Shown: piece by piece, positions 1-64,000 of the stretch
How the letters are laid out: each line of letters starts with the position of its first letter
How positions within the stretch are numbered: position 1 is the first letter of the stretch
NCBI GenBank assembly: GCA_016193315.1
Contig: JACPSJ010000004.1
Span: 1,708-65,707 of the forward strand
Length of the DNA stretch: 64,000 nt
Source: Candidatus Kerfeldbacteria bacterium
GTDB taxonomy: Bacteria; Patescibacteriota; Patescibacteriia; SBBC01; CAIJZX01
Reading direction: 5' to 3'
Translations under genes and position numbers: made by a program
Notes under the pieces: generated by a model
Told to the model about the DNA's origin: nothing
The model's input: the letters and a program-made list of their open reading frames with translations, nothing else
The model's database searches: none

Positions 1-3000
1 GATGGATTGCTGGAAAAGTCGTTATTGACTTGAATCGCCCCGCCGGCGGTGTAAGTATACCCGCCGCTGATGGTCGGGCTGAAAGTAAGATTGTAGTAGC
101 CATTCGTGCCGCCGGTACCGGTCAGCGACGTAATCGTCGTGTTGAACCCGCCGGTGCCGATGTATTCAACTGTGCCAGTCGAATAGGTGAAGGTTCCGCT
201 GACGGTGAAGACTGTACTATTCCCGGTCAGCGTCAGCGTGTTGGCACCATTTGCATCCAGTTCATGCGAGAGCGCGACCGTGACGGCGGTCGCTGAGACG
301 GACGAACCGAGCCGGATTTCCGGACTGGCAGAACCGCCACTGATTGAAATCCTGCCGAGGTCTTGTTTCGTCGTCGGGTTATTATCGGTCCACGTTTTGA
401 ATCCACTCGTGCTCCAAGTAATCGTATTGCTCCCATTTGTATAGGTCATCTGGTTCGAACAGGTCGCCGCGCAAACCGTGACGTTGCCTTTGAGCGTCAT
501 GGTGGGATTGTTCGTGCTGGCCGTGATGACAGTTGAAGCCGCGTTGCTATTCCCGCCAAGGTTCAAATCGCCATCAACCGCGATGGTCTGGCTGGCGGCG
601 GTGCCGAGGGTGTGCGTCACGGACGCCCCGCCCGGGTAGACATTCAAATTGTAATATGTGATGTCACCGGCAATGTTGGTGGCGCCGTTGCCGGTGTAGG
701 TAATGGTTCCATTCTGGTGGGTGTAGGTGCCGGTTTCCACCAATGGGGTGCCGGTCCCGCTGAGCGTATACGTTTCGCCGCCGGCGTTGAGGACGTGGCT
801 GGCGGTAATCGTCATGACGCCAGTGACGGTGATGTTACCAGCGCCGTTGCTGCCGGTGGTCGTTTCCGCCGTGCCGTTGCCGAAGGTCAGGCCGGAAAAA
901 GTCCAATTCGAGGACGAACCGCCCCAGTTACCGGTGCCGCGAAGTGTAAACGTCCCGCCGGTCAGGTTAATCATGCCGTTGCCCGTCGCGTCTCCACCCA
1001 GGACATCGATATTGGCGGTCCCTGACAGCGTGCCAGCAGTCATAGTCAAATCGACGTCAATGGTCGTGGCGTCCGCAAACGACCAGCCGCCACCGGTACC
1101 GTTATACGTGACGTTGTCAAAATTCTCGCCGCCATCGGTGACGGTATGACCGGTGGCGGTGGCCGTAAACGTCGTGGTTTGTGGATTCGTCTTGTTGAAC
1201 GTTCCCTCGTTGTTGAAATCGCCGCCGACGGAAAGGGCATTCGTAGCCATCGTTAGCACGCCAGTACCGTCGATGTGAATATCGCCGTCCTTGACCGTAT
1301 CGGTGCCGTCGTTGGAAACGTCGGTCGTCACCGTCCCGCCAGGAGTAAACGTGTCACCGGTCCAAACATGAAGCTCAATGCCGTCATCAACGACCAAGGT
1401 GTCGGGCGCGGCATCTTCGGCGTCGTAAAGCATGTTCGGAGCGTCCTGGTCGTTGTCGTAATCGTCCATATTGACGATCGCCAGCGGCCCGGCATTTTCA
1501 TGTCTGGCGGTCAGCGTATTGACGTAGAGGTCAATGCCGGCGTCATTGGTGGCGTCGCTGGTGTAGACTACGTTGCCTTTCTGCGAAGTCGTCAGATAGA
1601 GATAGACGGAGCTGCCCGATTCAACGTAGGTGTTAATCGAGAAAGTGGCGTCCGCGCCGGAACACGATCCGGTGTCGGTCGTCAACAGCGTCCCGGCGTC
1701 GTAGACTTTGATCGTCAGCTCGCTGGCGCCGTTGCACGGTCCCCCGTTGCCGACGGTCCCGGCGGTGGATTCATCGGATTTGAAGACCGTGCCGGCGACC
1801 GAGATCGGACAGCCAGTCTTAACCCAATTCGCCCCGACGTTGCTGAAGGTGCTGCTGTAGGTGGTGATCGTCGGCGTCGAGGTCATGTCGGTGACGTTTA
1901 GGTCATTGAGCGTGTACGTCCCCGCCCCCAACCAGTTTCGTTGCGTGCCGCCGACGGTCGAGGTAATGGCGATCTCGTCAGCTTCGCTGCAGGCCGTGGT
2001 GGTGCCCTGCAGCACGGCGGTCCCGGCATTATCGAACGTGCCGCCGAGGATGATGTCGCCGGTCGAAGTGTTGCTCCATTTGCCGGGCGAGGCGCCGCCT
2101 TCGATCACCACCGCGGCTGAACCTTGGGCGCGCACGTTAAGGGTTCCCTGGATCAGCTCGCCATCGGCGATGGTCAGCGTGTTGGTCACCCGGATGCCGT
2201 TCGTATCGAGGGTCAGGTTATCGTTCGCGTCGGACGCGTCGCTTTTATCAATCTTGAGGTTGTAGAAATTCTGGGTCGTACAGGTGGAAACATTGGTACA
2301 CCCCGAATCGAGTGTGACTGATGTGGCCCCATCAAACGTCACCGTTCCGGTTCCTTCGTTCAGTGTCCCGAGATTGGTCCAAGCCCCAGAAACGGCAAAG
2401 GATTGTGTTGATGAAGCAGTCAATGTATTGTTTGTTTCGATGGTTACATCGACGGCATCGATCGGATGGTCATTTGACGTGTCGTTATCAAGAACGACGA
2501 GTGCGGTCGTACCGTCACCGATTGACAGGATGCTGTCAACCTTGATGGTTGAACCGGTACCGGCATTCATTGAAATTGTCTTGGTGGTGGCCGCGACTGA
2601 ATTCGAAAAATTGAGATCGCTAAAAGTCCAGGTATTCGTGCCGGAACTGGCGCCGAAATTTTGATTGGCGGAGACTCGTTGTTGGAATGACCCGCCAGTC
2701 ATGGTAATAGTTCCGGCGCCGGTCACGTTTCCCTTGGCCGTGACATTATTTGATCCGTTGAGCGTGCCCGTAACGGTCAGGGTATTGTTGACCGTCAGCG
2801 CTGAAGCCACGGTCGTCGTCCCGCTTGATTGCGTCAGGGCATAGACCGTGGTCAGTGCGCCCCCGCCAAGGTTTCCTGTCCCTGACATGGTCAGCGTACC
2901 AGTTCCGGCATCAGTCGTGATTGAACCCGTGCCCGTCGACGTAAACGCACCGCCGTTGACCGTCGCCGTTGCGTTGACTTTGTACGTCGCACCGGTCGAG

Positions 3001-6000
3001 ACCGCGATGTCGCCGGTAACGGTGATGGTCTGGCCCTGGGTGAAGGTTCCGCCGGTAACCGCCACGTCGCCTTGGATCGAAGCGGTGTCGCCGAGTGACA
3101 CCGTGCCGCCGGAAACGGTAAAGCTAGAGAGACTGTTCCCTCCCGAGGTCAGCGTTTTTGAGGTGCCATTCATCACCAGCGTGGCGGCCGCGACGTAATA
3201 GACGCGCAGTTCGGGATCGTTGGCCGAATCGACTGAGGCAAAGCTGCCCGGGTCGTTGGCGGCGCCGTTGTGCCGCACGCCAAAGGCGATGATGTCGTCG
3301 CCGTCGGGCAGGGACGCCTCAACGTTGGCGTCGGCGGTTGTGCCAAGATCGTACAATTTCCAGCCGGTGGTCGTGTGATCGGTGACCGTCAGCAGGGTTG
3401 AGTTTTCCGCCAGCTTTTCGTACAGACTGCTGCCGGCCGAGGTGCAGGAGATGGTGTCAGGCGAATCGCTATTGACCGTGAACAAATCAAGGCTGTTCGC
3501 AGTCGTCGCAATCACGTTTAATCTCAGCTCGGTGTTCACCACTTTGGCCGTATTGGGGACGGTCGTCAGACTGAATTTCATCGCGTCCCGATAGTATTTG
3601 TCGTCGCTCGGGCCGCAACTTCCGAGTTCTACTGAAGTCAGTAAAGTGGCATCCGTCCCCGCCTCACAACTATACGTGGTGCCAATGATCTCGCACAGGC
3701 CGTCCAGGTCGACGGTTCGAACGGCGGTGATATCCCAGCTCGGCGTGAGGGTTTTGACCCCCTCGGCGTAGATACCGCTGGTCAGATCGACATTGCCGCT
3801 GACCGTCCAGCTATTCGTGCCGGCCAGGATAATTTCGTCACCTGCCGCGCCGCCAGTGAAATCCAGGTCGCCGGTGATGCTGACCGTTGGGTCGTTGGTA
3901 TCAGCATCAACGGTCAAGTCGCCGGTGTTGGCCGCGTTGAGCGTGAAATTGGAAGAGAAGCTGGGTGATCCGGCGTTGCCGGCGACCGTTCGGTCCGAAG
4001 TTGAGTTGCTGTAGACCTCGACCGTGCCGCCGTAGGGCGCGCCGGAGGTCCGGGTCCCGATGGTCTGGTCGTTGTTGGTGGCGTCGAAGCGCATGTTGGC
4101 GGTCAACACGCCGCTGGTCGGGAAGGCGGTTGCCGACTGGTAGACAAATAGACCCGAACCGGAATGCGCGATGGTGCCGTTCAGCGTTAGCGTCGCGCCG
4201 CTATGCGTTAGTGTGACGGATGCGAGGGTAATCACATCACTAGTATCAACATTCAGGGTTCCGGTCACGGTCGGATTGTTGGTTTGGATCGTGAAGCCCC
4301 CGGACCCATCCGAACCGGCAAAGGTGACGTTGGAAAAACTCGAGCTACCGGATTCAACCGTGTTGCCGCTGTCGGGCGCGTCAAACGTCAATGTTCCGGC
4401 GCCGGCCGTAAACAGATCATTGTTGTCCCAGTTCCCGCCGACGGTGATGTTGTTGCCGTTGGCGTCAAACGTGCCGTCCGTAATCGTGACATTATCATTC
4501 GCATCGAAGGCCGTGGTCAGCTGGAAAGTTACTTCCTGGGCGCCATCGTTGAAGATCACGCCATAAAAATCCGGGGCGGCCAGCCCGCGGGCGTCGATGG
4601 TCTTGGTGCCGGCGGCCGTGGCGTCGAAGGTGACGGTGCTGGTGCTGATCGTGAACGTATCGTCATTGTCCCAGTTCCCGCCGACGTTCAGATTATTGCC
4701 GTTGGCGTCGAGGGTGCCGCCGGTGATGGTGACGTTATTGTTGGCGTCAAAGGCGGTGGTCAGTTGGAAGGTGGCGGTTCCGCCGGCATCATTGAAGGTC
4801 ACGGCGTAGAAGTCCGGGGCGGCCAACCCGCGGGCATCAATCGTTTTGGTGCCGGAGGCGGCGTCGAAGGTGACGGTCGAGGTGCCGATGGTAAACGTCC
4901 CGTCGTTATCCCAGTTGCCGGCCAGATCGATGTTGTAGTTCGACCCGGTCACGTCGAGGGTCGCGCCGCTGGCGATCGTCAGGTTTCCTTCCAGGCCGTT
5001 GGTGCCGGTCATGTTGGCCGTCAGGTTATACGTTTCGCTACCAGCTAATTCCAGGCTGGCATAGGTCGTACCGCCGCTGTCCGAGGCCACGCTGATTGCG
5101 CCTCCGCTGTTCGTAGCGGAGTACTTAACTGTTGAACTCGTATTCGGCGTCAACGTGCCGGTGATCGTCAGGACGGTCGCCGTCGCGCCGGCGTTGGCCA
5201 GGGTGAGGGTGTAGCCGCTGTTGGCGAGATCAAGCGTGTCGCCGGTTTGGATATCCGCCGTATCCACGGTCATCGACGAAGCCAAGGTGACTTTGTCGTT
5301 GGCGCCGACGCCGCTGGTTTTATTGAAGACGACGGCGCCGATATTTTGCGGCGTCGAGGTTGAATCCGTGTACGTCGCGGCCGTCGTGCCGTCGAACGTC
5401 CAGGTGCCGGTGCCTTTGGTTACAAACGCGCTGGCGCCGATGGTCACGTCGCCGGCGGTGTTGACGGTCGGGTTGCCGGAATTGAGGATCAAATCGCCGT
5501 TGGTGATGTTGAAATTCCCGTCAACATTCAGGGCACCGGCACCGGCGATAGTGACATTGTCATCTGAGCCATCGGTGCCAGTGTTGTTCAGGGTGACATG
5601 GTAAAAGGCTGAGGTTCCGGTATTGAACGTTTGCGGGTCGCTGCCGTTGAAGGTCAGGGTGCTCGTGCTTGAGGTAAATGTCCCATCGTCGACAAAGTTA
5701 CCCGCCACGTAAATAAAGTTGTTATCCGTGGTAAAGGTCGAGGTATCAAATTTCAGATGGTGGGTGGTGACATCGGCGCCACCGCCAGAGCCAGGCCGGT
5801 ACGTATCTCCGTACATGATGTACAGCTGCTCGGTCTTGTTCGCCTCTTGGTCGACGGTCAGGTCGTTCGTGGCCACGCCGTAAATAACATCCTCATCGTT
5901 GGTATTGGTGTAGTCGTCGAGATCGGTATTGGCGATAGTTTGATCGCTGTTGTCGCTGTCGACACCAGTCCCAATGACCAGTTGCGATTGGTACAGTTGG

Positions 6001-9000
6001 ACAACGTCAACATTCCCCCCATCCCCGTCGTACTTCGTGACTGTCGTGGCTTCTTCGCTCTCGGTCGCCTCGCCGTTGATGAAGAAAATCATGGTCGCGC
6101 CGCTCGACGGCTTGTTGATCGTAAACGACCAAGCGCCGTCGACATCGGCGGCACTGGCGCTTTGGGGCACCCCATTGACCGCGACTTTGATTTCGTTCGC
6201 GCCATCGTCGGTGCAGGCTGTGATTTCGGTTTCGTCGGTGAAGCAACCGCCGCTGACCGTGATCGTCAGCACGGTCGTCAAACTCGGGTAGGTGCAGGTC
6301 GCGGTCGCGCAGTCATTGCTGCCGTCGTTATCCTGTTCTCGAAGCACGGCGCCATTTTGGTCGATATCGAACATGCGGAAATAGTAGGTCGTCCCTTGCG
6401 CGGCCGAGTTGGCTTCAACCGAAAATTCCAGCTCCCGCAGCTGGAGAGCGCTTTGATCCATGTTGCCGCAGTTGGCCGGGCAGGCGGCGTCTTTATCAAG
6501 CGTCCACCAACCGGCGGTCGGGCTGCCGCTCAGCGTGGTGCCGGCCAGTGCCGTATTATCATTGCAGACCGAACTGCCGCCGTTACAGTCGACGTACCGC
6601 CAGATCCCGCCGCCGGTCGGATCGTCAACGTCGGTCCAAGTGGCCGAGGTGGAATCGGGATCGTTGGTCGTGTATTGCAGCTTCTTGCGGGCGTCGGTCT
6701 GCCCCTCGCCGGAAAGCTCGGCCACCGAGAAGCGGAGTCGGAATTTCCCGGCCGCGTAGTCGAAGTCGGTCGGCACGGTGTTCTCGTTCGCCAGTTGAGT
6801 CGTCGGCGTGTCGGTCGTGTCCGCGCCGTCGAAGAATTTCCAGTTCCGCGACCAGGCCGAATACGGAATGTACTCGAAGGTGGCCGGGCGTGAATTATAG
6901 ATCGTGTTGTCGCCGGCGGCGCCGGAAATGTCCGTTTCCAAAGCGCAAGCGGCCGTGCTCTCCCAGGCCGACCCGCTCCAGTGCTGGGCCATCAAGTTGC
7001 GGTCGATGTCCGCCACCAGCAGCATGAGGTCGTCGCTGTTCGGCGAACGGAAGATGCGGTTGAACAGGGCGTCGTCGCCGGTACAGGTGGCCATGGTCGT
7101 GTCGATTGACGAGAAGGTGCAGCCGGTGCCGTTGCAGGTGGCGGTCTGATACTCCGGATCGGGCGCGCCGGCCGCGTTCTGCGCCGCCCACATGGCGACG
7201 GAATCGCCGCCGGCGTTGAATGTTTCCCAGATAACGTCGGTGTACTCCGGGCCGACCTCCTGGTTTTCCAGCGTGGCGTCTTCGTTGCCCATCGTCCAGC
7301 CGGCGGTCGAGCCGTCCGCCTTCCAAATCCCGAAGTTGCCGTCATTGAGGCTGTCGTTCGAGGCCCAGGCGATGCGATTTGATTTCGGATCGCGGGCCAG
7401 ATTCACTCCCTGCACGACCCCGTCTCCTCCGACCAGGGCCGGGCCGGTTTGCTCGCCGCCCCACGAGCCGGTGTAGAGTTGATACTTCGTTGACCCGGCG
7501 GACGTCGTGCCCCAGGCCACCAGCGCGTTCCCCGAATTGGTTTCCCAGGCCACGTCGAACACGCTGCCCTTCTCCAAGCCGAGCGTCGATGCATTCGTGG
7601 TCGAGGTAATGTTGGTGACCGTCCCCCAGGCCGAGCCGGACCAGATGGCGGCATCGACTTCGTGCGTGCCGGAGACGTCGACCGAAACGCCCAACAAAAT
7701 TTCATTCGAGTTCGGCTTCGCCTTCAACGAAACGAACGTCGGCCGGCCGTTCGAGGACAGCGTGATGTCGTTCGAACCGGTGGTGGCCGCGCAGTTGGAA
7801 ACCGGCCCCCAGTTCGCGCCGTCCCAATAGCAATAGAACAGCTTCTGGTTGTCGACGACCGTGCCGGCGTCCTGGCTGTCGGCGGAATAAACGACCATCG
7901 CCCGACCGGCCAGCGATTCGTAGTCGAGGTCGAAGGTCCGGGTGCAGTCGGCTTCGGTCCCGGAACAGGTCATGGCCGGATTGGCGTTAACGACGTTCCA
8001 GGCGGCGGCGAAATCCCCGGCCGCGTCCGAACCGTTCGTGCCGCGAACAGCGTCGAGCCGACCGTCTTCCTTAAGGTGAGCGATGATGATCTCGTCCCTG
8101 GTCGGCGCCGCCTTGGCCACGATGAAGGCGATGCGGCTGGACGATGACGTGGCGCTGCCAACGATCTCACCGCCGAAACTGAAGGTTGAGGTCAGAACCT
8201 GGGCATTGACTTGGCCAAGGCTCGTCACGTCGCCGTATAGCAGGCGACCATTGTTAGCGACCGCGTCCGACGCCAACTGCCACTGCCGCGGTTCCTGGTA
8301 GAGCGAGGCGGCCGTGAAGCTGCCGCCGATGCGCAACGGCCCGGTGCGAAACAGGGCCGGCGACACGTCCGGCGCATCGAACGTGTAGGACAGAAAGTAG
8401 GTTTCTCCTTTCGACCATTTCACTTCCCACTCGACCAGCTGGGACCGGCGGTCGTCAGGGGAGGCGCGGGTTTGCCCCTCCGGCAGCAATTTGCTGATGG
8501 CGAAATCGCGGGGCACGGTTTCTTGCACGGTGCCGATGTAGTCGCGGCGCGGCGTGACCGCAATCCGGACCGAGTAGTCGGCGACCGGGTAAATCCGAGT
8601 CGGATAGGTGGCGCGGTGGACATCGAAGGGAACGGCTTCCTCGACCGTAAAATTATCTTCCAGTACCCGCCGCCCAAAATCCGTGTCGGCTTCGAGACGC
8701 AGGTGGTAGACGCCCTGACGCTCGACCTTGAACATGGCGGCGTAGTCTGGCTTGTAGGTCACGCCTTTATCGACGCAGTCCGGATTCTTGGAAATAGTAT
8801 CGTCCGAGGTGCGGTACCGTTTCATCCGGCCGTCAGGGTCGGTGACCGCTAGGGTCAGATCGGCGTTGCAGATGGTGCGACCGTCGTCATCGAGAACGGC
8901 CATCGCCGCTACCTGTTCCTGGCCGAGCTGCGGCGTGGCCCGGGTGACGTTGAGGGCCACCACCCCCCACAGGAACTCTTTCTCGATCGTGGCCTCGGCC

Positions 9001-10286
9001 CCGTCGCTACGGACCATGGTCACTCGCAGGCGGTATTTGCCGGCGTGGAGCGAACCCATGTCGAGGTAGAGCGTCGAATCAAGGTCGTCTCCAGCCGGCG
9101 TATCCACCGCCCGGTAGGATACTGTCTGCTCCCGACCGCTGGCGTCAATCAACCGCAACCGTTCCAGCTCCCATCGCTCTTCGCCGGTGCGAAAAAAGAG
9201 GAAGCGGTTGACTTTCCGTTTCGGCACGGTCATCACCGGCTGCTCAACCGATCGGTACAATCGCTTCGACAAGGCCACCAGCCTCTCCAACCTCTGTTTC
9301 GCTTCCCGTTCTTCGGGCGTCAGCGCGGCTGAGGGCCGGCTGACTTCGGCTTCGATGCGCATGCCATCGAGGTGAATAACCGTCGGCGGAAGGCGAGGCG
9401 CAAATTCTAGGCGCAGCCGAAAGCGAGCCTGCCGGAGATCCTCGACGCGGCGAATGTCCGGCAGGTTGACCCGCCAATACTCGGCCGGGGGATCGTTCGC
9501 GGCCCGGGCCGCCAGGAGTTGCCACGGTCCGCCATTCAGGCTGGATTCCAGAATCACTGAATCGGTGCTGTCAGCCGCGCCGCTGCTGGTCAACGATAGT
9601 TCAGCGGTCGCGCCTGATACCTGCTCCTGGCCGCTGAGACCAGGGGCCAGAAACCGGCGACATAGCACATCTGGATTTGGTGTCTCCAGGCTCCCAGTCA
9701 GAATGCCAGTGCCCTGTCCAAGCGAGCCCTGCAAGAACAACCGGTCGCTACGGATGATGGCTGAGTTTTGGGGATTGAACGAACTGCGGCTACTGCCTGG
9801 ATTCAAATCAATGACTATGGCCCTCGACTCACCGACCCAGCCATGGCAGGATTCTGGGAGAAACGTCAGCTTGGATGGATCGCTACCGGCTTTGGCAATG
9901 GCCACCACCGACAGCCCGAACACCCCAACCACGATCGTGGTCAACGCCACCCCCCAAGCGCGACGGAAAACGGCACGCATCGGGCGCGCCCGATCGGGAG
10001 AGTTCCGGGGTTGCTGCCAGTGCGCTCGCACTGCCAACCGCTCGTAGCGGCGATCGCGCCGCGGGCCGATCCGCACCGCACGCAAGATCCCCCGCCGGTC
10101 CCAATCGCGGAGTGTGTTCGGGTGAACGCCAAGCAGTCTGGCCGTCAGGCGGAGACCAAGCAACCCGGGTAAATGCTCCCAGTCGGGTGGGGATGATTCC
10201 TGACCGGGCGGCAAACTCGTCTCCTCTAATGCCGAGAAGAGCCAGCGCGGTCGAGCTTTGGCTAATCGTTTTTGTGTTTTTCTCAT
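1..10286 (-). CDS. giant surface/secreted repeat protein, partial (3' end beyond window start; >3,428 codons). N-terminal excisionase/MerR-type HTH, then one TM helix, then huge beta-rich repeat ectodomain.
   Basis: Minus-strand ATG is the reverse complement of 10284-10286. I hand-translated the first ~300 codons (MRKTQKRLAKARPRWLFSALEE...LGLRLTARLLGVHPNTLRDWDRRGILRAVRIGPRRDRRYERLAV...MRAVFRRAWGVALTTIVVGVFGLSVVAIAKAGSDPSK...) and the last ~20 codons at the window edge; both read cleanly. None of the listed ORFs on either strand across 1-10,286 falls in this frame, consistent with one stop-free reading frame. All other-frame ORFs here are short, low-complexity antisense artefacts. An alternative internal start (ATG at 9980) would give a signal-peptide-like N-terminus. 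Confidence 0.6.
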   Translation of the reverse strand, partial: MRKTQKRLAKARPRWLFSALEETSLPPGQESSPPDWEHLPGLLGLRLTARLLGVHPNTLRDWDRRGILRAVRIGPRRDRRYERLAVRAHWQQPRNSPDRARPMRAVFRRAWGVALTTIVVGVFGLSVVAIAKAGSDPSKLTFLPESCHGWVGESRAIVIDLNPGSSRSSFNPQNSAIIRSDRLFLQGSLGQGTGILTGSLETPNPDVLCRRFLAPGLSGQEQVSGATAELSLTSSGAADSTDSVILESSLNGGPWQLLAARAANDPPAEYWRVNLPDIRRVEDLRQARFRLRLEFAPRLPPTVIHLDGMRIEAEVSRPSAALTPEEREAKQRLERLVALSKRLYRSVEQPVMTVPKRKVNRFLFFRTGEERWELERLRLIDASGREQTVSYRAVDTPAGDDLDSTLYLDMGSLHAGKYRLRVTMVRSDGAEATIEKEFLWGVVALNVTRATPQLGQEQVAAMAVLDDDGRTICNADLTLAVTDPDGRMKRYRTSDDTISKNPDCVDKGVTYKPDYAAMFKVERQGVYHLRLEADTDFGRRVLEDNFTVEEAVPFDVHRATYPTRIYPVADYSVRIAVTPRRDYIGTVQETVPRDFAISKLLPEGQTRASPDDRRSQLVEWEVKWSKGETYFLSYTFDAPDVSPALFRTGPLRIGGSFTAASLYQEPRQWQLASDAVANNGRLLYGDVTSLGQVNAQVLTSTFSFGGEIVGSATSSSSRIAFIVAKAAPTRDEIIIAHLKEDGRLDAVRGTNGSDAAGDFAAAWNVVNANPAMTCSGTEADCTRTFDLDYESLAGRAMVVYSADSQDAGTVVDNQKLFYCYWDGANWGPVSNCAATTGSNDITLSSNGRPTFVSLKAKPNSNEILLGVSVDVSGTHEVDAAIWSGSAWGTVTNITSTTNASTLGLEKGSVFDVAWETNSGNALVAWGTTSAGSTKYQLYTGSWGGEQTGPALVGGDGVVQGVNLARDPKSNRIAWASNDSLNDGNFGIWKADGSTAGWTMGNEDATLENQEVGPEYTDVIWETFNAGGDSVAMWAAQNAAGAPDPEYQTATCNGTGCTFSSIDTTMATCTGDDALFNRIFRSPNSDDLMLLVADIDRNLMAQHWSGSAWESTAACALETDISGAAGDNTIYNSRPATFEYIPYSAWSRNWKFFDGADTTDTPTTQLANENTVPTDFDYAAGKFRLRFSVAELSGEGQTDARKKLQYTTNDPDSTSATWTDVDDPTGGGIWRYVDCNGGSSVCNDNTALAGTTLSGSPTAGWWTLDKDAACPANCGNMDQSALQLRELEFSVEANSAAQGTTYYFRMFDIDQNGAVLREQDNDGSNDCATATCTYPSLTTVLTITVSGGCFTDETEITACTDDGANEIKVAVNGVPQSASAADVDGAWSFTINKPSSGATMIFFINGEATESEEATTVTKYDGDGGNVDVVQLYQSQLVIGTGVDSDNSDQTIANTDLDDYTNTNDEDVIYGVATNDLTVDQEANKTEQLYIMYGDTYRPGSGGGADVTTHHLKFDTSTFTTDNNFIYVAGNFVDDGTFTSSTSTLTFNGSDPQTFNTGTSAFYHVTLNNTGTDGSDDNVTIAGAGALNVDGNFNITNGDLILNSGNPTVNTAGDVTIGASAFVTKGTGTWTFDGTTAATYTDSTSTPQNIGAVVFNKTSGVGANDKVTLASSMTVDTADIQTGDTLDLANSGYTLTLANAGATATVLTITGTLTPNTSSTVKYSATNSGGAISVASDSGGTTYASLELAGSETYNLTANMTGTNGLEGNLTIASGATLDVTGSNYNIDLAGNWDNDGTFTIGTSTVTFDAASGTKTIDARGLAAPDFYAVTFNDAGGTATFQLTTAFDANNNVTITGGTLDANGNNLNVGGNWDNDDTFTISTSTVTFDATAAGTKTIDARGLAAPDFYGVIFNDGAQEVTFQLTTAFDANDNVTITDGTFDANGNNITVGGNWDNNDLFTAGAGTLTFDAPDSGNTVESGSSSFSNVTFAGSDGSGGFTIQTNNPTVTGTLNVDTSDVITLASVTLTHSGATLTLNGTIAHSGSGLFVYQSATAFPTSGVLTANMRFDATNNDQTIGTRTSGAPYGGTVEVYSNSTSDRTVAGNAGSPSFSSNFTLNAANTGDLTVDADTNDPTVSITGDLDFTGGAAGDEIILAGTNSWTVSGNVDLTSGIYAEGVKTLTPSWDITAVRTVDLDGLCEIIGTTYSCEAGTDATLLTSVELGSCGPSDDKYYRDAMKFSLTTVPNTAKVVNTELRLNVIATTANSLDLFTVNSDSPDTISCTSAGSSLYEKLAENSTLLTVTDHTTTGWKLYDLGTTADANVEASLPDGDDIIAFGVRHNGAANDPGSFASVDSANDPELRVYYVAAATLVMNGTSKTLTSGGNSLSSFTVSGGTVSLGDTASIQGDVAVTGGTFTQGQTITVTGDIAVSTGATYKVNATATVNGGAFTSTGTGSITTDAGTGTLTMSGTGNLGGGALTTVYALTQSSGTTTVASALTVNNTLTVTGTLNGSNNVTAKGNVTGAGTITMTGGSFQQRVSANQNFGASSGTNTWTFSDLNFSNSVAATTKTISMNAGTGSTIKVDSILSIGDGTTALVVLDNDTSNDHPIDAVDVTIETNNTLTASSTQSFAVSGAWTNLGTLNEGTGTVTFDGATSVTLDSGCTNVSTCTTQNFYNLKIDKSDASDANDNLTLDTNGIRVTNTLTIADGELIQGTLNVRAQGSAAVVIEGGASPGKWSNTSTGDIILGGTFDNAGTAVLQGTTTACSEADEIAITSTVGGTQRNWLGAGTYTLNDLNVTDMTSTPTITTYSSTFSNVGANWVKTGCPISVAGTVFKSDESTAGTVGNGGPCNGASELTIKVYDAGTLLTTDTGSCSGADATFSINTYVESGSSVYLYLTTSQKGNVVYTSDATNDAGIDLYVNTLTARHENAGPLAIVNMDDYDNDQDAPNMLYDAEDAAPDTLVVDDGIELHVWTGDTFTPGGTVTTDVSNDGTDTVKDGDIHIDGTGVLTMATNALSVGGDFNNEGTFNKTNPQTTTFTATATGHTVTDGGENFDNVTYNGTGGGWSFADATTIDVDLTMTAGTLSGTANIDVLGGDATGNGMINLTGGTFTLRGTGNWGGSSSNWTFSGLTFGNGTAETTTGSNGAGNITVTGVMTITASHVLNAGGETYTLSGTGTPLVETGTYTHQNGTITYTGNGATNIAGDITYYNLNVYPGGASVTHTLGTAASQTIAVDGDLNLGGNSNAASTVITASTNNPTMTLKGNVTVCAATCSNQMTYTNGSNTITWSTSGFKTWTDNNPTTKQDLGRISISGGSASPEIRLGSSVSATAVTVALSHELDANGANTLTLTGNSTVFTVSGTFTYSTGTVEYIGTGGFNTTITSLTGTGGTNGYYNLTFSPTISGGYTYTAGGAIQVNNDFSSNP
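4330..5050. repeat. intragenic tandem DNA repeat, period ~240-253 bp, at least 3 copies, inside the giant gene
   Basis: Near-identical blocks recur: ccggggcggcc at 4571 and 4814; gtcccagttcccgccgacg at 4425 and 4678, with atcccagttgccggcc at 4918. On the coding (minus) strand these give an ~80-aa unit with ...TFDANGNN-ITVGGNWDN... beta-helix-like motifs. Confidence 0.7.
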
Positions 10287-10489
10287 CTAAAGACTTATTG
10301 CATTGTACCACAAAATATCGATTTGGTCAAATCGAATTGAAACCTGATTCTTGGCTAACCTCAAACGAGCGGTGGGCTCAAGTTACCAATGGCTACGAAT
10401 GAGAAGTCGTGTACTCGCTGCCGAGTTCATGCGTCGCCCAACCGCGGCCCAGATCTTGCCAGGTCGAGCCGGGACGGACAAAACATTCA

Positions 10490-10518
10490 TTGTCCGGCCC
10501 CAAGAAAAAGCCTATACT
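10490..10518 (+). promoter_or_regulatory. sigma70-like promoter TTGTCC-N17-TATACT upstream of the LCP gene
   Basis: -35 hexamer at 10490-10495, 17-nt spacer, -10 TATACT at 10513-10518. The extended module gcctatacttctgac is also found upstream of dprA. Confidence 0.45.
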
Positions 10519-10529
10519 TCTGACTATCC

Positions 10530-12113
10530 GTGCGAACAGGCGCGGAGGTTCTGCCAACCATGTCAAGACCTCAACTTACGTCGACGAATTCTACGAATAC
10601 GGCCCAGCCGAGTCCGGCCACAACTCAAGTCCCCAAGCGCCATCACCGACTGCGCTGGACGCTGCTGACCGTCGGCGGGCTGCTGGCGGTCTTCATGATC
10701 GTCGCCGGCTGGCTGATTTACCGCGCCATTAGCATCGTCAATACGAGAAAACTCGACGGTTCCAGCGACAAGCTGTCGTTTTTCCAGCAGCTGACGCACC
10801 TCGTCGCCTCCTCGGACCAGCAGCTCCAAGGTGAACGGGAAGACCGGATCAATATCCTGCTCCTCGGCATCGGCGGCCCCGGTCATGAGGGACCGTACTT
10901 GACCGATACGATGATGGTGGCCAGCATCAAACCGTCGACTAAGCAGGTCGCGCTGCTGTCGATTCCGCGGGACCTGGTCGTCAACATTCCCGGTTATGAC
11001 TATCGCAAGATCAACAACGTCCTGGCCATCGGTCGCGAGCGGCACTATCCCGGCGGGGGCGACGCCTTGGCGGTCAAAGTGGTTAGTAGCACCCTCGACC
11101 TGCCGATTCAGTACTATGCCCGGATTGACTTCCGCGGTTTCGAGGAGATTATCGACCGCCTCGGCGGCATCAAGGTCGACGTCGCTCGAGCCTTCACTGA
11201 CCGGGAATACCCAACTACTAATTTTGGTTACCAGGCCATCCGTTTTAACGCTGGCTCGCAGACGATGAATGGTGACGCGGCTCTGAAATACGCCCGCTCA
11301 CGCCACGGGAACAATGGTGAAGGATCAGACTTCGCCCGGGCCGCCCGGCAGCAAAAAATCTTGCTGGCCACGCGAGACAAAGCGCTCAGCCTGGGCACCA
11401 TCATCAATCCGAAGAAGGTCGCCGACATCCTCGGCAGTCTCGGGGCCCATCACCAAACGAACCTGGAGGTGTGGGAAATGATTCGGCTCGCCAAGCTGGT
11501 CGGCGATGTCAACCAGGACACGGTGATCACGAAAGTGCTTGACAACAGTCCGACCGGGCTGCTGACCGCCGCGGTCGGGCAAGCCGGGGCCTACATCTTG
11601 GTGCCGAAAGACGACGGTCTGGGCGATATCAGGTTCCTAGCCCACCAGATCTTCCTGATCGGCCTGGCCGAGCGTGAACAGGTGACGGTGGTGGTGGCCA
11701 ACGCCACCCGCCTGACTGGATTGGCCGATGCGACTACCAAACGATTGGCTGGTTTCGGCATTACCGTGGCTTCACCCCTGTCCATCCGCGGCGCCACGAT
11801 CGGGCGGACCGTTCTCCTCGATCGTAGTCAGGGCCAAGCGGCCAAGACAATTGAACTTGTCGGCCTGTACGCCCGGGCTCAAGGCTCCATCAGCCTGGCC
11901 GAGTGGCAACAACAAACTGGCGATGAGACGCTAGCCGCCGCGTTGCAAACAGTGAACACCCCCGGCGAAGCCGGGTCCGGCTTGCCCGGCTCCCGCCGTG
12001 GCTCAGCCGGAAACACGCCGGTCAACGCTCCGCCCACCAAAACGGTGGTGCTCATTTTGGGGCAAGATCAACAGTCACAGGCTGCGGCCCGTCTCGACAA
12101 CAACCAGTCCTGA
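10530..12113 (+). CDS. LytR-CpsA-Psr (LCP) family cell-wall glycopolymer ligase, N-terminal TM anchor
   Basis: Listed ORF. TM segment LLTVGGLLAVFMIVAGWLIY, then LCP core (...NILLLGIGGPGHEGPYLTDTMMVASIKP...LLSIPRDLVVNIPGY...) and a LytR_C-like tail. First ATG at 10560 (MSRPQLTS) is the likelier start. Confidence 0.85.
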   Translation: MRTGAEVLPTMSRPQLTSTNSTNTAQPSPATTQVPKRHHRLRWTLLTVGGLLAVFMIVAGWLIYRAISIVNTRKLDGSSDKLSFFQQLTHLVASSDQQLQGEREDRINILLLGIGGPGHEGPYLTDTMMVASIKPSTKQVALLSIPRDLVVNIPGYDYRKINNVLAIGRERHYPGGGDALAVKVVSSTLDLPIQYYARIDFRGFEEIIDRLGGIKVDVARAFTDREYPTTNFGYQAIRFNAGSQTMNGDAALKYARSRHGNNGEGSDFARAARQQKILLATRDKALSLGTIINPKKVADILGSLGAHHQTNLEVWEMIRLAKLVGDVNQDTVITKVLDNSPTGLLTAAVGQAGAYILVPKDDGLGDIRFLAHQIFLIGLAEREQVTVVVANATRLTGLADATTKRLAGFGITVASPLSIRGATIGRTVLLDRSQGQAAKTIELVGLYARAQGSISLAEWQQQTGDETLAAALQTVNTPGEAGSGLPGSRRGSAGNTPVNAPPTKTVVLILGQDQQSQAAARLDNNQS

Positions 12114-12653
12114 TTGATGATCGTCGTTGGTCTCGGCAATCCCGGCCGGCGGTACGCTGGCACCCGCCACAGCGTCGGTTTCATGATCGTTGATCGGCTG
12201 GTGAAAGATCTCGGCGGCCGACCCTGGCGGTCGGAGTTTGGAGTCCGGTGGTCGAAAGTCGGGCCGCATTGGATCATCAAGCCTTGGGAGTTCATGAATC
12301 ATAGCGGGCCGGCACTGAAACGGTTCATGGCGGCGAAACGTCTTGGCTTCACCACGGCCAACATGGCCGAGTCGCTGATTGTCATCCACGATGACGTTGA
12401 CTTCCCCATCGGCACTGAGCGTCTGGTCCACCAACGCACCAGCGCCGGCCATCGAGGCGTGCAGTCAATCATTGATACGTTTGGCACCAAAGAGTTTGAT
12501 CGCCTGCGGATCGGGATTGGCGATAATCGAGCCGCCGGCCTGCCGGCCGAAGCGTACGTGTTGCAGCTGTTCAGCCGGGCTGAACGGCCGGTTATCGAGC
12601 AGTCCCTCCACCAAGCGGTGGAGTTAGTAAAAAGTCGCCTCGGGGTGACATAG
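12114..12653 (+). CDS. pth: peptidyl-tRNA hydrolase
   Basis: MMIVVGLGNPGRRYAGTRHSVGFMIVDRL... is the canonical Pth N-terminus. TTG/ATG start abuts the LCP stop. Confidence 0.9.
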   Translation: MMIVVGLGNPGRRYAGTRHSVGFMIVDRLVKDLGGRPWRSEFGVRWSKVGPHWIIKPWEFMNHSGPALKRFMAAKRLGFTTANMAESLIVIHDDVDFPIGTERLVHQRTSAGHRGVQSIIDTFGTKEFDRLRIGIGDNRAAGLPAEAYVLQLFSRAERPVIEQSLHQAVELVKSRLGVT

Positions 12654-12658
12654 AAAGA

Positions 12659-12676
12659 CCACCGCCGAAGCGGTGG
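12659..12676 (+). terminator. GC hairpin (ccaccgc-cgaa-gcggtgg) just after the pth stop; no U-tract
   Basis: 7-bp stem with a CGAA loop, 6 nt after the pth TAG. Confidence 0.3.
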
Positions 12677-12796
12677 CACATAAGGGCGGGCAACCATAAC
12701 CGACGGGGCCACGCCGATCGGATGGCCTTCATCGCCACGAATTCGTCCGTGTCGACCCAGACGGAACAGTTGCCCATAAAGAGCGTTGGGGTGAAC

Positions 12797-12909
12797 CCAG
12801 CACCACTTTTGCCTCCGAATTTCGCGGTGGCGATTTCGCCGCCGATATCGAAACGTGAAAATCAATTATCGCTGAGAGCGGAGTGGGCGGGGGGCAAAAG
12901 TGGTGCTGG
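12797..12909. repeat. perfect 17-bp inverted repeat (ccagcaccacttttgcc / ggcaaaagtggtgctgg) separated by 79 nt, in the pth-mfd intergenic region
   Basis: Arms at 12797-12813 and 12893-12909 are exact reverse complements. Confidence 0.6.
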
Positions 12910-12952
12910 ATGAACCGCCAGGCTACCATTGATCGCCAGCGGGGTCAACCCC

Positions 12953-12981
12953 TTGCCAGAAAACCGCCGATGCGCTATCAT
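12953..12981 (+). promoter_or_regulatory. sigma70-like promoter TTGCCA-N17-TATCAT upstream of mfd
   Basis: Hexamers at 12953-12958 and 12976-12981, 17-nt spacer. Confidence 0.4.
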
Positions 12982-13010
12982 AAGAGTAACAATCAGCCAA
13001 CAGTTTTTCT

Positions 13011-16000
13011 GTGCCTCCATCACGCCCAGGTGTGGTCGGCGGCCCTTTACCTCGTCGCCGTAGCCTCCCTCGACTGGCCGACGGGCGGCTGGCATCAACC
13101 CGCCAGACTCGCCATCGACCATCGACGGCCCAGCGGGGTTTCCGGCAGTTGACCGAACAGCTGATGTCCACCGGCGCCGGCCGGTTTTCCGGCGTGCCCC
13201 ACACGGTCGCCGAAAGTTTTGGCTTTGCCCGGTTATTCCCGCTCCTGCCGACGCCCTGGCAGATGATTTATCTGGTCGGGACGGAACGCGAACGTGAGGT
13301 CGTGGTTCAGGGACTTGAAACGTGGTACCAAGGTTCTGAGCGGCGACCAATTATGGCTGTTCCGCCACTGACGCCCGCTCTTCTCGACCGCCTGCTCCGC
13401 CACGAACCAATCATTCTTGTCTGTCAACAAGCCGTGTTTGCCGATTCGCTCCCCCACCCGGCGGAGTTACCAAACCAATGGCTTATCCTACGGCCCGGGC
13501 CGCTCCCCGATCCCCCCGTCCCCGATCCCCGCCTCCGCGGGGAAGTCGAGGGTGCGGAGGTTGGGGACGGTCCAACCGGCCTCACCCGTCGCTTGGTTGA
13601 ACTGGGGTATACGCCGGTCAGCAGCGTTGAGCAAGCCGGCCAGTGGGCCAAGCGGGGTGAGGTGGTTGACCTTTGGCCGGCGGGCACGACGGCGGCCGTG
13701 CGCGTAGTCTTCAACGGCGGCGCCATCGACCGGCTCCAGGAGTGGCAGCCCGGCCAGACAAATTCTGGTCGGCAGCTGACAGAAGTTCGCTGTGCTCCAC
13801 TGGACTTCACCGGTGTTGACCCGCGCATTAGCTTGCTGTCCTATTTTCAGCCGATGCGGACGCTGATCGTCGTGCCGCGGCTCTCCCTGCTCGACTCCTT
13901 GCCGCGCGGTCGGGAAGCCGCCAAGCAGTACAAACAGGTTCTCCTCGAGCCGTTCGGTGACGAGGGCGTGGTCAAGCTCGATTGGCGGGCGGCCACTTTT
14001 TACCATCGCCAGTGGACGCTGGTGGTGAAAGATGTGGCGCACTGGCAGGCCGCCGGCTACACGATTGCCATCCACACCAACCGTCAGGCCGAATTGGTCG
14101 GCTTGTTCGAACGGCATGGCTTGGCAACTGATGGGCTAACGTGGCTCAACACGCCGGCTCTGACGCAAGGATTTATCGCTCCGTCCGAGCGCTACGTCTA
14201 CCTGACCGATGAAGAGTTGTTCGGTCGCGATCTCCGGGCCAAACAGAACCGCCGCCGGGTGGAGGATGTTTTCCTCAGTGAGTTGACGACTGGTGACTAC
14301 GTGGTCCATCTCGACCACGGCATCGGTCGCTTCATTGGCATGCGACTGCAACAGGTCAACGGCCACGCCAAAGAGTACTTCGTCCTCGAATACGCTGGAA
14401 ACGATAAACTCTACGTCCCGGTCGAGACGGCCGACAAGATCAACCGCTACTTAGGCAGCCCAAACCCAAAACTCCACAGTCTGTCCAGTTCGAGTTGGGC
14501 GACGGTAACGAAGAAGATTCAGGCTGATACCAGCCGCGTGGCCCACGAGCTGCTCGAGCTCTATGCCCAGCGCGAGCTGGCCCAGGCGCCGCGCTTGCTA
14601 CCCCACGCCGAGGCGGAAGAACGCCTGGCCGACCAATTTCCGTACGAGCTGACCGCCGACCAGGCCCGCACGCTCCAGGAGACGATGGCTGACTTGGAAC
14701 GCGACACCCCGTCCGACCGTCTCATTTGCGGTGATGTCGGGTTCGGCAAGACGGAGGTGGCCATCCGGGCGGCTTGGCGCGTCGTCTTGAACAAGCGGCA
14801 GGTAGCGCTCCTGTCGCCCACCACCATCCTGACCCAGCAACACTTTGACACCTTCCGCAGCCGGCTCCGGGGACTCCCGGTCAGCATCGGTGTCCTGTCC
14901 CGCTTTGAGTCAAAAGAAGAACAGCAGGCGGTTCTGGCGCAGTTGGCTGCCGGCCAGTTGGACATCGTCATCGGCACCCATCGCCTGCTGTCGGCCGACG
15001 TGAAGTTTAAAACCCTCGGTCTGATCATCGTCGACGAGGAGCAGCGTTTCGGCGTCAAGCACAAAGAGAAACTGAAAGCGCTGCGGACCGAAGCCCACGT
15101 CCTAACGCTGACGGCCACGCCCATCCCGCGGACGCTCAATTTCGCCCTGGCCGGCTTACGTGATATCAGCGTGATTGAGACTCCGCCCGAGGGTCGGCAA
15201 CCGATTGAAACCGCTATCCAACCCTACGACGCCGATCTCGTTCGCGAGGCCATCCAACGTGAGCTGCACCGGCATGGGCAGGTCTACTACGTACACAACG
15301 ATGTCGAGACGATCGATGCCGCTCGCGATCGACTCCAAAAGTTGGTGCCCACGGCTCGCTTCGGCATCGCCCATGGCCAGCTTGATGAACAACAACTGTC
15401 GCGAGTGATGGAGCAATTCGACAACCAGCGTCTCGACGTCCTCGTCGCTTCGACCATCATCGAGAACGGTCTCGATTTGCCCAACGTCAACACCCTGATC
15501 GTCGATCAGGCCAGCAAGTTCGGCTTGGCCCAACTCTACCAACTGCGCGGGCGGATCGGCCGTGGTTTCCGCCAAGCCTACGCTTACTTCATGTACCGAT
15601 CAGGGCGGGTGGTCGGAAAGCCACACAAGCGCCTGCAAGCGTTGCTCGAAGCCAAGGAGCTCGGTAGCGGTTTCCGCCTGGCCATGCGCGATTTGGAAAT
15701 CCGCGGCACCGGCAACATCCTCGGCAAGAAGCAGCACGGCCACGTCACCGCCATCGGTCTCAACCTCTATGCCCGGCTGCTGGCCCAAGCAGTCGAAGAA
15801 CTCCGGACCGGAAAACCAGCCCGTCCCAGCCGCGATATCCTGATTGACCTGCCGCTGGCCATCGCCATCCCGCTAGCCTTCGTACCGAGCGAGCCGAAGC
15901 GGCTCCGTCTCTACCAGCGCTTGGCCGCCCTCGAAACGGTCGAAGAACTGCACGAATTTCGCCAGCAGGAGTTCAAGCACCGCCCGCTCCCCGACCCGCT

Positions 16001-16340
16001 GGTCAACCTGCTCGAGGCGCTGGAGTTGAAAATCCTGGCCCAGGACACGCCGATCACCTCCATTCAGCAAACGAAAGTTACGCTCGAGGGCGTGACCAGG
16101 GAGAAAATCGTCGTCACCTTCGAGCAGATGATTACGCCGGAACAAATCGGTCAACTACTGAAACGGAATCAGGCCTGGGATTTCACGCCCGAATTCGTCA
16201 AGATCGACCGCGACTTGCTGGGACCGAAATGGCTCCAGGAGTTGAAACAGGTAGTCAAGATTTTCCGGGCCGTCAAGGAAACGGCGGACGGAAACGGCGG
16301 GCCGAGCCGCCACGAGCGCTTGTCAAAACCAAAATCCTAG
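13011..16340 (+). CDS. mfd: transcription-repair coupling factor Mfd
   Basis: CGDVGFGKTEVAIRAA Walker A, IVDEEQRFGV, helicase motifs and a TRCF C-terminal domain. Listed GTG start at 13011; in-frame ATG at 13164 (MSTGAGRF) may be the true start. Confidence 0.9.
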   Translation: MPPSRPGVVGGPLPRRRSLPRLADGRLASTRQTRHRPSTAQRGFRQLTEQLMSTGAGRFSGVPHTVAESFGFARLFPLLPTPWQMIYLVGTEREREVVVQGLETWYQGSERRPIMAVPPLTPALLDRLLRHEPIILVCQQAVFADSLPHPAELPNQWLILRPGPLPDPPVPDPRLRGEVEGAEVGDGPTGLTRRLVELGYTPVSSVEQAGQWAKRGEVVDLWPAGTTAAVRVVFNGGAIDRLQEWQPGQTNSGRQLTEVRCAPLDFTGVDPRISLLSYFQPMRTLIVVPRLSLLDSLPRGREAAKQYKQVLLEPFGDEGVVKLDWRAATFYHRQWTLVVKDVAHWQAAGYTIAIHTNRQAELVGLFERHGLATDGLTWLNTPALTQGFIAPSERYVYLTDEELFGRDLRAKQNRRRVEDVFLSELTTGDYVVHLDHGIGRFIGMRLQQVNGHAKEYFVLEYAGNDKLYVPVETADKINRYLGSPNPKLHSLSSSSWATVTKKIQADTSRVAHELLELYAQRELAQAPRLLPHAEAEERLADQFPYELTADQARTLQETMADLERDTPSDRLICGDVGFGKTEVAIRAAWRVVLNKRQVALLSPTTILTQQHFDTFRSRLRGLPVSIGVLSRFESKEEQQAVLAQLAAGQLDIVIGTHRLLSADVKFKTLGLIIVDEEQRFGVKHKEKLKALRTEAHVLTLTATPIPRTLNFALAGLRDISVIETPPEGRQPIETAIQPYDADLVREAIQRELHRHGQVYYVHNDVETIDAARDRLQKLVPTARFGIAHGQLDEQQLSRVMEQFDNQRLDVLVASTIIENGLDLPNVNTLIVDQASKFGLAQLYQLRGRIGRGFRQAYAYFMYRSGRVVGKPHKRLQALLEAKELGSGFRLAMRDLEIRGTGNILGKKQHGHVTAIGLNLYARLLAQAVEELRTGKPARPSRDILIDLPLAIAIPLAFVPSEPKRLRLYQRLAALETVEELHEFRQQEFKHRPLPDPLVNLLEALELKILAQDTPITSIQQTKVTLEGVTREKIVVTFEQMITPEQIGQLLKRNQAWDFTPEFVKIDRDLLGPKWLQELKQVVKIFRAVKETADGNGGPSRHERLSKPKS

Positions 16341-16348
16341 CCTATACT
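16320..16348 (+). promoter_or_regulatory. sigma70-like promoter TTGTCA-N17-TATACT for dprA, embedded in the 3' end of mfd
   Basis: Hexamers at 16320-16325 and 16343-16348. The same extended -10 module (gcctatacttctgac) is seen at the LCP promoter. Confidence 0.45.
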
Positions 16349-16359
16349 TCTGACCATCG

Positions 16360-17568
16360 GTGGCTCGGTCTTCGACCCACCGTTTTGCGGTCATCCAAAT
16401 GACTTCATCCCGGCCAGGGTCGTCACCTAGAATTACCATGCCGGCATATTACTCCGCCACCTACCATCGCAAAACACCGCCCCTCGCGGCTGTTCGTTTA
16501 GCCGCCGTCCATCAGCTGCCGATGGTCAGTTGGAAAACGCTCCGTCTCCTGGTTGATCACCGGCTGTACGATCGTCCGCTCGCGGATTGGTCAGCAGCCG
16601 AACTGGTGACCATTGGCGTCGACCCCCGCCTCGCCGCTCGCGTTATCGAACGGGCCTGGCAGCTCGATCTTGACCGCGCCGAGCAACAACTGAATTATCT
16701 CAGCGTGACGATCATGACTATTCATGACTCGGACTACCCGGCCCAGCTGAAGGAAATCGCCAGTCCGCCGTCAGTGCTCTACCTTCGCGGCTCGGTTGAG
16801 GCGCTGCAGACGCCAGCCTTGGCTGTGGTTGGCACCCGGCAGCCGAGTCCGCACGGGCAGGTCATCACGGAACGGCTGGTCGGGCCGGTGGCCCAGGCCG
16901 GGGTAATCATCGTTTCCGGCTTGGCGATCGGCATTGACGCCTCGGCGCATCGCGCCGCCCTCGCCGCTGCCGGCCGGACCGTGGCCGTGCTCGGGACCGG
17001 CATTGACCTGACCTACCCGCCGGAGCACCGGTCGCTGGTCGAAGAGATAATCGCTGGGGGCGGGACGATCGTCTCCGAATTTCCGCTCGGCAGTCCGCCG
17101 GAACGACACCACTTCCCGCAACGCAATCGGGTCATCGCCGGGCTGGCCAGAGCGACCATGCTGGTCGAAGCCGGCGAACGGTCGGGTGCCCTCATCACCG
17201 CCAAGTTCGCGGTCGAGTCCAATCGGGAAGTGTTCGCGGTCCCAGGCTCAGTCCTATCGCCTACCTCGGTCGGTCCGAACAACTGGCTGAAGCTCGGCGC
17301 GCGGCCCACGACCTCCAGCGCCGATCTCTTAGAGATTTACGGAGCTGGTCAGGGCTCGTGGCTGACCGCGCCAGCCCGGATCGCGCCGGCGAACGAAATC
17401 GAGGCCACCCTCCTGTCACTCCTGACCGTCGAACCAGTCCATATTGACGAGTTGGTGGAAAAGAGTAGACTGGACACCAGTATTGTGTCGGCGACTTTGG
17501 CATTGATGGAAGTCAACGGCAAAGTTCGTCACCTGGGAGGAATGTTTTACACTCTTGAAGCCCCATGA
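16360..17568 (+). CDS. dprA: DNA processing protein DprA (Smf)
   Basis: N-terminal SAM-like region, Rossmann-like core (...VSGLAIGIDASAHRAAL..., GTGIDLTYP) and a C-terminal winged-helix tail. 4-bp overlap with topA; dprA-topA synteny is conserved. Confidence 0.8.
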   Translation: MARSSTHRFAVIQMTSSRPGSSPRITMPAYYSATYHRKTPPLAAVRLAAVHQLPMVSWKTLRLLVDHRLYDRPLADWSAAELVTIGVDPRLAARVIERAWQLDLDRAEQQLNYLSVTIMTIHDSDYPAQLKEIASPPSVLYLRGSVEALQTPALAVVGTRQPSPHGQVITERLVGPVAQAGVIIVSGLAIGIDASAHRAALAAAGRTVAVLGTGIDLTYPPEHRSLVEEIIAGGGTIVSEFPLGSPPERHHFPQRNRVIAGLARATMLVEAGERSGALITAKFAVESNREVFAVPGSVLSPTSVGPNNWLKLGARPTTSSADLLEIYGAGQGSWLTAPARIAPANEIEATLLSLLTVEPVHIDELVEKSRLDTSIVSATLALMEVNGKVRHLGGMFYTLEAP

Positions 17569-20162
17569 CCTCCGGCCTGGTCATTGTCGAATCACCAACC
17601 AAAGCGAAGAAGATCGCCGAGTTCCTCGGAACGAAGTACGACGTCCAGTCGTCGTACGGGCACGTCCGCGACCTGCCGAAGAGTGCGATGGGTATCGACA
17701 TCGACCACGGCTTCCAACCGGAGTACGTCGTCCTGGAGGAAAGTAAGAAAACGATTGCTGACCTCAAGCGCCGCGCCGCCCGGGCTTCAGCTGTCTTCTT
17801 CGCCACTGACGAGGATCGCGAGGGCGAGGCCATTTCTTGGCACCTGGCCGAACTCCTGAAGATTCCCCCGGACCACCTCAAGCGCATCGTCTTCCACGAA
17901 ATCACGTCGAAGGCCATTCTGGCTGCCATGGCCGAACCGCGCGGCATCGACCTCCGCCTGGTCAAAGCGCAGGAGGAACGCCGCCTGCTGGACCGGCTCT
18001 ACGGCTACGAAGTGTCGCCGATGCTGTGGCGGAAAATCCGTCCCGGCCTATCCGCTGGTCGGGTGCAGAGTGTCGCCACTCGGCTGCTGGTGGAACGAGA
18101 GCGCCAACGCCTGACCTTTCGCTCCAGCTCGTATTGGGACATTGTTGGACGCTTCGCCCCTAATGGCCAGTCGTTCGAAGCTCGCCTCCAAGCCATTGCC
18201 GGCCGAAGCGTAGCCACCGGCCAAGACTTTGATCCGACCAGCGGCCAGCTGAAGCACCAGCGCGTTCAGTGGCTCAAGGCGGATGAGGCCAAGCGACTAG
18301 CCGAGCAATGGCGCTCCTCGTCGGCCACCGTTGAGGGCGTTGACGAAAGCCCGTTTACCGAGCGCCCCTCGCCGCCGTTCACCACCAGCACGCTGCAACA
18401 AGAAGCCAACCGCAAACTCCGTTTCTCGGCCCGGCGGACCATGCAGCTGGCCCAGCAGCTATACGAAAACGGATACATCACCTATATGCGGACCGATTCG
18501 ACCATCCTGTCGGATGAAGCATTGACGGCGGCGCGGCAATGGATCAAACAACAATACGGCCCGCCGTATCTGACCGACCAGCCGCGGCAATTCACCACCA
18601 AAGTCAAGAATGTCCAGGAGGCGCATGAGGCTATCCGCCCGGCCGGTGAACAGTTCCAGCCATTGGAGAAAGTGAAATCTGAACTGGAGACGGATGTCTT
18701 CCGCCTTTACGAACTGATTTGGAAACGGACGGTCGCCTCGCAGATGACCGAGGCTCGCGGCCGACGGATGAAGGTGGCCGTCGCCCTCGGCACCGGACTG
18801 TTTGTAGCCCAAGGAAAAACCTACGATTTCGTCGGCTTCCGGCGGGCCTATGTTGAAGGCAGCGACGACCCCGCCGCCGAGTTAGCGGAACGAGAGATGG
18901 TCCTGCCGCCGGTCAAACCAGGCCGATCTCTGACGGTTGATGAGCTGGCGCCTACGGAACACATCACTCAGCCGCCGCCGCGGTTAACGGAGGCCACGCT
19001 GGTCAAAGAGCTGGAAACACGCAGCATCGGTCGGCCAAGCACATACGCGGCGATCATTGAGACGATTCTCCGCCGCGAGTACGTCTTCAAGCGCGGCCCG
19101 ACCCTGATCCCAACATTTACCGCCTTCGCCGTGGTCAACCTGTTGGAACAATACTTACCTTCTTTTGTCGACTATGCCTTCACGGCCACCATGGAAGATC
19201 GGCTCGATGCCATCGCCCTTGGCCAGGCAGACGATAAAGCTTACCTCCGGCAGTTCTACTTCGGCGACGGCATGCCTGGTTTGAAGCCGACGTTGGAACA
19301 CGTTCGGGATACGATCGACCCGCGCCTGACGAGCGGGGTGACGATTGGGACGCTCGAGGACCAGCCACTTGAAGTCAGAATCGGCCGCTATGGACCATTC
19401 CTCCGTTGGAACGGACAGACCGCCCGTCTGCCCGAGGACCTGCCGCCCGATGAGCTGACGATCGATCGAGCCTTGGCCCTACTGAAAGCCAGCCAGGCGG
19501 CTGACCAGCCGCTCGGCGTCGACCCCCACAGCGGGCAGAACGTCTACCTCAAACTCGGCCGCTTCGGGCCGTACGTTCAGCTGGGCGAAACACCATCCAC
19601 CCCAAAAGATGAAAACGGCCAGCCGACGAAGAAACGGCGACCGAAAAAGGACCAGTCCAGCGGGGCCAACAAACCGAAGATGGCTTCGCTTCTGCCCGGC
19701 ATGTCGGCCGAGACCGTGTCGCTCGAGCAGGCGCTCCAGCTGTTGTCATTACCCCGCACGGTCGGACTCCACTCACCAGATCAACAGCCGATTCTGGCCG
19801 CCAATGGCCGGTTCGGCCAATACATCAAGTGGGGCCAGGAGAGCCGAAGCATCCCCGACGGTCAAGACGCGTTAACCATCACGCTCGAGCAGTGCTTGGA
19901 ACTTCTGGCCCAAGAAAAGACTCGTGGGCGCGGGCGCCGCGTGTCTAAGACGCTGAAGGAACTTGGGTCGCATCCACAAACTGGCCTACCCATCAAGATC
20001 CTCGACGGTCGCTACGGCCCGTACGTTACTGACGGCACGGTCAATGCCACCATACCGTCCGGCACCGCACCGGAGTCATTGACCATGATCGAGGCCGTGA
20101 CTCTGTTGACCGAACGGGCCGCCCGGCCGAAGCGGCGCCGGACAATGCGTCGCGGCCGCTAG
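17565..20162 (+). CDS. topA: DNA topoisomerase I with a Lys-rich basic C-terminal tail
   Basis: TOPRIM N-terminus (VIVESPTKAKKIAEFLG), catalytic-Tyr region (YITYMRTDS) and a basic tail (KKRRPKKDQSSGANKPK) rather than Zn ribbons, as in actinobacterial TopA. Confidence 0.95.
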   Translation: MTSGLVIVESPTKAKKIAEFLGTKYDVQSSYGHVRDLPKSAMGIDIDHGFQPEYVVLEESKKTIADLKRRAARASAVFFATDEDREGEAISWHLAELLKIPPDHLKRIVFHEITSKAILAAMAEPRGIDLRLVKAQEERRLLDRLYGYEVSPMLWRKIRPGLSAGRVQSVATRLLVERERQRLTFRSSSYWDIVGRFAPNGQSFEARLQAIAGRSVATGQDFDPTSGQLKHQRVQWLKADEAKRLAEQWRSSSATVEGVDESPFTERPSPPFTTSTLQQEANRKLRFSARRTMQLAQQLYENGYITYMRTDSTILSDEALTAARQWIKQQYGPPYLTDQPRQFTTKVKNVQEAHEAIRPAGEQFQPLEKVKSELETDVFRLYELIWKRTVASQMTEARGRRMKVAVALGTGLFVAQGKTYDFVGFRRAYVEGSDDPAAELAEREMVLPPVKPGRSLTVDELAPTEHITQPPPRLTEATLVKELETRSIGRPSTYAAIIETILRREYVFKRGPTLIPTFTAFAVVNLLEQYLPSFVDYAFTATMEDRLDAIALGQADDKAYLRQFYFGDGMPGLKPTLEHVRDTIDPRLTSGVTIGTLEDQPLEVRIGRYGPFLRWNGQTARLPEDLPPDELTIDRALALLKASQAADQPLGVDPHSGQNVYLKLGRFGPYVQLGETPSTPKDENGQPTKKRRPKKDQSSGANKPKMASLLPGMSAETVSLEQALQLLSLPRTVGLHSPDQQPILAANGRFGQYIKWGQESRSIPDGQDALTITLEQCLELLAQEKTRGRGRRVSKTLKELGSHPQTGLPIKILDGRYGPYVTDGTVNATIPSGTAPESLTMIEAVTLLTERAARPKRRRTMRRGR

Positions 20163-22420
20163 CCACCGAGATCGTCAAGCGCCTCAAGCAGACTCGGCTG
20201 GTTCGGGATGGCTTCGAGGCCCCGGCGGAGAACATCCTTGGCTTGATCCAGCTGCTCCCGGCTGCGGTAGTGCTGACTAAACGCCAAGTAGCTCAGCACG
20301 TCTTTCGCCTCCAGCGACAAGGCCCGCTGGAACGCGTCGACTGCTTGGTCGTCATGCTTGAGGGCCGACTCCGCCGTGCCCAGCGCACGCCAGTACAGTG
20401 GGATACTCCTACTCTCGGGGCCAACCCGTTGCAGCTCATCGACTGCCGCCTGGGGTTGATTGCCTTCGGACAATGCTTGAGCTTTGGCCAGTCGGGCCTG
20501 ATCGTAATTCGGTTTCTTCCGCAAGGCCTGGTCGTAGGCGGCCAAGGCCTGGCGCCATAGTTCGTCGGCTTGTGACGGGCCGCTGCCGTCGACCGGTTGG
20601 CTAGCCAGCAGTTTTCGACGACTAACCATCAGCGTTTGGCCCCAGCCAACATCGTGAATCGGACTAGCTGGTTCGAGTTGGCGGAGGGCGGTGAAGTTCT
20701 GCCCGGCCACCGTTTCGGCATCGGCAATGAACGGACTGAGACGGTTGAGGAGGTTGTTGTAGGCTTCAAAGCTGCTCGGGTCGGACGCCCGTCGGCCAAT
20801 CATCTCGCTCATGACTTCAATGGCCAATCGCACGGCCGGCTCGATATCCGACTGGCGGTTAGCCTGGAATGCCAACTCGGCTTTGGTGGCGGCGGCGTGC
20901 GCTAGCAGCGTTGCCGCGTCGAGATTCGATTGGTCAAGTTGTCGCGCCGACTGCAATAGCCGCTCGACCGGCGGCAGCGGCGCGGCCTGAGCCGCCAGGA
21001 TTCGGGCTCGATGGGTCATGATCTGGCTAGCATAGGTCTTGACTGCCGGGTACCAGAAGAGAACGAGGATCAGACTGCTGATAATGAAGCTGGTCAGCAA
21101 ACCAAGGCCGACCGGTTTGGACCGTGGCGTGGCGGCCAGCCACCACGGCCGACTCAAGCCCAACACCGACCACCACAAGAATACCCACACCAACGACCAA
21201 GCCACGAAAAAACCGCTCAGCCCAAGGGCCAGGACCGCAAAGAACGCCAGCAACCGCAACGGTTCCGTCCGTTGCCGCCACCGTTGCCACAACAACCAGC
21301 TAGCCGCGCCGATCAATGCCCCCCAGCCAATCAACCCAACGACTCCGGTCGTCGTCGCCAACTGCCACCACTCCAGTCGGCCGCGCAAAAAACGGGTGCT
21401 CCACCAGGGCGTGTCGTTGGCGGACGTGGGCCGGAGACGTACAAAGGCGTCATACCACGTATTCGGTCCAGTCCCCAGAATCGGTCGATATTTGAGGGCC
21501 GACACCGTGATGGCCGCTGTGGTCGGGTAGTCGAGACGGACTTCTTGTGGCCGGGGCACTGACGACCAGCTGGCTAGATCGCTAAATTGAGCTACCAGGC
21601 CAGCCGCCGCCAAGGCGACCGCCACCCCGACCAGACCAAAACGAGACTGCTGACCACGGCTGGATTCGACGAACACTACCCCGATCATGCCCAGCGAAAA
21701 GAAAGCCCACGCCAGGGGCTGACCAATGAATAACAGCACCAGCCAGCTGACCGTCACGCCGGCGACGATCAACCATCGCTGCCAGCCTTGGGCCGTCCGG
21801 GACCAAAAAAACAGCAGGCTGGCGCCGAAAACGGCGGCCACCAATGCTGTTTCGGTCGGCGAGGCGCTGAGGACCGAGCTGAGCGGGTGGTCGGAAATCG
21901 CCGAGGGCAGGAGGGGAACCCGAGAAAGTTGAAAGACTTGAAGCAATAAGGCTAGGCCGAGACTGGTGGCTAAGGCCAGCCAGGCAATGATCCGCTGTCG
22001 TTCCTGGCGGAAGAGGTGGCCGAGGAGAAAATACCAGCTAGCCAAGCCGATGGTGATCGGCACCGTCTCGGTCACGGCCCCGCTTAATCCGGCCACGCTG
22101 ATCCAGCGATCAAGCGACCACAGCCCGCTCAGCAACGTCACCACCGCCAGGCCGACCACTAGTCCGTCAAACCAGTGCCATGACCAGTCGTGGTGGCGTC
22201 GCTGGAGGGCGGCGACAAAACTGAACAGCCAGCCCAGCGAGACGAGCCCTAGGAAAACGATACCTTTGTGAATCTCCCGGGCATCTTCGGTCCACGGGGC
22301 GACGAGCAGCGGCACCACCAACAAAGCCAGGACCGCCGCCGAGCGCGCCAAATTTTCCCAAACTAGACCCGGATCGGGTGGGAAACGTTTGAAGATTTGG
22401 CTGACCCGTAGGTTTGGCAT
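20159..22420 (-). CDS. polytopic membrane protein with C-terminal TPR-like repeats (O-antigen-ligase/Wzy-like architecture)
   Basis: About 12 predicted TM helices, then a soluble helical-repeat domain of about 250 aa. Convergent with topA; the stop codons overlap. Confidence 0.6.
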   Translation of the reverse strand: MPNLRVSQIFKRFPPDPGLVWENLARSAAVLALLVVPLLVAPWTEDAREIHKGIVFLGLVSLGWLFSFVAALQRRHHDWSWHWFDGLVVGLAVVTLLSGLWSLDRWISVAGLSGAVTETVPITIGLASWYFLLGHLFRQERQRIIAWLALATSLGLALLLQVFQLSRVPLLPSAISDHPLSSVLSASPTETALVAAVFGASLLFFWSRTAQGWQRWLIVAGVTVSWLVLLFIGQPLAWAFFSLGMIGVVFVESSRGQQSRFGLVGVAVALAAAGLVAQFSDLASWSSVPRPQEVRLDYPTTAAITVSALKYRPILGTGPNTWYDAFVRLRPTSANDTPWWSTRFLRGRLEWWQLATTTGVVGLIGWGALIGAASWLLWQRWRQRTEPLRLLAFFAVLALGLSGFFVAWSLVWVFLWWSVLGLSRPWWLAATPRSKPVGLGLLTSFIISSLILVLFWYPAVKTYASQIMTHRARILAAQAAPLPPVERLLQSARQLDQSNLDAATLLAHAAATKAELAFQANRQSDIEPAVRLAIEVMSEMIGRRASDPSSFEAYNNLLNRLSPFIADAETVAGQNFTALRQLEPASPIHDVGWGQTLMVSRRKLLASQPVDGSGPSQADELWRQALAAYDQALRKKPNYDQARLAKAQALSEGNQPQAAVDELQRVGPESRSIPLYWRALGTAESALKHDDQAVDAFQRALSLEAKDVLSYLAFSQHYRSREQLDQAKDVLRRGLEAIPNQPSLLEALDDLGG

Positions 22421-22424
22421 CCGA

Positions 22425-23333
22425 TCATCCTCCGCGGAGACGACTGAGAAGGTGCTGGAATTCCTCGTCGGAGTAAAACTCGATACTAACTGAGCCGCGG
22501 TGCTCCCGCTTGGTGATTTTCACTTTGGTCCCAAAACGTGACCGCAGTTCGTCTTCAATGGCGCGCACAGTTGGATCGATCACGCGCCGGAGATGACGAC
22601 GGACAGTCGTTTGCTGACCCAGGTGAGCGGCCGCTCGGACCGGCAGCTGCTGTTTGAGAATTTGATCGAAGAGTCGCTGTCGTTCCTCGGGTGTAATGGC
22701 CGTCAAAAGTATTTTCGCATGGCTGGCCGTAATCGTGCCTTGCCGCAGCGCCTGCTGCATGGCCGACGGTAAGGCTAGTAACCGGACCGCATTCGCAATG
22801 GTTGTGCGGCGCTTGCCTACTTGGCGGGCGATCTCATCTTGGGTCAAGCCAAACTCCTCGCTCAGCTGCTGGTAGGCCAACGCTTCCTCAATTGGGTTCA
22901 GATCCTGACGCTGGACATTCTCGACAATCGCTAATTCCAGCTTCTCCTGCTCCCGCGATTCGCGGATGATGGCCGGCACCGCCGCCAGCCCCAGCCGCTC
23001 GGCCGCCCGCAGGCGCCGCTCGCCCGCAATCAGTTGGTACCGATCGCCAACCCAGCTGACCACCAGCGGCTGGATGATGCCGTGTTGCCGAATGGAATCA
23101 ACCAGCTCGTCGAGCGTTTCATCGTGTGTACGACGACGAGGTTGGTGCGGGTTCGGATCGATCAGCTGCGGCGGGATGTCGAACAGCCGTGATCGATCGG
23201 GCCGATCGGTGCTGGTGGCAGTCGTGGTAGCTGGGGGCGGCTTGGCTGGTAGAACCGGTGGTGGCGTGGCCACCGCTGACTTGCGTGGGATCAGCGAGCT
23301 GAGGCCGCGGCCGAGTGGTCGTTCAGATATCAT
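22425..23333 (-). CDS. parB: chromosome partitioning protein ParB/Spo0J
   Basis: ParB box GIIQPLVV...YQLIAGERRLRAAERLGL, an HTH and a C-terminal dimerisation region. Confidence 0.9.
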   Translation of the reverse strand: MISERPLGRGLSSLIPRKSAVATPPPVLPAKPPPATTTATSTDRPDRSRLFDIPPQLIDPNPHQPRRRTHDETLDELVDSIRQHGIIQPLVVSWVGDRYQLIAGERRLRAAERLGLAAVPAIIRESREQEKLELAIVENVQRQDLNPIEEALAYQQLSEEFGLTQDEIARQVGKRRTTIANAVRLLALPSAMQQALRQGTITASHAKILLTAITPEERQRLFDQILKQQLPVRAAAHLGQQTTVRRHLRRVIDPTVRAIEDELRSRFGTKVKITKREHRGSVSIEFYSDEEFQHLLSRLRGG

Positions 23334-24097
23334 CGCGGCGTGCTGTGAATCTCGTCCGCGAGCTTGCGGTAGGCCTTGGCGCCGGGTGAGTTGGGGTCGT
23401 AGTGAAGGATCGGCTGACCGTAGGATGGCGCTTCGGCCAAGCGCACGTGCCGCGGGATGACCGAGCGAAAAATCTGGTGGGGTGGAAAGTAGTGGTACAA
23501 TTCAGCCAGCACCGCCTCGGCCAACCGGAGGTCGGGATCGTACATGGTCAGAACCAAGCCCAGAATACTCAATTCATCATGCAGGTTCTGTCTGACCAAG
23601 TCGATCGTCTCCATCAGCTGGCCCAATCCTTCCAGCGAGTAATATTCCGCTTGCACTGGGATGAGGACTTCGTCGGCCGCCGCCAAGGCGTTGATCGTTA
23701 GCACCCCGAGCGACGGCGGACAGTCGATAAAAACATAGTCGTAATCATTGAGGATCTCCTCCAGGTTATCACGGAGCAAGAATTCACGTCGCTCCAGCGG
23801 GACGAGTTCGACGTTGGCACCAGCCAAGGACAGCGTGGCTGGTACCAAGTGGTACCGTTCGATGTTGGTCGGGTGAATGACCTCGCGGATCGACACTGGC
23901 GAGACGAGCATTTCATACACGCCCTGGGTCAAGTTCTTATGATCCAGACCCAAACCGCTGGTGGCATTGGCCTGCGGGTCGAGATCAATCAGCAACACCC
24001 GATGCCCGGCCCGTGCCAGGTACGCGCCGAGGTTGATGGCGGTAGTCGTCTTGCCGACTCCGCCTTTCTGGTTGACCACCGCAATAATGCGCGCCAT
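23330..24097 (-). CDS. parA: ParA/Soj partition ATPase
   Basis: MARIIAVVNQKGGVGKTTTAINL deviant Walker A. Likely start ATG at 24097; the listed ORF extends to 24283 through a non-homologous leader. Confidence 0.9.
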   Translation of the reverse strand: MARIIAVVNQKGGVGKTTTAINLGAYLARAGHRVLLIDLDPQANATSGLGLDHKNLTQGVYEMLVSPVSIREVIHPTNIERYHLVPATLSLAGANVELVPLERREFLLRDNLEEILNDYDYVFIDCPPSLGVLTINALAAADEVLIPVQAEYYSLEGLGQLMETIDLVRQNLHDELSILGLVLTMYDPDLRLAEAVLAELYHYFPPHQIFRSVIPRHVRLAEAPSYGQPILHYDPNSPGAKAYRKLADEIHSTPR

Positions 24098-24197
24098 AGA
24101 GTGTCTGGACTGGATGAGTATACAATTTTCTCGACCGCTCGACAACTTGGTGCGTTGACAACCAGCCGCTCGTTGACTACACTGCATACTGATCTCC

Positions 24198-24281
24198 TGC
24201 CGCCGTGGTGGAACTGGCAGACACGCAGGACTCAAAATCCTGTGGGGGCAACCCCATGTCGGTTCGATTCCGACCGGCGGC
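24198..24281 (+). tRNA. tRNA-Leu(CAA), type II, long variable arm, no encoded CCA
   Basis: Hand-folded. Acceptor gccgccg/cggcggc, anticodon stem cagga/tcctg with loop CTCAAAA, variable arm gggggcaacccc, T-loop TTCGATT. Confidence 0.85.
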
Positions 24282-24332
24282 ACATCCTAAAACGGGTGCG
24301 TCGACATCAAGTAACAATGCTATACTCCTCCC

Positions 24333-24575
24333 ATGCCGAATCGTTTGGTTGAAATTATCGGTTGGTACGGTGCGGTCGCGATACTCGGCGGTTACGCTCT
24401 GATCAGCGCCGGCACCATTCCCGCCCGCGGCTATCTCTACCAACTACTGGTGCTGAGCGGCGCGCTCAGTCTGAGCTATGTTTCGCTGCGGAAGAAAGCG
24501 AATCAACCAGCCTTGGTAAATATCATCTCGGCCATCGTGGCGGTGATCACCATCTTCAGCTTGCTACGATCCTAG
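24333..24575 (+). CDS. small 3-TM membrane protein, unknown function
   Basis: Listed ORF; hydrophobic helices only. Confidence 0.4.
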   Translation: MPNRLVEIIGWYGAVAILGGYALISAGTIPARGYLYQLLVLSGALSLSYVSLRKKANQPALVNIISAIVAVITIFSLLRS

Positions 24576-24651
24576 CCACGGCGGTCACCGCGGTCATCAA
24601 AAACTAATCTCGGTCGATCCCGCATTCGGGGTGACGAAAGGAGGTGGTATC

Positions 24652-24921
24652 GTGTATATCGTTCGTGACGTGTTGATCGCTAAACCGGGCCTGGCTTCGA
24701 AACTAGCGGCGATGATGAAAGAGGCTTGGCCGGAGGCTAAGGTCATGACCGACATGACCGGCGTTTTTAACAAGGTGGTAATGGAAGCTGAATATCCTGA
24801 CCTGGCTGCCTTTGAGCGCCACTTGCAAGAATACATGGCGGGAAAAGCGGGCCAGCCGAAAATGACTGGTTACACAGAAATGTATAGCCAGGGCAAACGG
24901 GAAATTTATCGCGTTTGGTAG
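24652..24921 (+). CDS. small soluble protein, unknown function (possibly alpha+beta barrel-like)
   Basis: Strong SD aaaGGAGGTggtatc-GTG at 24652; the listed ORF starts at 24631. Confidence 0.4.
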   Translation: MYIVRDVLIAKPGLASKLAAMMKEAWPEAKVMTDMTGVFNKVVMEAEYPDLAAFERHLQEYMAGKAGQPKMTGYTEMYSQGKREIYRVW

Positions 24922-25059
24922 CCCGTGCCATCTGGACGTACACGAATTTCGGTTTCAGTAAGGCCGACAGATCGGCGCGCTATCATCGTGATAAGTATCT
25001 GTAGCCTGCCCATTTATGGGCTTCCTAAATGTACCACAATTCGCGTCCGTCCCGGTCAC

Positions 25060-25596
25060 ATGAAAACTGTCAATTCCAATCCAGCTATCCCGGACGTAGT
25101 CCGTAAGTTCGACGCCGCGCTCCCCCATTTTCCTGATGGGCGGATTGATTATCGCGGGTCAGGCCGGGCGGCGGTTATTAATGTCGTTGTCAGTGATGGG
25201 CATAAAATTCTTCTACTCAAGAGAAGTAGCCGGGTCGGTGCTTACCGCGGTTTGTGGGCCACGATCGATGGGTACTATGATCGTCTCGTGCCCGTGGAGA
25301 CGATGGCCTTGACAGAACTGACCGAAGAAGTTGGTGCCTCCCCGACCGATGTCGTTCAGGTTCAGACAAAGACGGCTTTTGAGATTTTCGATCCAGCCAT
25401 TCATCGGACTTGGATCGTTCACCCCGTCTACCTTGAAATCAAACACCGACCAAGAATACAGCTGGACTGGGAACACACGGAGTACCGTTGGGTTCAACCC
25501 CAAGACCTGGGTCAATATGATACCATTAAAGGACTCGACCAACTGATAACTCACGTATGGCCATCAAAACCGTCACCATCAAGCAGGGCGCAATGA
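25060..25596 (+). CDS. NUDIX hydrolase
   Basis: Nudix box GLWATIDGYYDRLVPVETMALTELTEEVGA. Listed ORF starts at 24925; first ATG at 25060. Confidence 0.65.
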   Translation: MKTVNSNPAIPDVVRKFDAALPHFPDGRIDYRGSGRAAVINVVVSDGHKILLLKRSSRVGAYRGLWATIDGYYDRLVPVETMALTELTEEVGASPTDVVQVQTKTAFEIFDPAIHRTWIVHPVYLEIKHRPRIQLDWEHTEYRWVQPQDLGQYDTIKGLDQLITHVWPSKPSPSSRAQ

Positions 25597-25652
25597 TGCC
25601 CGGCACGCCGCAGCAAATCAACGAAGCTCCCGGCAGCTGGAACACGCTCTGA
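25557..25652 (+). pseudogene. 31-codon remnant duplicating the 5' end of the SRPBCC gene (MAIKTVTIKQGAMMPGTP...)
   Basis: Contains a 50-bp copy identical to the start of the gene at 26254. It diverges immediately afterwards and stops at 25650-25652. Confidence 0.5.
25563..25612 (+). repeat. 50-bp perfect direct repeat, left copy (atcaaaaccgtcaccatcaagcagggcgcaatgatgcccggcacgccgca)
   Basis: Identical to 26263-26312, exactly 700 bp away. The pair flanks the hicBA-like cassette. Confidence 0.85.
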
Positions 25653-25712
25653 AAGTCCCAGTCGCCGGCACCGATTGACAAGTCAGTTTGTTTCTCGTAC
25701 GATAGTGACATT

Positions 25713-25991
25713 ATGGAATCACGCCGGGTGGAACTATCTGTAACTTTTTTGCGCGCCGGGAAACGTTACGTGGCATTCAGCCCGGCTTTGGATTTGTCGA
25801 CCTCCGGCAAAACGTTCGCCGAAGCGCGCCGACACTTCGAGGAGGCGGCCGACTTGTTCCTCACTGAGCTCGACGAGATGGGGACACTCGATCAAACCTT
25901 GACCGCGCTCGGGTGGCGGAAACTAGAGCGGCGTTGGACCCCGCCCGTCCTGGTCGCTCAGGAAAACAGCCAAGTCCGGATTCCGGCTTAA
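25713..25991 (+). CDS. HicB-like (UPF0150/RNase-H-like fold) antitoxin
   Basis: ...KRYVAFSPALDLSTSGKTFAEARRHFEEAADLFLTELDE... fits the HicB_lk pattern YxAxxPxLxxxxxGxTxEEAxxxxxEAxxLxLE. Confidence 0.6.
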   Translation: MESRRVELSVTFLRAGKRYVAFSPALDLSTSGKTFAEARRHFEEAADLFLTELDEMGTLDQTLTALGWRKLERRWTPPVLVAQENSQVRIPA

Positions 25992-25997
25992 CTGGCG

Positions 25998-26228
25998 ATG
26001 GCGAAACTGGCACCGATTCACTGGCGCCGGTTCGACAAATTTTTGATTTTTGTCGGCTGCCGACTGATGCGGGAACGCGGCGACCATCGGGTCTACCAAC
26101 GGCCTGGCCTGATTCGCCCGATTGTGGTGCCGCGTGATACCCAGCTCCCGGTATTTATTATCCGGAATAATTTGCGTTTGCTTGGTGTGGCGATTGAACA
26201 GTACCTAAAAATACTCGATCAGGTCTAA
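25998..26228 (+). CDS. HicA-like mRNA interferase toxin
   Basis: ...ERGDHRVYQRPGLIRPIVVPRDTQLPVFIIRNNLRLLGV... fits the HicA motif (G-[SD]-H...VP.H...L..G). Seven nt downstream of the HicB-like gene. Confidence 0.65.
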   Translation: MAKLAPIHWRRFDKFLIFVGCRLMRERGDHRVYQRPGLIRPIVVPRDTQLPVFIIRNNLRLLGVAIEQYLKILDQV

Positions 26229-26253
26229 TCAACTATACAAATCACAATACAAC

Positions 26254-26661
26254 GTGACTGGAATCAAAACCGTCACCATCAAGCAGGGCGCAATGATGCC
26301 CGGCACGCCGCACGAAGTTTTTGAGTTGTGGATGGACAGCACCAAGCATGCTGCTTTCACCGGCGGCGAGGCGAAGATCAGCCGTCAGGTCGGCGGCTCG
26401 TTCACCGTCTTCGACGGCTGGGCGACCGGCAAGAATGTGAAACTGGTGCCAGACACAACCATTGTTCAAACCTGGCGGGCCGACGATTGGCCAGCCGGCC
26501 ATTTTTCAACTATCACTGTCAGCCTGATCAAAGCCCCGAATGGCACGAAGTTTCTGTTCACTCAGACGGATGTGCCAGCCAGCAAAGCCAAGGACATCGC
26601 CCAGGGATGGCGTGATTACTATTGGGCGCCATTGAAAGCCGCCTTAGCCAAACCGAGTTAG
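26254..26661 (+). CDS. SRPBCC/AHSA1-domain protein (activator-of-Hsp90-ATPase homolog-like)
   Basis: MTGIKTVTIKQGAMMPGTPHEVFELWMDSTKHAAFTGGEAKI...; GTG start. Confidence 0.7.
   Translation: MTGIKTVTIKQGAMMPGTPHEVFELWMDSTKHAAFTGGEAKISRQVGGSFTVFDGWATGKNVKLVPDTTIVQTWRADDWPAGHFSTITVSLIKAPNGTKFLFTQTDVPASKAKDIAQGWRDYYWAPLKAALAKPS
26263..26312 (+). repeat. 50-bp perfect direct repeat, right copy (start of the intact SRPBCC gene)
   Basis: See left copy. Confidence 0.85.
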
Positions 26662-26675
26662 TTTTGGTGATTAAA

Positions 26676-27977
26676 ATGAAAGAAAAACCGACCATTGCCC
26701 CGCCGACCGGACGTCTAGGGGTCCTGCTCCCGGGTCTGGGCGCTGTGGCCACCACCTACATCGCCGGTCTCCTCCTCGCCCGTCGACAGCAAGGGAAACT
26801 ATTTGGTTCAGTCGCTGAACAAGCCCACATCCGTCTGGGCCCAAGAGCGGCAAAACGCAATCCGAAGATTCGCGACATCCTACCACTGGCGAATATCGAT
26901 GATGTGGTCTTTGGCGGCTGGGACATTTTCCCGGATAACGCTTTCGAAGCTGCAAGAAAAGCCGGCGTCTTGAGCGCCGAGCACCTGAAGGAGATCGAAT
27001 CAGAATTGTCGGCCATCAACCCCATGACCGGAGCTTTCGACCGCGATTTCGTCAAAAAACTTGACGGACCCCATGTCAAAGCCGGCGCCCGTAACCAGAT
27101 GGCCAAGGCTCTCTTCGACGATATCGAACGGTTCAAAGCGGAACACCGTTGCGATCGGCTGGTCATGGTTTGGTGCGGTAGCACTGAAGTCCACCATCAG
27201 GCAGAAGACGTCCACCAGTCACTGACAGCTTTTGAAGATAGTTTGGACTCGGACGACCGCCGGATCAGTCCGAGCATGCTTTACGCCTACGCCGCGCTGA
27301 AACTCGGCATCCCCTACGCCAACGGTGCGCCACATCTCAATAACGAAATCCCGGCCCTGCGCGAATTGGCGGACGCGACGAAAACGCCGATGATGGGCAA
27401 GGATTTCAAAACCGGCCAGACATTGATCAAAACGATCCTGGCTCCTGGATTGAAAGCTCGAATGCTCGGCGTCCACGGCTGGTTCTCCACCAATATCCTC
27501 GGCAACCGCGATGGTGAGGTGCTCGATGACCCGGGATCATTCCGGTCAAAGGAGGTTACCAAAAGCTCGGTCCTGGACACTATTTTCCAAAGCGATGTTT
27601 ACCCCGAACTGTACGGCGATATCTACCACAAGATTCGTATCAACTACTACCCACCGCGCGGTGATGAAAAAGAAGCCTGGGACAACATCGACCTTTTCGG
27701 CTGGCTCGGCTATCCGATGCAGCTGAAGGTTAACTTCTTATGTCGAGATTCCATCTTGGCCGCGCCGGTGGTCCACGATCTGGTGCTCTTTCTTGACCTG
27801 GCCAAGCGGGCCGGGCTAAGCGGCGTTCAAGAATGGCTCGGGTTCTATTTTAAATCACCCCTGACCATCGACCAATTGCCGCCCGAACACGACCTGTTCA
27901 TCCAACAGCTGAAGCTCAAGAACACGCTTCGCGAATTGGCCGGGGAAGTACCGATCACGCATTTGGAGGATCGGTAA
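26676..27977 (+). CDS. myo-inositol-1-phosphate synthase (MIPS/INO1 family)
   Basis: NAD-binding N-terminus, a catalytic core, ...NYYPPRGDEKEAWDNIDLFGWLGYPMQL...; ATG at 26676 (listed ORF from 26622). Confidence 0.8.
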   Translation: MKEKPTIAPPTGRLGVLLPGLGAVATTYIAGLLLARRQQGKLFGSVAEQAHIRLGPRAAKRNPKIRDILPLANIDDVVFGGWDIFPDNAFEAARKAGVLSAEHLKEIESELSAINPMTGAFDRDFVKKLDGPHVKAGARNQMAKALFDDIERFKAEHRCDRLVMVWCGSTEVHHQAEDVHQSLTAFEDSLDSDDRRISPSMLYAYAALKLGIPYANGAPHLNNEIPALRELADATKTPMMGKDFKTGQTLIKTILAPGLKARMLGVHGWFSTNILGNRDGEVLDDPGSFRSKEVTKSSVLDTIFQSDVYPELYGDIYHKIRINYYPPRGDEKEAWDNIDLFGWLGYPMQLKVNFLCRDSILAAPVVHDLVLFLDLAKRAGLSGVQEWLGFYFKSPLTIDQLPPEHDLFIQQLKLKNTLRELAGEVPITHLEDR

Positions 27978-28075
27978 GGGGTGCCGAGCAGGTCGCTGAC
28001 CAACGGCTATTGCCCTGAACACCGCGGGATTCAAGATTCCGGTGGCCGATTCTTTCTCCGTCCGAAGAGCTAGAT

Positions 28076-28104
28076 TTGACAAGTGTTCCCCTCGATGCTA
28101 GGAT
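28076..28104 (+). promoter_or_regulatory. near-consensus sigma70 promoter TTGACA-N17-TAGGAT
   Basis: Hexamers at 28076-28081 and 28099-28104 with an exact 17-nt spacer, in a locally AT-richer intergenic stretch. Confidence 0.5.
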
Positions 28105-28110
28105 GATTCC

Positions 28111-28238
28111 TAATTCTATGAATCGAAATTGTCTGAACAATTCGAACATCTATACGAACGCGACTTTTCCATGGCAGAAGTTGCGGCGCTGATGTAATTG
28201 TTATCCTACCCCTGGCCGCCTTCTGCAGGCGGTTTTTT
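28111..28238 (+). ncRNA. candidate ~125-nt orphan transcript (sRNA, or leader with 8-codon uORF MAEVAALM), bounded by promoter and intrinsic terminator
   Basis: Promoter ends at 28104. Terminator ccgcc-ttctgca-ggcgg + TTTTTT at 28216-28238. Tiny ORF at 28171-28197. Purely structural inference. Confidence 0.3.
28216..28238 (+). terminator. rho-independent terminator (5-bp GC stem, 7-nt loop, T6)
   Basis: ccgcc ttctgca ggcgg tttttt. Confidence 0.55.
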
Positions 28239-28328
28239 GATGTTCGTTACACTCCAATCGGCGGCATCGGCCGAAATCATCAGCTGCCGCGTTCGGTGCC
28301 AACGCGGCAATCCACCGGAGGATACACG

Positions 28329-28706
28329 ATGGAATTCAACGAGGTAGAGCAACGAGCAATTCTCGAGCATCTGCGCCGTGAATTGAACGACGTCATCCAC
28401 GATTCCGACCCCGGCTCCATTATTTTCCGGGAGGAAAGATTCGTCAGCCTATGGGGTGTGGCCGGATGCTTAAGGAATCACGGGATCAATCCGGCGTTCA
28501 TTGCCGCAACGTGCTCCTTCTTCCCGTTTCTTGGCATGATTCTCGATGCCAAGGATGAACTGTGGTGGAACTGGTCACGAGGCCACCAGCCGACGGTGGA
28601 TCGGCTCATGGGCTTGGCGGGAGAAGCCTTAGCTAACCCCAAGCTGGGAGTCACTGTACTGCCAAACGGACTGCTGCAGGCCATCAAAAACAAGACAGAG
28701 CCGTAA
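28329..28706 (+). CDS. hypothetical protein
   Basis: Listed ORF 28296..28706; ATG (MEFNEV) at 28329. No recognisable domain. Confidence 0.45.
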   Translation: MEFNEVEQRAILEHLRRELNDVIHDSDPGSIIFREERFVSLWGVAGCLRNHGINPAFIAATCSFFPFLGMILDAKDELWWNWSRGHQPTVDRLMGLAGEALANPKLGVTVLPNGLLQAIKNKTEP

Positions 28707-28721
28707 CGCCCTTTGACACAC

Positions 28722-28754
28722 GCCCGCGGGAGAGCTCTCGCGGCCTTTTTCTTT
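28722..28754 (+). terminator. near-palindromic hairpin (cgcgggagag|ctctcgcgg) followed by cTTTTTcTTT
   Basis: Sits 16 nt after the stop of the preceding ORF. Confidence 0.45.
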
Positions 28755-28915
28755 GGAGAGAGGGCCGGAACGAAAAGATCCGCCCCACATCTAACGATTC
28801 GAGCGGAGCTCTCCAACGCCTCGCGGCGGTCGGCCGCCACAACTGAAGCAGTTTAGTTGCTTTCGCTTCGCGAATTCGCCTCGACCCAGGCTAAGTTAGT
28901 GATTTGGTAGCAGGG

Positions 28916-28984
28916 GGCGGATTTTCCCGCGGAGCGGGATCCCGCCTACTTTTTTAGAACAACAGGAGCGGGAGAACCGCTGGC
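28916..28984 (-). repeat. GC-rich bipartite hairpin repeat, copy E1
   Basis: Part 1 ggcggattttcccgcggagcgggatcccgcc (hairpin tcccgc-n-gcggga); part 2 gagcgggagaaccgc (gcgg-gagaa-ccgc). Homologous to copies at 29090, 30764, 54485, 58113 and 62511. Confidence 0.6.
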
Positions 28985-29020
28985 ATGTGGCCCGTGTTCT
29001 AAAGTCACTTGTTTGTTACT

Positions 29021-29067
29021 GGTGGCAGGGGTGGGATTTGAACCCACGACTAAAGGCTTACCTGCCC
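29021..29067 (-). other. tRNA-like minihelix: 5' acceptor strand GGCAGGT + 12-nt linker + T-arm (GTGGG-TTCAAAT-CCCAC) + 3' acceptor CCCTGCC + encoded ACCA; D and anticodon arms absent
   Basis: Hand-folded from the reverse complement of 29021-29067; 6/7 acceptor pairs. Not the 3' end of the neighbouring tRNA-Met, which has a different T-loop and acceptor. Confidence 0.45.
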
Positions 29068-29089
29068 GCCGAGCCAACTGGTGCCAGAG

Positions 29090-29161
29090 GCCGGATTTTC
29101 CCGCCGCAGCGGGATCCCGCTAGTTTCTCATTGATCAATTGAGCGGGAGAACCGCCGACCC
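29090..29161 (-). repeat. GC-rich bipartite hairpin repeat, copy E2
   Basis: ggccggattttcccgccgcagcgggatcccgc ... gagcgggagaaccgccgacc. Lies between tRNA-Met and the minihelix. Confidence 0.6.
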
Positions 29162-29185
29162 GGGGCCTATCTGCCCGCCAGGCCG

Positions 29186-29257
29186 TACCAGGAGTGGGGA
29201 TCGAACCCACGACCTCGGGCTTATGAGTCCCACGCTCTACCACTGAGCTATCCTGGC
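29186..29257 (-). tRNA. tRNA-Met(CAT), elongator-type or Ile2-type; cannot be distinguished by eye
   Basis: Sense: GCCAGGA TA GCTC AGTGGTA GAGC G TGGGA CTCATAA GCCCG AGGTC GTGGG TTCGATC CCCAC TCCTGGT A; G1-U72 wobble. Confidence 0.8.
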
Positions 29258-29326
29258 CTGGCCTGGCGGGCGAATGAGTCCCCCCCCGCTGTTTGGCGGG
29301 ACTCTACCGGGCTGAGCTACTCTGGC
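29258..29326 (-). pseudogene. degenerate partial tandem copy of tRNA-Met (acceptor + D-arm GCCAGAG-TA-GCTC-AGCCCGGTA-GAGT, then a disrupted anticodon/T region) immediately 5' of the intact gene
   Basis: The reverse complement of 29258-29326 reads as a decayed copy of the tRNA-Met 5' two-thirds (D-arm, then ...ACTCATTC GCCCGCC...). Confidence 0.4.
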
Positions 29327-29409
29327 TCGTCTTGGCGGGCGGGGGCTGACCTAACCTAGCGCCTTTTGGCGGGAGAAACTGTAACCCGAATGAAAAGATA
29401 GCGCAAGTA

Positions 29410-30597
29410 TTATTTGCCGCGGGAATATTCCTGACTGACCGTGACGCCGTATTGTTCCAAGTCAAGGAGCACGGCTTTCCGGGCGGATGAATCGAGTGCT
29501 TCAGGCGGGTAGACCCCCTGTCGCATCAAGCCCGGCCGCCCATGCAACAGCGCAAAAGCGGCGGCGGCCACGCCGGTAGGGTAAGAAATGTAGGTCGCAC
29601 CGGGGAAAAGGCGCGAAATTTTCTTGAGGTCTGGATACCGGGCGACGGCGTTAATCCGTATGTGGCGACGACCGACCCGGCCCTCGGTTTCGACCACCGA
29701 CAGGAAAGTACCTTGTTCAACAATGCCCGAGCGAATCAGGCGGATCATGGTTTTGGGATCCGGCACGCGCGGGGCCAGCTTGGCGAACAACTCCACGGGC
29801 ACGACTGACCGGCCATGAACCGTGACCGGGCGACGATTGAATAGCCCCAGACGGTAGAGCGCTTTGGAAAAATCGACATCGGTGCCGCTGGCCTTATAAT
29901 CGACGTCGCGGCTGCTGATGTAGCGCGGAATCGTCGCCACCTCATCACCATAGATGCTAACCGCCAGTCGTCGGCCGAAGGGGGCCGGAAAATTGCACTG
30001 TTGTGCATCCGCAAAAGGTTTGGTCGATGTATATCGACCGTGACGGTAGACCAGTGGCGGCGAAGTCAACTCGCGGAGGGCCACGACCGGCGACCAGGTA
30101 AAGATGAGTTCACTGGCGATCTGCTCTTCCATGACGCGGATACCAATGTGGTCAACGCGGTCAAGTTTCTCGGCCGTCTGACGGGCCAGGAGATTAGTGA
30201 TGCCCGGAGACACGCCGGCGTTGATCAGCCCCATCAGTCCCGCCCGACGAAACTGACGGTCGAGGCGCAGTTGCTCGGGATGAACGTCATCCTGCAGGGC
30301 GGCGTCGAGATCTTGGTAATGACTGCCAATTTTCAAGGCGGCCCTCATAACGGCCAGGTTGAAATCTGGCAAGCTAGCGTTGATGATGAGTCGAGCGCCT
30401 CGGCCCGCGGCGACAATTGATCGTGGGTTGTTCGCCTCAACCCTAACCAGGCGAATTTTCTTATGGCCGGCAATAAACAATCGAGCTCGCCGCAGATCCC
30501 GGGCGCCACAACGAACTTCTTCGACTGCCGGCCGGCGGGCAAGAAGTTTCGTTAGGACAGAAGCAACTGCGCCAGCACCTACGACCAGTATTTTCAT
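29410..30597 (-). CDS. saccharopine-dehydrogenase-like NAD(P)-binding oxidoreductase
   Basis: MKILVVGAGAVASVL Rossmann N-terminus; Sacchrp_dh-type architecture. Confidence 0.7.
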   Translation of the reverse strand: MKILVVGAGAVASVLTKLLARRPAVEEVRCGARDLRRARLFIAGHKKIRLVRVEANNPRSIVAAGRGARLIINASLPDFNLAVMRAALKIGSHYQDLDAALQDDVHPEQLRLDRQFRRAGLMGLINAGVSPGITNLLARQTAEKLDRVDHIGIRVMEEQIASELIFTWSPVVALRELTSPPLVYRHGRYTSTKPFADAQQCNFPAPFGRRLAVSIYGDEVATIPRYISSRDVDYKASGTDVDFSKALYRLGLFNRRPVTVHGRSVVPVELFAKLAPRVPDPKTMIRLIRSGIVEQGTFLSVVETEGRVGRRHIRINAVARYPDLKKISRLFPGATYISYPTGVAAAAFALLHGRPGLMRQGVYPPEALDSSARKAVLLDLEQYGVTVSQEYSRGK

Positions 30598-30722
30598 GTG
30601 CTTAGTATACCAAACATTTCGGTCTCGATCACTGTTCAGCCGAACTGCCAGGGAGCCACGTAAGATGGAATTAACATAACCAGAATTCTGCCCACGACCC
30701 GTGTCTTGGGTACAACCCTGGT

Positions 30723-30748
30723 TGCAGGAGGGGGAGTCGACCCTGGCC
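30723..30748 (-). pseudogene. degenerate duplicate of the 3' end (T-arm + acceptor) of the adjacent tRNA-Met(CAT) gene; has acquired ...TCCTGCA-ACCA
   Basis: tgcaggagggggagtcga-ccctggcc versus the intact tgcgggagggggagtcgaaccccctgcc. Confidence 0.45.
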
Positions 30749-30763
30749 AGCGGCGACCCGCCA

Positions 30764-30803
30764 CCGGCGGCTCGCCGGACGTTCTCCCGCCATGCGGCGG
30801 GAC
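30764..30803 (-). repeat. GC-rich hairpin repeat, copy E5 (part 1 only)
   Basis: ccggcggctcgccggacgttctcccgccatgcggcgggacc. Confidence 0.5.
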
Positions 30804-30884
30804 CACTTCTGGCCTTCTCCTCCCCTCGAACTTATGTCCAAGCAAAGTCCTCTCCATGAACACCCTTCCTGGAGAAAACCTTAC

Positions 30885-30956
30885 TTGCGGGAGGGGGAGT
30901 CGAACCCCCTGCCTGCGGATTATGAGCCCGCCGTGCATCCGTTACACTTCCCCGCG
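30885..30956 (-). tRNA. tRNA-Met(CAT) with initiator-like features (C1xA72 mismatch; GGG/CC in the anticodon stem)
   Basis: Sense: CGCGGGG AA GTGT AACGGAT GCAC G GCGGG CTCATAA TCCGC AGGCA GGGGG TTCGACT CCCCC TCCCGCA A. Confidence 0.7.
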
Positions 30957-31059
30957 ATGTGAATGCTCGTTCTGAGCCACCGTAGTGTAGGCGCTAACCT
31001 CGGCCCTGTCAAGAACCAAGAACATTGGTGCAATCGAGAAACATTGGTACACTACCAGC

Positions 31060-31599
31060 ATGTTCCTGACCACCCACGCCGCTGCCGGTTTAGCCATCAG
31101 CCGCATCGTCAATGATCCGCTGGCCGTCTTTAGCCTATCGTTCGCCTCGCACTTCGTTCTCGATTTCATCCCGCACGGCGATGAACATCTCTATGGTGAC
31201 TATCTCCAGCCCAGCCCTCATCGCTTCCGCCGCGCCGTGGCGGTCAACGCGGTCGACCTGATAGCGCTTATCGGTTTGGCGGTCTGGGCGGTCCGACAAC
31301 CACTCAGTCCGAGCACCCAGCTGATGCTCATCGGCATCCTGGGCAGTATCGTACCGGATTTCTTGAGCCACTTCTTCCCACTCCTTCATCAGCGATTGTC
31401 GTGGTTATTTCTGGTCCGCTGGATCTACGCCGCGACCAAACCGACCGGCCTGCGTTACGTCGTCCGTGGTCAAGATTGGCTGCATCGAATTTCTCATCAC
31501 CGAATTATCAGAACCGACGTCCCACTGACTGTCGGCGTGGTGATGCAAATCGGATTGGTGGCCGCCTTCTTTGCCCTGGTACGATCTTCGCCTCCGTAG
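31060..31599 (+). CDS. membrane-bound metal-dependent hydrolase (YdjM/DUF457-like)
   Basis: ...HFVLDFIPHGDEH... His-rich motifs on a 4-5 TM scaffold. Confidence 0.65.
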   Translation: MFLTTHAAAGLAISRIVNDPLAVFSLSFASHFVLDFIPHGDEHLYGDYLQPSPHRFRRAVAVNAVDLIALIGLAVWAVRQPLSPSTQLMLIGILGSIVPDFLSHFFPLLHQRLSWLFLVRWIYAATKPTGLRYVVRGQDWLHRISHHRIIRTDVPLTVGVVMQIGLVAAFFALVRSSPP

Positions 31600-31606
31600 C
31601 CCTGGC

Positions 31607-32299
31607 CTAGGGCCCGCTGTCCAAGAGCAGCGACGGCTGAGTCCAAACAAAACTCCGTTCGGCGATATCTCCCACCCCGCGACTGACGAGCGTCAGGTCT
31701 CTTAGTTCACTCCAGTTGATGGTCCGGTTGGCCTGGAAAACCGCCAAGCCGGCTTGCGGTGAGACTACCACCGCCGTGTTGCTGAGTCGGGCCGGACGGA
31801 TCATGGGGTGCCAGTCGAGCAATTGGAAGATGGGGCCTCTTTCAGCTGCCAGGGTTAAACTGTTTTTGACGTTGTCGTCGGGAATCGGTCCGGCCACGCT
31901 GTCGAGCGTCAGGAAGATCGCTATCGCTTTCGCCGGCAAATCAACCAGCTGTCGGTAGAGTTGATCTTCAGTCTCCGACCGTTGCTGGTCTTCGCCCAGG
32001 GCGGCGATCGCTGGGGGCAGCAGCACCGTGGCGGTCATCAGCACCGACCCCTGAGCCTGATCTTGACGCCAAGCCGCTTCGTAGAACGCGGCGTAACGCT
32101 CACGGGCTTGGTTGGAGCTGGCGTCGTTCGAACCACCAGTCTGGAGAGAGCCGCGAACCACAGAAAATCCCACCACCACAACCAGCGCGGCTAGGGCCGC
32201 CGTACTTCCCCCCACCAACCACAGCTTAGCGGGGGCTAAAAATAGCATTGTTGCCTGGCCGAACCGACGAGCTGGGGCGGAAACACAACCAGCCCTCAC
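31607..32299 (-). CDS. membrane-anchored hypothetical protein, last gene of the blaI-blaR1 cluster
   Basis: N-terminal TM then an extracytoplasmic domain. Overlaps the M56 gene end; the start may be MLFLAPAK. Confidence 0.4.
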   Translation of the reverse strand: MRAGCVSAPARRFGQATMLFLAPAKLWLVGGSTAALAALVVVVGFSVVRGSLQTGGSNDASSNQARERYAAFYEAAWRQDQAQGSVLMTATVLLPPAIAALGEDQQRSETEDQLYRQLVDLPAKAIAIFLTLDSVAGPIPDDNVKNSLTLAAERGPIFQLLDWHPMIRPARLSNTAVVVSPQAGLAVFQANRTINWSELRDLTLVSRGVGDIAERSFVWTQPSLLLDSGP

Positions 32300-33236
32300 G
32301 TTCGAGGCAGACCATCGATGGCGTGTCGGCAGAGCGGATCAGGCCGTGGCACATCCGGATCGTTTCCTGGCACAGACTCCGCGGAGCCGACGGAAAACTC
32401 TGGGCGGTGGCTGCGCTCCAGCGGGCGAACAGAACAACGAAGCCAATCACCGCCAGGGCGCTGAGCACGGCCGGCCAGCGCCAGAGGAAAAGTTTTGGCT
32501 GCCAACGGCGATCGAGCAACCGTTCGATCCGATCATGATTCGGGGAAAACGTCGGCAGCGGGCCGGTTTCAACGATCGCCAACTTCAGAAAGGCCCCCCC
32601 GAGCGCCCGGTGCTGTTGGTTACCCGCCGTCACCACGGCATCAGCGGCCAGTTCGCGAAGCCGAAAAGCCGCCCCCACCCATGTCCGCAACCACGGCAAC
32701 CAGAACCAGGCCGTGCCCAAGCTGTCGAGCGCCGCCGACCACAGCGGGTCACGGGCCCGGCAGTGGGCCTGTTCATGACGGATGACCGCGGTCAGTTCCG
32801 ACTTCGTCAGCCGCCGAACCAGTCCGGCGGTAATCACGATCATCGGTCGCCAGAGCCCAATAGTCATTGCTTTTGGCTGCCGGTCCGGCGTCACCGTGAT
32901 GGTCAGGCCAGTGGGCTGATGGTGAACCTGCCGGCCGGTGGCCGCCAGCCGACGTTGCCAGCGCTGCTGACCGAACAGGTGACGACCAAAAAACCAGGCC
33001 CACCGGCCGGCCACGGTGGTGGCCGCGACCAGGGCCAGGAAGGAAACGATGACGGATGAGCTGGTTAAGCCCATGGCCACGGTGCCACAGCCGCAGTTCA
33101 CCAGTTGCGGTTGCAGATAGGGAGCCACACTTAACCACTGCCGCCAAGCCAGGAACAGAGCCGTGACCACCAGCCCGAGACCAAAACTAGCCACGGTCCA
33201 ACGAATGGCCTGGTAGCGACGGTGATCGGCGTTCAT
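32226..33236 (-). CDS. M56-family (BlaR1/MecR1-like) membrane metalloprotease lacking the C-terminal penicillin-binding sensor domain
   Basis: HEQAH zinc motif in ...TAVIRHEQAHCRARD...; 4 TM helices; only 336 aa. Confidence 0.8.
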   Translation of the reverse strand: MNADHRRYQAIRWTVASFGLGLVVTALFLAWRQWLSVAPYLQPQLVNCGCGTVAMGLTSSSVIVSFLALVAATTVAGRWAWFFGRHLFGQQRWQRRLAATGRQVHHQPTGLTITVTPDRQPKAMTIGLWRPMIVITAGLVRRLTKSELTAVIRHEQAHCRARDPLWSAALDSLGTAWFWLPWLRTWVGAAFRLRELAADAVVTAGNQQHRALGGAFLKLAIVETGPLPTFSPNHDRIERLLDRRWQPKLFLWRWPAVLSALAVIGFVVLFARWSAATAQSFPSAPRSLCQETIRMCHGLIRSADTPSMVCLEREGWLCFRPSSSVRPGNNAIFSPR

Positions 33237-33312
33237 CCCGTTAGACAGTCAGCCAGCAAATGAGATGGCCTGATCTGATGTTCGCGCATGGTTGAAGGGC
33301 GGTCTAACGGGA

Positions 33313-33699
33313 TCATGGCTGCCGGTCCGTCCGGAGGCGATGACGCAACCGCTGTGCCTTGGCGGCGGGAATTCGGTCGACGGTGCTGAGAAACTGGGCC
33401 AGTGCCAGGTCGCCGTACTGGCGGATGAGGGTGGTAATTTCCTGACGCGTGGCCGCCTGGGCGTGCGCTTCGCGGCTCTGGGTCGGCGCGTACCGAAAAG
33501 CGCCGCTGGTTGTCGGCCGCCTTTTTAACCACCCTTGCTCAGTCAGTCGATTCATCACCGTCATGACCGTGGTGTAGGCCACCCGGTGTCGGGGCCGCAG
33601 AAAGCCGAGTACCTGTCTGACCGTCACTGACCCTTGTTGCCAAGCCACATCCATGATTGCTTGCTTCAGTCGGCCGAAGATTGTCTTCCGGTAGACCAT
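33313..33699 (-). CDS. BlaI/MecI/CopY-family winged-helix repressor
   Basis: ...VTVRQVLGFLRPRHRVAYTTVMTVMNRLTEQGWLKRR...; a typical Penicillinase_R fold, directly upstream of the M56 gene. Confidence 0.8.
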   Translation of the reverse strand: MVYRKTIFGRLKQAIMDVAWQQGSVTVRQVLGFLRPRHRVAYTTVMTVMNRLTEQGWLKRRPTTSGAFRYAPTQSREAHAQAATRQEITTLIRQYGDLALAQFLSTVDRIPAAKAQRLRHRLRTDRQP

Positions 33700-33754
33700 A
33701 ACGAATGCCTTTACGACAGACTGTAGCAGAGATGGGCCGGCTCAGCAAGAGGGG

Positions 33755-35311
33755 TTAGATGAGCAGCAGGCTGACCGTCAGGTAGAGAACCATCAGGGTG
33801 CCAACGATGGTCGGATGATGCTGCCGCTCGAGGTGGATAATGACGTTCAGCACGGCCACAATTAGCATGGCCACCAAGAAGGCCATCAAGAAGTTACGGG
33901 AGTAGGTGACAACGTTAAGGGCTTTGACGACCGGGCCCGACTTGGCGGCCGCCACGCCGGCGGTGAAGAGATCGGTATCGACCAGGCCCACCCGGGCTTC
34001 ATTCCCGACTTGGTCGCTGACCACCACCGACAGCACCGATGAAGGATTCTGGCGGCTATTCACCCTCACCTGACCGACAAAGGCCCCACCCTGTCGGGTC
34101 AAGAAGCTGAGATTGGATCCGCAGCTACACCGGACGCTCACCACATCCGCGCTGGTGGCCACCGCTACATCGTAGGTATCGGGCTCAACGGCTGAAATGA
34201 GTGCGTAGCTCTGTTCCTGATCGACTGTGGGCGGGGTCGTGTCGACCGTCACTAGTCGAGCGGTCTCGTTCGGGCTGGTCAATCCACGAGCCACGGCGCG
34301 GACCGTCAAGCGGTGCGGTCCGTCAGCCATGGTTTGTTCGGGACTGAGGCTGTAGACTCCATCCTGACCGGCGATCGTAGCCCCCACGACCCGACCATCG
34401 ATTAACAGTTCAACCCGGCTAGCCGCTTCGGCCTGCCCCACCACGGTCGGCGTCTTAGTCCGCAGCAGCGCTTCTGGGTCGGGCGTGGCGATCGAAGGTG
34501 TGGCCGGGGGTACGGGCGGCGGGGGCGGAGCAGGCGCCGGCGGTGTTGGAGATACCGGCGCTGGCGCCGGCGGTGGGGAGGTGGACGGCGCCGGGGACGT
34601 GTCGGTCGCCGAGGCCACTCTCGACAGTTCCTCCTTGACCACCGTTGGGTTCGGTGTCTGGGCTGGTTGGGCCGCCAGGCGGGTGGTGGTTTTCGGGAGC
34701 GGCGTGCCGAACATCTGGACCACCAGGATGGACTGGGCGCCTTGGAACTTGCCGCTGACTACGGCCACGCCGAGGTCGCGAAACTTGGGGCTCAGCAGGT
34801 TGGTCCGGTGAGACGGTGAGGCCAGCCAGGCCGCCATCACATCTTCGCTTTCGACATAGTCAATCGCCAGATTCTCACCGGCGTACCGGTAGGCGTAACC
34901 GGCTCTCTTGAACCAGTGCCACGGCGTCAAATTACTCGGGCTGACATGGGCAAAATATTGCTCGCGCAACATGTTGTCGGCCTTGCTTTGGGCGGCGCGG
35001 TTGAGCAAACTGTTAACGGTCAGCGTGGCCACCTGATTTTTCTGGCGAGTCTTGTTTGTCAAATTGATGATGTTGCTGGCCGTGACATCAGACAGTCGGA
35101 CCGGAGTCGAGTAAAATCCGACCACACCAATAGCCACGATTTTCACCAGCACGATCGCCGCCGCATACACCCCCAGCCAGTGGTGGCGGATAGCGTGTGG
35201 ACGATAATCATTGCCTTCATGAGGGATGAAGGCATTCTTCAGGTGGTGTTTGACGCGATGGAGGTGACGCTGCATAGAATCGCTCAACGACTTACGATGA
35301 AGGAGAAACAT
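33755..35311 (-). CDS. membrane-anchored CAP/SCP (YkwD-like) domain protein with Pro-rich linker and Ig-like region
   Basis: CAP core ...LNRAAQSKADNMLREQYFAHVSP...YAGENLA...AWLASPSHRTNLLSPKFRDLGVAV...; linker PAPSTSPPPAPAPVSPTPPAPAPPPPP; C-terminal TM. Confidence 0.7.
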   Translation of the reverse strand: MFLLHRKSLSDSMQRHLHRVKHHLKNAFIPHEGNDYRPHAIRHHWLGVYAAAIVLVKIVAIGVVGFYSTPVRLSDVTASNIINLTNKTRQKNQVATLTVNSLLNRAAQSKADNMLREQYFAHVSPSNLTPWHWFKRAGYAYRYAGENLAIDYVESEDVMAAWLASPSHRTNLLSPKFRDLGVAVVSGKFQGAQSILVVQMFGTPLPKTTTRLAAQPAQTPNPTVVKEELSRVASATDTSPAPSTSPPPAPAPVSPTPPAPAPPPPPVPPATPSIATPDPEALLRTKTPTVVGQAEAASRVELLIDGRVVGATIAGQDGVYSLSPEQTMADGPHRLTVRAVARGLTSPNETARLVTVDTTPPTVDQEQSYALISAVEPDTYDVAVATSADVVSVRCSCGSNLSFLTRQGGAFVGQVRVNSRQNPSSVLSVVVSDQVGNEARVGLVDTDLFTAGVAAAKSGPVVKALNVVTYSRNFLMAFLVAMLIVAVLNVIIHLERQHHPTIVGTLMVLYLTVSLLLI

Positions 35312-35356
35312 TGTAGTTTAGCAGAAAATAGGCCAAAAGTCAAGTGCTTGTGCGTC

Positions 35357-36034
35357 CTAGTCGACAATTGGTTCGCCGGCTTGGCGTTCAACCGCCAGAA
35401 TCTTTCGCCGCTGGCGGCCATCGTGGAACGTGCCAACATAGTGCGGCTCCGCACCACGTGTCCACGAGTAGGATGCTGGCCAGTTGGAAAACGCCAAACC
35501 CGTTTTGAAATGCTTGGTCGGTAAACCGACCGTCACCCGCGAAACATCACCGGAAATAATCAGTTCCTGGTGTGACGACACCATCGACCACAAATCTTGA
35601 TGAAGAGTGTCCTCAATATTCTTGATAACCACGACTCGTTCCCGCCAGTCGGTCAGCGCTCGGAGGAGGCGCCCGAGCTGCCGGCTGGATCGATGGAAAA
35701 TCGTCACCAGCCGACTGTCCGCCAGGGCGGGAACATCGCGCCCGGTCACCTGATCAGTTTTTATAGCCGGTCGTTGCAAACCGAGTTCGTGTTGGAGTGA
35801 TCGAACGGCCTGGCCCCGGCTACACAAAAAGACGACCGATTCGCCGCGTCGGACCAAGTTAGCGGTGATGATGATGGTTGCAAACGAGGCGCCACTCCCG
35901 GCTTGACCATGGATCAAGCAGGGTAATTGGCGAACATGGAGCCCCCAGGGCCGGCCGGTGGCGACCTCGTTCAGTTGCCAAGACATGGTTCGGTCGACTG
36001 GCTCAATCTGACAGTCGTGGTAGAATGGGAACAC
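35357..36034 (-). CDS. hypothetical protein with degenerate P-loop (GQAGSGAS, no Lys), RecA/KaiC-like?
   Basis: Listed ORF; weak Walker-A-like motif only. Confidence 0.4.
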   Translation of the reverse strand: MFPFYHDCQIEPVDRTMSWQLNEVATGRPWGLHVRQLPCLIHGQAGSGASFATIIITANLVRRGESVVFLCSRGQAVRSLQHELGLQRPAIKTDQVTGRDVPALADSRLVTIFHRSSRQLGRLLRALTDWRERVVVIKNIEDTLHQDLWSMVSSHQELIISGDVSRVTVGLPTKHFKTGLAFSNWPASYSWTRGAEPHYVGTFHDGRQRRKILAVERQAGEPIVD

Positions 36035-36060
36035 CTAATCCCAGGTAACGCCATGGTACT

Positions 36061-36645
36061 ATGAAATACTCCTTGCCACCACTCCCGTACCCCTACGACG
36101 CCCTCGAGCCGTCGATCGACGAGCGGACAATGGAGATCCATCATACCAAACACCATCAGACGTATGTCGATAAGTTGAATGCGGCGCTCGACAAACACCC
36201 AGCGATCGCTGACCGTCCGCTCGAACAGCTGCTCGGTTCGCTGGCCGACCTGAACATCCCCGCGGCCGACAAAATGATGATTCGCAACCACGGGGGCGGT
36301 CACTCCAACCACCGCTTCTTCTGGCAGATCATGGGGCCGAACAAGTCCGTCGATAAAACGCTCGTCAGCGACATCACGAGTGAGTACGGTTCGGTTGAAG
36401 CCTTCAAGAAAACCTTCAGCGACATGGCGGCCAACTTGTTCGGTAGCGGCTGGGTCTGGTTGGCGCGCGACGAAAATGGCAAGCTCCACCTCCACCAGAT
36501 GGCCAATCAGGATTCGCCTCTTCTCCACGGCCATGAACCAGTCATCGGGCTCGACGTCTGGGAACATGCCTATTACTTGAAGTACCAGAATCGCCGGGCT
36601 GACTACATCAAGGCTTGGTGGAGCGTCTTGAAAATACTACCCTAG
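36061..36645 (+). CDS. sodA: Fe/Mn superoxide dismutase
   Basis: MKYSLPPLPYPYDALEPSIDERTMEIHHTKHHQTYV... and the DVWEHAYY metal ligands. Confidence 0.9.
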   Translation: MKYSLPPLPYPYDALEPSIDERTMEIHHTKHHQTYVDKLNAALDKHPAIADRPLEQLLGSLADLNIPAADKMMIRNHGGGHSNHRFFWQIMGPNKSVDKTLVSDITSEYGSVEAFKKTFSDMAANLFGSGWVWLARDENGKLHLHQMANQDSPLLHGHEPVIGLDVWEHAYYLKYQNRRADYIKAWWSVLKILP

Positions 36646-36669
36646 CCCGACCGACTCCCGCCGCGTTTG

Positions 36670-36728
36670 AACCACCAACTAGGTGGTTCTTTGGTCATTA
36701 CCGGGCCCTCTCCTTTCCAAGAGAGGGC
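36670..36728. terminator. two GC hairpins (aaccacc-aacta-ggtggtt; gccctctc-ctttccaa-gagagggc) between convergent sodA and sufU
   Basis: 7-bp and 8-bp perfect stems at 36670-36688 and 36705-36728. Confidence 0.5.
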
Positions 36729-36760
36729 TGCCTCCGAGCTTGCCGAGGGGCTGGGTGAGG

Positions 36761-37132
36761 TCAGTGATGGCCCAGGGCTTGCTGGACCGCTTCTAAACTC
36801 AACGTGGCGCATCTTAGTCGCGCCGGGTTCACCTCGACGCCGAGAAGTTTCAGTACGTCGTCCTTCGTCAACTTCTCTGATTCAGCCCGCGACAGACCCT
36901 TGATTTTTTCAGACAGCATTGAGGCGCTGGCTATCGAGATGGTGCAACCTTGGCCGGTGAACTTGACCGCGGCGATTTTTTCTTGCTCATCAAACTTCAG
37001 AAAAAAATCCAACTCATCGCCGCAGAGAGGATTGGCCACGTGGGCATGATGTTGCGCGCCAAGAAGTGGTCCGAAGTTTCTTGGGTATTTATAGTGATCC
37101 AGAATATTTTGCTGATACATCGCTAGCGACAT
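36761..37132 (-). CDS. sufU: SufU/IscU-type Fe-S assembly scaffold / sulfur acceptor
   Basis: ...NPLCGDELDF...GQGCTISIAS...LRCATLS... Cys/His ligand pattern. Confidence 0.85.
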   Translation of the reverse strand: MSLAMYQQNILDHYKYPRNFGPLLGAQHHAHVANPLCGDELDFFLKFDEQEKIAAVKFTGQGCTISIASASMLSEKIKGLSRAESEKLTKDDVLKLLGVEVNPARLRCATLSLEAVQQALGHH

Positions 37133-37181
37133 AGCTCGTTTTCTTTATTCCTCCCCCGCCTGGGGGGGTGGGGGTGGTGGG

Positions 37182-38522
37182 TCATGCAAACATCCCCTGA
37201 ATCTTGATTATCCCCTTTACCAGCTGATCGATATCTTTCTTGGAGTTATATAGATAGCACGACGCCCGCGCCGTGGCCGGTAGCCCGAACTTGCGATGCA
37301 GAATCATAGCGCAGTGGTGGCCGGCTCGGATCGCGACCCCCTGCTCGTCGAGGATCGATCCGATGTCGTGGGGATGCACGCCGTCGATGGTAAACGCGAA
37401 GATAGCACCACGACCCGCTCCCCCTGCCCTGCCTATCCCGAGCTTGCCGAGGGAAGGGCGAGCATCCGCCGTAGGCGGAGGGGAGGTCACCCCTCCTTGT
37501 AAAGGAGGGGTCGCGGCGGGGGTGGTGGGAGCACCCAGCACTTTTACACCGCTGATCTGGGATAGCTGTTCCAGCCCATACCTCGTCAACTCCTGTTCAT
37601 GCTGCCAGACATTATCCATGCCGATTTTTTGCAAGTAATCAATCGCTGCGCCTAATCCAATCGTCCCAGCGATGTTCGGCGTCCCCGCCTCGAATTTCCA
37701 GGGCAATTCATTCCACTGCGCTCCCTCTTTCGTCACTTCCAGAATCATGTCGCCGCCGCGCAGGAATGGCGGCAAGTCTTGGAGAATTTCCTGTTTCGCA
37801 TACAGCGCCCCAATCCCGGTCGGCGCCAGCATTTTATGTCCGGAGAACACCAGGAAATCCGCATCGAGATCCTGCACATCAACTGGCATGTGCGGTGTCG
37901 ATTGTGCAGCGTCAACCAGTATTTTCGCGCCGACCGAATGTGCTTTTTTAGCGATCATTTTTACATCGTTCACCATGCCCAACACATTCGACATCTGAGT
38001 AATCGCCACCAGCTTCACGCCTTTCAGCAACTCACCAAGATTCGACAAATCAAGCTCACCGTTATCCGTTACCCGAATCCACCGTAATTCCGCTCCCCCT
38101 TGATTAGGGGGAGCTGCGCGTAGCGCTGAGGGGGTGGGGGGTGGAAGCCACGGCACGATATTCGAATGGTGCTCCATCTCCGTCGTCAGGATCGCGTCAC
38201 CCCTTCCAATACTCTTCCCAAATGTGTTGGCCACCAGATTGATCGCCTCGGTCGCGTTGCGAGTAAAAATAATTTCCTTCGTCGATTTTGCATTGATAAA
38301 CTTCCGCACCTTTTCACGCGCACCTTCGTACGCATCCGTGGCTCTCACCGACAAAGCATACACACCGCGATGCACGTTCACCCCATACTGTTCGTAATAT
38401 TCTCGCTCCGCATCAATCACCGCCTGCGGTTTCAAGCTGGTGGCGGTGGAATCTAAATAGACCAGCTTCGGATTGGCCTTGAACATCGGGAAGTCGTTCT
38501 TGATCGTTTCAGTAGACAGCAT
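37182..38522 (-). CDS. sufS: cysteine desulfurase SufS (class V aminotransferase) with two low-complexity in-frame insertions
   Basis: SGHKMLAPTGIGALY (PLP Lys), RAGHHCA and a C-terminal Cys loop. Extra segments LPPPTPSALRAAPPNQG and TTPAATPPLQGGVTSPPPTADARPSLGKLGIGRAGGAG are inserted relative to canonical SufS. Confidence 0.9.
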   Translation of the reverse strand: MLSTETIKNDFPMFKANPKLVYLDSTATSLKPQAVIDAEREYYEQYGVNVHRGVYALSVRATDAYEGAREKVRKFINAKSTKEIIFTRNATEAINLVANTFGKSIGRGDAILTTEMEHHSNIVPWLPPPTPSALRAAPPNQGGAELRWIRVTDNGELDLSNLGELLKGVKLVAITQMSNVLGMVNDVKMIAKKAHSVGAKILVDAAQSTPHMPVDVQDLDADFLVFSGHKMLAPTGIGALYAKQEILQDLPPFLRGGDMILEVTKEGAQWNELPWKFEAGTPNIAGTIGLGAAIDYLQKIGMDNVWQHEQELTRYGLEQLSQISGVKVLGAPTTPAATPPLQGGVTSPPPTADARPSLGKLGIGRAGGAGRGAIFAFTIDGVHPHDIGSILDEQGVAIRAGHHCAMILHRKFGLPATARASCYLYNSKKDIDQLVKGIIKIQGMFA

Positions 38523-38524
38523 GG

Positions 38525-38911
38525 TTAGCGATAAACTATTTCAACGACTATCTTGTCAGGGTCTTCGAAATAAAGGGCATAGTAATTCTTAGAATATTGT
38601 GGAAACCTCTTGGGGCCGCCGTAAAGATAAGATAGTTTATGCTTCAAAACAAACTTCTGTAAGAAGGCATCAACTTGCTTAGCGCTCGAAACCCTAAGCG
38701 CCAGATGATGTAGCCCCTTGCCACGTCGGCGATACCTTTGACCTCTAAATTTCTTATCGATTTGAAAAATCCACAGGTCGATCGTTCCGGCATTGACCCC
38801 GAACCATGTCCGACCCGAATCGATTGTTTTGAATTGCAAAAACTTGCATAGTTTTCTGTAAAACTTAAGATCAGAAGTGTTGAGTTGAAGGTGATACGCG
38901 CTGGCTTTCAT
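38525..38911 (-). CDS. VOC/glyoxalase-bleomycin-resistance family protein; markedly lower GC than its neighbours
   Basis: Listed ORF, wedged between sufD (4-bp overlap) and sufS (2-nt gap); visibly AT-rich codon usage. Confidence 0.65.
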   Translation of the reverse strand: MKASAYHLQLNTSDLKFYRKLCKFLQFKTIDSGRTWFGVNAGTIDLWIFQIDKKFRGQRYRRRGKGLHHLALRVSSAKQVDAFLQKFVLKHKLSYLYGGPKRFPQYSKNYYALYFEDPDKIVVEIVYR

Positions 38912-39534
38912 CCTTCTTTTAGCAGAAACTTTTCTCGTACTGATTTTTGGATCTTATCGCGCCAGCCACGATCGTCGATTTTTTTTATCAGCATACTTAA
39001 AAACCCTTGCACAATCATACGCTCCGCCTGCTCTTCCGACAACCCCCGCGACATCAAATAAAACTTCTGTTCCGGATCGACCGGCTTGGCGGTGGCGCCA
39101 TGCGAGGCTTTCACCTCATTGGCCTCAATCTCCAGGCCGGGAACGGCGTTGGCTTTAGCGTCGGAAGAAAGCAGGAGCGAATCTTGCTGTAGGAAATCAT
39201 TACTGCCTTGTGCGCCTTTGAGGATTTTGATCATCCCGTTGAACTCCAGCTGCGCCCGGTCGGCCAAGACCGCTCGAAACTCGGTTCGGCCGCGAGTGCG
39301 CGGCGCGGCGTGAGTCGTGTCGAGCTTGAGATTGAGAACATCATCACCATGACCCAGGAACAGCCCGATAATTTCCGCTTCCGCGCCCTCGCCAGCCAAG
39401 ACAATTTCGCGCTGGCGGGGTTCGGCTACCGATCCCAAGATTGGCACGATGTAGGTGATCTTCTGGCCGGCCTCAACTGTGACCCGTTCAGAGGGCTCGA
39501 TCAACGTGTCGGTAATTGTCTGTCTCTTATTCAT
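38908..39534 (-). CDS. sufD: short SufD-like protein (SufB/SufD C-terminal core only)
   Basis: ...LEIEANEVKASHGATAKPVDPEQKFYLMSRGLSEEQAERMIVQGF... Confidence 0.75.
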   Translation of the reverse strand: MNKRQTITDTLIEPSERVTVEAGQKITYIVPILGSVAEPRQREIVLAGEGAEAEIIGLFLGHGDDVLNLKLDTTHAAPRTRGRTEFRAVLADRAQLEFNGMIKILKGAQGSNDFLQQDSLLLSSDAKANAVPGLEIEANEVKASHGATAKPVDPEQKFYLMSRGLSEEQAERMIVQGFLSMLIKKIDDRGWRDKIQKSVREKFLLKEG

Positions 39535-39767
39535 CCCCGATGGTTCCAGAGACCCCTCGCCCGCGGCTCGGGGAAACGTATTCCTGAACGCAGCGGAGTC
39601 GCGTCGGACGCGGCGGAGCGGAGTGAAGGATCTCTGGTGCCAGAAGGCTCCTTAGTGTATGAGGGATAAATCACCATTCAATATCACCGACCAAGACAAT
39701 TTCCCGCTGCCGCGGCCCTCTAGGATATCGACATATCCCTGTCGGGTAGTGATTGTTAGTTCCATAA

Positions 39768-40199
39768 TCACAGATGTTCAGCCAGTGGTTTGTCGTGCCG
39801 CAGCCTGGAAAAGAATGTTCTGGCTTCTTGCATTCGGTCTTCTTCCCGGTTGCGAACCTTATTGGTAATGAATTGGAATTTCTTCGTCTGGCCGGCAAAG
39901 CCCGCATCCCCTGCAGTCGGCAGTGATTCCTGGTAGCGTTTGATAAAATCGGCCTCTTCCTGGCTGACAAAGATACCCAATGACGTATAAGCCAGCCTCA
40001 GCCGGTCCATGATTTCCAGTCCTAACTTTTTTTCTACCTTCAGCCAGGTGGCAAAGACCTTGATGGCTTCCTTGATTATCGCTTCCGGATACGGTAATAA
40101 CTTGGATGGAAATACCATTCCATATTTCTTTTTTTCTGAATTTAACACCGCATCGTATTCCTTATAGATTTGTTCGGCTTCTGTGTGCTGCATGGTCAA
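39768..40199 (-). CDS. hypothetical protein, low GC, no recognisable domain
   Basis: Listed ORF inside the suf cluster. Confidence 0.45.
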   Translation of the reverse strand: MTMQHTEAEQIYKEYDAVLNSEKKKYGMVFPSKLLPYPEAIIKEAIKVFATWLKVEKKLGLEIMDRLRLAYTSLGIFVSQEEADFIKRYQESLPTAGDAGFAGQTKKFQFITNKVRNREEDRMQEARTFFSRLRHDKPLAEHL

Positions 40200-40225
40200 A
40201 AATCCTGAGTTATTGATTTGAAATA

Positions 40226-40654
40226 TTAATTGTCGGATGAGCGGGCGTGTTCATGAGACTTTGTCACCTCTTGACGAATCAGCCCGCTCATGTGGTCTAA
40301 CGCTTCCGGTTTGGCTACCTTCACGCGATCCGGATCTAATTCACGCCGACCGTGTAGCGGCACGACATGCAAATGCGCATGCCGTACTCCCAGGCCCTCA
40401 ACCACCAACCCGATTCTGATCGCTCCCGAGACTCGCCGCAGGACCGGCTCAAGTCTCCGCGCTCGCTCAAACAAGCCGTTGTAATCTGCGATACTCATGT
40501 CGTAGATCGAGTCGGCGTGATTTTTGGGAATAATCAGCAAATGCCCAGCGTTGAGAGGCTGGCGATCAAGAAACGCCGTAAACCGGTCATCTTCCCATAT
40601 GTGGTATCGATGATCTTCACCAGACGCAATCCGGCAAAAGGGGCATTCCTTCAT
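40226..40654 (-). CDS. HIT-family (histidine triad) nucleotide hydrolase
   Basis: ...GVRHAHLHVVPL... is an HxHxHxx motif; N-terminal CPFCRI zinc-ribbon-like start. Confidence 0.8.
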   Translation of the reverse strand: MKECPFCRIASGEDHRYHIWEDDRFTAFLDRQPLNAGHLLIIPKNHADSIYDMSIADYNGLFERARRLEPVLRRVSGAIRIGLVVEGLGVRHAHLHVVPLHGRRELDPDRVKVAKPEALDHMSGLIRQEVTKSHEHARSSDN

Positions 40655-41160
40655 CCCACGCTCCCCGGCTCAGTTTCTTCTTCTTGGAAGTAGGCGGCTT
40701 GTTTGCTTTGAATTGCCCGCAGCAGGATTGTGAGGCGCGGTCCGAATTGCTTGACCGTGAGCTTCGGTACCTCGTCGACCGAGACGAACTGGTACGAATC
40801 TAGTTCATCGGCTTGAAGATCTAGTTTGATGTCGTCTGGTAATGTTCCGCCGTAGAAGAAGAAATGCATCACGTCATCGTTATCGGTTGGGCGTGGTGCG
40901 TGCACAACACCGATAAACTCGGGTTTCTCGATTCTTAGTCCGATCTCTTCCCGTGTCTCTCGAATGCACCCGTCTCGAGGTGACTCATATTGACCAACCA
41001 CTCCGCCCGGGATAACCCAGACTTTCTTGTACGAAGGCTTCACGAGCAGCACTTCGTTCCTACTATTCAGAAATACCATTCCTGCCGAAATCCGTTTCTT
41101 CGGCATTCGACGTAAATATTCCTCACGCGGCAGCCAGTCTTTATCACCGGGTTTGCTCAT
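40651..41160 (-). CDS. NUDIX hydrolase
   Basis: GGVVGQYESPRDGCIRETREEIGL Nudix box. Confidence 0.8.
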   Translation of the reverse strand: MSKPGDKDWLPREEYLRRMPKKRISAGMVFLNSRNEVLLVKPSYKKVWVIPGGVVGQYESPRDGCIRETREEIGLRIEKPEFIGVVHAPRPTDNDDVMHFFFYGGTLPDDIKLDLQADELDSYQFVSVDEVPKLTVKQFGPRLTILLRAIQSKQAAYFQEEETEPGSVG

Positions 41161-42566
41161 CCAACCGACCCCTCCATCTCCAACTGAATTAACTTATTCA
41201 ATTCCACCGCATACTCCAATGGTAATTCCCTGACAATCGGCTCAATAAACCCGCTGACAATCAACCCCGTCGCCGTCGGCTCATCAAGACCACGCGACAT
41301 CAGATAGAATAACTGCTCCTCACCCACTTTGGACACCGTGGCTTCATGGCCCAGGCTGACGTCTTTGGCTTTGATTTTCATGGTCGGATAGGTGTCTGAA
41401 CGTGACTGCGGATCAAGGATCAGGGCATCACAGCGGACGTTGGACTTAGAGAAACGTGCTTCCGGTCGAATATCAATGAGCCCGCGATACGACGTCCGAC
41501 CGCCATCTTTGGAAATAGACTTCGAGGTAATGATTGACGACGTTTCCGGAGCGAAATGAAGCGCCTTACCGCCGGCATCTTGGTGCTGCCCCTGACCGGC
41601 AAACGCGATCGACAGCACTTCGCCATGCGCTTTCCGGCCGACCAGATAGACCGACGGATATTTCATCGTCACCCGCGAACCTAAATTGCCGTCGATCCAT
41701 TCCATCGTCCCCTCCTCGTGGACCTGTGCCCGCTTGGTCACGAGATTGTAGACGTCTTTCGACCAGTTTTGAATGGTCGTATATCGTACCCGCGCGCCGG
41801 GTTTGACGAAAATCTCGACCACCGCCGCGTGCAATGAATCGCTGGCATACACCGGCGCCGTGCAGCCCTCAACGTAATGGACAAAGCTGCCTTCCTCGAC
41901 GACGATCAGCGTTCGCTCGAACTGGCCCATGTTTTTGGCGTTGATGCGGAAGTACGCTTGGAGCGGCATTTCAACTTTCACCCCTTTCGGCACATAGACG
42001 AACGACCCGCCAGACCAGACCGCACTGTTCAGAGCAGCAAACTTGTTATCGTGCGGCGGAATCAACGTGCCTAAGTACTGCTTCACAATTTCTGGATATT
42101 CACGCAGTCCGGAATCCATGTCGGTAAAGACTACGCCCTGCTTCTCTAATGAACTAATTAACGAATGATAAATAACCTCGCTATCATACTGGGCCCCAAC
42201 CCCGGCCAAAAACTTCTTTTCCGCTGCTGGGATGCCTAGCCGATCAAACGTTTTTTTCATCGAATCCGGCACATCGTTCCATGTCCGCCCCTGTTCTTTC
42301 ACCGGCTTCAGGTAGTAGTAAATATCGTCGAACAAAATCTCATTCAAATTCGCCCCCCACTGCGGCATCGGTTTTTGGAGAAACGTTTGGTAGGCCCGCA
42401 AACGAAACTCCGTCATCCACTTCGGCTCGCGTTTGTGTTTCGATATTTGTCCGACCACGGCCGCTGACAATCCCTTGCCCGTCTTAAACACCCCCTCTTC
42501 GGGCATGCTAAATCCAAAACGGTAGGTGTCGAGCGTTTGCGTGGCTTGTTGAGCTTTGAGGGTCAT
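41157..42566 (-). CDS. sufB: Fe-S cluster assembly protein SufB
   Basis: 469 aa. The C-terminus ...VSKVGEEQLFYLMSRGLDEPTATGLIVSGFIEP... is highly characteristic of SufB. Confidence 0.9.
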   Translation of the reverse strand: MTLKAQQATQTLDTYRFGFSMPEEGVFKTGKGLSAAVVGQISKHKREPKWMTEFRLRAYQTFLQKPMPQWGANLNEILFDDIYYYLKPVKEQGRTWNDVPDSMKKTFDRLGIPAAEKKFLAGVGAQYDSEVIYHSLISSLEKQGVVFTDMDSGLREYPEIVKQYLGTLIPPHDNKFAALNSAVWSGGSFVYVPKGVKVEMPLQAYFRINAKNMGQFERTLIVVEEGSFVHYVEGCTAPVYASDSLHAAVVEIFVKPGARVRYTTIQNWSKDVYNLVTKRAQVHEEGTMEWIDGNLGSRVTMKYPSVYLVGRKAHGEVLSIAFAGQGQHQDAGGKALHFAPETSSIITSKSISKDGGRTSYRGLIDIRPEARFSKSNVRCDALILDPQSRSDTYPTMKIKAKDVSLGHEATVSKVGEEQLFYLMSRGLDEPTATGLIVSGFIEPIVRELPLEYAVELNKLIQLEMEGSVG

Positions 42567-42738
42567 GTATTCCTGAGCGTGAGCGAAGGATCTCTGGAAA
42601 CGTAAACGCGGATTGTTGGCAAGCGTCCTTTAGCCACCGGCATATCCGGTTTTTTCTAATTCCACCGCCAACTCCGGTCCGTCCCCTCCTCTGATGAGGC
42701 GGGGTGGCCCGACGCGCTTCGCCGTCGGGACAGGGTGG

Positions 42739-43476
42739 TCAAGAAACACGGGTTGGCTCATACCCACTTTTTTCTAATTGTACGGCAAGATCAGGTCCTC
42801 CCCTCTTCACAATACGACCCCCCACCAACACCTGCACCACGTCCGGCTTGACGTAATCCAGCAACCGCTGATAGTGCGTGATGATCAAAAAACCGCGGTC
42901 CGGCGAGCGCATGGCATTGACCCCTTTGGCCACGATTCTAAGCGCATCAATATCCAGTCCCGAATCCGTCTCGTCGAGAATGCACATCGACGGCTGGAGA
43001 ACCATCAGCTGCAGAATTTCCGCCCGCTTTTTTTCGCCGCCGGAAAAACCTTCATTGATGCCGCGAGTGATGAAATCTTCGTTCATCCCCATGGCGCTCG
43101 TTTTCTGTTTCATCAACTCGAAAAACTCCGGCACCGGCATTGATTCTCGGCGCCGAGCATTCATCGCCGTCCGCAAGAAGTTTCCCATTGACACTCCCGC
43201 CACTTCTTGCGGGTATTGGAACGAAAGGAACAAGCCGAGTTTCGATCGCTCATCTGGTTTGAGACTCAAGACATTATGACCTTTATACCGAATACTTCCT
43301 CCTGTTACCTGGTACTTCGGGTGGCCCATCAATGCGGCGGCCAAGGTTGACTTTCCTGATCCGTTCGGGCCCATGATGGCGTGGACCTCGCCCTGAGAGA
43401 CGCGAAGGCTCAGGCCACTGAGTATTTCTTTCCCTTCAACTTTCACCCGAAGATCATGAATGTCCAACGTCTTCAT
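42739..43476 (-). CDS. sufC: Fe-S cluster assembly ATPase SufC
   Basis: MKTLDIHDLRVKV...GPNGSGKSTLAAALMGHPKY Walker A; ABC signature LSGGEKKR (FSGGEKKR here). Start ATG at 43476; listed ORF to 43518. Confidence 0.9.
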   Translation of the reverse strand: MKTLDIHDLRVKVEGKEILSGLSLRVSQGEVHAIMGPNGSGKSTLAAALMGHPKYQVTGGSIRYKGHNVLSLKPDERSKLGLFLSFQYPQEVAGVSMGNFLRTAMNARRRESMPVPEFFELMKQKTSAMGMNEDFITRGINEGFSGGEKKRAEILQLMVLQPSMCILDETDSGLDIDALRIVAKGVNAMRSPDRGFLIITHYQRLLDYVKPDVVQVLVGGRIVKRGGPDLAVQLEKSGYEPTRVS

Positions 43477-43958
43477 GTTGTTGAAAGTTCCTGCTGGAGA
43501 TGCTGAATGACGGGCCAAGCCACGGGGTGAAACTTTTCAGGCCCCAATGATACGAATAATTCCCAGTGTGGGTGTTTAGCCTCACGGTCATTGGTCACAT
43601 GACCTACCGGGATTTTTTGGTTAGTCACTCGAAAAAGATGGAACTCATTCCGGCAGTGATAAACTTTACCTGAAGGATTGTATAGAAAATAATATTCGTT
43701 CCGGTCGAAATTCTCTCCACTTCCTATCCGTAATCCTGCTTCCTCTTGAACCTCTCGCCTGGCGGCCTGCAAAGCGTCCTCTCCATCCTCGACCTTACCG
43801 CCGGGAAACCAAAGGAGTCCGGTGCTCTTTGTCGTCATCAGTAAAATCTGGTCTTTCTGTAGCACTAAAGCGTACGCTCCGCGACGCTCGATAGTTTTGA
43901 TAGGATCTACGTGAATTTTCCTGCCGAAAATGTCGTAGCCTTCAGTTGTGGTGCTCAT
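43473..43958 (-). CDS. NUDIX hydrolase
   Basis: GGKVEDGEDALQAARREVQEEAGL Nudix box. Confidence 0.8.
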   Translation of the reverse strand: MSTTTEGYDIFGRKIHVDPIKTIERRGAYALVLQKDQILLMTTKSTGLLWFPGGKVEDGEDALQAARREVQEEAGLRIGSGENFDRNEYYFLYNPSGKVYHCRNEFHLFRVTNQKIPVGHVTNDREAKHPHWELFVSLGPEKFHPVAWPVIQHLQQELSTT

Positions 43959-43977
43959 AACTTGTAGTTAGGGTCAC

Positions 43978-44433
43978 TCATTCCTTCACCGCCCGCACAT
44001 CGGCCTTGATGTTCCGCTCATTGCCGTCGAACCACATTTCGGCTTCGAACTTCTGCCCGGAGATGACATAGGGCAACCACTGATCATCGCCACTCCACAT
44101 CTGGGCATAGGGGATCTGATCGACGGGAAACCACTGGGGTTTCATTTCGTCAGTCTCCACCGGCTGGCCTTCGAACTCCTCCGTGCGAAAGACCGTCACT
44201 TTCCAGTCCCCGACTTTCGAATCATGGTACAAAATCGTGCCCAGGGATTTGTCGAGCGTGGGCGTCAACCCAATTTCTTCTTTCGTCTCACGGATTCCGG
44301 CCAGGCGGGCGTTCTCGCCAAACTCAACCTTGCCGCCGGTCCCGTTCCACCGCCCAACGCCAAAGCCGCGCTTCTTCATGGCCAACAGAATGTGCGCCCC
44401 TTTCAGGATATAGACGAGCACCCCGTTGGTCAT
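43978..44433 (-). CDS. NUDIX hydrolase (MutT-like)
   Basis: GGKVEFGENARLAGIRETKEEIGL Nudix box. Confidence 0.8.
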   Translation of the reverse strand: MTNGVLVYILKGAHILLAMKKRGFGVGRWNGTGGKVEFGENARLAGIRETKEEIGLTPTLDKSLGTILYHDSKVGDWKVTVFRTEEFEGQPVETDEMKPQWFPVDQIPYAQMWSGDDQWLPYVISGQKFEAEMWFDGNERNIKADVRAVKE

Positions 44434-44831
44434 GCGAGCGAGCGCTTCAATTGCCGCTGGCAGTCACGGCACAATCCTTGCACCAGCAAGCGCGATGCGA
44501 AAACGTGTTGCCGCGGCCAGGCACGCTGAAGCCAGACCGCCAAGTCGATGTGCTTGAGAACCGAACGGCGGCCACAGCGCTGGCAGCGGAATGTTTGCTC
44601 GTGGAAAGCGTGACCAAAGTATTGCCGGATGCCGTCGTCGCCCTCCACCACCACTACCTCGCCGCGATCGCCTAAGAGCTTCAAGTTCCGGTAGACGGTC
44701 GCTTGACCGATGGTTGGCTGAAGTTGCTGCACGCGGGTAAAAACCTGTTCGGCGGTTAAGCCCGCGGCGGCGCTTTTGACGATCCACAGGACAAGTTGGC
44801 GCTGCTTGGTATGTCGGGAAGACGAGATCAC
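44430..44831 (-). CDS. Fur-family metalloregulator (Fur/PerR/Zur; subtype not resolvable)
   Basis: ...ATVYRNLKLLGDRGEV... winged helix plus C-terminal H...CxxC...CxxC metal sites. Heads the NUDIX-suf cluster. Confidence 0.8.
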   Translation of the reverse strand: MISSSRHTKQRQLVLWIVKSAAAGLTAEQVFTRVQQLQPTIGQATVYRNLKLLGDRGEVVVVEGDDGIRQYFGHAFHEQTFRCQRCGRRSVLKHIDLAVWLQRAWPRQHVFASRLLVQGLCRDCQRQLKRSLA

Positions 44832-44855
44832 TGTTGAGAGTCGTTCTCAGTAGTG
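44829..44855. promoter_or_regulatory. imperfect 12-bp inverted repeat (cactgttgagag-tcg-ttctcagtagtg) overlapping the Fur-family start codon; candidate autoregulatory operator
   Basis: 9/12 arm complementarity by eye. Confidence 0.3.
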
Positions 44856-44961
44856 TTTCCATTCTATCCCACGTCCTTGGTCGCCGTCAACTGAAGAGCT
44901 TGGATAAAACTAAAAAGCGCCGTGGTTGCCAACACGCTTCATCATGGCGGGTTTATGGCTC

Positions 44962-45099
44962 TATTTGGCCGGGCCGGAAAAAAGATACATCCAGCCAAGG
45001 ATGGCCGCCACGATAACCCCGACAGACAGCACCAGGAAGGTTGTCACCGCCGTTCGGCGTTTCGTCTCGACAGTCGTGGCGGTTCGTTTCTCGGGCATG
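44962..45099 (-). CDS. possible 45-aa single-TM membrane peptide (MPEKRTATTVETKRRTAVTTFLVLSVGVIVAAILGWMYLFSGPAK)
   Basis: Hand-found; below the ORF-track size cutoff. One hydrophobic helix. Sits between the Fur-family gene and the peptidase gene. Confidence 0.3.
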
Positions 45100-45155
45100 A
45101 AGATACTATACCATCAGTCTCGATGCCGTCCAGCTGAAACAGCTCGTCCGGGGCG

Positions 45156-46220
45156 CTATGGCCGCGAGACAACCAACATCACCGGCTGGCCCCTGACCGC
45201 ATCGCGACGGCTCAGCGCTACGCCACGTCCATTAGACACTAGGTCGTGCATGGCCGCCATAATCCGCGTTTCGTCGTAGAGGTAGTTTTCGCCAAAGCGG
45301 GTGCCCGGGTCATTGACGATGAAGCGGCCGTTTTCCGCGTACCCTTTGATAACCACCATGTGATAGATCGGCCCGCCATTACGGAAGTTAGGGTTATTCA
45401 GCAGGCTGCCGGCCAGCGGTACGATAACTGGCTGGCCTTGGTCGAGAAAATCGTGGATTTGCGCAATCGATGGATTCCTGACCAGTTCGACCCGGAGGCC
45501 GTAATTGGCCCGCAGCATGGCGGCGGTCTCGGCCGCCGAGGTATCCTTGTGGTAGCCAAACGTGGCCAGTTCCCACGCTTTCAAACGCTGCAGCGCTTGC
45601 TCGGCATCCGACGGGCCGGCGATCTCCCGTCGCTGGAAGTACCGACCGACCATCAGCACTGAAGCCTCCTCACAAAAATTGTCGTGATCAAAGTCCCAGA
45701 GGCCATGTGGCGCCTGGGCGGTAAACGGCACCGCCAGCCGGTGCGTTGACGCCAGCTCCGCGAGGGCCCGATTACTGATCCCCAGGCCAAGGGCGGTCAT
45801 GATCTGAAAAGCGTCGGCTGGGCGACCGAGAAAGTGACGTTGCAGCGTACCGGGATAGACGTACCACGCTTCACCATTCCGCTCTACCTGGATGAGAACA
45901 CGCCCTGACATGCGGCGTCGCAGGTTAGGATCGCCGGCCTGGCTGCTGCCAGCCACAGGAATCTTCGCCAGGTTAGCATTGCTAATGCCTAAACCATGTT
46001 GCCGCATGATGAAGAACGCGTCGGCCGGGCGACCGAGGTACACGCGGAGCAGCGTATCCGGATGGACGTACCAGGCCTCGCCGTTCCGTTCGACCTGCAG
46101 CACGATCATGCCGCGGACGCGGCTAGCCACGTCCGCTTGGAGATGTCCGGGCCACAGCCACCATGCCGCCAAAAGCAAAAATGGGGCCGCGCCCCACCTG
46201 ATCGACCGCTGACTGCTCAT
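45156..46220 (-). CDS. secreted C39-like (papain-fold) cysteine peptidase with two N-terminal copies of a ~46-aa repeat
   Basis: Signal/TM at the N-terminus. Repeats GR(V/I)LIQVERNGEAWYV.P.TL.R.FLGRPADAF.IM..LGLGISN..LA x2. Catalytic region ...NFCEEASVLMVGRYF...YHMVVIKGY...NDPG. Confidence 0.7.
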   Translation of the reverse strand: MSSQRSIRWGAAPFLLLAAWWLWPGHLQADVASRVRGMIVLQVERNGEAWYVHPDTLLRVYLGRPADAFFIMRQHGLGISNANLAKIPVAGSSQAGDPNLRRRMSGRVLIQVERNGEAWYVYPGTLQRHFLGRPADAFQIMTALGLGISNRALAELASTHRLAVPFTAQAPHGLWDFDHDNFCEEASVLMVGRYFQRREIAGPSDAEQALQRLKAWELATFGYHKDTSAAETAAMLRANYGLRVELVRNPSIAQIHDFLDQGQPVIVPLAGSLLNNPNFRNGGPIYHMVVIKGYAENGRFIVNDPGTRFGENYLYDETRIMAAMHDLVSNGRGVALSRRDAVRGQPVMLVVSRP

Positions 46221-46278
46221 CTTCCCCTAAGCATACCACAATCAACGCTAAAAATCAAGCTCGCCGGGACCGTTATAG

Positions 46279-47106
46279 TTATTGTTCCGCGACGATCAAG
46301 ACTACTTTTTGACCGTCCCGAACATCGCCGTTGCGGGGGACGGTCCGATCGCCGCTCGGTACCCAATCATGGATCGCGTTCATGACTACCTCTTGATCAT
46401 AGACGTATTCCTCGCCATTGCGAGTGCCCGGGTCGTTGGTAATAAACTGGCCATCGTCGGTGTAACCACGGATAACTAGCATGTGGTAAATCGGCCCCGG
46501 CGATCGGAAGTTGGGGTTACCAAGTTCGCGGCCAGCGGCCGGGACGATGACCGGCTGGCCGCTGGCCACTGCCCGTTTGATGTCATCGACCGTCGGATTG
46601 GTTATGGCTTCCACCCTGAGTTCGTAAAAATCCACCAGCATCTGAGCTGTTTCGGCGGCGGTCGTGTCATAGTAAAAGCCCAGCTGGTCCAATTCCCAGG
46701 CCTTCAGCTGCTGCAGCGCCGCTTCGGCATCGTCTCGATCGCGGATTGGCCGCCGCTGGAAATACCGTCCGACCATCAGCACGGCCGCTTCTTCGCAGAA
46801 CTCGTTGTGGTCAGTGTCCCAGTTGGCGTGGGGGGCTTGCGAGGTGAACGGAATGGCCAGATTCTTCTCCGCGGGGAAATCTGGAACATGCGCCGATTCA
46901 TTCAGGTTCAGTATCTGGCGGCGGTTGGCGGCGGCATTCAGAGCCGGCGCGGCAATCGATTCAGCAATCTGCTCAGCTGGAGGCAGGCGGCTCTTTTGCC
47001 GGTCCAGTAGCCAGTCTTGAACGCGGCTGGTATGCCAAACTCTCCAGCTCCCATAGCCGAGGCCAGCCACGACAACCAGCCAAACAAACAGTTTCTGAAT
47101 GGTCAC
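46279..47106 (-). CDS. C39-like cysteine peptidase paralog without the N-terminal repeats
   Basis: ...EFCEEAAVLMVGRYF...YHMLVIRGY...NDPG...; N-terminal TM. Confidence 0.7.
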   Translation of the reverse strand: MTIQKLFVWLVVVAGLGYGSWRVWHTSRVQDWLLDRQKSRLPPAEQIAESIAAPALNAAANRRQILNLNESAHVPDFPAEKNLAIPFTSQAPHANWDTDHNEFCEEAAVLMVGRYFQRRPIRDRDDAEAALQQLKAWELDQLGFYYDTTAAETAQMLVDFYELRVEAITNPTVDDIKRAVASGQPVIVPAAGRELGNPNFRSPGPIYHMLVIRGYTDDGQFITNDPGTRNGEEYVYDQEVVMNAIHDWVPSGDRTVPRNGDVRDGQKVVLIVAEQ

Positions 47107-47115
47107 CGGAACGAC

Positions 47116-48627
47116 CTACACCTTGAATCTTGAATCCGCCACCCGCCTGGCCAACTCGACCAGCCAGCGCACCCCGGTACCGGTGGCACCCTTGGTGAGA
47201 TAATCACCTTCGATCGAGGTCATGGTGGGAGCAATATCGAGGTGGACCCACGGCGTGTGCGGATCGACAAACTGCTGGAGGAACTTGGCCCCATTGATCG
47301 CTCCGCCGTAGCGGGTCTTACTGGCATTGGCCACGTCGCCGAAGGTACCTTTGACCTCACTATCGTACTCTTCCCACATGGGCAGTGGCCAGACGTAGTC
47401 ACCGCTGGTCTCGCCGATCGCCCGCCCCTCGGCTTCGAAATCTCCGCGGTTGGTAAACATAACGATCGCTCGCTGGCCAAGCGCGACCACGGCGGCGCCG
47501 GTCAATGTCGCGACATCAACGATCATCCGGGGCTTGAAGAACTTTTGGGCGTAGGTAATGGCGTCGGCTAAGATAACTCGCCCTTCAGCGTCGGTATTGG
47601 CGATTTCGATTACTTTTCCGGACAGCGAGTGCAGCAAGTCCCCGGGACGATAACCTGATCCGGAAGGCATATTCTCAACGGCCGGCACGAGCGCCACCGC
47701 GTTGAGCGGCAGCTTGAGCTTGGCCATGGCGGTCATGGCGCCGATAGCCGCCGCTCCGCCGGACATGTCCAGATGCATGTCCGACATCGCCGGCTCGGGT
47801 TTTAAGTTCAACCCGCCAGAATCGAACGTCACGCCTTTGCCGATGATGGCCAGGGGCGGCTGGATCTTGCGACCACCGTGGTACTCGAGGATAATAAACT
47901 TCGGTTCTTCGCTGCTGCCGCGGGCCACACCCAGAATCGCACCCATGCCAAGCCTTTTCATCTGTGGCTGACTTAAGATCTTGACCGTCAGTCGGGCCTC
48001 TTTCGCCACCCGCCGAGCTTCGGCCGCCAGCATCGTTGGCGTCATCTTGCCACCGGGGGTATTGGCCAGATCGCGGCTGGCGTTGATCGATTGGCCGATC
48101 ATGAAGCCACGCCGAATCGCTGCCTCCCAGCCAGGTTTCGTTTCCCGTGCTAGGAACGTCAATCGATCGACGCTTGGCCAGCCGCCAGGCGGGGCGGTTC
48201 GCCAGCGGTGGAATTCATAATCGGCCATGGCGTAGCTGATTGTTCGTTGCTCGATGGTGGTCTCGTCCACCTCGACGCCGCGCCGGTGGATGATCGGCAT
48301 AATCATCGACCGCCAGCGGTGTTGCCGGGCGAGGCTGACCATGTGACGGGCTAGCAATCGGCCGCGGCGACCGGTCCATTCCGGCCACTTGCCCAAGCCA
48401 AGGAGTAGCGCTCCTTTTACTCGGCCGGTCGGGCTACGGAGAACATAGCTGTTACCCCAGTCCATCCGCAGATCCGGCTGGCCGAGCCGGGTCCGGATCA
48501 GATGTCGGATCGGAGTGGGGAAAGTCGACCACCAGGGGTGATCGTTCGGTTTCATGTCGGCGAAGTAGCCAAGAACCAGGACGTCAGCCGACGGCAAAAC
48601 TCCTGTTCTCTTGATCGACACCTTCAT
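47116..48627 (-). CDS. pepA: leucyl aminopeptidase (M17)
   Basis: NTDAEGRVILADAITYA and other M17 metal-site motifs. Confidence 0.85.
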   Translation of the reverse strand: MKVSIKRTGVLPSADVLVLGYFADMKPNDHPWWSTFPTPIRHLIRTRLGQPDLRMDWGNSYVLRSPTGRVKGALLLGLGKWPEWTGRRGRLLARHMVSLARQHRWRSMIMPIIHRRGVEVDETTIEQRTISYAMADYEFHRWRTAPPGGWPSVDRLTFLARETKPGWEAAIRRGFMIGQSINASRDLANTPGGKMTPTMLAAEARRVAKEARLTVKILSQPQMKRLGMGAILGVARGSSEEPKFIILEYHGGRKIQPPLAIIGKGVTFDSGGLNLKPEPAMSDMHLDMSGGAAAIGAMTAMAKLKLPLNAVALVPAVENMPSGSGYRPGDLLHSLSGKVIEIANTDAEGRVILADAITYAQKFFKPRMIVDVATLTGAAVVALGQRAIVMFTNRGDFEAEGRAIGETSGDYVWPLPMWEEYDSEVKGTFGDVANASKTRYGGAINGAKFLQQFVDPHTPWVHLDIAPTMTSIEGDYLTKGATGTGVRWLVELARRVADSRFKV

Positions 48628-48647
48628 GGCTCTAGTATACGGCCAAT

Positions 48648-49418
48648 TCAGCCACCGGGGAAGACCTGCCCGACCCCAATGATGGTCAGGATGCCGAGGA
48701 CGAGCAGACCAAGCTGGACGACCGTCTTGGCTAGGCTCTTCTCGCGGTGAATCTCTGGTACCAAGTCAGCCGCGGCAATATAAATGAACGCTCCAGCCGC
48801 CAAGGCCACCAGCGGCAACACCAGGCCATCGATCAGTCCGGCGGCGAGGAGAGTGACCATCGTCCCAACTGGGCTGACGAGAGCCCCGAAGAGATTCCAG
48901 CCAGCCACGGCCCGGCGACGCATGCCGCCGTGAATGAGGATGCCGAAATCGCCGATTTCCTGTGGCAGCTCGTGAGCCAAGACAGCGGTCGCGGTCGAAA
49001 CTCCGAGCGCTGGACTGACGAGGAAAGCGGCGGCAATAATCGTGCCATCCAGAAAGTTGTGGACCGCGTCACCGACAATGATCAGCGGCCCGAGGGCCTG
49101 GTGTTCGTGAACGTCGTCATGACGCTCGTGGCCGTGGCCATGGTGGTGCCAAAGCAGAAACTTCTCGATCAAGAAGAATAACAAAAAACCAACCAGCAGC
49201 CAGGTGAAGACGGCGCCCAATCGACCGGCACTTTCACTCACCGCCTCAGCCAGCAAATCAAAAAAAGCCGCCCCGAGCATGGCCCCGGCGGCAAAACTGA
49301 CCAGGTAGGAAGACAGCCGCTGCACGCCGCGGTATTGGGCCAGGAGCAGAAAGCCGCCGGCCAGGCCGAGCAGGCTCGACAAGGTGCTGGCGATCAGGGC
49401 TTGGATAGCTGGGCTCAT
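48648..49418 (-). CDS. ZIP-family divalent metal transporter (ZupT-like)
   Basis: ...AVLAHELPQEIGDFGILIHGG... signature; 8 TM helices. Confidence 0.8.
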   Translation of the reverse strand: MSPAIQALIASTLSSLLGLAGGFLLLAQYRGVQRLSSYLVSFAAGAMLGAAFFDLLAEAVSESAGRLGAVFTWLLVGFLLFFLIEKFLLWHHHGHGHERHDDVHEHQALGPLIIVGDAVHNFLDGTIIAAAFLVSPALGVSTATAVLAHELPQEIGDFGILIHGGMRRRAVAGWNLFGALVSPVGTMVTLLAAGLIDGLVLPLVALAAGAFIYIAAADLVPEIHREKSLAKTVVQLGLLVLGILTIIGVGQVFPGG

Positions 49419-49421
49419 GGT

Positions 49422-49961
49422 TTAGGTCACGAATCGTTTCTCCCCGGCTTCAATCCGGACGGTCAAAACATTGTCACGCGGTGGGATGGGACACGAGTAG
49501 TGTTGATTATAGGCACAGTAGGGATTGTAGGCCAAGTTAAAATCGACTTCGAGTAAGCCATCAGCGCCGGTGGCCGGCTCCAAGTAGCGCCCGGCCGGAT
49601 AGGTCTCGTCCTCGCCGGTGGCATCGCGGAAAGGCAAAAAATATCCGTGTTCATCTTTGAAGACTGACGGTTTAGCCGGTTGGTCTTGAACCGCAAAAAG
49701 AATTTTGCCGGCCCGAACGTATCGCCGTTGGCCGCTCCTCGAGTCTGAGCCTCGGAGTCGAAGACCGGTGCTTAACATCATGATCGGATCAGGCGGAACA
49801 TTTTCGTCGAGCGGCAATCGAAGCCGGAGAGCCGGGTCTTCCGGATAGTGATGCAAACCGGAAAATGAAGTTTGCTGCTCCGGAGTTAACGGCGAATCCG
49901 GGCCCCGAAAAAAATCGTCTTTCTCGTTCCGGAATGTTTGCAGGTCAGCGCCCACGCTCAA
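49422..49961 (-). CDS. DUF1684-family protein
   Basis: ...YNPYCAYNQHYSCPIPPRDNVLTVRIEAGEK... Confidence 0.55.
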   Translation of the reverse strand: MSVGADLQTFRNEKDDFFRGPDSPLTPEQQTSFSGLHHYPEDPALRLRLPLDENVPPDPIMMLSTGLRLRGSDSRSGQRRYVRAGKILFAVQDQPAKPSVFKDEHGYFLPFRDATGEDETYPAGRYLEPATGADGLLEVDFNLAYNPYCAYNQHYSCPIPPRDNVLTVRIEAGEKRFVT

Positions 49962-51337
49962 GCGGGAACAATTACAATCGAGTTCGGCAACCCTCGGCCG
50001 GGACCCAGGATATAACGACCATTCAAGTAGAGAGCGGTCGAACCACCGCCGTCGAGATTGAGAGCGTAGTCGAGACCGAGGCCGTCCATGGCCGCCGCCG
50101 AATCGGTGACTGTTGCCCCACGGACGATGAGCAAGAAGATGGTGTCTCCTTTCCAGCCGATGGCGCCGCGGTATGATTTGACCGTCGCCTGTTTACTATC
50201 AAGCTGGTACTGCCCGACCACATTCTGACCAGCAATGACCAGCGGTGGGCCGTTACTCAGCGCCGCCCGCAGGATCCCGCTGCCGCCCTTGGCTAACGAG
50301 TCGGCCCGGAACCCATCAAGAAACTTCTGGTAGCTGCCGAAAGTCTTTGACTGGCGGTAAAAAAATGGCCGATTGCTGGTGTCAAAGGCAAGCAGCGGCT
50401 CGACCGTATACTTGATCCGGCCGGCGTTGATCATGGTGCGGGTAAAAGAGTTGTAGACCGGCGCAAAATAGTGACCGGTTTGCCCGACGCAACTGGCATA
50501 TTCGGCCGGGCAGAAGTAGGTGCCGTGGATGCCAGCGATGCCGGCCCGCCGGCCGACATAGGTCGACAACGAGTAGACCGGACAGTTGTTCGCGCAATCC
50601 CCGTTGGTGGCAGTATCAGTCATCAGTTTGACCGCCGGGTTCTTGCGGTCGAACGTCAAGTAGTCAACCAGAAACGTGCCGCGGCTGGTGGCGACGTTCT
50701 TCTGGCCGAGGGCGACGCCGCTATCGACCGGAATCTGGCTTAGGTTGGCGTTAGTGATGCCCAATCCCAACCGCCGCATTAAGGTAAAAGCGTCCGCCGG
50801 GCGTCCGAGGAAGTAGCGCTGCTGGGTCTTGGGATAGACGTACCACGCTTCGCCGTTCCGTTCGACTTGGATTAGGATCCGGCCGGCCAGACGTCGACGA
50901 AGCGCCAGGTCGCCTTCTGACGCGCTGCCGGCCACCGGGATTTTGGCCAGGTTGGCGTCGGAAATTCCCAGTCCCAGTCGACGCATGATATCAAAAGCAT
51001 CCGCGGGACGACTGAGGAAAAACCGGGTCAGCGTCACCGGATGGACGTACCACGCCTCGCCGTTCCGTTCGACCTGGATCAGAATGTAACCTGATACGCG
51101 TTCGGCCACCGTCGCCAAGGACCCGGTGTTTGGCCAGAGCAGAGCCAACCAGATGATAGCCGCGATGGTAACAGAAATCTTACGCATCGATATTGCCATT
51201 ATACCATAGGCCGCCGAGACGGCTGCACGTGCGACCGCTCTCAAAAAATACTGATAATGACCAGGATGCCGAAGGCATTGGCCAAAAACGACAGGCCGAG
51301 AAAACGCGCGGGCGTGACATCCGAGAAGCCAAACCAT
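49958..51337 (-). CDS. secreted phosphodiester-glycosidase (NAGPA-like) domain protein with the same N-terminal ~46-aa tandem repeat (x2)
   Basis: Repeats as in 45156..46220. C-terminus ...DYALNLDGGGSTALY..., typical of the phosphodiester glycosidase family. Confidence 0.7.
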   Translation of the reverse strand: MVWLLGCHARAFSRPVVFGQCLRHPGHYQYFLRAVARAAVSAAYGIMAISMRKISVTIAAIIWLALLWPNTGSLATVAERVSGYILIQVERNGEAWYVHPVTLTRFFLSRPADAFDIMRRLGLGISDANLAKIPVAGSASEGDLALRRRLAGRILIQVERNGEAWYVYPKTQQRYFLGRPADAFTLMRRLGLGITNANLSQIPVDSGVALGQKNVATSRGTFLVDYLTFDRKNPAVKLMTDTATNGDCANNCPVYSLSTYVGRRAGIAGIHGTYFCPAEYASCVGQTGHYFAPVYNSFTRTMINAGRIKYTVEPLLAFDTSNRPFFYRQSKTFGSYQKFLDGFRADSLAKGGSGILRAALSNGPPLVIAGQNVVGQYQLDSKQATVKSYRGAIGWKGDTIFLLIVRGATVTDSAAAMDGLGLDYALNLDGGGSTALYLNGRYILGPGRGLPNSIVIVPA

Positions 51338-51753
51338 CCAGCTGCCAGTTCATCGGGTAACGGCGAGGCCACAATCAGAATCCCCAGCCCATAGCGCATC
51401 CAGCGCGGCAGGTGCTCTCGATGTGGCATCCGTTCAACCAGGGCCTGGATGAAGTGCCAATGGATGCTCTGGCGGAAAACGGTAAAGGCCAGCAGGTCAT
51501 ACAAAGCGGCCCCCATCCCACCGATCAATGTCACTGCCAAAGGATTGAGTGATTCTGGTAATTGAGCAAAAATCACGGACGCGAGCGGCGAGGTCAGACT
51601 TAATCCATACAAAATGCCGCTAACAAATGCAGCTACGTACCCGGATCGTTCGACGTCGGTCACCAGCTCCCGGAGCGGGGGTACGCTGATAATCAAAGCT
51701 GCCCCGACGACGCCGATCGCGAAACCGAGCCAGCCGACGTTATGACGACTCAT
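51241..51753 (-). CDS. small polytopic membrane protein (SPLPDEL-motif family), translationally coupled to the upstream FRD-Rieske gene
   Basis: ATG at 51753 overlaps the upstream TGA (ATGA). Paralog of 59285..59815, sharing ...TSPL..V.F..LP.S.NP......GG.G.A.YDL...I.ASPLPDEL..G.S... Confidence 0.55.
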   Translation of the reverse strand: MSRHNVGWLGFAIGVVGAALIISVPPLRELVTDVERSGYVAAFVSGILYGLSLTSPLASVIFAQLPESLNPLAVTLIGGMGAALYDLLAFTVFRQSIHWHFIQALVERMPHREHLPRWMRYGLGILIVASPLPDELAAGWFGFSDVTPARFLGLSFLANAFGILVIISIF

Positions 51754-52796
51754 GTTTTGACTTCGACGCTCTGGCCTTGGACGCGGACTTGATAGACTGG
51801 TTGCGGATCGAGCGCGGGGCCGCGCAGCACGGCTCCAGTCTGGACGTTGAATCGTGATCCGTGCAGCGGGCACTCAACGACGCTGCCTTCTACAAATCCT
51901 TCACATAGGGGGCCTGCGGCGTGGTTACAACGGTTATCGAGCGCAAAGACTTCGTTCCCGAGCCGAAACAGAGCTAGCTGTTTGCCGTTGACCGTCGCGC
52001 AAAACGGTTTCCCGTCGGCCAGTTGATCAAGTGCGGCCACGCGAACAAAGCCCGCTTCACTACTTGCGGCGCTGGTTTGGTGGATCGGCACAGGCGGCTC
52101 AGTCACGGGTTGAGGAATCGACGGTTCAACCACGCGCTCAGCTCGTTGGCGGGCTCCGGTCAGACGCAGGAAGGTCGCGACGATCGCCGATACTCCGAAC
52201 ACCAACCACAACCACCGCAAATTCGTGCCTTGAACATCGCTGCCGATGTTCCATGAGTGCAGCCAAACGAGAGCAAAAACTAGGTAATTGAGAACGTGGA
52301 CCCTCCGCCACCACCGCTTGACGGACACCAATTTTCGCAGCAGCGCCGCGCCGACCGTCATGTACAACAACGCCAGAGCCGTATACCCCAGCCAGATGTA
52401 CTTGACGTTTTCCGGGGCCACGAAATCCCGTCGTAAATAACTTTGGATGCCCACGCCTACAAATAACAGCGCGGGGTGAGTGGTGGCGAATAGCAAAACG
52501 AAGATGCCTTGCCAGCGATGGTAGCGCTCAATACCGGTGTAAATTCGCCGCAGGTGGGGCATCAGCGAACCGATCATCAACTGCATCCAGAGCAAGGTAA
52601 AGGCGTACAGGCCGAACAATGGAAACATCAATTTCGACCAGGTCTTCGCGTCGGCTCCGGATAAGAATGACGCCCCGCCGCGGAGGCTAAAAAACATCTG
52701 GCCTGGCAGCCATAGCAAGAAAATGGCTGCCAATGGCAAGAGCCAACTGCCAAGTGTGATCATGACTGACCGCTGGTTTGATTGTTTTTCAGTCAT
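51750..52796 (-). CDS. ferric-reductase-like (YedZ/MsrQ-type, heme-binding 6-TM) domain fused to a C-terminal Rieske [2Fe-2S] domain
   Basis: TM region with conserved His pairs; C-terminus ...CNHAAGPLCEG...CPLHGSRF... is the Rieske CxH...CxxH motif. Confidence 0.75.
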   Translation of the reverse strand: MTEKQSNQRSVMITLGSWLLPLAAIFLLWLPGQMFFSLRGGASFLSGADAKTWSKLMFPLFGLYAFTLLWMQLMIGSLMPHLRRIYTGIERYHRWQGIFVLLFATTHPALLFVGVGIQSYLRRDFVAPENVKYIWLGYTALALLYMTVGAALLRKLVSVKRWWRRVHVLNYLVFALVWLHSWNIGSDVQGTNLRWLWLVFGVSAIVATFLRLTGARQRAERVVEPSIPQPVTEPPVPIHQTSAASSEAGFVRVAALDQLADGKPFCATVNGKQLALFRLGNEVFALDNRCNHAAGPLCEGFVEGSVVECPLHGSRFNVQTGAVLRGPALDPQPVYQVRVQGQSVEVKT

Positions 52797-52885
52797 CTAT
52801 AATGATAGCCTATGGGAAACCACGGAGGACCGCAACTAGGGCTTGCTCTATACAAATCGAGAATCAAAAAAGAGTGATCCGCAGA

Positions 52886-53458
52886 TCACCCGTTGGTATC
52901 ACCACCCAATCGCGGCTCGCCCTCGGTCAGTTCGTCGGGTGCCGGCTGGCCGGTTATGAAAGACGCGAGTTGGGCGCCCCAGTGCACCCCGACGACCCCG
53001 GCGACATTGCCGACCAGATGGAGTCGATACGAGCTTTGCTCACCGTACAGTCTGAAGAACGGCTCGAGGTCTGACGGCCGGAAGGAGGCTTCGGCCAAGG
53101 TGACGAACTCGATCGTCTCGTCCCTGATGCGGTTGGCCAAATGCCGGCCAATCATTGCCGGCACCATGGTGGCCAGGAGATCGATTGCTACCGGCTTCAG
53201 CTGAAACAAAACCACGACGTCCGTCTCGTCCCCGGTCAGGTCAATGTATACCTCTGGAAAATGGCGGCGCTGCTCCATCTCCCCAGCCACCGCCAGCATC
53301 GTCGGCAGGACATCGCTGGCATAGGTCAAGTCGATCGCTGGATATGGCGCCCGAGTCCGCCGGTTGATGCCGACGCCAACTTGGATGTGGTCAACGACGG
53401 CGTTGCAGATTACCCGAACCCCATGGCCGGGCTGCCCGTGCTTGAAAAGGACATGCAA
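52886..53458 (-). CDS. hypothetical protein
   Basis: Listed ORF; no recognisable motif. Confidence 0.4.
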   Translation of the reverse strand: MHVLFKHGQPGHGVRVICNAVVDHIQVGVGINRRTRAPYPAIDLTYASDVLPTMLAVAGEMEQRRHFPEVYIDLTGDETDVVVLFQLKPVAIDLLATMVPAMIGRHLANRIRDETIEFVTLAEASFRPSDLEPFFRLYGEQSSYRLHLVGNVAGVVGVHWGAQLASFITGQPAPDELTEGEPRLGGDTNG

Positions 53459-53541
53459 GATTTCACCTCCTTGCCGAAGGTCCGGTTCTGAAGATGCACA
53501 CTCGCTTGAGGTACAGCGCTCCAGCCTAACCCTCAGCCACG

Positions 53542-54375
53542 GTGAATGTCAAGCCTGAAGTGCATCGCAGTCGCCATTGGTCAACTTCCACCAGACAGAG
53601 CCAAGCGGCATGTTATAGTGGATTAATGAGAGTCAAAACAACGACCGCCCTAGTTGGCCTAGTGGCCGTCGTTACCGCGACCGTCGTCATCTGGCAATAC
53701 GCCAGGCCGCGAATAGCCAATCAGAACCGTCCTTTATTGAATACCAACCGTGTCGTCAATTCATCAACCCCTGCTGCCACCAACCACAACGCCCCACCCA
53801 CCAATTCGGCTCGATCAAATGCAAACCGCAACATGAATACAGTGCAGGAAGCTGAGAAACCAACAATCGTTGTTCCGATCCGCGGTTTCTTCAACCGCAT
53901 TACCAAGAAACCATTCGGGGTCTACATCACGCCGAAAAATTCGCCGGTCCAGCCGGAGCGGTTCACTGGTTATCACACCGGCGCTGATGCTGAAACGACA
54001 CCTGACGAACAAAGCGTCGATCTACCAATCTACTCCGTGGCCTCCGGCACCGTTGTTTTCGCCGGCCCCGTCAACGGCTATGGCGGCGTGGTCATGATTC
54101 GGCATGAGGTTGAAGGTCAAACCTTGACTGCGCTTTACGGTCATGTCCGGATTTCATCGATCAGCGTGGCGGTCAATCAAGCAGTCAAAGCCGGCCAGCA
54201 GATCGCCGTTCTTGGGACCGGATTCGGTTCGGAAACCGACGGCGAACGCAAACATCTGCACTTCGGGCTGATCAAGGACGCGACCATCAACTTCCGCGGC
54301 TATGTCAGCCAGCAAAGTCAGTTGTCGGTCTGGTGGGATCCGGCAGCGTGGTTGAAGGATCAGGGAGCGAAATAG
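53542..54375 (+). CDS. M23/LytM-family peptidoglycan endopeptidase
   Basis: ...GYHTGAD...ALYGHV...RKHLHFGLIKD... M23 metal ligands; N-terminal TM. Possible later start at MRVKTT (about 53626). Confidence 0.8.
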   Translation: MNVKPEVHRSRHWSTSTRQSQAACYSGLMRVKTTTALVGLVAVVTATVVIWQYARPRIANQNRPLLNTNRVVNSSTPAATNHNAPPTNSARSNANRNMNTVQEAEKPTIVVPIRGFFNRITKKPFGVYITPKNSPVQPERFTGYHTGADAETTPDEQSVDLPIYSVASGTVVFAGPVNGYGGVVMIRHEVEGQTLTALYGHVRISSISVAVNQAVKAGQQIAVLGTGFGSETDGERKHLHFGLIKDATINFRGYVSQQSQLSVWWDPAAWLKDQGAK

Positions 54376-54484
54376 CGTGGCCCGCGCGCCCTTGTGGTGC
54401 CGGGGACGGCCCGCCTGCCTTCGCCTGGGGCGACATGCCAGTAATGACTTCGTCATTGCGAAGTCAGGCGGGAGCCCTAGCGGG

Positions 54485-54512
54485 CAGGCCGGAGTTCATC
54501 CCGCCGAACCCG
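54485..54512 (+). repeat. GC-rich hairpin repeat, copy E6 (partial)
   Basis: caggccggagttcatcccgccgaacccg. Confidence 0.4.
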
Positions 54513-54529
54513 TCCTGAGCCGGCTAGGT

Positions 54530-54598
54530 ATTAGAACCCATCCTAAAAATCCATTCCGGCGCGGCGGCTCGAAAGCGATTTTTAGGATGGGTTCTAGT
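54530..54598. repeat. perfect 20-bp (extended ~22-bp) inverted repeat hairpin (tagaacccatcctaaaaatc ... gatttttaggatgggttcta) with a 25-nt GC loop
   Basis: Arms at 54532-54551 and 54577-54596 are exact reverse complements. Confidence 0.7.
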
Positions 54599-54661
54599 GA
54601 TGTATGGCCAGGCTGGCGCAATGAGCTTTTCTCCGTGTGACACAAGAGCGCGATTGTATTA

Positions 54662-54925
54662 TTGGTCGCATGGTGGGAGTACTTCGTGAAGAATCTAACT
54701 GAACAGTCATTTCGCATTCTGCTTAAAGTCAGAGCGTCGCACGACGCGATACCAAATAAAGTCATGGTCCTAGCCCCAAAGACGCTTCGTGATGATCCAG
54801 ACCGATCAAAGATTTGGGATCTTGCGAGCGATGGGTTGAGAAAAGTACTAAAAGTTCACAAGAAGGATGTGTTGTTAAAACACGTCGATGCCTTGGTTGA
54901 ACGTAGGAATCGGAAAAAGATTTAA
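54662..54925 (+). CDS. hypothetical small protein in a low-GC patch
   Basis: Listed ORF; Lys-rich, AT-rich codons. Followed by a tRNA-3'-end-like fragment (...gttcgaatcctactcccaggcca) near 54945-54971. Confidence 0.3.
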   Translation: MVAWWEYFVKNLTEQSFRILLKVRASHDAIPNKVMVLAPKTLRDDPDRSKIWDLASDGLRKVLKVHKKDVLLKHVDALVERRNRKKI

Positions 54926-55124
54926 ATAGGTACCCAAAAACAAGTAGCACGGCCCTAGTTCGAATCCTACTCCCAGGCCACTTGCACTGACAAGATTCGC
55001 GAATAAATCGGGTGTCTTGTCTTTCTTGGCTTAGGACTGGCTTTTCTGCTGACCTTGAGGCAGCTCGAAGTGGGGTCCCCGTAACTGTGGGACCCACCCC
55101 CCACCAGAACAGACTCGTGTCCAG

Positions 55125-57866
55125 TTACCGTTTCAAAATCTCCCCTAAGCGCTTGATGGCTTCGCCGTAGGCCGCCCAGTTTCCTTCCCGTTGCGCGCGC
55201 AGCGCTTCTTCATAGACTTCGCTCGCCCTTTTCGTCAGCTCTTGAAGATCTTGGGTCGGTACCGACGGCGCGACGGCCGCCGGTCTTTTTTGATCCTCCG
55301 GCTTGGCGACCGCTCCGAACAGTTTTGCCAAGCCCATTTCTAGTGTTTCCTCCATGGCGATTCTGTTTTCATACGCAACAATCACCCGTTTCAACTCAGG
55401 AATTTTTCCGGCTTCGGCTTTCAGGTAGAGCGGCCGGACATACAGCAGGGATTCCTCGATGGGGATGACGAGCAGCGGTCCTTGGATGACCTGTGATCCG
55501 CCTTGGTCCCAGAGTGAAATCTGTCGGCTAATGTCCGGATCTTGGTTGATGCGACCAATAACCTGTTTCGGCCCGAACACCAGCTTGTCTTTTGGAAAAC
55601 GGTAGATCATCACTTTGCCGTAGTTGGCGCCGTCGCTACGGGCAACCATCCAGGCGGACAGGTTGTCTTTGCCCCGCGGTGTGAATGGAAGCATCAAGAT
55701 GAATTCTTCCTGTTTCTCGCCGGGCAATTTCATAATAATATGCCGGGGCGACATGCCAGCCACGGAACTGGCCGACGTTCCTTCACCTTCCGACGGAATA
55801 GCCGGAATATCCCACTGGTCTTCTTTGTTGTAGAACACCTGCGGATCGTCCATCTGGTAGGTCGAGTACATCGCCGTCTGTAAAGTAAAGATGTCTTCCG
55901 GATAGCGCAGGTGCGGCACCAATCCCACCGGCATCTCGGCCAGCGGGCGGAAGGCGTGGGGGTAGATCTTGGCGTAGGTAGTCAAGATGGGATCTTGGGC
56001 GTCCGCCTGGTAGAACGTTACGCTGCCGTGGTAGGCGTCGACCACCACCTTGACGGAGTTCCGGATGTAATTGACGCTCCGTCCGTTCAACAGCGACGGC
56101 TGGGCATACGGGTAGCGATTGCTCGTCGTGTAGGCGTCGGCAATCCAGTACACCTGGCCGTTAGAAATGACGATGTACGGATCTTGGTCAAAGATCAGGA
56201 ACGGCGCGATCTTCGCCACCCGCTCCCGAATCGTGCGGTAGTAAAGAATGCGACTGGCGCTGGTCACATCATTAGACAAGAGGAGCTTCAGCGATTGAAA
56301 TCGCAGCGCGAACATCGCCCGCTTGAGGAAGGAGTTGATCTCGACGCCGCCCTTGCCAGCGTAGGTCGCGTAGACGTTTTCCTCACCCCTGGGGTAATCG
56401 AACTCGCGCGATTTCGTTTTCGCGATGACGTAGTCGTTCGCCAACGCGCCGTAGTAGATCTCCGGGCGCGTCACCTCCAGCTCTTTGACGTCCGATTTGG
56501 GCGGTACATCCTTGACGAACAAGACGGGCAATCCTTCCGGCGTGACCTGATTGACCGGACCGGCCGCCACGCCGTACCCGTGCGTGAAGGTTAGCCGTTC
56601 GTTGATCCAATTCTTGTTCGGCAAGCTGTCCGACGCCAACTCGCGCGGCGATAGCATGATTTGGCGGATCTTCCCGTCAATCACGTAACGGTCATTATCG
56701 ACCTCGGTGAATTCGTAGTAGGTTCGAATTTCCTGAATCTGCGAAAAGGTTGAGAGCAGCGGCTGCCGATCCCAGAGACGGACGTTCTTGATCGTCAGAT
56801 CGTTCGCCAAGATATCCGCCGCGATGATCGGCTTGTCTCCCGAAATATCCCGCTCTTCGATTGCGTCTAGGGCATATGCCCGACGCGTGGCAGCAATATT
56901 CCGCTTAATGTAAGGGGTTTCCTTGACCAGCTCATTCGGGTCGACCATAAGTTTTTGGACCGCCAGCGGGACCAGCGCAGAGGCGATACCGACGACCAGG
57001 TACAATCCGATGGCCGCGATCAGCGGTGTCGCCTTTCCCCGCGCCGCCCAGACCGCAGCCGCGACTGCCGCCAGGACGGCGGTTGTGACCGATGCCCACA
57101 GCATCGGTATTCGAACCGTCACGTCCGTGAACACAGCTCCGGCCACCGGGCCGGTTTGATTCATGACTAACCGAAAGAGCGACAAATACGCTCCAGCGGC
57201 GACCGTTATCATGAATAATGCTAGCAAGACACCGAGATGGGTTTTCGCCCGCTCCTCCGGCTTTAATTGTTTGAGCGCTCGCAGCCCCCGGAAGTTCAGC
57301 ATGCCCCGCGAGACGTAGATCACGACGCAGCCAATCGTGGTCAGCACAATCAGCGCCTTGATCAGACCTAGCCCCAACTGCCAGATGGGCAATGTGAATA
57401 TATAAAAGCTGATATCCTTATTGAAGACCGGATCGGCTGCCCCAAAATCGGTCTGCGCGAAATAATTAAGCACCGCCTGCCAGTTCCCGGCGGCCACCAG
57501 ACCAAAAATGAGCGCGATCGCGGCACCGACGACCGCCATGAACTTTCTGACCACGCGATGATCTAGGTTTACTAGCTTGCCGAACAACGCCGCGGGCATG
57601 GTGATGGTCCACGGAATGGCTGAGCCCATCGCCAAAGAAAAATTGACGAGCAGCCAAACGGCGGCCACGACTGCTACGCCCGCCGTCAGCAATATTTTTG
57701 CGACCAGGGATTTAATAAAAATCTGGGTATACCCGACTTCGGAGAACCACCACCAGTCAGTCACCATCGAGATCGCGTTCGAAAAAACTACCAGAACAAT
57801 GAACGCGACAAGAATGAACTTCCGGATAGGGAACTTTTTTCTGGTCACGGGATTCAATGCGGCCAT
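55125..57866 (-). CDS. UPF0182-family large membrane protein
   Basis: 913 aa; N-terminal multi-TM region (...VTDWWWFSEVGYTQIF...) and a large extracytoplasmic domain. Confidence 0.85.
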   Translation of the reverse strand: MAALNPVTRKKFPIRKFILVAFIVLVVFSNAISMVTDWWWFSEVGYTQIFIKSLVAKILLTAGVAVVAAVWLLVNFSLAMGSAIPWTITMPAALFGKLVNLDHRVVRKFMAVVGAAIALIFGLVAAGNWQAVLNYFAQTDFGAADPVFNKDISFYIFTLPIWQLGLGLIKALIVLTTIGCVVIYVSRGMLNFRGLRALKQLKPEERAKTHLGVLLALFMITVAAGAYLSLFRLVMNQTGPVAGAVFTDVTVRIPMLWASVTTAVLAAVAAAVWAARGKATPLIAAIGLYLVVGIASALVPLAVQKLMVDPNELVKETPYIKRNIAATRRAYALDAIEERDISGDKPIIAADILANDLTIKNVRLWDRQPLLSTFSQIQEIRTYYEFTEVDNDRYVIDGKIRQIMLSPRELASDSLPNKNWINERLTFTHGYGVAAGPVNQVTPEGLPVLFVKDVPPKSDVKELEVTRPEIYYGALANDYVIAKTKSREFDYPRGEENVYATYAGKGGVEINSFLKRAMFALRFQSLKLLLSNDVTSASRILYYRTIRERVAKIAPFLIFDQDPYIVISNGQVYWIADAYTTSNRYPYAQPSLLNGRSVNYIRNSVKVVVDAYHGSVTFYQADAQDPILTTYAKIYPHAFRPLAEMPVGLVPHLRYPEDIFTLQTAMYSTYQMDDPQVFYNKEDQWDIPAIPSEGEGTSASSVAGMSPRHIIMKLPGEKQEEFILMLPFTPRGKDNLSAWMVARSDGANYGKVMIYRFPKDKLVFGPKQVIGRINQDPDISRQISLWDQGGSQVIQGPLLVIPIEESLLYVRPLYLKAEAGKIPELKRVIVAYENRIAMEETLEMGLAKLFGAVAKPEDQKRPAAVAPSVPTQDLQELTKRASEVYEEALRAQREGNWAAYGEAIKRLGEILKR

Positions 57867-58112
57867 AATTTCAACTGCATTGTCTCAAAAAGAAAGGGAA
57901 AAATCAAGTCAGCCCCGTTTAGAGACGAGACTGGTTTGCGTTCTCGGAAGGGATGATTCAGGATACTGGATACATCATCCGTTTTTCTGGTATCAGCTTT
58001 CGCCACTAACGGGGTCAGCGGTCAGCAAACTAACGTCACGACGGCGGGACGACCAACCCCGCACCATTTTCGGACAGTCTCCATCAATACCAAAAACGCT
58101 GGTGGCTCCCAG

Positions 58113-58206
58113 GGTCGGACTCTCCCGCCTCGATGGCGGGGTCCCGCCTGCCTCACCCTAGATTCATAGGGGCGGGAGAACCGACAACCATTGCCTTAAT
58201 CCCGCC
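58113..58206 (-). repeat. GC-rich bipartite hairpin repeat, copy E3
   Basis: ggtcggactctcccgcctcgatggcggggtcccgcc ... gggcgggagaaccgacaaccattgccttaatcccgcc. Part 2 is near-identical to copy E4. Confidence 0.55.
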
Positions 58207-58398
58207 CCAGTTCGGGAACGCACATCAAGCAAAGCGCTCGTGGCTCGCCACTCCGGTCTAGAACCAACCCTTTGAAGGGTTTTGTGAGACTTTAGCGATT
58301 TTCAGGAGGAATTGAGACAAATGAGACACTACCTAAGGGGTCTGTCTTGTGTCTCAAAACCCAAGCACTTTAAACAATTTTACTCGGGTGGACAACTC

Positions 58399-59307
58399 TT
58401 AACTCGGCCTGAGCGTCCCGCTGAATATCTCCCAGGCCAGCAGAGACTTAGCTACCAGACTCAAGATCATATATGCCCGTTCCCCGTAGAGATAATCCCG
58501 CCACGGACCAACTTTTTTATACTGCAAGACCATGTTCAGCGCAAAGATAGAAAAGGTGGCAAAGATCGTAAAGACAATGGCATAGACGAATCCTGGAACA
58601 TTTACGCCCGCGCTGCTGATGGCCTTCCCGAAGTATGTAAAAATCACCAACCACGGTATTGCACCCGCAAAGACGCCAATCCAATATGCCAGCCAGCTCG
58701 TTTTCGTTGTGGACTGATTGTGCACCTCCATGACCAGTCCCATCAGATTCATGATCGCATTGAGCGAGAACAGGGCGGTCAGCAACCAGAAATCATAGAC
58801 GCCGCAGAGCATCGCGATGATCCAGATCATGACCGACGAAGACAGCATGTATTCAATCCAGCGCAGCTTGTTCATGCCTTTGGCAAGATTCGCTTCATAC
58901 CAATGGCGGAGTGGTCCGGCTAACAGGAAATGAGCGAGGGCTGAGAGAAAAAGAAAGACCGCGACGGCCGGTCCAATGCGCAGGTCAAACCAATGTTCCG
59001 GCGTTGGGGCGATGCCAAACGTCGGATTCGTCGGATCAATCCGCAGGTACGACGTGACCACGGGTAAAGACGAATCATTGCTGATTGCTACCATAACCAC
59101 GCCTTGAATAAAGTGCAGGGCGGCCATTGACCAGTTCCAGGCCCGTAAGGAGTGAAACCGCAATTCAGCAGGTGTGCTCGTGCCCATCGTGTTCATATGG
59201 TCGTAATTACTGTTTGTTTCATAGTCCGATTGTAGCATGTTTGCCACGCATTGAGCATCCGCTGTCGCTTGCGCCCTGGCGCCACTATTGATGAATGCTC
59301 CGCCCAA
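58399..59307 (-). CDS. heliorhodopsin (inverted-topology 7-TM retinal protein)
   Basis: Strong match to heliorhodopsin hallmarks: ...NKLRWIEYMLSSSVMIWIIAMLCGV..., ...PGFVYAIVFTIFATFSIFALNMVLQYKKVGPWRDYLYGERAYMILSLVAKSLLAWEIFSGTLRPS (Schiff-base Lys in SLVAKS). True start is probably downstream of the listed one (MNTMG...). Confidence 0.85.
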   Translation of the reverse strand: MGGAFINSGARAQATADAQCVANMLQSDYETNSNYDHMNTMGTSTPAELRFHSLRAWNWSMAALHFIQGVVMVAISNDSSLPVVTSYLRIDPTNPTFGIAPTPEHWFDLRIGPAVAVFLFLSALAHFLLAGPLRHWYEANLAKGMNKLRWIEYMLSSSVMIWIIAMLCGVYDFWLLTALFSLNAIMNLMGLVMEVHNQSTTKTSWLAYWIGVFAGAIPWLVIFTYFGKAISSAGVNVPGFVYAIVFTIFATFSIFALNMVLQYKKVGPWRDYLYGERAYMILSLVAKSLLAWEIFSGTLRPS

Positions 59308-59815
59308 TCAACGTAATCGCCAGAATGCCGGCGGTGTTGAGAGCAAATGACAAGAGGAGGAACCACCTCGTTGACATCTTTGAAAAACCAATCATGGCAA
59401 TGCCGAGTTCATCCGGCAGCGGCGAGGCAATCACGATGCCGCCCAGGATCACCGACGCCCAGGTCCGGTAGCGGTTGTGATTCAACCAGGCGGTGAAGTG
59501 CTCCACAATGGAAACATGCGAGGCGCGGCCAAGTAGACGGTAAATGATCAGGTCATACGAGGCCGAACCAATGCCACCCAGAATTGCCGCCCCGATCGGA
59601 TTGACGGAGACTGGCAATTCAAAAAACATCACGGCCGAGAGTGGCGACGTAACCACATTTGCATACATCGTCCCAGCCATGAACGGTGCAAGGTATCCGA
59701 CTCCGGCGATAGCCAGAAGTGCAGACCGCCAGCTTGGGATAGCCAGAACAAGGATGGCGATCGCCACTCCAGCGGCGAATGCGATGTAGGTTATTTTTTT
59801 ATCGAGATGCATCAA
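59285..59815 (-). CDS. small polytopic membrane protein (SPLPDEL-motif family), paralog of 51241..51753, immediately upstream of the heliorhodopsin
   Basis: ...VVTSPLSAVMFFELPVSVNPIGAAILGGIGSASYDL...IVIASPLPDELGIAMIGFS... Confidence 0.55.
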   Translation of the reverse strand: MMHLDKKITYIAFAAGVAIAILVLAIPSWRSALLAIAGVGYLAPFMAGTMYANVVTSPLSAVMFFELPVSVNPIGAAILGGIGSASYDLIIYRLLGRASHVSIVEHFTAWLNHNRYRTWASVILGGIVIASPLPDELGIAMIGFSKMSTRWFLLLSFALNTAGILAITLIGRSIHQ

Positions 59816-60098
59816 TTAATGAGTTATTCCTGATTGCCGTTTGGTAATTAAGTATACCACTTGGCTTAAAAAATGAATCTCCACGCCTTTACAGGTGTGG
59901 AACTCCCGCTAAAAATTAGACCCTCGCTTCTGCACAGTCTGTGCGACGCTTGGCTCAACCTAATCCGCCCATCGATTAATCACATCAAAATAATGATGAA
60001 CAACTGATGGCAAAATAAGAACTGAGGTTAACAAAAAAAACAGTTTTCTACCTCACCTACATCGGCTGTAACCCTGAATAGTCGCTTCAGATTGGCAC

Positions 60099-62423
60099 TT
60101 ACTCGGGCAATGTTATTCGCCCTGATCGAACGTTCACCGCCGCAGTCCCGACGTATCCACCAGTGGTATTCGCCATGACTGCAATAATGTGAGGACCGAG
60201 GACGCGTGGCACCCGCCAGCTGGCCGTGCACGTGTCAGCCAAGCAGGTTTGCAGGGGGGCTCCATCGACATAGACATCAAGTGATTGGAGAGTCGGGATG
60301 GGGGCCGTCGCGCTGGTTGAAATGGTAACCGTGCTTGGCGTACCGACCGTTTGCCCCGCGACCGGAGAAGCGATGGTCACCGCTGGGTTATGGCTGGCGT
60401 CATATGCCCCGTCGACGTCGATGATTTGGACGACAGATCCTTGCAATGTTGTGTCTTCGGCGTTGGCCACACCGACTGAAAAACTGTAGAAGCCAGTGGC
60501 GATATCGGATGGTGTGATGACTGTGAAAGCGACGTTCTGTTGCGTTAGGGCTGGTACCGAAACAGTCAGTTTCTCCGGCGAAACTGACCAGCCGCTCGGC
60601 ATCGTCGGGGTGATGGTGAATTTTGCCGGGTCGCAGGCTAGGGAGTCAGCATTGAGCATCCGGAACCCGACCGTACCTCCCGTCGTAGGGATCGCTTGAA
60701 ACGAATACTTTTTGAAGATTCGGGGTGCTCGATGAGTACAGTTCGACAAGGCCACGTTGACCTGAGCATTCGATGTCGTTACGGACTGGGTGGTGATGGC
60801 GATGCCATTGTCCGCATCGGTAAACGTTTGACTTGACCCGAGCGCGATATTTCCAGATACAGCGACGTCCGCATCGATCAGATTGGAAAGGTTGGGCGGT
60901 GTGGTGGCCATATAATTAGACAAACGAATTTGTACCCCATTCACGTTTGGATCGGTGGGGGCGTAATTGTCGAACGGGGGGAACGGTTGGCGGTACTCAA
61001 GATGGTAGTAGGTAATCTGTCCGCCACTATTGACGTTCCGAGGGATACGCAATGTCTTGAGACCGGTCCCGGGGGCTCCTAACGGTTCGATAGTGCATGG
61101 TTGGACAGCTGGGCAATCGTTATTCGAACCAACATCCTGAGTATGTGAAGCCTGAAACCAACTCAGCTGATCGCGATGGTAGGCGTGCATCAGACCGGGA
61201 TTAGAATTGCCCATCACCTCCAGTGAATCTCCGTATTCGCTCGTGGTACAGGTGCCGCCAATCGGTTGTTTGTTGCCCGAACCGTCACGACAGGTAATGC
61301 TGCCTGAGTGATTGACGCCAAATGCGTGTCCCAGTTCGTGGCCGAGAACTAGTACTTCCTGACCACTCCAGAGGTCATAAATACGGATGTTCTTGGCATT
61401 GATCAATGTTGCCCCACCGACTCCAGAATAGCATCCCGAGGGCATGGGCGTGTAATAAACGACTTTGTCATAGCTATTGAGGTCTACTCCGGGCGCGTCA
61501 AGAGGACCGTATGAACAATTGGTTGTGTTGAAGGTGGTCGTGTAGTAACCATAGACCTCCCCCGTCAGGGTCAGTTGACCGTTGGAAGCGTCGAGATAGT
61601 ATTGTTTTACAGAATTACTATTGGTGAACATGTAGCCATTCATCTGGCTAGTGGATACTGGTTGTCCACGACCCGGATACGTAAACATCAAGACCGCGAC
61701 CCGCTTGGTACCGACTGCCGCCAGCGACTGAATAGGTTCACCAATCACCTGGAGGCCAAGCGAACCCTGTGTCGACGGCGACTCGGTATTCCCCACCGGC
61801 AGTGTCATGGTGTCGTCAAGTTGCAGGCCAGTGACTTCAACCACGGTGCCCGGCTGGATGTTTGGTATCGGCCCAGCAAAATAAATTCTAAACGAATCTT
61901 CATGGCCCTCTGCTTTCACAGCGTAAAAGTACGTCGCCACCCCGAGGCGAAAGTTATCAGTATGCCCAATCCCAAACTGCCCCCTGACCGTCCTCTTCTT
62001 TTCAACGAACGACTGAACGGCCGCCGGTAAAGATCGTTGTTGGCTGTCGTTTAAACTTGTGCGTAAAAACGATGTTGGATCGTGCTTGACTAACGACAGT
62101 GCAGCGTTTTTTCTCCGCTCGGCCAGCAAGCGCAACTGATTGAGTTTTCCTGGTTTGGCCGAGGCCGTCGCTTTCTTATATTCTTCATTCAGTTTGAGAA
62201 GTTCAGTGGTCAACGATTGGAAGGTGGACAAGGTTTGTTTCTCGGTCACAAAGATATTTTTCCAAACTAAAAAACCGCCTGCCGCCAGGATACCGGCCCC
62301 AAAAATGAGTAATGCGACCGGGGCGACGGTCCAGATATGTATTTTTTGTCTTGTTTCTGCCACTTTACTTTTCATTACTGTCCGACTTTTCGGAAGTATA
62401 GCACTTCTTGATCCAAAAATCAA
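60099..62423 (-). CDS. membrane-anchored metzincin-type zinc metalloprotease with C-terminal beta-sandwich domains
   Basis: HELGHAFGVNH (HExxHxxGxxH); N-terminal TM; long Thr/Ser/Gly-rich C-terminal domains. Probable start MKSKVAETRQK at 62375. Confidence 0.75.
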   Translation of the reverse strand: MIFGSRSAILPKSRTVMKSKVAETRQKIHIWTVAPVALLIFGAGILAAGGFLVWKNIFVTEKQTLSTFQSLTTELLKLNEEYKKATASAKPGKLNQLRLLAERRKNAALSLVKHDPTSFLRTSLNDSQQRSLPAAVQSFVEKKRTVRGQFGIGHTDNFRLGVATYFYAVKAEGHEDSFRIYFAGPIPNIQPGTVVEVTGLQLDDTMTLPVGNTESPSTQGSLGLQVIGEPIQSLAAVGTKRVAVLMFTYPGRGQPVSTSQMNGYMFTNSNSVKQYYLDASNGQLTLTGEVYGYYTTTFNTTNCSYGPLDAPGVDLNSYDKVVYYTPMPSGCYSGVGGATLINAKNIRIYDLWSGQEVLVLGHELGHAFGVNHSGSITCRDGSGNKQPIGGTCTTSEYGDSLEVMGNSNPGLMHAYHRDQLSWFQASHTQDVGSNNDCPAVQPCTIEPLGAPGTGLKTLRIPRNVNSGGQITYYHLEYRQPFPPFDNYAPTDPNVNGVQIRLSNYMATTPPNLSNLIDADVAVSGNIALGSSQTFTDADNGIAITTQSVTTSNAQVNVALSNCTHRAPRIFKKYSFQAIPTTGGTVGFRMLNADSLACDPAKFTITPTMPSGWSVSPEKLTVSVPALTQQNVAFTVITPSDIATGFYSFSVGVANAEDTTLQGSVVQIIDVDGAYDASHNPAVTIASPVAGQTVGTPSTVTISTSATAPIPTLQSLDVYVDGAPLQTCLADTCTASWRVPRVLGPHIIAVMANTTGGYVGTAAVNVRSGRITLPE

Positions 62424-62510
62424 TTCAAAATTTCCTAGTCTCCCTTTCGAAGGTCGACCTGCCCCGCACTACAACGAAATGATTTTGGGCAGGGATCTCG
62501 TGGCTCCGGA

Positions 62511-62650
62511 GGTCGGATTCTCCCGCCGTAGCGGCATCCCGCCAGTATTACTATTTTCTTTTTGGGGCCGGAGAATTCTCGCCCGAACCCAAGTTTATCC
62601 TGAGCATAGCGAAGGATGGTTCGGGAGACAACCATCGCCTTAATCCCGCC
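62511..62650 (-). repeat. GC-rich bipartite hairpin repeat, copy E4 (part 1 62511-62543, 79-nt insert, part 2 62623-62650), abutting a tRNA-Asn 3'-half fragment
   Basis: ggtcggattctcccgccgtagcggcatcccgcc ... gggagacaaccatcgccttaatcccgcc. Confidence 0.55.
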
Positions 62651-62652
62651 AG

Positions 62653-62722
62653 CTCCGAGGGCGAGATTCGAACTCGCAACCAATCGGTTAACAGCCGATT
62701 GCTCTCCCTGGGCGCCGCGGCT
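62653..62722 (-). pseudogene. tRNA-Asn(GTT) fragment: intact anticodon arm + T-arm + 3' acceptor, degenerate 5' acceptor/D-arm
   Basis: Sense 3' portion ATCGG CTGTTAA CCGAT TGGTT GCGAG TTCGAAT CTCGC CCTCGGA G; the 5' part (CCGCGGCGCCCAGGGAGAGC) cannot form a D-stem. Confidence 0.5.
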
Positions 62723-62835
62723 CCTGCGGAGCATCGCGTCACCCGTTCGCGCGGCCGCACGTGAAGCAGTTCACGTGCTAGCTTGCAGCTGCCGCGCGAA
62801 CCCATTTCGCTACCCAGAAGCCTAAGCCCACCCAG

Positions 62836-62907
62836 CTCCGGGGGCGAGATTCGAACTCGCAGCCAATGGATTAACAGTCCACTGCTCTACCGTTGAGCTA
62901 CCCCGGA
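62836..62907 (-). tRNA. tRNA-Asn(GTT)
   Basis: Sense: TCCGGGG TA GCTC AACGGTA GAGC A GTGGA CTGTTAA TCCAT TGGCT GCGAG TTCGAAT CTCGC CCCCGGA G. Flanks extend acceptor complementarity to about 15 bp (cacccagctccgggg / ccccggagctgggtg). Confidence 0.85.
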
Positions 62908-63100
62908 GCTGGGTGGTCCAAGCCCAGAAAACAGATGAGAACGCCGGCAGTATAGACTCTTTTCTGTCGCCCGTCCAGACCCTGGCCGATCCAGTTGCCT
63001 CCCAAAACAGATATGGTATACTCGATTCTGCTGTACAGCTAACGAGTCTTCCTCTCGTAGGTTCAGGCCGGTAAGCGTGGTCGAGTACAGCTCTTAGTAA

Positions 63101-63412
63101 GTGACTCGTAAGCAGTACATGGCAAGCAAACTCTACGTTGGCGGTCTGTCCTACGACACCACCCAGGAGTCGTTGCAGCAAACGTTCTCCCAGGCTGGAT
63201 CCGTCGTCTCGGCGACCATCATTACCGATAAGATGAGCGGTCGGTCGCGCGGCTTTGGCTTCGTCGAAATGTCGACCGAGGCCGAGGCGAACAAGGCCAT
63301 TGAAATGTTCAATGGCCAGGAGCTCGATGGACGACGATTGACCGTCAACATCGCCCGCCCGATGGCTGAACGCCCGCCTCAACGAGGCGGCGGATTCCGG
63401 AATCGGTACTAA
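63101..63412 (+). CDS. RRM-type glycine-rich RNA-binding protein
   Basis: RNP-2 LYVGGL and RNP-1 RGFGFVEM motifs; RGG tail. Confidence 0.8.
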   Translation: MTRKQYMASKLYVGGLSYDTTQESLQQTFSQAGSVVSATIITDKMSGRSRGFGFVEMSTEAEANKAIEMFNGQELDGRRLTVNIARPMAERPPQRGGGFRNRY

Positions 63413-63490
63413 GCGATAAAACCAAAGAGCCCGCTCATCAGAGTGGGTTTTTTGGGGCTGGAGATGGCGGTTGGCGGAACCTGTCGGTCG

Positions 63491-64000
63491 CTAGTAATCC
63501 TTCAGCTTCGGCATGTGAGCGTGCTGCTTGATTTTGTCCAGCGCCTTCGATTCGATCTGCCGAATCCGCTCGCGGGTGACGCCGAATTCCTGACCAACTT
63601 CTTCCAGGGTGTGCGCCACGCCGTCGTGAAGCCCAAACCGCATCTCCAGAATTTTCTGTTCTCGCGGCGTCAGATCACGAATAATCGCCTGGACGTGGTC
63701 GCGAAGCAACTGTGAAGCTGCCACCTTGTCCGGGGTGACAGTCTTGACGTCCTCGATGAAGTCGCCGAGGTTTGAGTCTTCGTCATCCTCGCCGACTGGC
63801 GTCTCCAAACTGACCGTGTCTTGCGAAATCTTGATGATCTGACGAATTTTGTCGACCGTCTCACCCATCTCGGCGGCAATCTCTTCCGGCAACGGTTCGC
63901 GACCCAGGTCCTGAATCAGCTGCCTTTCCACTTGCTGGAACTTGTTGATCGTCTCAACCATGTGGACCGGGATGCGGATGGTCCGCGACTGGTCGGCCAG
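63491..64000 (-). CDS. sigma-70 family factor (RpoD/SigA-like), 3' portion only; the gene start lies beyond the window end
   Basis: Regions 3-4: ...[15 protein letters not shown]...[24 protein letters not shown]... Confidence 0.8.

Follow-up and report, generated by a model that had tools for sequence, protein, structure and literature searches.

In a 64,000-nucleotide stretch of a Candidatus Kerfeldbacteria genome (contig JACPSJ010000004.1; hereafter the window), two genes for small membrane proteins of one family, S1 and S2, each lie beside a gene for a cofactor-bearing membrane protein: S1 directly follows a gene that joins a heme membrane domain to a Rieske domain, and S2 lies next to a heliorhodopsin gene. 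The question this arrangement raises is whether the small family is a dedicated partner of membrane redox or photoreceptor proteins, as a reading made from the DNA letters without database searches (the sequence-only reading) had proposed; were this true, it would provide a conserved partner for the heliorhodopsins, whose function is debated. The idea fails. The account that we prefer, and to which we give a probability of about 0.7, is that the heme-Rieske gene and S1 form a translationally coupled two-gene operon encoding an electron wire and a DedA/VTT protein reduced to its bare core, and that the small family is no dedicated partner of cofactor proteins. The features discussed are collected in Table 1; both open reading frames of the operon were recovered on the minus strand at exactly the coordinates given earlier.

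Table 1. Features of the window discussed in the text (positions are those of the 64,000-nucleotide stretch)
Feature	Coordinates	Strand	Description
Heme-Rieske fusion gene	51750..52796	minus	ORF, 348 aa; six-helix ferric-reductase-domain cytochrome b, linker and C-terminal Rieske [2Fe-2S] ferredoxin domain
Membrane heme domain, residues 1-221	52134..52796	minus	six long helices in AF2 model; H93/H107 in helix 3, H167/H181 in helix 5
Rieske-type ferredoxin domain, residues 250-348	51750..52049	minus	ligands C-N-H and C-P-L-H
S1 small gene	51241..51753	minus	ORF, 170 aa; likely core-only DedA/VTT-superfamily membrane protein
Stop/start overlap ATGA	51750..51753	minus	fusion TGA / S1 ATG; read directly
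Terminator-like hairpin and T-run	52872..52891	minus	just upstream of fusion gene; consensus scan only
S2, paralog of S1	59285..59815	minus	176 aa, same family
Heliorhodopsin gene, downstream of S2	58399..59238	minus	start uncertain: ATG 59238, 59196 or 59187

A heme membrane domain fused to a dioxygenase-type Rieske domain

The proposed fusion of a heme membrane domain with a Rieske domain was borne out by profile searches. Residues 61–176 match Pfam Ferric_reduct (PF01794) with 29.9 bits (cut-off 28), and precomputed matches to the same family are present on several homologs too; residues 251–335 match Pfam Rieske (PF00355) with 66.7 bits (cut-off 20.3; E = 1.7e-18), and the CNH…CPLH ligands can be read in the translation. 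Because about 12 full-length homologs with 43–53% identity share it, we regard the fusion architecture as genuine, and in the AF2 model (pLDDT 89.9, pTM 0.81) six long helices lead into a beta-rich domain. The public annotation shortens the gene to its Rieske half, with NCBI giving only a 203-residue product (P0165).

Both histidine pairs of the membrane domain have the spacing H-x13-H. H107 and H167 are invariant among the fusion homologs; the second histidine of helix 5 (H181 by sequence position, H180 in the numbering of the tool) is at least 90% conserved; and H93 is retained by every close relative, the distant fusions P0207–P0209 having asparagine instead. Six membrane helices with histidine pairs in helices 3 and 5, as found in the AF2 model and in the conservation, place the protein in the FRD (ferric-reductase-domain) superfamily, and its four histidines predict a two-heme domain with two b hemes. 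By the positive-inside rule, the positively charged loops 2–3 and 4–5 and tail would put both the N- and the C-terminus in the cytoplasm. The assignment of this module to the YedZ/MsrQ type in the sequence-only reading had to be dropped: NCBIfam gave no match to an MsrQ model at E ≤ 1, and the four-histidine motif is present. Among the neighbours that carry a label in the syntenic loci (NAGPA, DUF1684, Zip, TruB and others) there is no MsrP-like or molybdoenzyme gene.

The six-helix cytochrome b and the paired histidines are shared with the whole FRD superfamily (bacterial FRE-like short proteins, NOX, FRE, MsrQ/YedZ, STEAP), and the joining of a cytoplasmic electron-input module to the heme domain recalls NOX and FRE; however, this module is a Rieske ferredoxin and not an FAD/NADPH dehydrogenase domain, and with no matches to FAD_binding or NAD_binding families we excluded membership of the NOX/FRE enzymes. 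Rieske domains are already counted among the accessory electron-transfer domains of the superfamily (PMC3591440). A further difference from the superfamily is that relatives of the fusion have an additional N-terminal DAO-type FAD domain: one is a DAO-FRD-Rieske protein broken by frameshifts (L173), and another retains an in-frame DAO remnant upstream of its heme domain (L081). In one relative locus a Pyr_redox_2 gene follows a stand-alone heme-domain gene.

Throughout the fusions the Rieske ligands are retained. The top NCBIfam matches of the domain are to dioxygenase ferredoxin subunits, AndAb (E = 3.5e-24) and HcaC (E = 1.1e-18), both under the equivalog cut-offs; a PDB profile search reached E = 5e-22, and Foldseek matched the domain to the naphthalene- and biphenyl-dioxygenase ferredoxins (2qpz, 2e4q) with a target TM-score of ~0.9, an rmsd of 0.8–0.9 Å and 33–35% identity. 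Profile, CxH…CxxH ligands and fold agree in making this a Rieske-type [2Fe-2S] ferredoxin domain, which we predict to be of the dioxygenase type and to lie on the cytoplasmic side. In ring-hydroxylating dioxygenase systems, the Rieske ferredoxin carries electrons from an FAD-containing reductase. The ferredoxins of these systems (NDO ferredoxin, BphF/BphA3, CarAc, AndAb, HcaC) have the same fold (rmsd 0.8–1.3 Å), 30–40% identity and the same ligands, but they are soluble shuttles to an oxygenase, whereas the Rieske domain of the fusion is anchored to its membrane cytochrome, and in the window neither an oxygenase gene nor a reductase gene adjoins the fusion.

S1 and S2 belong to a minimal DedA-like family

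The stop codon of the fusion gene overlaps the start codon of S1, as previously described. The paralogy of S1 and S2 passed a formal alignment (36% identity over 163 residues; BLASTP E = 1e-34), far above chance, and an hmmsearch with the family profile recovered S2 at E = 2.3e-53, S1 and S2 being the only copies in the window. The SPLPDEL-type signature noted in the pair extends to the family, since T54, G78/G81, D86 and SPLPDE are invariant or almost so in 71 members.

A loose resemblance of this loop to DedA/VTT proteins had been offered as speculation, and it gained substance from several sides. S1 scored 24.9 bits (E = 3e-5) against Pfam VTT_dom (PF09335), under the cut-off of 33.9, and S2 had no match to this domain in Pfam, so that neither is a formal member at the gathering score; VTT_dom was nevertheless matched by 32 of the 71 members (best E = 2.4e-7), against a single member each for every other Pfam family. 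An hhalign comparison of the family with six E. coli DedA proteins (E = 1.4e-4, probability 52%) put F90/R94 and G142/F151 in register with the YqjA motifs. The DedA motifs are [F/Y]xxx[R/K] and GxxxΦxxxx[F/Y] (in the form quoted by bioRxiv 10.1101/2020.12.18.423352), and the family carries both: position 90 is F/Y in 70/71 members and position 94 R/K in 66/71, while G142 is kept in 64/71, position 146 is V, I, L or M in 55/71 and F151 is kept in 63/71. The DedA core combines three membrane helices with two re-entrant ones (PMC9881974, PMC7818093), and the AF2 model of S1 (pLDDT 88.8, pTM 0.82) has this topology, with a helix (3–23), an amphipathic helix (25–35), a first hairpin (39–63), a helix (71–96), a short helix (100–108), a second hairpin bearing SPLPDE at its tip (117–142) and a last helix (148–169). 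Each hairpin is a helix-break-helix (39–49/55–63 and 117–129/134–142), and we assume that the two face each other. On these sequence and model comparisons, the small family is likely homologous to the DedA/VTT superfamily.

It is nonetheless an unusual branch. With DedA/VTT proteins (E. coli YqjA, YghB and YdjX; TMEM41B, VMP1 and TMEM64; the remote branch PF06695) it has in common the core layout with a short helix before each hairpin, but its members are only 170–190 residues long, have no flanking helices past the core, match in Pfam below the cut-off and are mostly limited to candidate-phyla bacteria and DPANN archaea. The tips of the hairpins differ as well: that of hairpin 1 (T54-[T/S/A]-[A/P]) is without an acidic residue, and that of hairpin 2 (S-P-L-P-D-E) is acidic and aligns with a YqjA segment that bears arginine. 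By these tips, and following the criteria of PMC9881974, we set aside the COG0586 subfamily of UndP flippases (UptA, YghB, YqjA); PF06695 (Sm_multidrug_ex, the small DedA branch) was set aside too, with 0/71 members matching at E ≤ 0.01 and neither S1 nor S2 at E ≤ 1. The family is large, with some 1,100 clusters at 50% identity (1,114 at E ≤ 1e-3), and has members in no fewer than 573 species genomes, most of them from candidate-phyla bacteria and a few from DPANN archaea.

Gene neighbourhoods of the fusion, S1 and S2

Neighbourhoods were counted, in each scan, over its 80 best loci, and the numbers are raw, with no correction for common descent. For the small family they were mostly variable, unrelated contexts, and a fusion gene lay near only 1 of the 80 family loci. 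Seen from the fusion the picture is different within one clade, where the fusion and a small gene occur together in six of eight fusion loci (the window, L004, L081, L083, L085 and L175) and five of the six pairs have an NTGA-type overlap (ATGA, GTGA or TTGA; in L085, L081, L083 and L004 besides the window). Two fusion loci (L082, L084) are without the small gene; conversely, the small gene stands without the fusion in L002 and L006, where the downstream gene order is the same, and elsewhere in L001, L003, L005 and L176. The pairing of the fusion with S1 is thus an operon conserved within one clade, from which either gene can be missing. The four-base overlap persists at ~50% protein identity and in two distinct flanking contexts; this exceeds mere residual gene order and could reflect a real functional tie in the clade. 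The terminator-like hairpin upstream of the fusion gene weakly suggests that the two genes form a transcription unit of their own. Farther afield, three genes downstream of a distant heme-Rieske fusion (L174) lies a gene for a canonical VTT_dom protein, and in E. coli ydjX-ydjY-ydjZ a ferredoxin-type gene lies between two DedA genes; taken together, these make a looser link between DedA proteins and redox proteins possible.

The neighbour of S2 is a true heliorhodopsin, as had been recognized, with 321.8 bits to Pfam PF18761 (cut-off 26.7; E = 3.2e-96) and 332.3 bits to the NCBIfam model HeR NF038020 (cut-off 100; E = 1.7e-99). The overlap described between the two genes holds only for the longest open reading frame, which starts at a TTG (59307), 54 residues ahead of the heliorhodopsin domain; with the first ATGs a spacer of 46–97 nucleotides separates the heliorhodopsin gene from S2. 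No heliorhodopsin was found within 8 kb of the family in the best 80 family loci (0/80), no family member within 4 kb of the 80 closest heliorhodopsins (50–75% identity; 0/80), and the closest heliorhodopsins had no common gene order around them. S2 itself has no close ortholog, its best database matches being 31–43% identical over most of the protein (the identical protein of its own genome aside). The adjacency of S2 and the heliorhodopsin is an isolated case.

Weighing the explanations

What we propose for the fusion is a self-contained transmembrane electron wire, made of a low-potential cytoplasmic Rieske [2Fe-2S] cluster and two stacked b hemes, with the Rieske domain standing where NOX and FRE enzymes have their FAD/NADPH dehydrogenase domain. 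A cytoplasmic flavoprotein would reduce the Rieske cluster, as the DAO-type FAD domains and the adjacent Pyr_redox_2 gene of relatives hint; electrons would then pass to the inner and on to the outer heme, and from there to a putative extracellular acceptor, perhaps Fe3+, O2 or a protein. The presumed substrate site of S1 is unlike that of DedA proteins: arginines are missing, hairpin 2 carries an invariant D-E at its tip, and an Asp in helix 2 is likewise invariant. For this reason a small transporter or scramblase coupled to protons or cations appears more likely than an undecaprenyl-phosphate flippase.

That the small family should instead be an accessory subunit of cofactor membrane proteins, whether heme/Fe-S or retinal, is what both paralogs of one genome directly adjoining such proteins, and the six of eight paired fusion loci, would lead one to expect. 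The counts given above largely refute this: the family does not track heliorhodopsins (0/80 in either direction) or fusions (1/80), S2 has no ortholog above ~43% identity, the genomes that carry the family mostly have it in unrelated contexts, and each gene of the operon has been lost independently inside a conserved gene order. We therefore hold a dedicated partnership to be very improbable; of the pairing idea the fusion-S1 operon of one clade survives, and the general partnership with redox or photoreceptor proteins does not. The outcome, a family of wide occurrence whose neighbourhoods show no bias to heliorhodopsin or fusion genes, comes close to what the sequence-only reading had itself named as counting against its idea. 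Somewhat less improbable, although still doubtful, is that the family provides a candidate-phyla UndP flippase (UptA/COG0586-like) or phospholipid scramblase with a housekeeping role, the adjacencies being by-products of compact genomes. The DedA core fold with both signature motifs, the wide occurrence in peptidoglycan-bearing candidate-phyla bacteria with mostly variable neighbourhoods, and the standing of DedA proteins as established or proposed lipid flippases (PMC9881974, PMC10193950) are in keeping with such a role; the occurrence in DPANN archaea and a link to P-type ATPases stronger than compaction alone predicts speak against it.

This link concerns the single neighbour that recurs, a type-IIA (PMR1/SERCA-like) P-type ATPase, which lies within 8 kb in 21 of the best 80 family loci (a raw count, uncorrected for kinship), the runner-up neighbour reaching only 9 loci. 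In about 10 loci, from both Microgenomates and Parcubacteria, the ATPase gene shares its strand with the small gene and abuts or overlaps it. The link is part of the case for a further explanation, in which the small proteins conduct H+ or cations (Ca2+ or H+) beside electrogenic machines; this we consider unlikely, if a little less so than a lipid-carrier role. Charge balance or ion return would then be provided for electron export by the heme-Rieske protein in the window, and for Ca2+-type P-type ATPases in many other candidate-phyla genomes. The invariant acidic residues D86 in helix 2 and D134-E135 at the hairpin tip, with no basic residues there, and the conserved NTGA overlap with the fusion gene fit conduction of this kind, as do reports that the eukaryotic VTT proteins VMP1 and TMEM41B release ER Ca2+ (PMC10060355, PMC11880246), a release that, in our own reading, opposes SERCA-driven uptake. 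Against it, experiments on DedA proteins mainly favour the flipping of lipids or polyprenyl phosphate (PMC10193950, PMC9881974), and the P-type ATPase link is absent from the window. Our preferred account remains the coupled operon of an electron wire and a bare-core DedA/VTT protein.

Implications

Candidate-phyla organisms are usually considered to be without respiratory chains. That such organisms carry a modular electron wire, in which heme-domain and Rieske modules are sometimes joined by a DAO-type FAD module, points to some reduction chemistry outside the cell. The small proteins make up a new, unannotated minimal DedA family, largely of candidate-phyla bacteria and DPANN archaea, in which the core is bare and the charge at the presumed substrate site is inverted, and which offers a compact model for the workings of the DedA/VTT fold. 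Its recurrent link to a Ca2+-type P-type ATPase parallels that of VMP1/TMEM41B with SERCA in eukaryotes. As a long shot, the family might be an H+/Ca2+ pathway alongside electrogenic machines, the SERCA/PMR1-type ATPase in many candidate phyla and the electron wire in Kerfeldbacteria; if so, it would be the prokaryotic counterpart of the eukaryotic VMP1/TMEM41B/TMEM64-SERCA relationship and would bear on the debate about what VTT/DedA domains transport, ions or lipids.

Operon of the heme-Rieske fusion and a small membrane protein

The coordinates and minus-strand placement of the fusion gene, which joins a ferric reductase (FRD) heme domain to a C-terminal Rieske domain, and of the small gene S1 were exactly those proposed in an earlier sequence-only reading of this DNA, part of a Candidatus Kerfeldbacteria genome in the candidate phyla radiation, and the domain calls of that reading were borne out by Pfam matches to Ferric_reduct (29.9 bits, against a cut-off of 28) and Rieske (E-value of 1.7e-18). 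Reading of the junction confirmed that the TGA stop of the fusion overlaps the ATG start of S1 as ATGA.

Coordinates of the genes and loci discussed in the text
Feature	Location	Strand	Description
Fusion	51750-52796	-	348 aa; Pfam Ferric_reduct at residues 61-176 and Rieske at residues 251-335
S1	51241-51753	-	170-aa ORF; identical to locus tag HYY50_04795
S2	59285-59815	-	176-aa ORF; identical to locus tag HYY50_04825
Mini-DedA gene and abutting or overlapping ATPase gene	L012:8001-10957, L055:753-3928, L072:7947-11161	same strand	
Further loci of the same kind	L016, L041, L054, L057, L067, L073, L074	same strand	

A small gene follows the fusion in six loci (the window, L004, L081, L083, L085 and L175), five of which have an NTGA overlap, and the pair was found in two different flanking contexts. 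Two other loci (L082 and L084) retain the fusion together with the asparaginase gene downstream but have no small gene, and two (L002 and L006) have the small gene and the same downstream genes but no fusion; the fusion is also missing at the small-gene loci L001, L003, L005 and L176. The small gene is not found beside the stand-alone heme-domain genes of L086 and L087 or the DAO-FRD-Rieske gene of L173, and a 251-residue ORF that follows a distant fusion in L174 is not a member of the family. The pairing put forward in the sequence-only reading is thus a real operon, but one restricted to a single clade; its genes are separable in both directions and do not form an obligate partnership.

The distant fusion of L174 (P0208; 701-6556 for the region) is ~25% identical to the window's fusion over its full length, has no equivalent of H93, and is followed three genes downstream by a 585-residue canonical VTT_dom protein. 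Another adjacency of DedA and redox genes is seen in E. coli K-12, where the two DedA-family genes of ydjX-ydjY-ydjZ (L169:18402-20516) lie around a gene with a 4Fe-4S ferredoxin-type domain.

Several further features of the window were seen in passing. Two adjacent ORFs of 354 and 275 residues (45156-47106 and 49958-51337) have similar C-terminal halves, and the gene at the matching position of the syntenic locus L175 carries the label Peptidase_C39_2. The 354-residue ORF also has two copies of a short N-terminal repeat, 'ILIQVERNGEAWYV...LGLGISNANLAKIPV'; two more copies are in the ORF downstream of S1, for which the label at the syntenic loci is NAGPA. The GC content of positions 38001-44000 is ~0.51-0.52, compared with 0.55-0.63 elsewhere in the window, and ORFs inside this stretch (41157-43518) look SufB- and SufC-like by eye.

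The small proteins as a divergent DedA branch

S1 and its counterpart S2, encoded beside a heliorhodopsin gene, are paralogs as had been proposed (36% identity over 163 residues, E-value of 1e-34). A profile built from 18 members of their family matched 1,114 clusters at 50% identity, 939 of them with E-values of 1e-10 or less; nearly all of the 150 listed matches are stand-alone proteins of 160-200 residues, and a single strict peptide pattern placed relatives at no fewer than 573 places in species-representative genomes. The named loci among the 80 listed are mostly from Patescibacteria lineages, with a few from DPANN archaea. About 20 family-bearing genomes (TPA_asm loci, including L001) are titled 'uncultured Gammaproteobacteria'; some of these labels look wrong, because the M23-type peptidase neighbouring the small gene in L001 resembles that of the window (53542-54375).

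The resemblance to DedA/VTT proteins, raised only tentatively in the sequence-only reading, is correct on several concurring grounds. VTT_dom was matched by 32 of 71 family members (best E-value of 2.4e-7), with any other Pfam family matched by one member each, and a profile-profile alignment against six DedA proteins of E. coli K-12 gave an E-value of 1.4e-4 over 100 columns, in a register that places F90/R94 on DedA motif 1 and G142/F151 on motif 2, both of which are conserved across the family. In the S1 model (pLDDT 88.8), three membrane helices are combined with two helix-break-helix hairpins, the same layout as the published DedA core. A Foldseek search of this model against the PDB returned nothing meaningful (best E-value of 1.2) and a sequence-profile search of the PDB with S1 gave no match, so the DedA assignment stands without a solved-structure anchor. 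We rejected a reading of the small protein as an UndP flippase, as the charged residues that define those flippases are not present in the family. At the tip of hairpin 2 the family instead has S-P-L-P-D-E, acidic and invariant, and helix 2 carries a further invariant residue, D86. The description that suits the family best is a divergent branch of DedA that consists of the core alone and has an unusual substrate site.

Gene neighbours of the family

The gene directly downstream of S2 clearly encodes a heliorhodopsin (Pfam E-value of 3e-96, NCBIfam 1.7e-99), which upholds the adjacency described in the sequence-only reading. The overlap described with it is obtained only from the TTG start of the longest ORF, which overlaps the end of S2 (in the region 59187-59307). 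The heliorhodopsin domain starts 54 residues after this TTG. The first ATG codons, at 59238, 59196 and 59187, leave a spacer of 46-97 nt to S2, and one of these appears the more plausible start.

No heliorhodopsin gene was found in the 8-kb flanks of the 80 best family loci, and no family member within 4 kb at the 80 closest heliorhodopsin loci (50-75% identity; 61 with more than 600 bp upstream). The closest among these share no gene order with the window. Nor was a close ortholog of S2 found, so that conservation of the adjacency lacks a comparator from the S2 side. Therefore, the adjacency of S2 and heliorhodopsin is a one-off. A literature search on heliorhodopsin and DedA matched only an unrelated transporter survey. 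The fusion fared little better, being present in only one (L004) of the same 80 family loci and flanks. The proposal that the family is a dedicated partner of cofactor-bearing redox or photoreceptor membrane proteins, its heliorhodopsin link included, is refuted on the terms it had set for itself. The commonest neighbour of these heliorhodopsins is a protein of ~430 residues, whose gene comes next downstream, on the same strand, in eight of the 80 loci (e.g., L111:960-2255); its N-terminus is MerR-like by eye, making it a candidate light-responsive regulator.

Only one neighbour of the family recurs, a type-IIA P-type ATPase, found no more than 8 kb away in 21 of the 80 loci (the next commonest neighbour occurs in nine); in about ten, from both Microgenomates and Parcubacteria, it abuts or overlaps the small gene on the same strand. 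The window itself has none. These ATPases score best against models of PMR1-type and SERCA-type Ca2+ pumps, in both cases below the equivalog cut-off. In eukaryotes, VMP1, TMEM41B and TMEM64 have functional ties to SERCA. The VTT proteins VMP1 and TMEM41B are reported to be ER Ca2+ release proteins (PMC10060355, PMC11880246), and the three are named together with SERCA in the literature. The likeness between this arrangement and the linkage of our family to the ATPase is suggestive only, and we think it improbable that the one truly parallels the other.

Heme domain, Rieske domain and proposed electron path of the fusion

The fusion architecture is real, since about 12 homologs carry it in full, most of them from Kerfeldbacteria and at 43-53% identity; Rieske had already been counted among the accessory electron-transfer domains of the FRD superfamily in a 2013 survey (PMC3591440). 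The NCBI gene call is a 203-residue fragment (P0165, 'non-heme iron oxygenase ferredoxin subunit') that covers the Rieske half and omits the entire membrane heme domain, which the homologs show to belong to the gene. The ORFs in the ~750 bp upstream of the fusion gene (52797-53541) all overlap and are spread over both strands; a terminator-like hairpin lies at 52872-52891.

An AlphaFold model of the fusion (pLDDT 89.9, pTM 0.81) showed six long helices and then a beta-rich domain, separated by a disordered linker (residues 238-245). The putative heme ligands, H93/H107 and H167/H181, form two H-x13-H pairs conserved across the fusions and their stand-alone relatives. The sequence-only reading had assigned the heme module to the YedZ/MsrQ type, which we rejected given the lack of a match to the MsrQ model, the four-histidine motif, and the lack of an MsrP nearby. 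Arg and Lys residues are abundant in loops 2-3 and 4-5 and in the tail that follows helix 6, from which we infer by the positive-inside rule that the Rieske domain is cytoplasmic. Its superposition with naphthalene, biphenyl and carbazole dioxygenase ferredoxins (0.8-1.3 Å, 30-40% identity) indicates that it is of the soluble, low-potential shuttle type.

Judging from gene content, electron input is modular among the relatives of the fusion. An Andersenbacteria locus (L173, 5001-7200) has the order DAO(FAD)-FRD-Rieske, broken by frameshifts; L081 (4992-5198) has 76 residues of a DAO C-terminus preceding the heme domain in the same reading frame; and in two loci (L086:5001-6680 and L087:1289-2968) a gene for a 309-residue Pyr_redox_2 flavoprotein follows one for a stand-alone heme domain. 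A search upstream of the window's fusion gene for a remnant of the DAO-type FAD domain found none. L086 also has an MsrB (SelR) gene 3.2 kb upstream of its heme-domain gene. By analogy with NOX and FRE enzymes, which the fusion resembles in the mechanism of electron flow and from which it differs by its input module, electrons would most likely enter the Rieske cluster from a flavoprotein and move on through the inner and then the outer heme to an external acceptor.

Follow-up and report, generated by a model that had tools for sequence, protein, structure and literature searches.

An intact heliorhodopsin gene of Candidatus Kerfeldbacteria and its non-conserved upstream neighbour, a small membrane protein of the ASPLPDE family

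Characterised heliorhodopsins regulate proteins that are encoded upstream of them in the same operon (PMC11109279, PMC9529153, PMC9769723), and the proteins under such control include a membrane transporter (PMC11109279). The genes found next to heliorhodopsins have been sorted into ten neighbour groups, three of which are MerR, ABC transporter and SDR (Cho et al. 2024, PMC11109279). Among CPR bacteria, a survey recovered 98 heliorhodopsins among 115 rhodopsin sequences, from 86 of about 1,300 screened genomes (Chiriac et al. 2022, PMC9166423). The CPR heliorhodopsins are found in Saccharimonadia, ABY1, Microgenomatia and others, and SLVAK is among their commonest motifs (PMC9166423). Rhodopsin-bearing CPR do not carry blh, and their retinal is thought to be supplied by other organisms (PMC9166423, PMC9296517). 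Heliorhodopsins bind exogenous retinal rapidly, and the absence of blh is normal for their hosts (PMC9296517).

The locus described here lies in a 64,000-nt stretch of contig JACPSJ010000004.1 from Candidatus Kerfeldbacteria (the window in what follows). A heliorhodopsin ORF and the ORF of a small membrane protein, termed the partner below, are arranged head to tail, both on the minus strand. The pair, its flanking genes and the predicted RNA elements around it are as follows.

58399..59196, minus strand: likely heliorhodopsin coding sequence, 265 codons plus stop (profile HMMs, homologues, GenBank MBI2984916.1)
58399..59307, minus strand: maximal heliorhodopsin ORF in the ORF list, 302 aa from a TTG at 59307; the extension is probably not translated
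59197..59284, minus strand: intergenic gap of 88 nt from the partner stop to the heliorhodopsin start (gene boundaries)
59285..59815, minus strand: partner ORF as maximal frame, 176 aa from a TTG
59285..59812, minus strand: partner coding sequence with ATG at 59812, a 175-aa membrane protein of the ASPLPDE family, in GenBank the hypothetical protein HYY50_04825
60099..62423: M6-like metalloprotease/Big_7 gene, 774 aa, on the upstream side of the gene pair
55125..57866: UPF0182 gene, 913 aa, on the downstream side of the gene pair
59868..59901, minus strand: hairpin resembling a terminator (59880..59901) with a U run after it (59868..59873), located between the protease and partner genes
58290..58398, minus strand: structured region directly 3' of the heliorhodopsin stop (RNA fold z = -2.37, equalled by 4 of 200 shuffled sequences)

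The product of the minus-strand frame 58399..59307 is matched by Pfam profile PF18761 with E = 3.2e-96 (321.8 bits against a cut-off of 26.7) along the full profile (positions 1–242 of 242), and by the NCBIfam equivalog NF038020 ('HeR') with 332.3 bits against a cut-off of 100. These scores are far beyond chance and confirm the preliminary description, in which the ORF had been recognised as a heliorhodopsin from its motifs; those quoted there (RWIEYMLSSSVMIW, ERAYMILSLVAKSLLAWEIFSGTLRP and, for the partner, SPLPDEL) are all found in the translations. The protein aligns end to end with TaHeR (PDB 6is6, E = 1.9e-70) and over its full length with 48C12 (PDB 6su3, E = 1.9e-57). In the 265-aa numbering, S246-L-V-A-K250 stands opposite the SLVAK lysine of TaHeR, E115 of the RWIEY motif opposite RWFEY, and H28 and the histidine of SALAH opposite the TaHeR histidines. 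In TaHeR, we take E108 to be the counterion glutamate on helix 3, and H23 and H82 to be the conserved histidine pair. By this numbering, K250 is presumably the retinal Schiff-base lysine, E115 the counterion, and H28 with the SALAH histidine the conserved pair. The ORF is intact and keeps the Schiff-base lysine, the counterion glutamate and both conserved histidines, and the short N-terminal tail of the protein carries arginine residues. It is 100% identical to GenBank MBI2984916.1 ('heliorhodopsin HeR', 265 aa, Candidatus Kerfeldbacteria), and both it and the upstream protein are identical to entries from one Ca. Kerfeldbacteria MAG. Relatives at 65–85% identity are full-length proteins. Judged by profile and alignment, this is a genuine, ordinary and intact member of an already known family; GenBank already lists the gene under the name HeR, and it is new neither in kind nor in annotation.

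The 302-codon heliorhodopsin ORF first described does exist, and it is only the longest frame. The HMM matches begin at residue 54 of this frame, close homologues are 256–265 aa long, and both GenBank and independent gene calls on identical contigs give a protein of 265 aa that starts with MNTMGTST, at the ATG at 59196. The coding sequence is therefore most likely 58399..59196, and with this start an apparent 23-nt overlap with the partner gene becomes an 88-nt gap. The overlap had been considered as a sign of translational coupling, a reading that was rejected as homologues and annotation favour the 265-codon start. An antisense ORF at 58312..58923 (plus strand) was taken as a by-product of the coding strand. 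The small membrane-protein gene had correctly been placed directly upstream on the same strand (59285..59812), and it ends 88 nt before the heliorhodopsin start.

This upstream SPLPDEL protein had also been put forward as a conserved, and hence informative, neighbour of the heliorhodopsin. Neighbourhood statistics for the partner family, the check suggested together with that claim, were compiled in both directions. From the heliorhodopsin side, 90 loci (572 kb) were collected, comprising 80 metagenome relatives at 50–75% identity and the 10 closest loci, the latter being places from nine proteins that are 74–84% identical and include one from another Kerfeldbacteria MAG. A partner-family ORF was found in 0/90 of these loci by HMM, even at E ≤ 10, and the motif SPLP[DE]E likewise in 0/90. 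Among the first 87 of them, 64 extend at least 700 nt upstream, and about a quarter are too short upstream to inform. The partner gene is absent from the heliorhodopsin locus of the Kerfeldbacteria MAG whose protein is 84% identical. From the partner side, the 80 best family loci from species genomes were examined with 6 kb on either side (841 kb in total), and a heliorhodopsin was absent from all 80. Adjacency of the two genes was seen only here and on contigs of the same sequence that stem from a single run series (SRR121133xx–SRR121134xx; loci L001–L003), and there is no recurrence beyond these. On the loci compared, the claim of a conserved neighbour therefore fails, and the partner and the heliorhodopsin are not a conserved functional pair.

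As a positive control, neighbours were clustered over the same 90 heliorhodopsin loci, which returned MerR plus B12-binding genes (8 loci), ABC transporters (7), DegV (5) and SDR (4). A DedA/VTT neighbour (the superfamily to which the partner may belong, see below) is not among the heliorhodopsin neighbours reported by Cho et al. 2024 (PMC11109279) or Bulzu et al. 2021 (PMC8612252). At the closest loci (heliorhodopsins 74–84% identical), the upstream neighbours are AbiEii (L165), a GDSL lipase (L167), MscL (L169, L171 and L175), a DUF4342/LiaF-like gene (L177) and small unannotated ORFs (L170 and L176). An RRM_1 RNA-binding gene lies about 3–4 kb upstream of the heliorhodopsin both in the window (63101..63412, plus strand) and at L167 (2857–3114), where the heliorhodopsin is 82% identical to that of the window. 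The genes between RRM_1 and the heliorhodopsin differ at the two loci, which suggests that the protease and partner genes sit on a variable inserted segment.

Two further arrangements were seen in the heliorhodopsin loci. In 8 of the 90 (L095, L101, L103, L112, L125, L131, L132 and L140), a MerR-HTH plus B12-binding gene of the CarH/LitR-like kind starts about 15 nt after the heliorhodopsin on the same strand, which places two photoreceptor types side by side; Cho et al. 2024 already describe this group, under the name 'MerR'. The loci L169, L171, L175 and L177 (heliorhodopsins 74–80% identical) share a neighbourhood with methionine sulfoxide reductase (PMSR), either an ECF sigma factor or a PspC/LiaF-like envelope-stress module, and MscL upstream of the heliorhodopsin, and DUF1648 and an asparaginase downstream. 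This may be simple synteny, or it may reflect a setting of membrane and oxidative stress, as Bulzu et al. proposed.

The transcription signals of the window locus are compatible with a shared transcript. A consensus scan of the gap (59197..59284) returned no promoter-like or terminator-like site, and its RNA folding is at the level of shuffled sequence (z = +0.30); over 58100..60200, the counts from the promoter/terminator scan were not above those of shuffled sequence. The hairpin at 59880..59901 was missed by the scanner because its U run begins 6 nt past the stem. An RNA fold of 59810..59930 (minus strand), which spans the hairpin, gave z = -1.76, and hairpin and U run together may act as a terminator. 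The structured region 58290..58398 is possibly the end of the transcription unit. It has no Rfam match, and Rfam searches of the whole window at gathering thresholds and of 57800..60150 at E ≤ 1 returned tRNAs only. The partner and heliorhodopsin genes are operon-like in being on the same strand, closely spaced and free of an intervening terminator, but their 88-nt spacing is wider than the limit of <10 bp that Bulzu et al. applied. Co-orientation, the gap free of a detectable terminator, and the terminator-like and structured elements that flank the pair make a bicistronic unit plausible, and a transcript of both genes in this strain is accordingly a plausible one; co-transcription is by itself no proof of shared function.

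The partner protein has no Pfam or NCBIfam match of its own. A database search returned 58 homologues with 28–56% local identity (29–43% over most of the length), of which the few from named sources belong to CPR and to one DPANN archaeon (Pacearchaeota); a few carry a precomputed PF09335 match or the label 'YdjX/TVP38/TMEM64'. Across 35 aligned members, the block A129-S-P-L-P-D-E135, from which the family takes the name used here, and G137 are invariant, and a G..G....D segment is conserved. With an E-value limit of 1e-3, a profile of the family retrieved 1,140 clusters (50% identity), and a limit of 1e-10 left 1,019; nearly all are 175–200 aa long. The ASPLPDE family is thus discrete, with a sharp E-value boundary and about 1,100 clusters. 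A pattern scan in which each species was represented by a single genome, a sample to which the MAG holding MBI2984916.1 does not belong, detected the family in at least 587 genomes. Nearly all of these are Patescibacteria/CPR; some are 'Gammaproteobacteria' MAGs that are mislabelled.

The Pfam profile VTT_dom is matched by 10 of the 35 aligned members. One of these (P0005) passes the gathering score, with 38.9 bits against 33.9 over profile positions 1–122, which is full-length; the 9 further matches are sub-threshold, and those that were individually re-scanned keep a consistent register along the profile. Alignment of the family with E. coli DedA, YqjA, YdjX and YdjZ by hhalign paired the expected segments weakly (E = 0.013, probability 3%), the family sequence profile gave chance matches only against the PDB, and PDB fold searches with the partner returned no significant match. 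The AF2 model of the partner (pLDDT 83.7) has an N-terminal TM helix, then a helix-break-helix element (41–50/56–68) near P57, a long helix (72–96), a short helix (101–110), a second helix-break-helix element (116–129/134–143) with its break at S130-P-L-P133, and a long helix (148–174). The DedA domain has been described as running from re-entrant loop 1 through TM helix 1 and an extramembrane segment to re-entrant loop 2, which contains a P-x-P turn, and on to TM helix 2 (Okawa et al., bioRxiv 10.1101/2020.12.18.423352), and the modelled partner follows this re-entrant-loop order at the level of secondary structure only. The ASPLPDE family probably belongs to the DedA/VTT superfamily as a compact and remote branch, by a membership that is transitive only, and by analogy its members presumably carry out ion-coupled transport or lipid scrambling. 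Although a side product of modest value here, it is a sharply bounded, CPR-wide and uncharacterised putative mini-branch of that superfamily. The only recurrent neighbour of the family is a P-type cation ATPase (E1-E2_ATPase, Cation_ATPase_N/C), which lies about 1 kb downstream of the family gene, mostly on the same strand, in 18 of the 80 partner loci (L005–L084; for example L043:1184-3928).

The window itself holds a second copy of the family, 7.5 kb from the first.

51241..51753, minus strand: the other paralog of the ASPLPDEL family, with 170 aa counted from M41 (119.8 bits and E = 4e-36 with the family HMM)

It is 36% identical to the partner (BLASTP) and matches VTT_dom with E = 5.9e-5 (24 bits). 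As read from the sequence, its ATG overlaps the stop of the upstream Rieske [2Fe-2S]/ferric-reductase-TM gene (51750..52796, minus strand) in an ATGA, which suggests translational coupling of the paralog with the gene of a membrane redox protein. With this copy coupled to another gene, the ASPLPDE family would not be tied to heliorhodopsin even in this genome.

A Pfam scan of about 50 long window ORFs (nearly all of those ≥150 aa) detected no carotenoid or retinal synthesis family, and the earlier statement that no blh or crt gene is visible in the window holds at this scope. The absence of retinal-synthesis genes from the window is the expected state for CPR and for heliorhodopsin hosts.

Other features of the window are recorded here. 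A reading frame (3..10286, minus strand) that stays open for at least 3,428 codons runs off the window start in a region of strong AT skew; its only Pfam match is a weak MerR/HTH-like one near residues 49–92, and a giant CPR protein without domains may be its product. There are five NUDIX hydrolase genes (40651..44433, minus strand, and 24925..25596, plus strand), three of which are interleaved with SUF Fe-S assembly genes (SufB/D, a SufC-like ABC ATPase and a cysteine desulfurase at 37182..38522). About 115 nt separate two tRNA-Asn(GTT) genes (62652..62721 and 62835..62907, both minus strand), which score 40 and 74 bits with Rfam, respectively; the lower-scoring one may be a degraded duplicate.

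The most probable account, in which we have considerable confidence, is that an ordinary Kerfeldbacteria heliorhodopsin occupies a variable position beside one of two copies of a CPR membrane-protein family, and that the juxtaposition is accidental. The heliorhodopsin would be a seven-helix, retinal-binding photoreceptor of inverted topology, with a cytoplasmic N-terminus. By analogy with characterised heliorhodopsins, the all-trans-retinal that it binds would come from outside the cell, as no synthesis genes are visible in the window, and the protein would serve as a light sensor or regulator with a slow photocycle, not as a pump. The upstream gene would belong to a CPR-wide family of about 180 aa (ASPLPDE), with two re-entrant loops and TM helices as modelled, whose members would be housekeeping membrane proteins of CPR. 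Their meeting would be a strain-specific accident of a variable region, even if both genes are transcribed together, and because the pairing is strain-specific and not conserved the locus would carry no information on heliorhodopsin function.

Two other explanations were weighed against this. The heliorhodopsin may form a lineage-specific functional pair with the small DedA-like protein, being co-transcribed with it, binding it and modulating its transport or scramblase activity in the light, on the model of OcHeR-OmrDE. The shared strand, the unstructured 88-nt gap without a terminator, the hairpins on either side of the pair and the precedent of heliorhodopsins that regulate operon-upstream proteins (PMC11109279, PMC9529153, PMC9769723) all fit such a pair, and paired orthologues may exist in unsampled sister strains, given that the partner has no close orthologue (at most 43% identity over most of the length). 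About one in four heliorhodopsin loci reaches too little upstream to be informative. The pairing nevertheless does not recur in 90 heliorhodopsin loci or 80 partner loci, the nearest heliorhodopsin relatives lack the partner, including that of the Kerfeldbacteria MAG at 84% identity, and DedA/VTT is not among the published neighbour classes. The family is also far commoner in CPR than heliorhodopsin is (at least 587 species genomes, against 98 heliorhodopsins from 86 of about 1,300 genomes; PMC9166423). A functional pair is on this evidence very unlikely.

Alternatively, the heliorhodopsin may be recently acquired or drifting and have no photobiological function here, its neighbourhood being meaningless for that reason. 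In keeping with this, related MAGs are from groundwater ('NC_groundwater'), no retinal source is encoded among the long window ORFs scanned, and the local GC content is 52%, against 55–63% over most of the window. The position of the gene differs in every close relative, twice beside AbiEii toxin genes, which suggests a mobile or variable locus. The ORF is nevertheless intact with every functional residue conserved, and its clade keeps full-length proteins at 65–85% identity, which indicates purifying selection; missing blh is moreover normal for hosts of heliorhodopsins, which bind exogenous retinal (PMC9296517). We regard a functionless gene as very unlikely. The preferred reading, an accidental neighbourhood of two ordinary genes, has a useful outcome that is negative: the locus should not serve as evidence for a link between heliorhodopsin and DedA. 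The specific proposal that in the Kerfeldbacteria lineage the heliorhodopsin stands behind a mini-DedA (ASPLPDE) in a two-gene unit and regulates it in the light is highly improbable; if it were true, a putative lipid or ion transporter would join the proteins under heliorhodopsin control, and a CPR-wide membrane-protein family would gain its first functional handle.

Compared with described systems, the gene order resembles AbHeR-glutamine synthetase, TfHeR-photolyase and OcHeR-OmrDE in that a co-oriented gene lies immediately upstream of the heliorhodopsin, possibly on one transcript, and the neighbour is a membrane protein, as is the OmrDE ABC transporter of OcHeR. Unlike the partners of AbHeR, TfHeR and OcHeR, which recur in many genomes, the ASPLPDE gene is present in 0/90 related loci, and its product falls into none of the ten published neighbour groups (PMC11109279). 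The ASPLPDE family shares with the DedA/VTT superfamily (E. coli DedA, YqjA and YdjX; TMEM41B and VMP1; PF06695) a full-length VTT_dom match in some members and, as predicted for the partner, the order of re-entrant loops, TM and extramembrane helices of the DedA domain. It differs from that superfamily in its much shorter proteins (about 180 aa), in the invariant acidic turn of loop 2, and in being a discrete set whose named sources are almost all CPR. The heliorhodopsin is like the CPR heliorhodopsins of Chiriac et al. 2022 in its Patescibacteria host (ABY1 and others in that survey), its SLVAK motif and the lack of a visible retinal pathway; there is no substantive difference from them, and it represents one more instance. 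It is of the same length class as TaHeR and 48C12 and shares with them the SLVAK lysine, the glutamate in RW(I/F)EY and both histidines, but falls, with relatives at 65–85% identity, into a clade of its own, the named members of which are Kerfeldbacteria.
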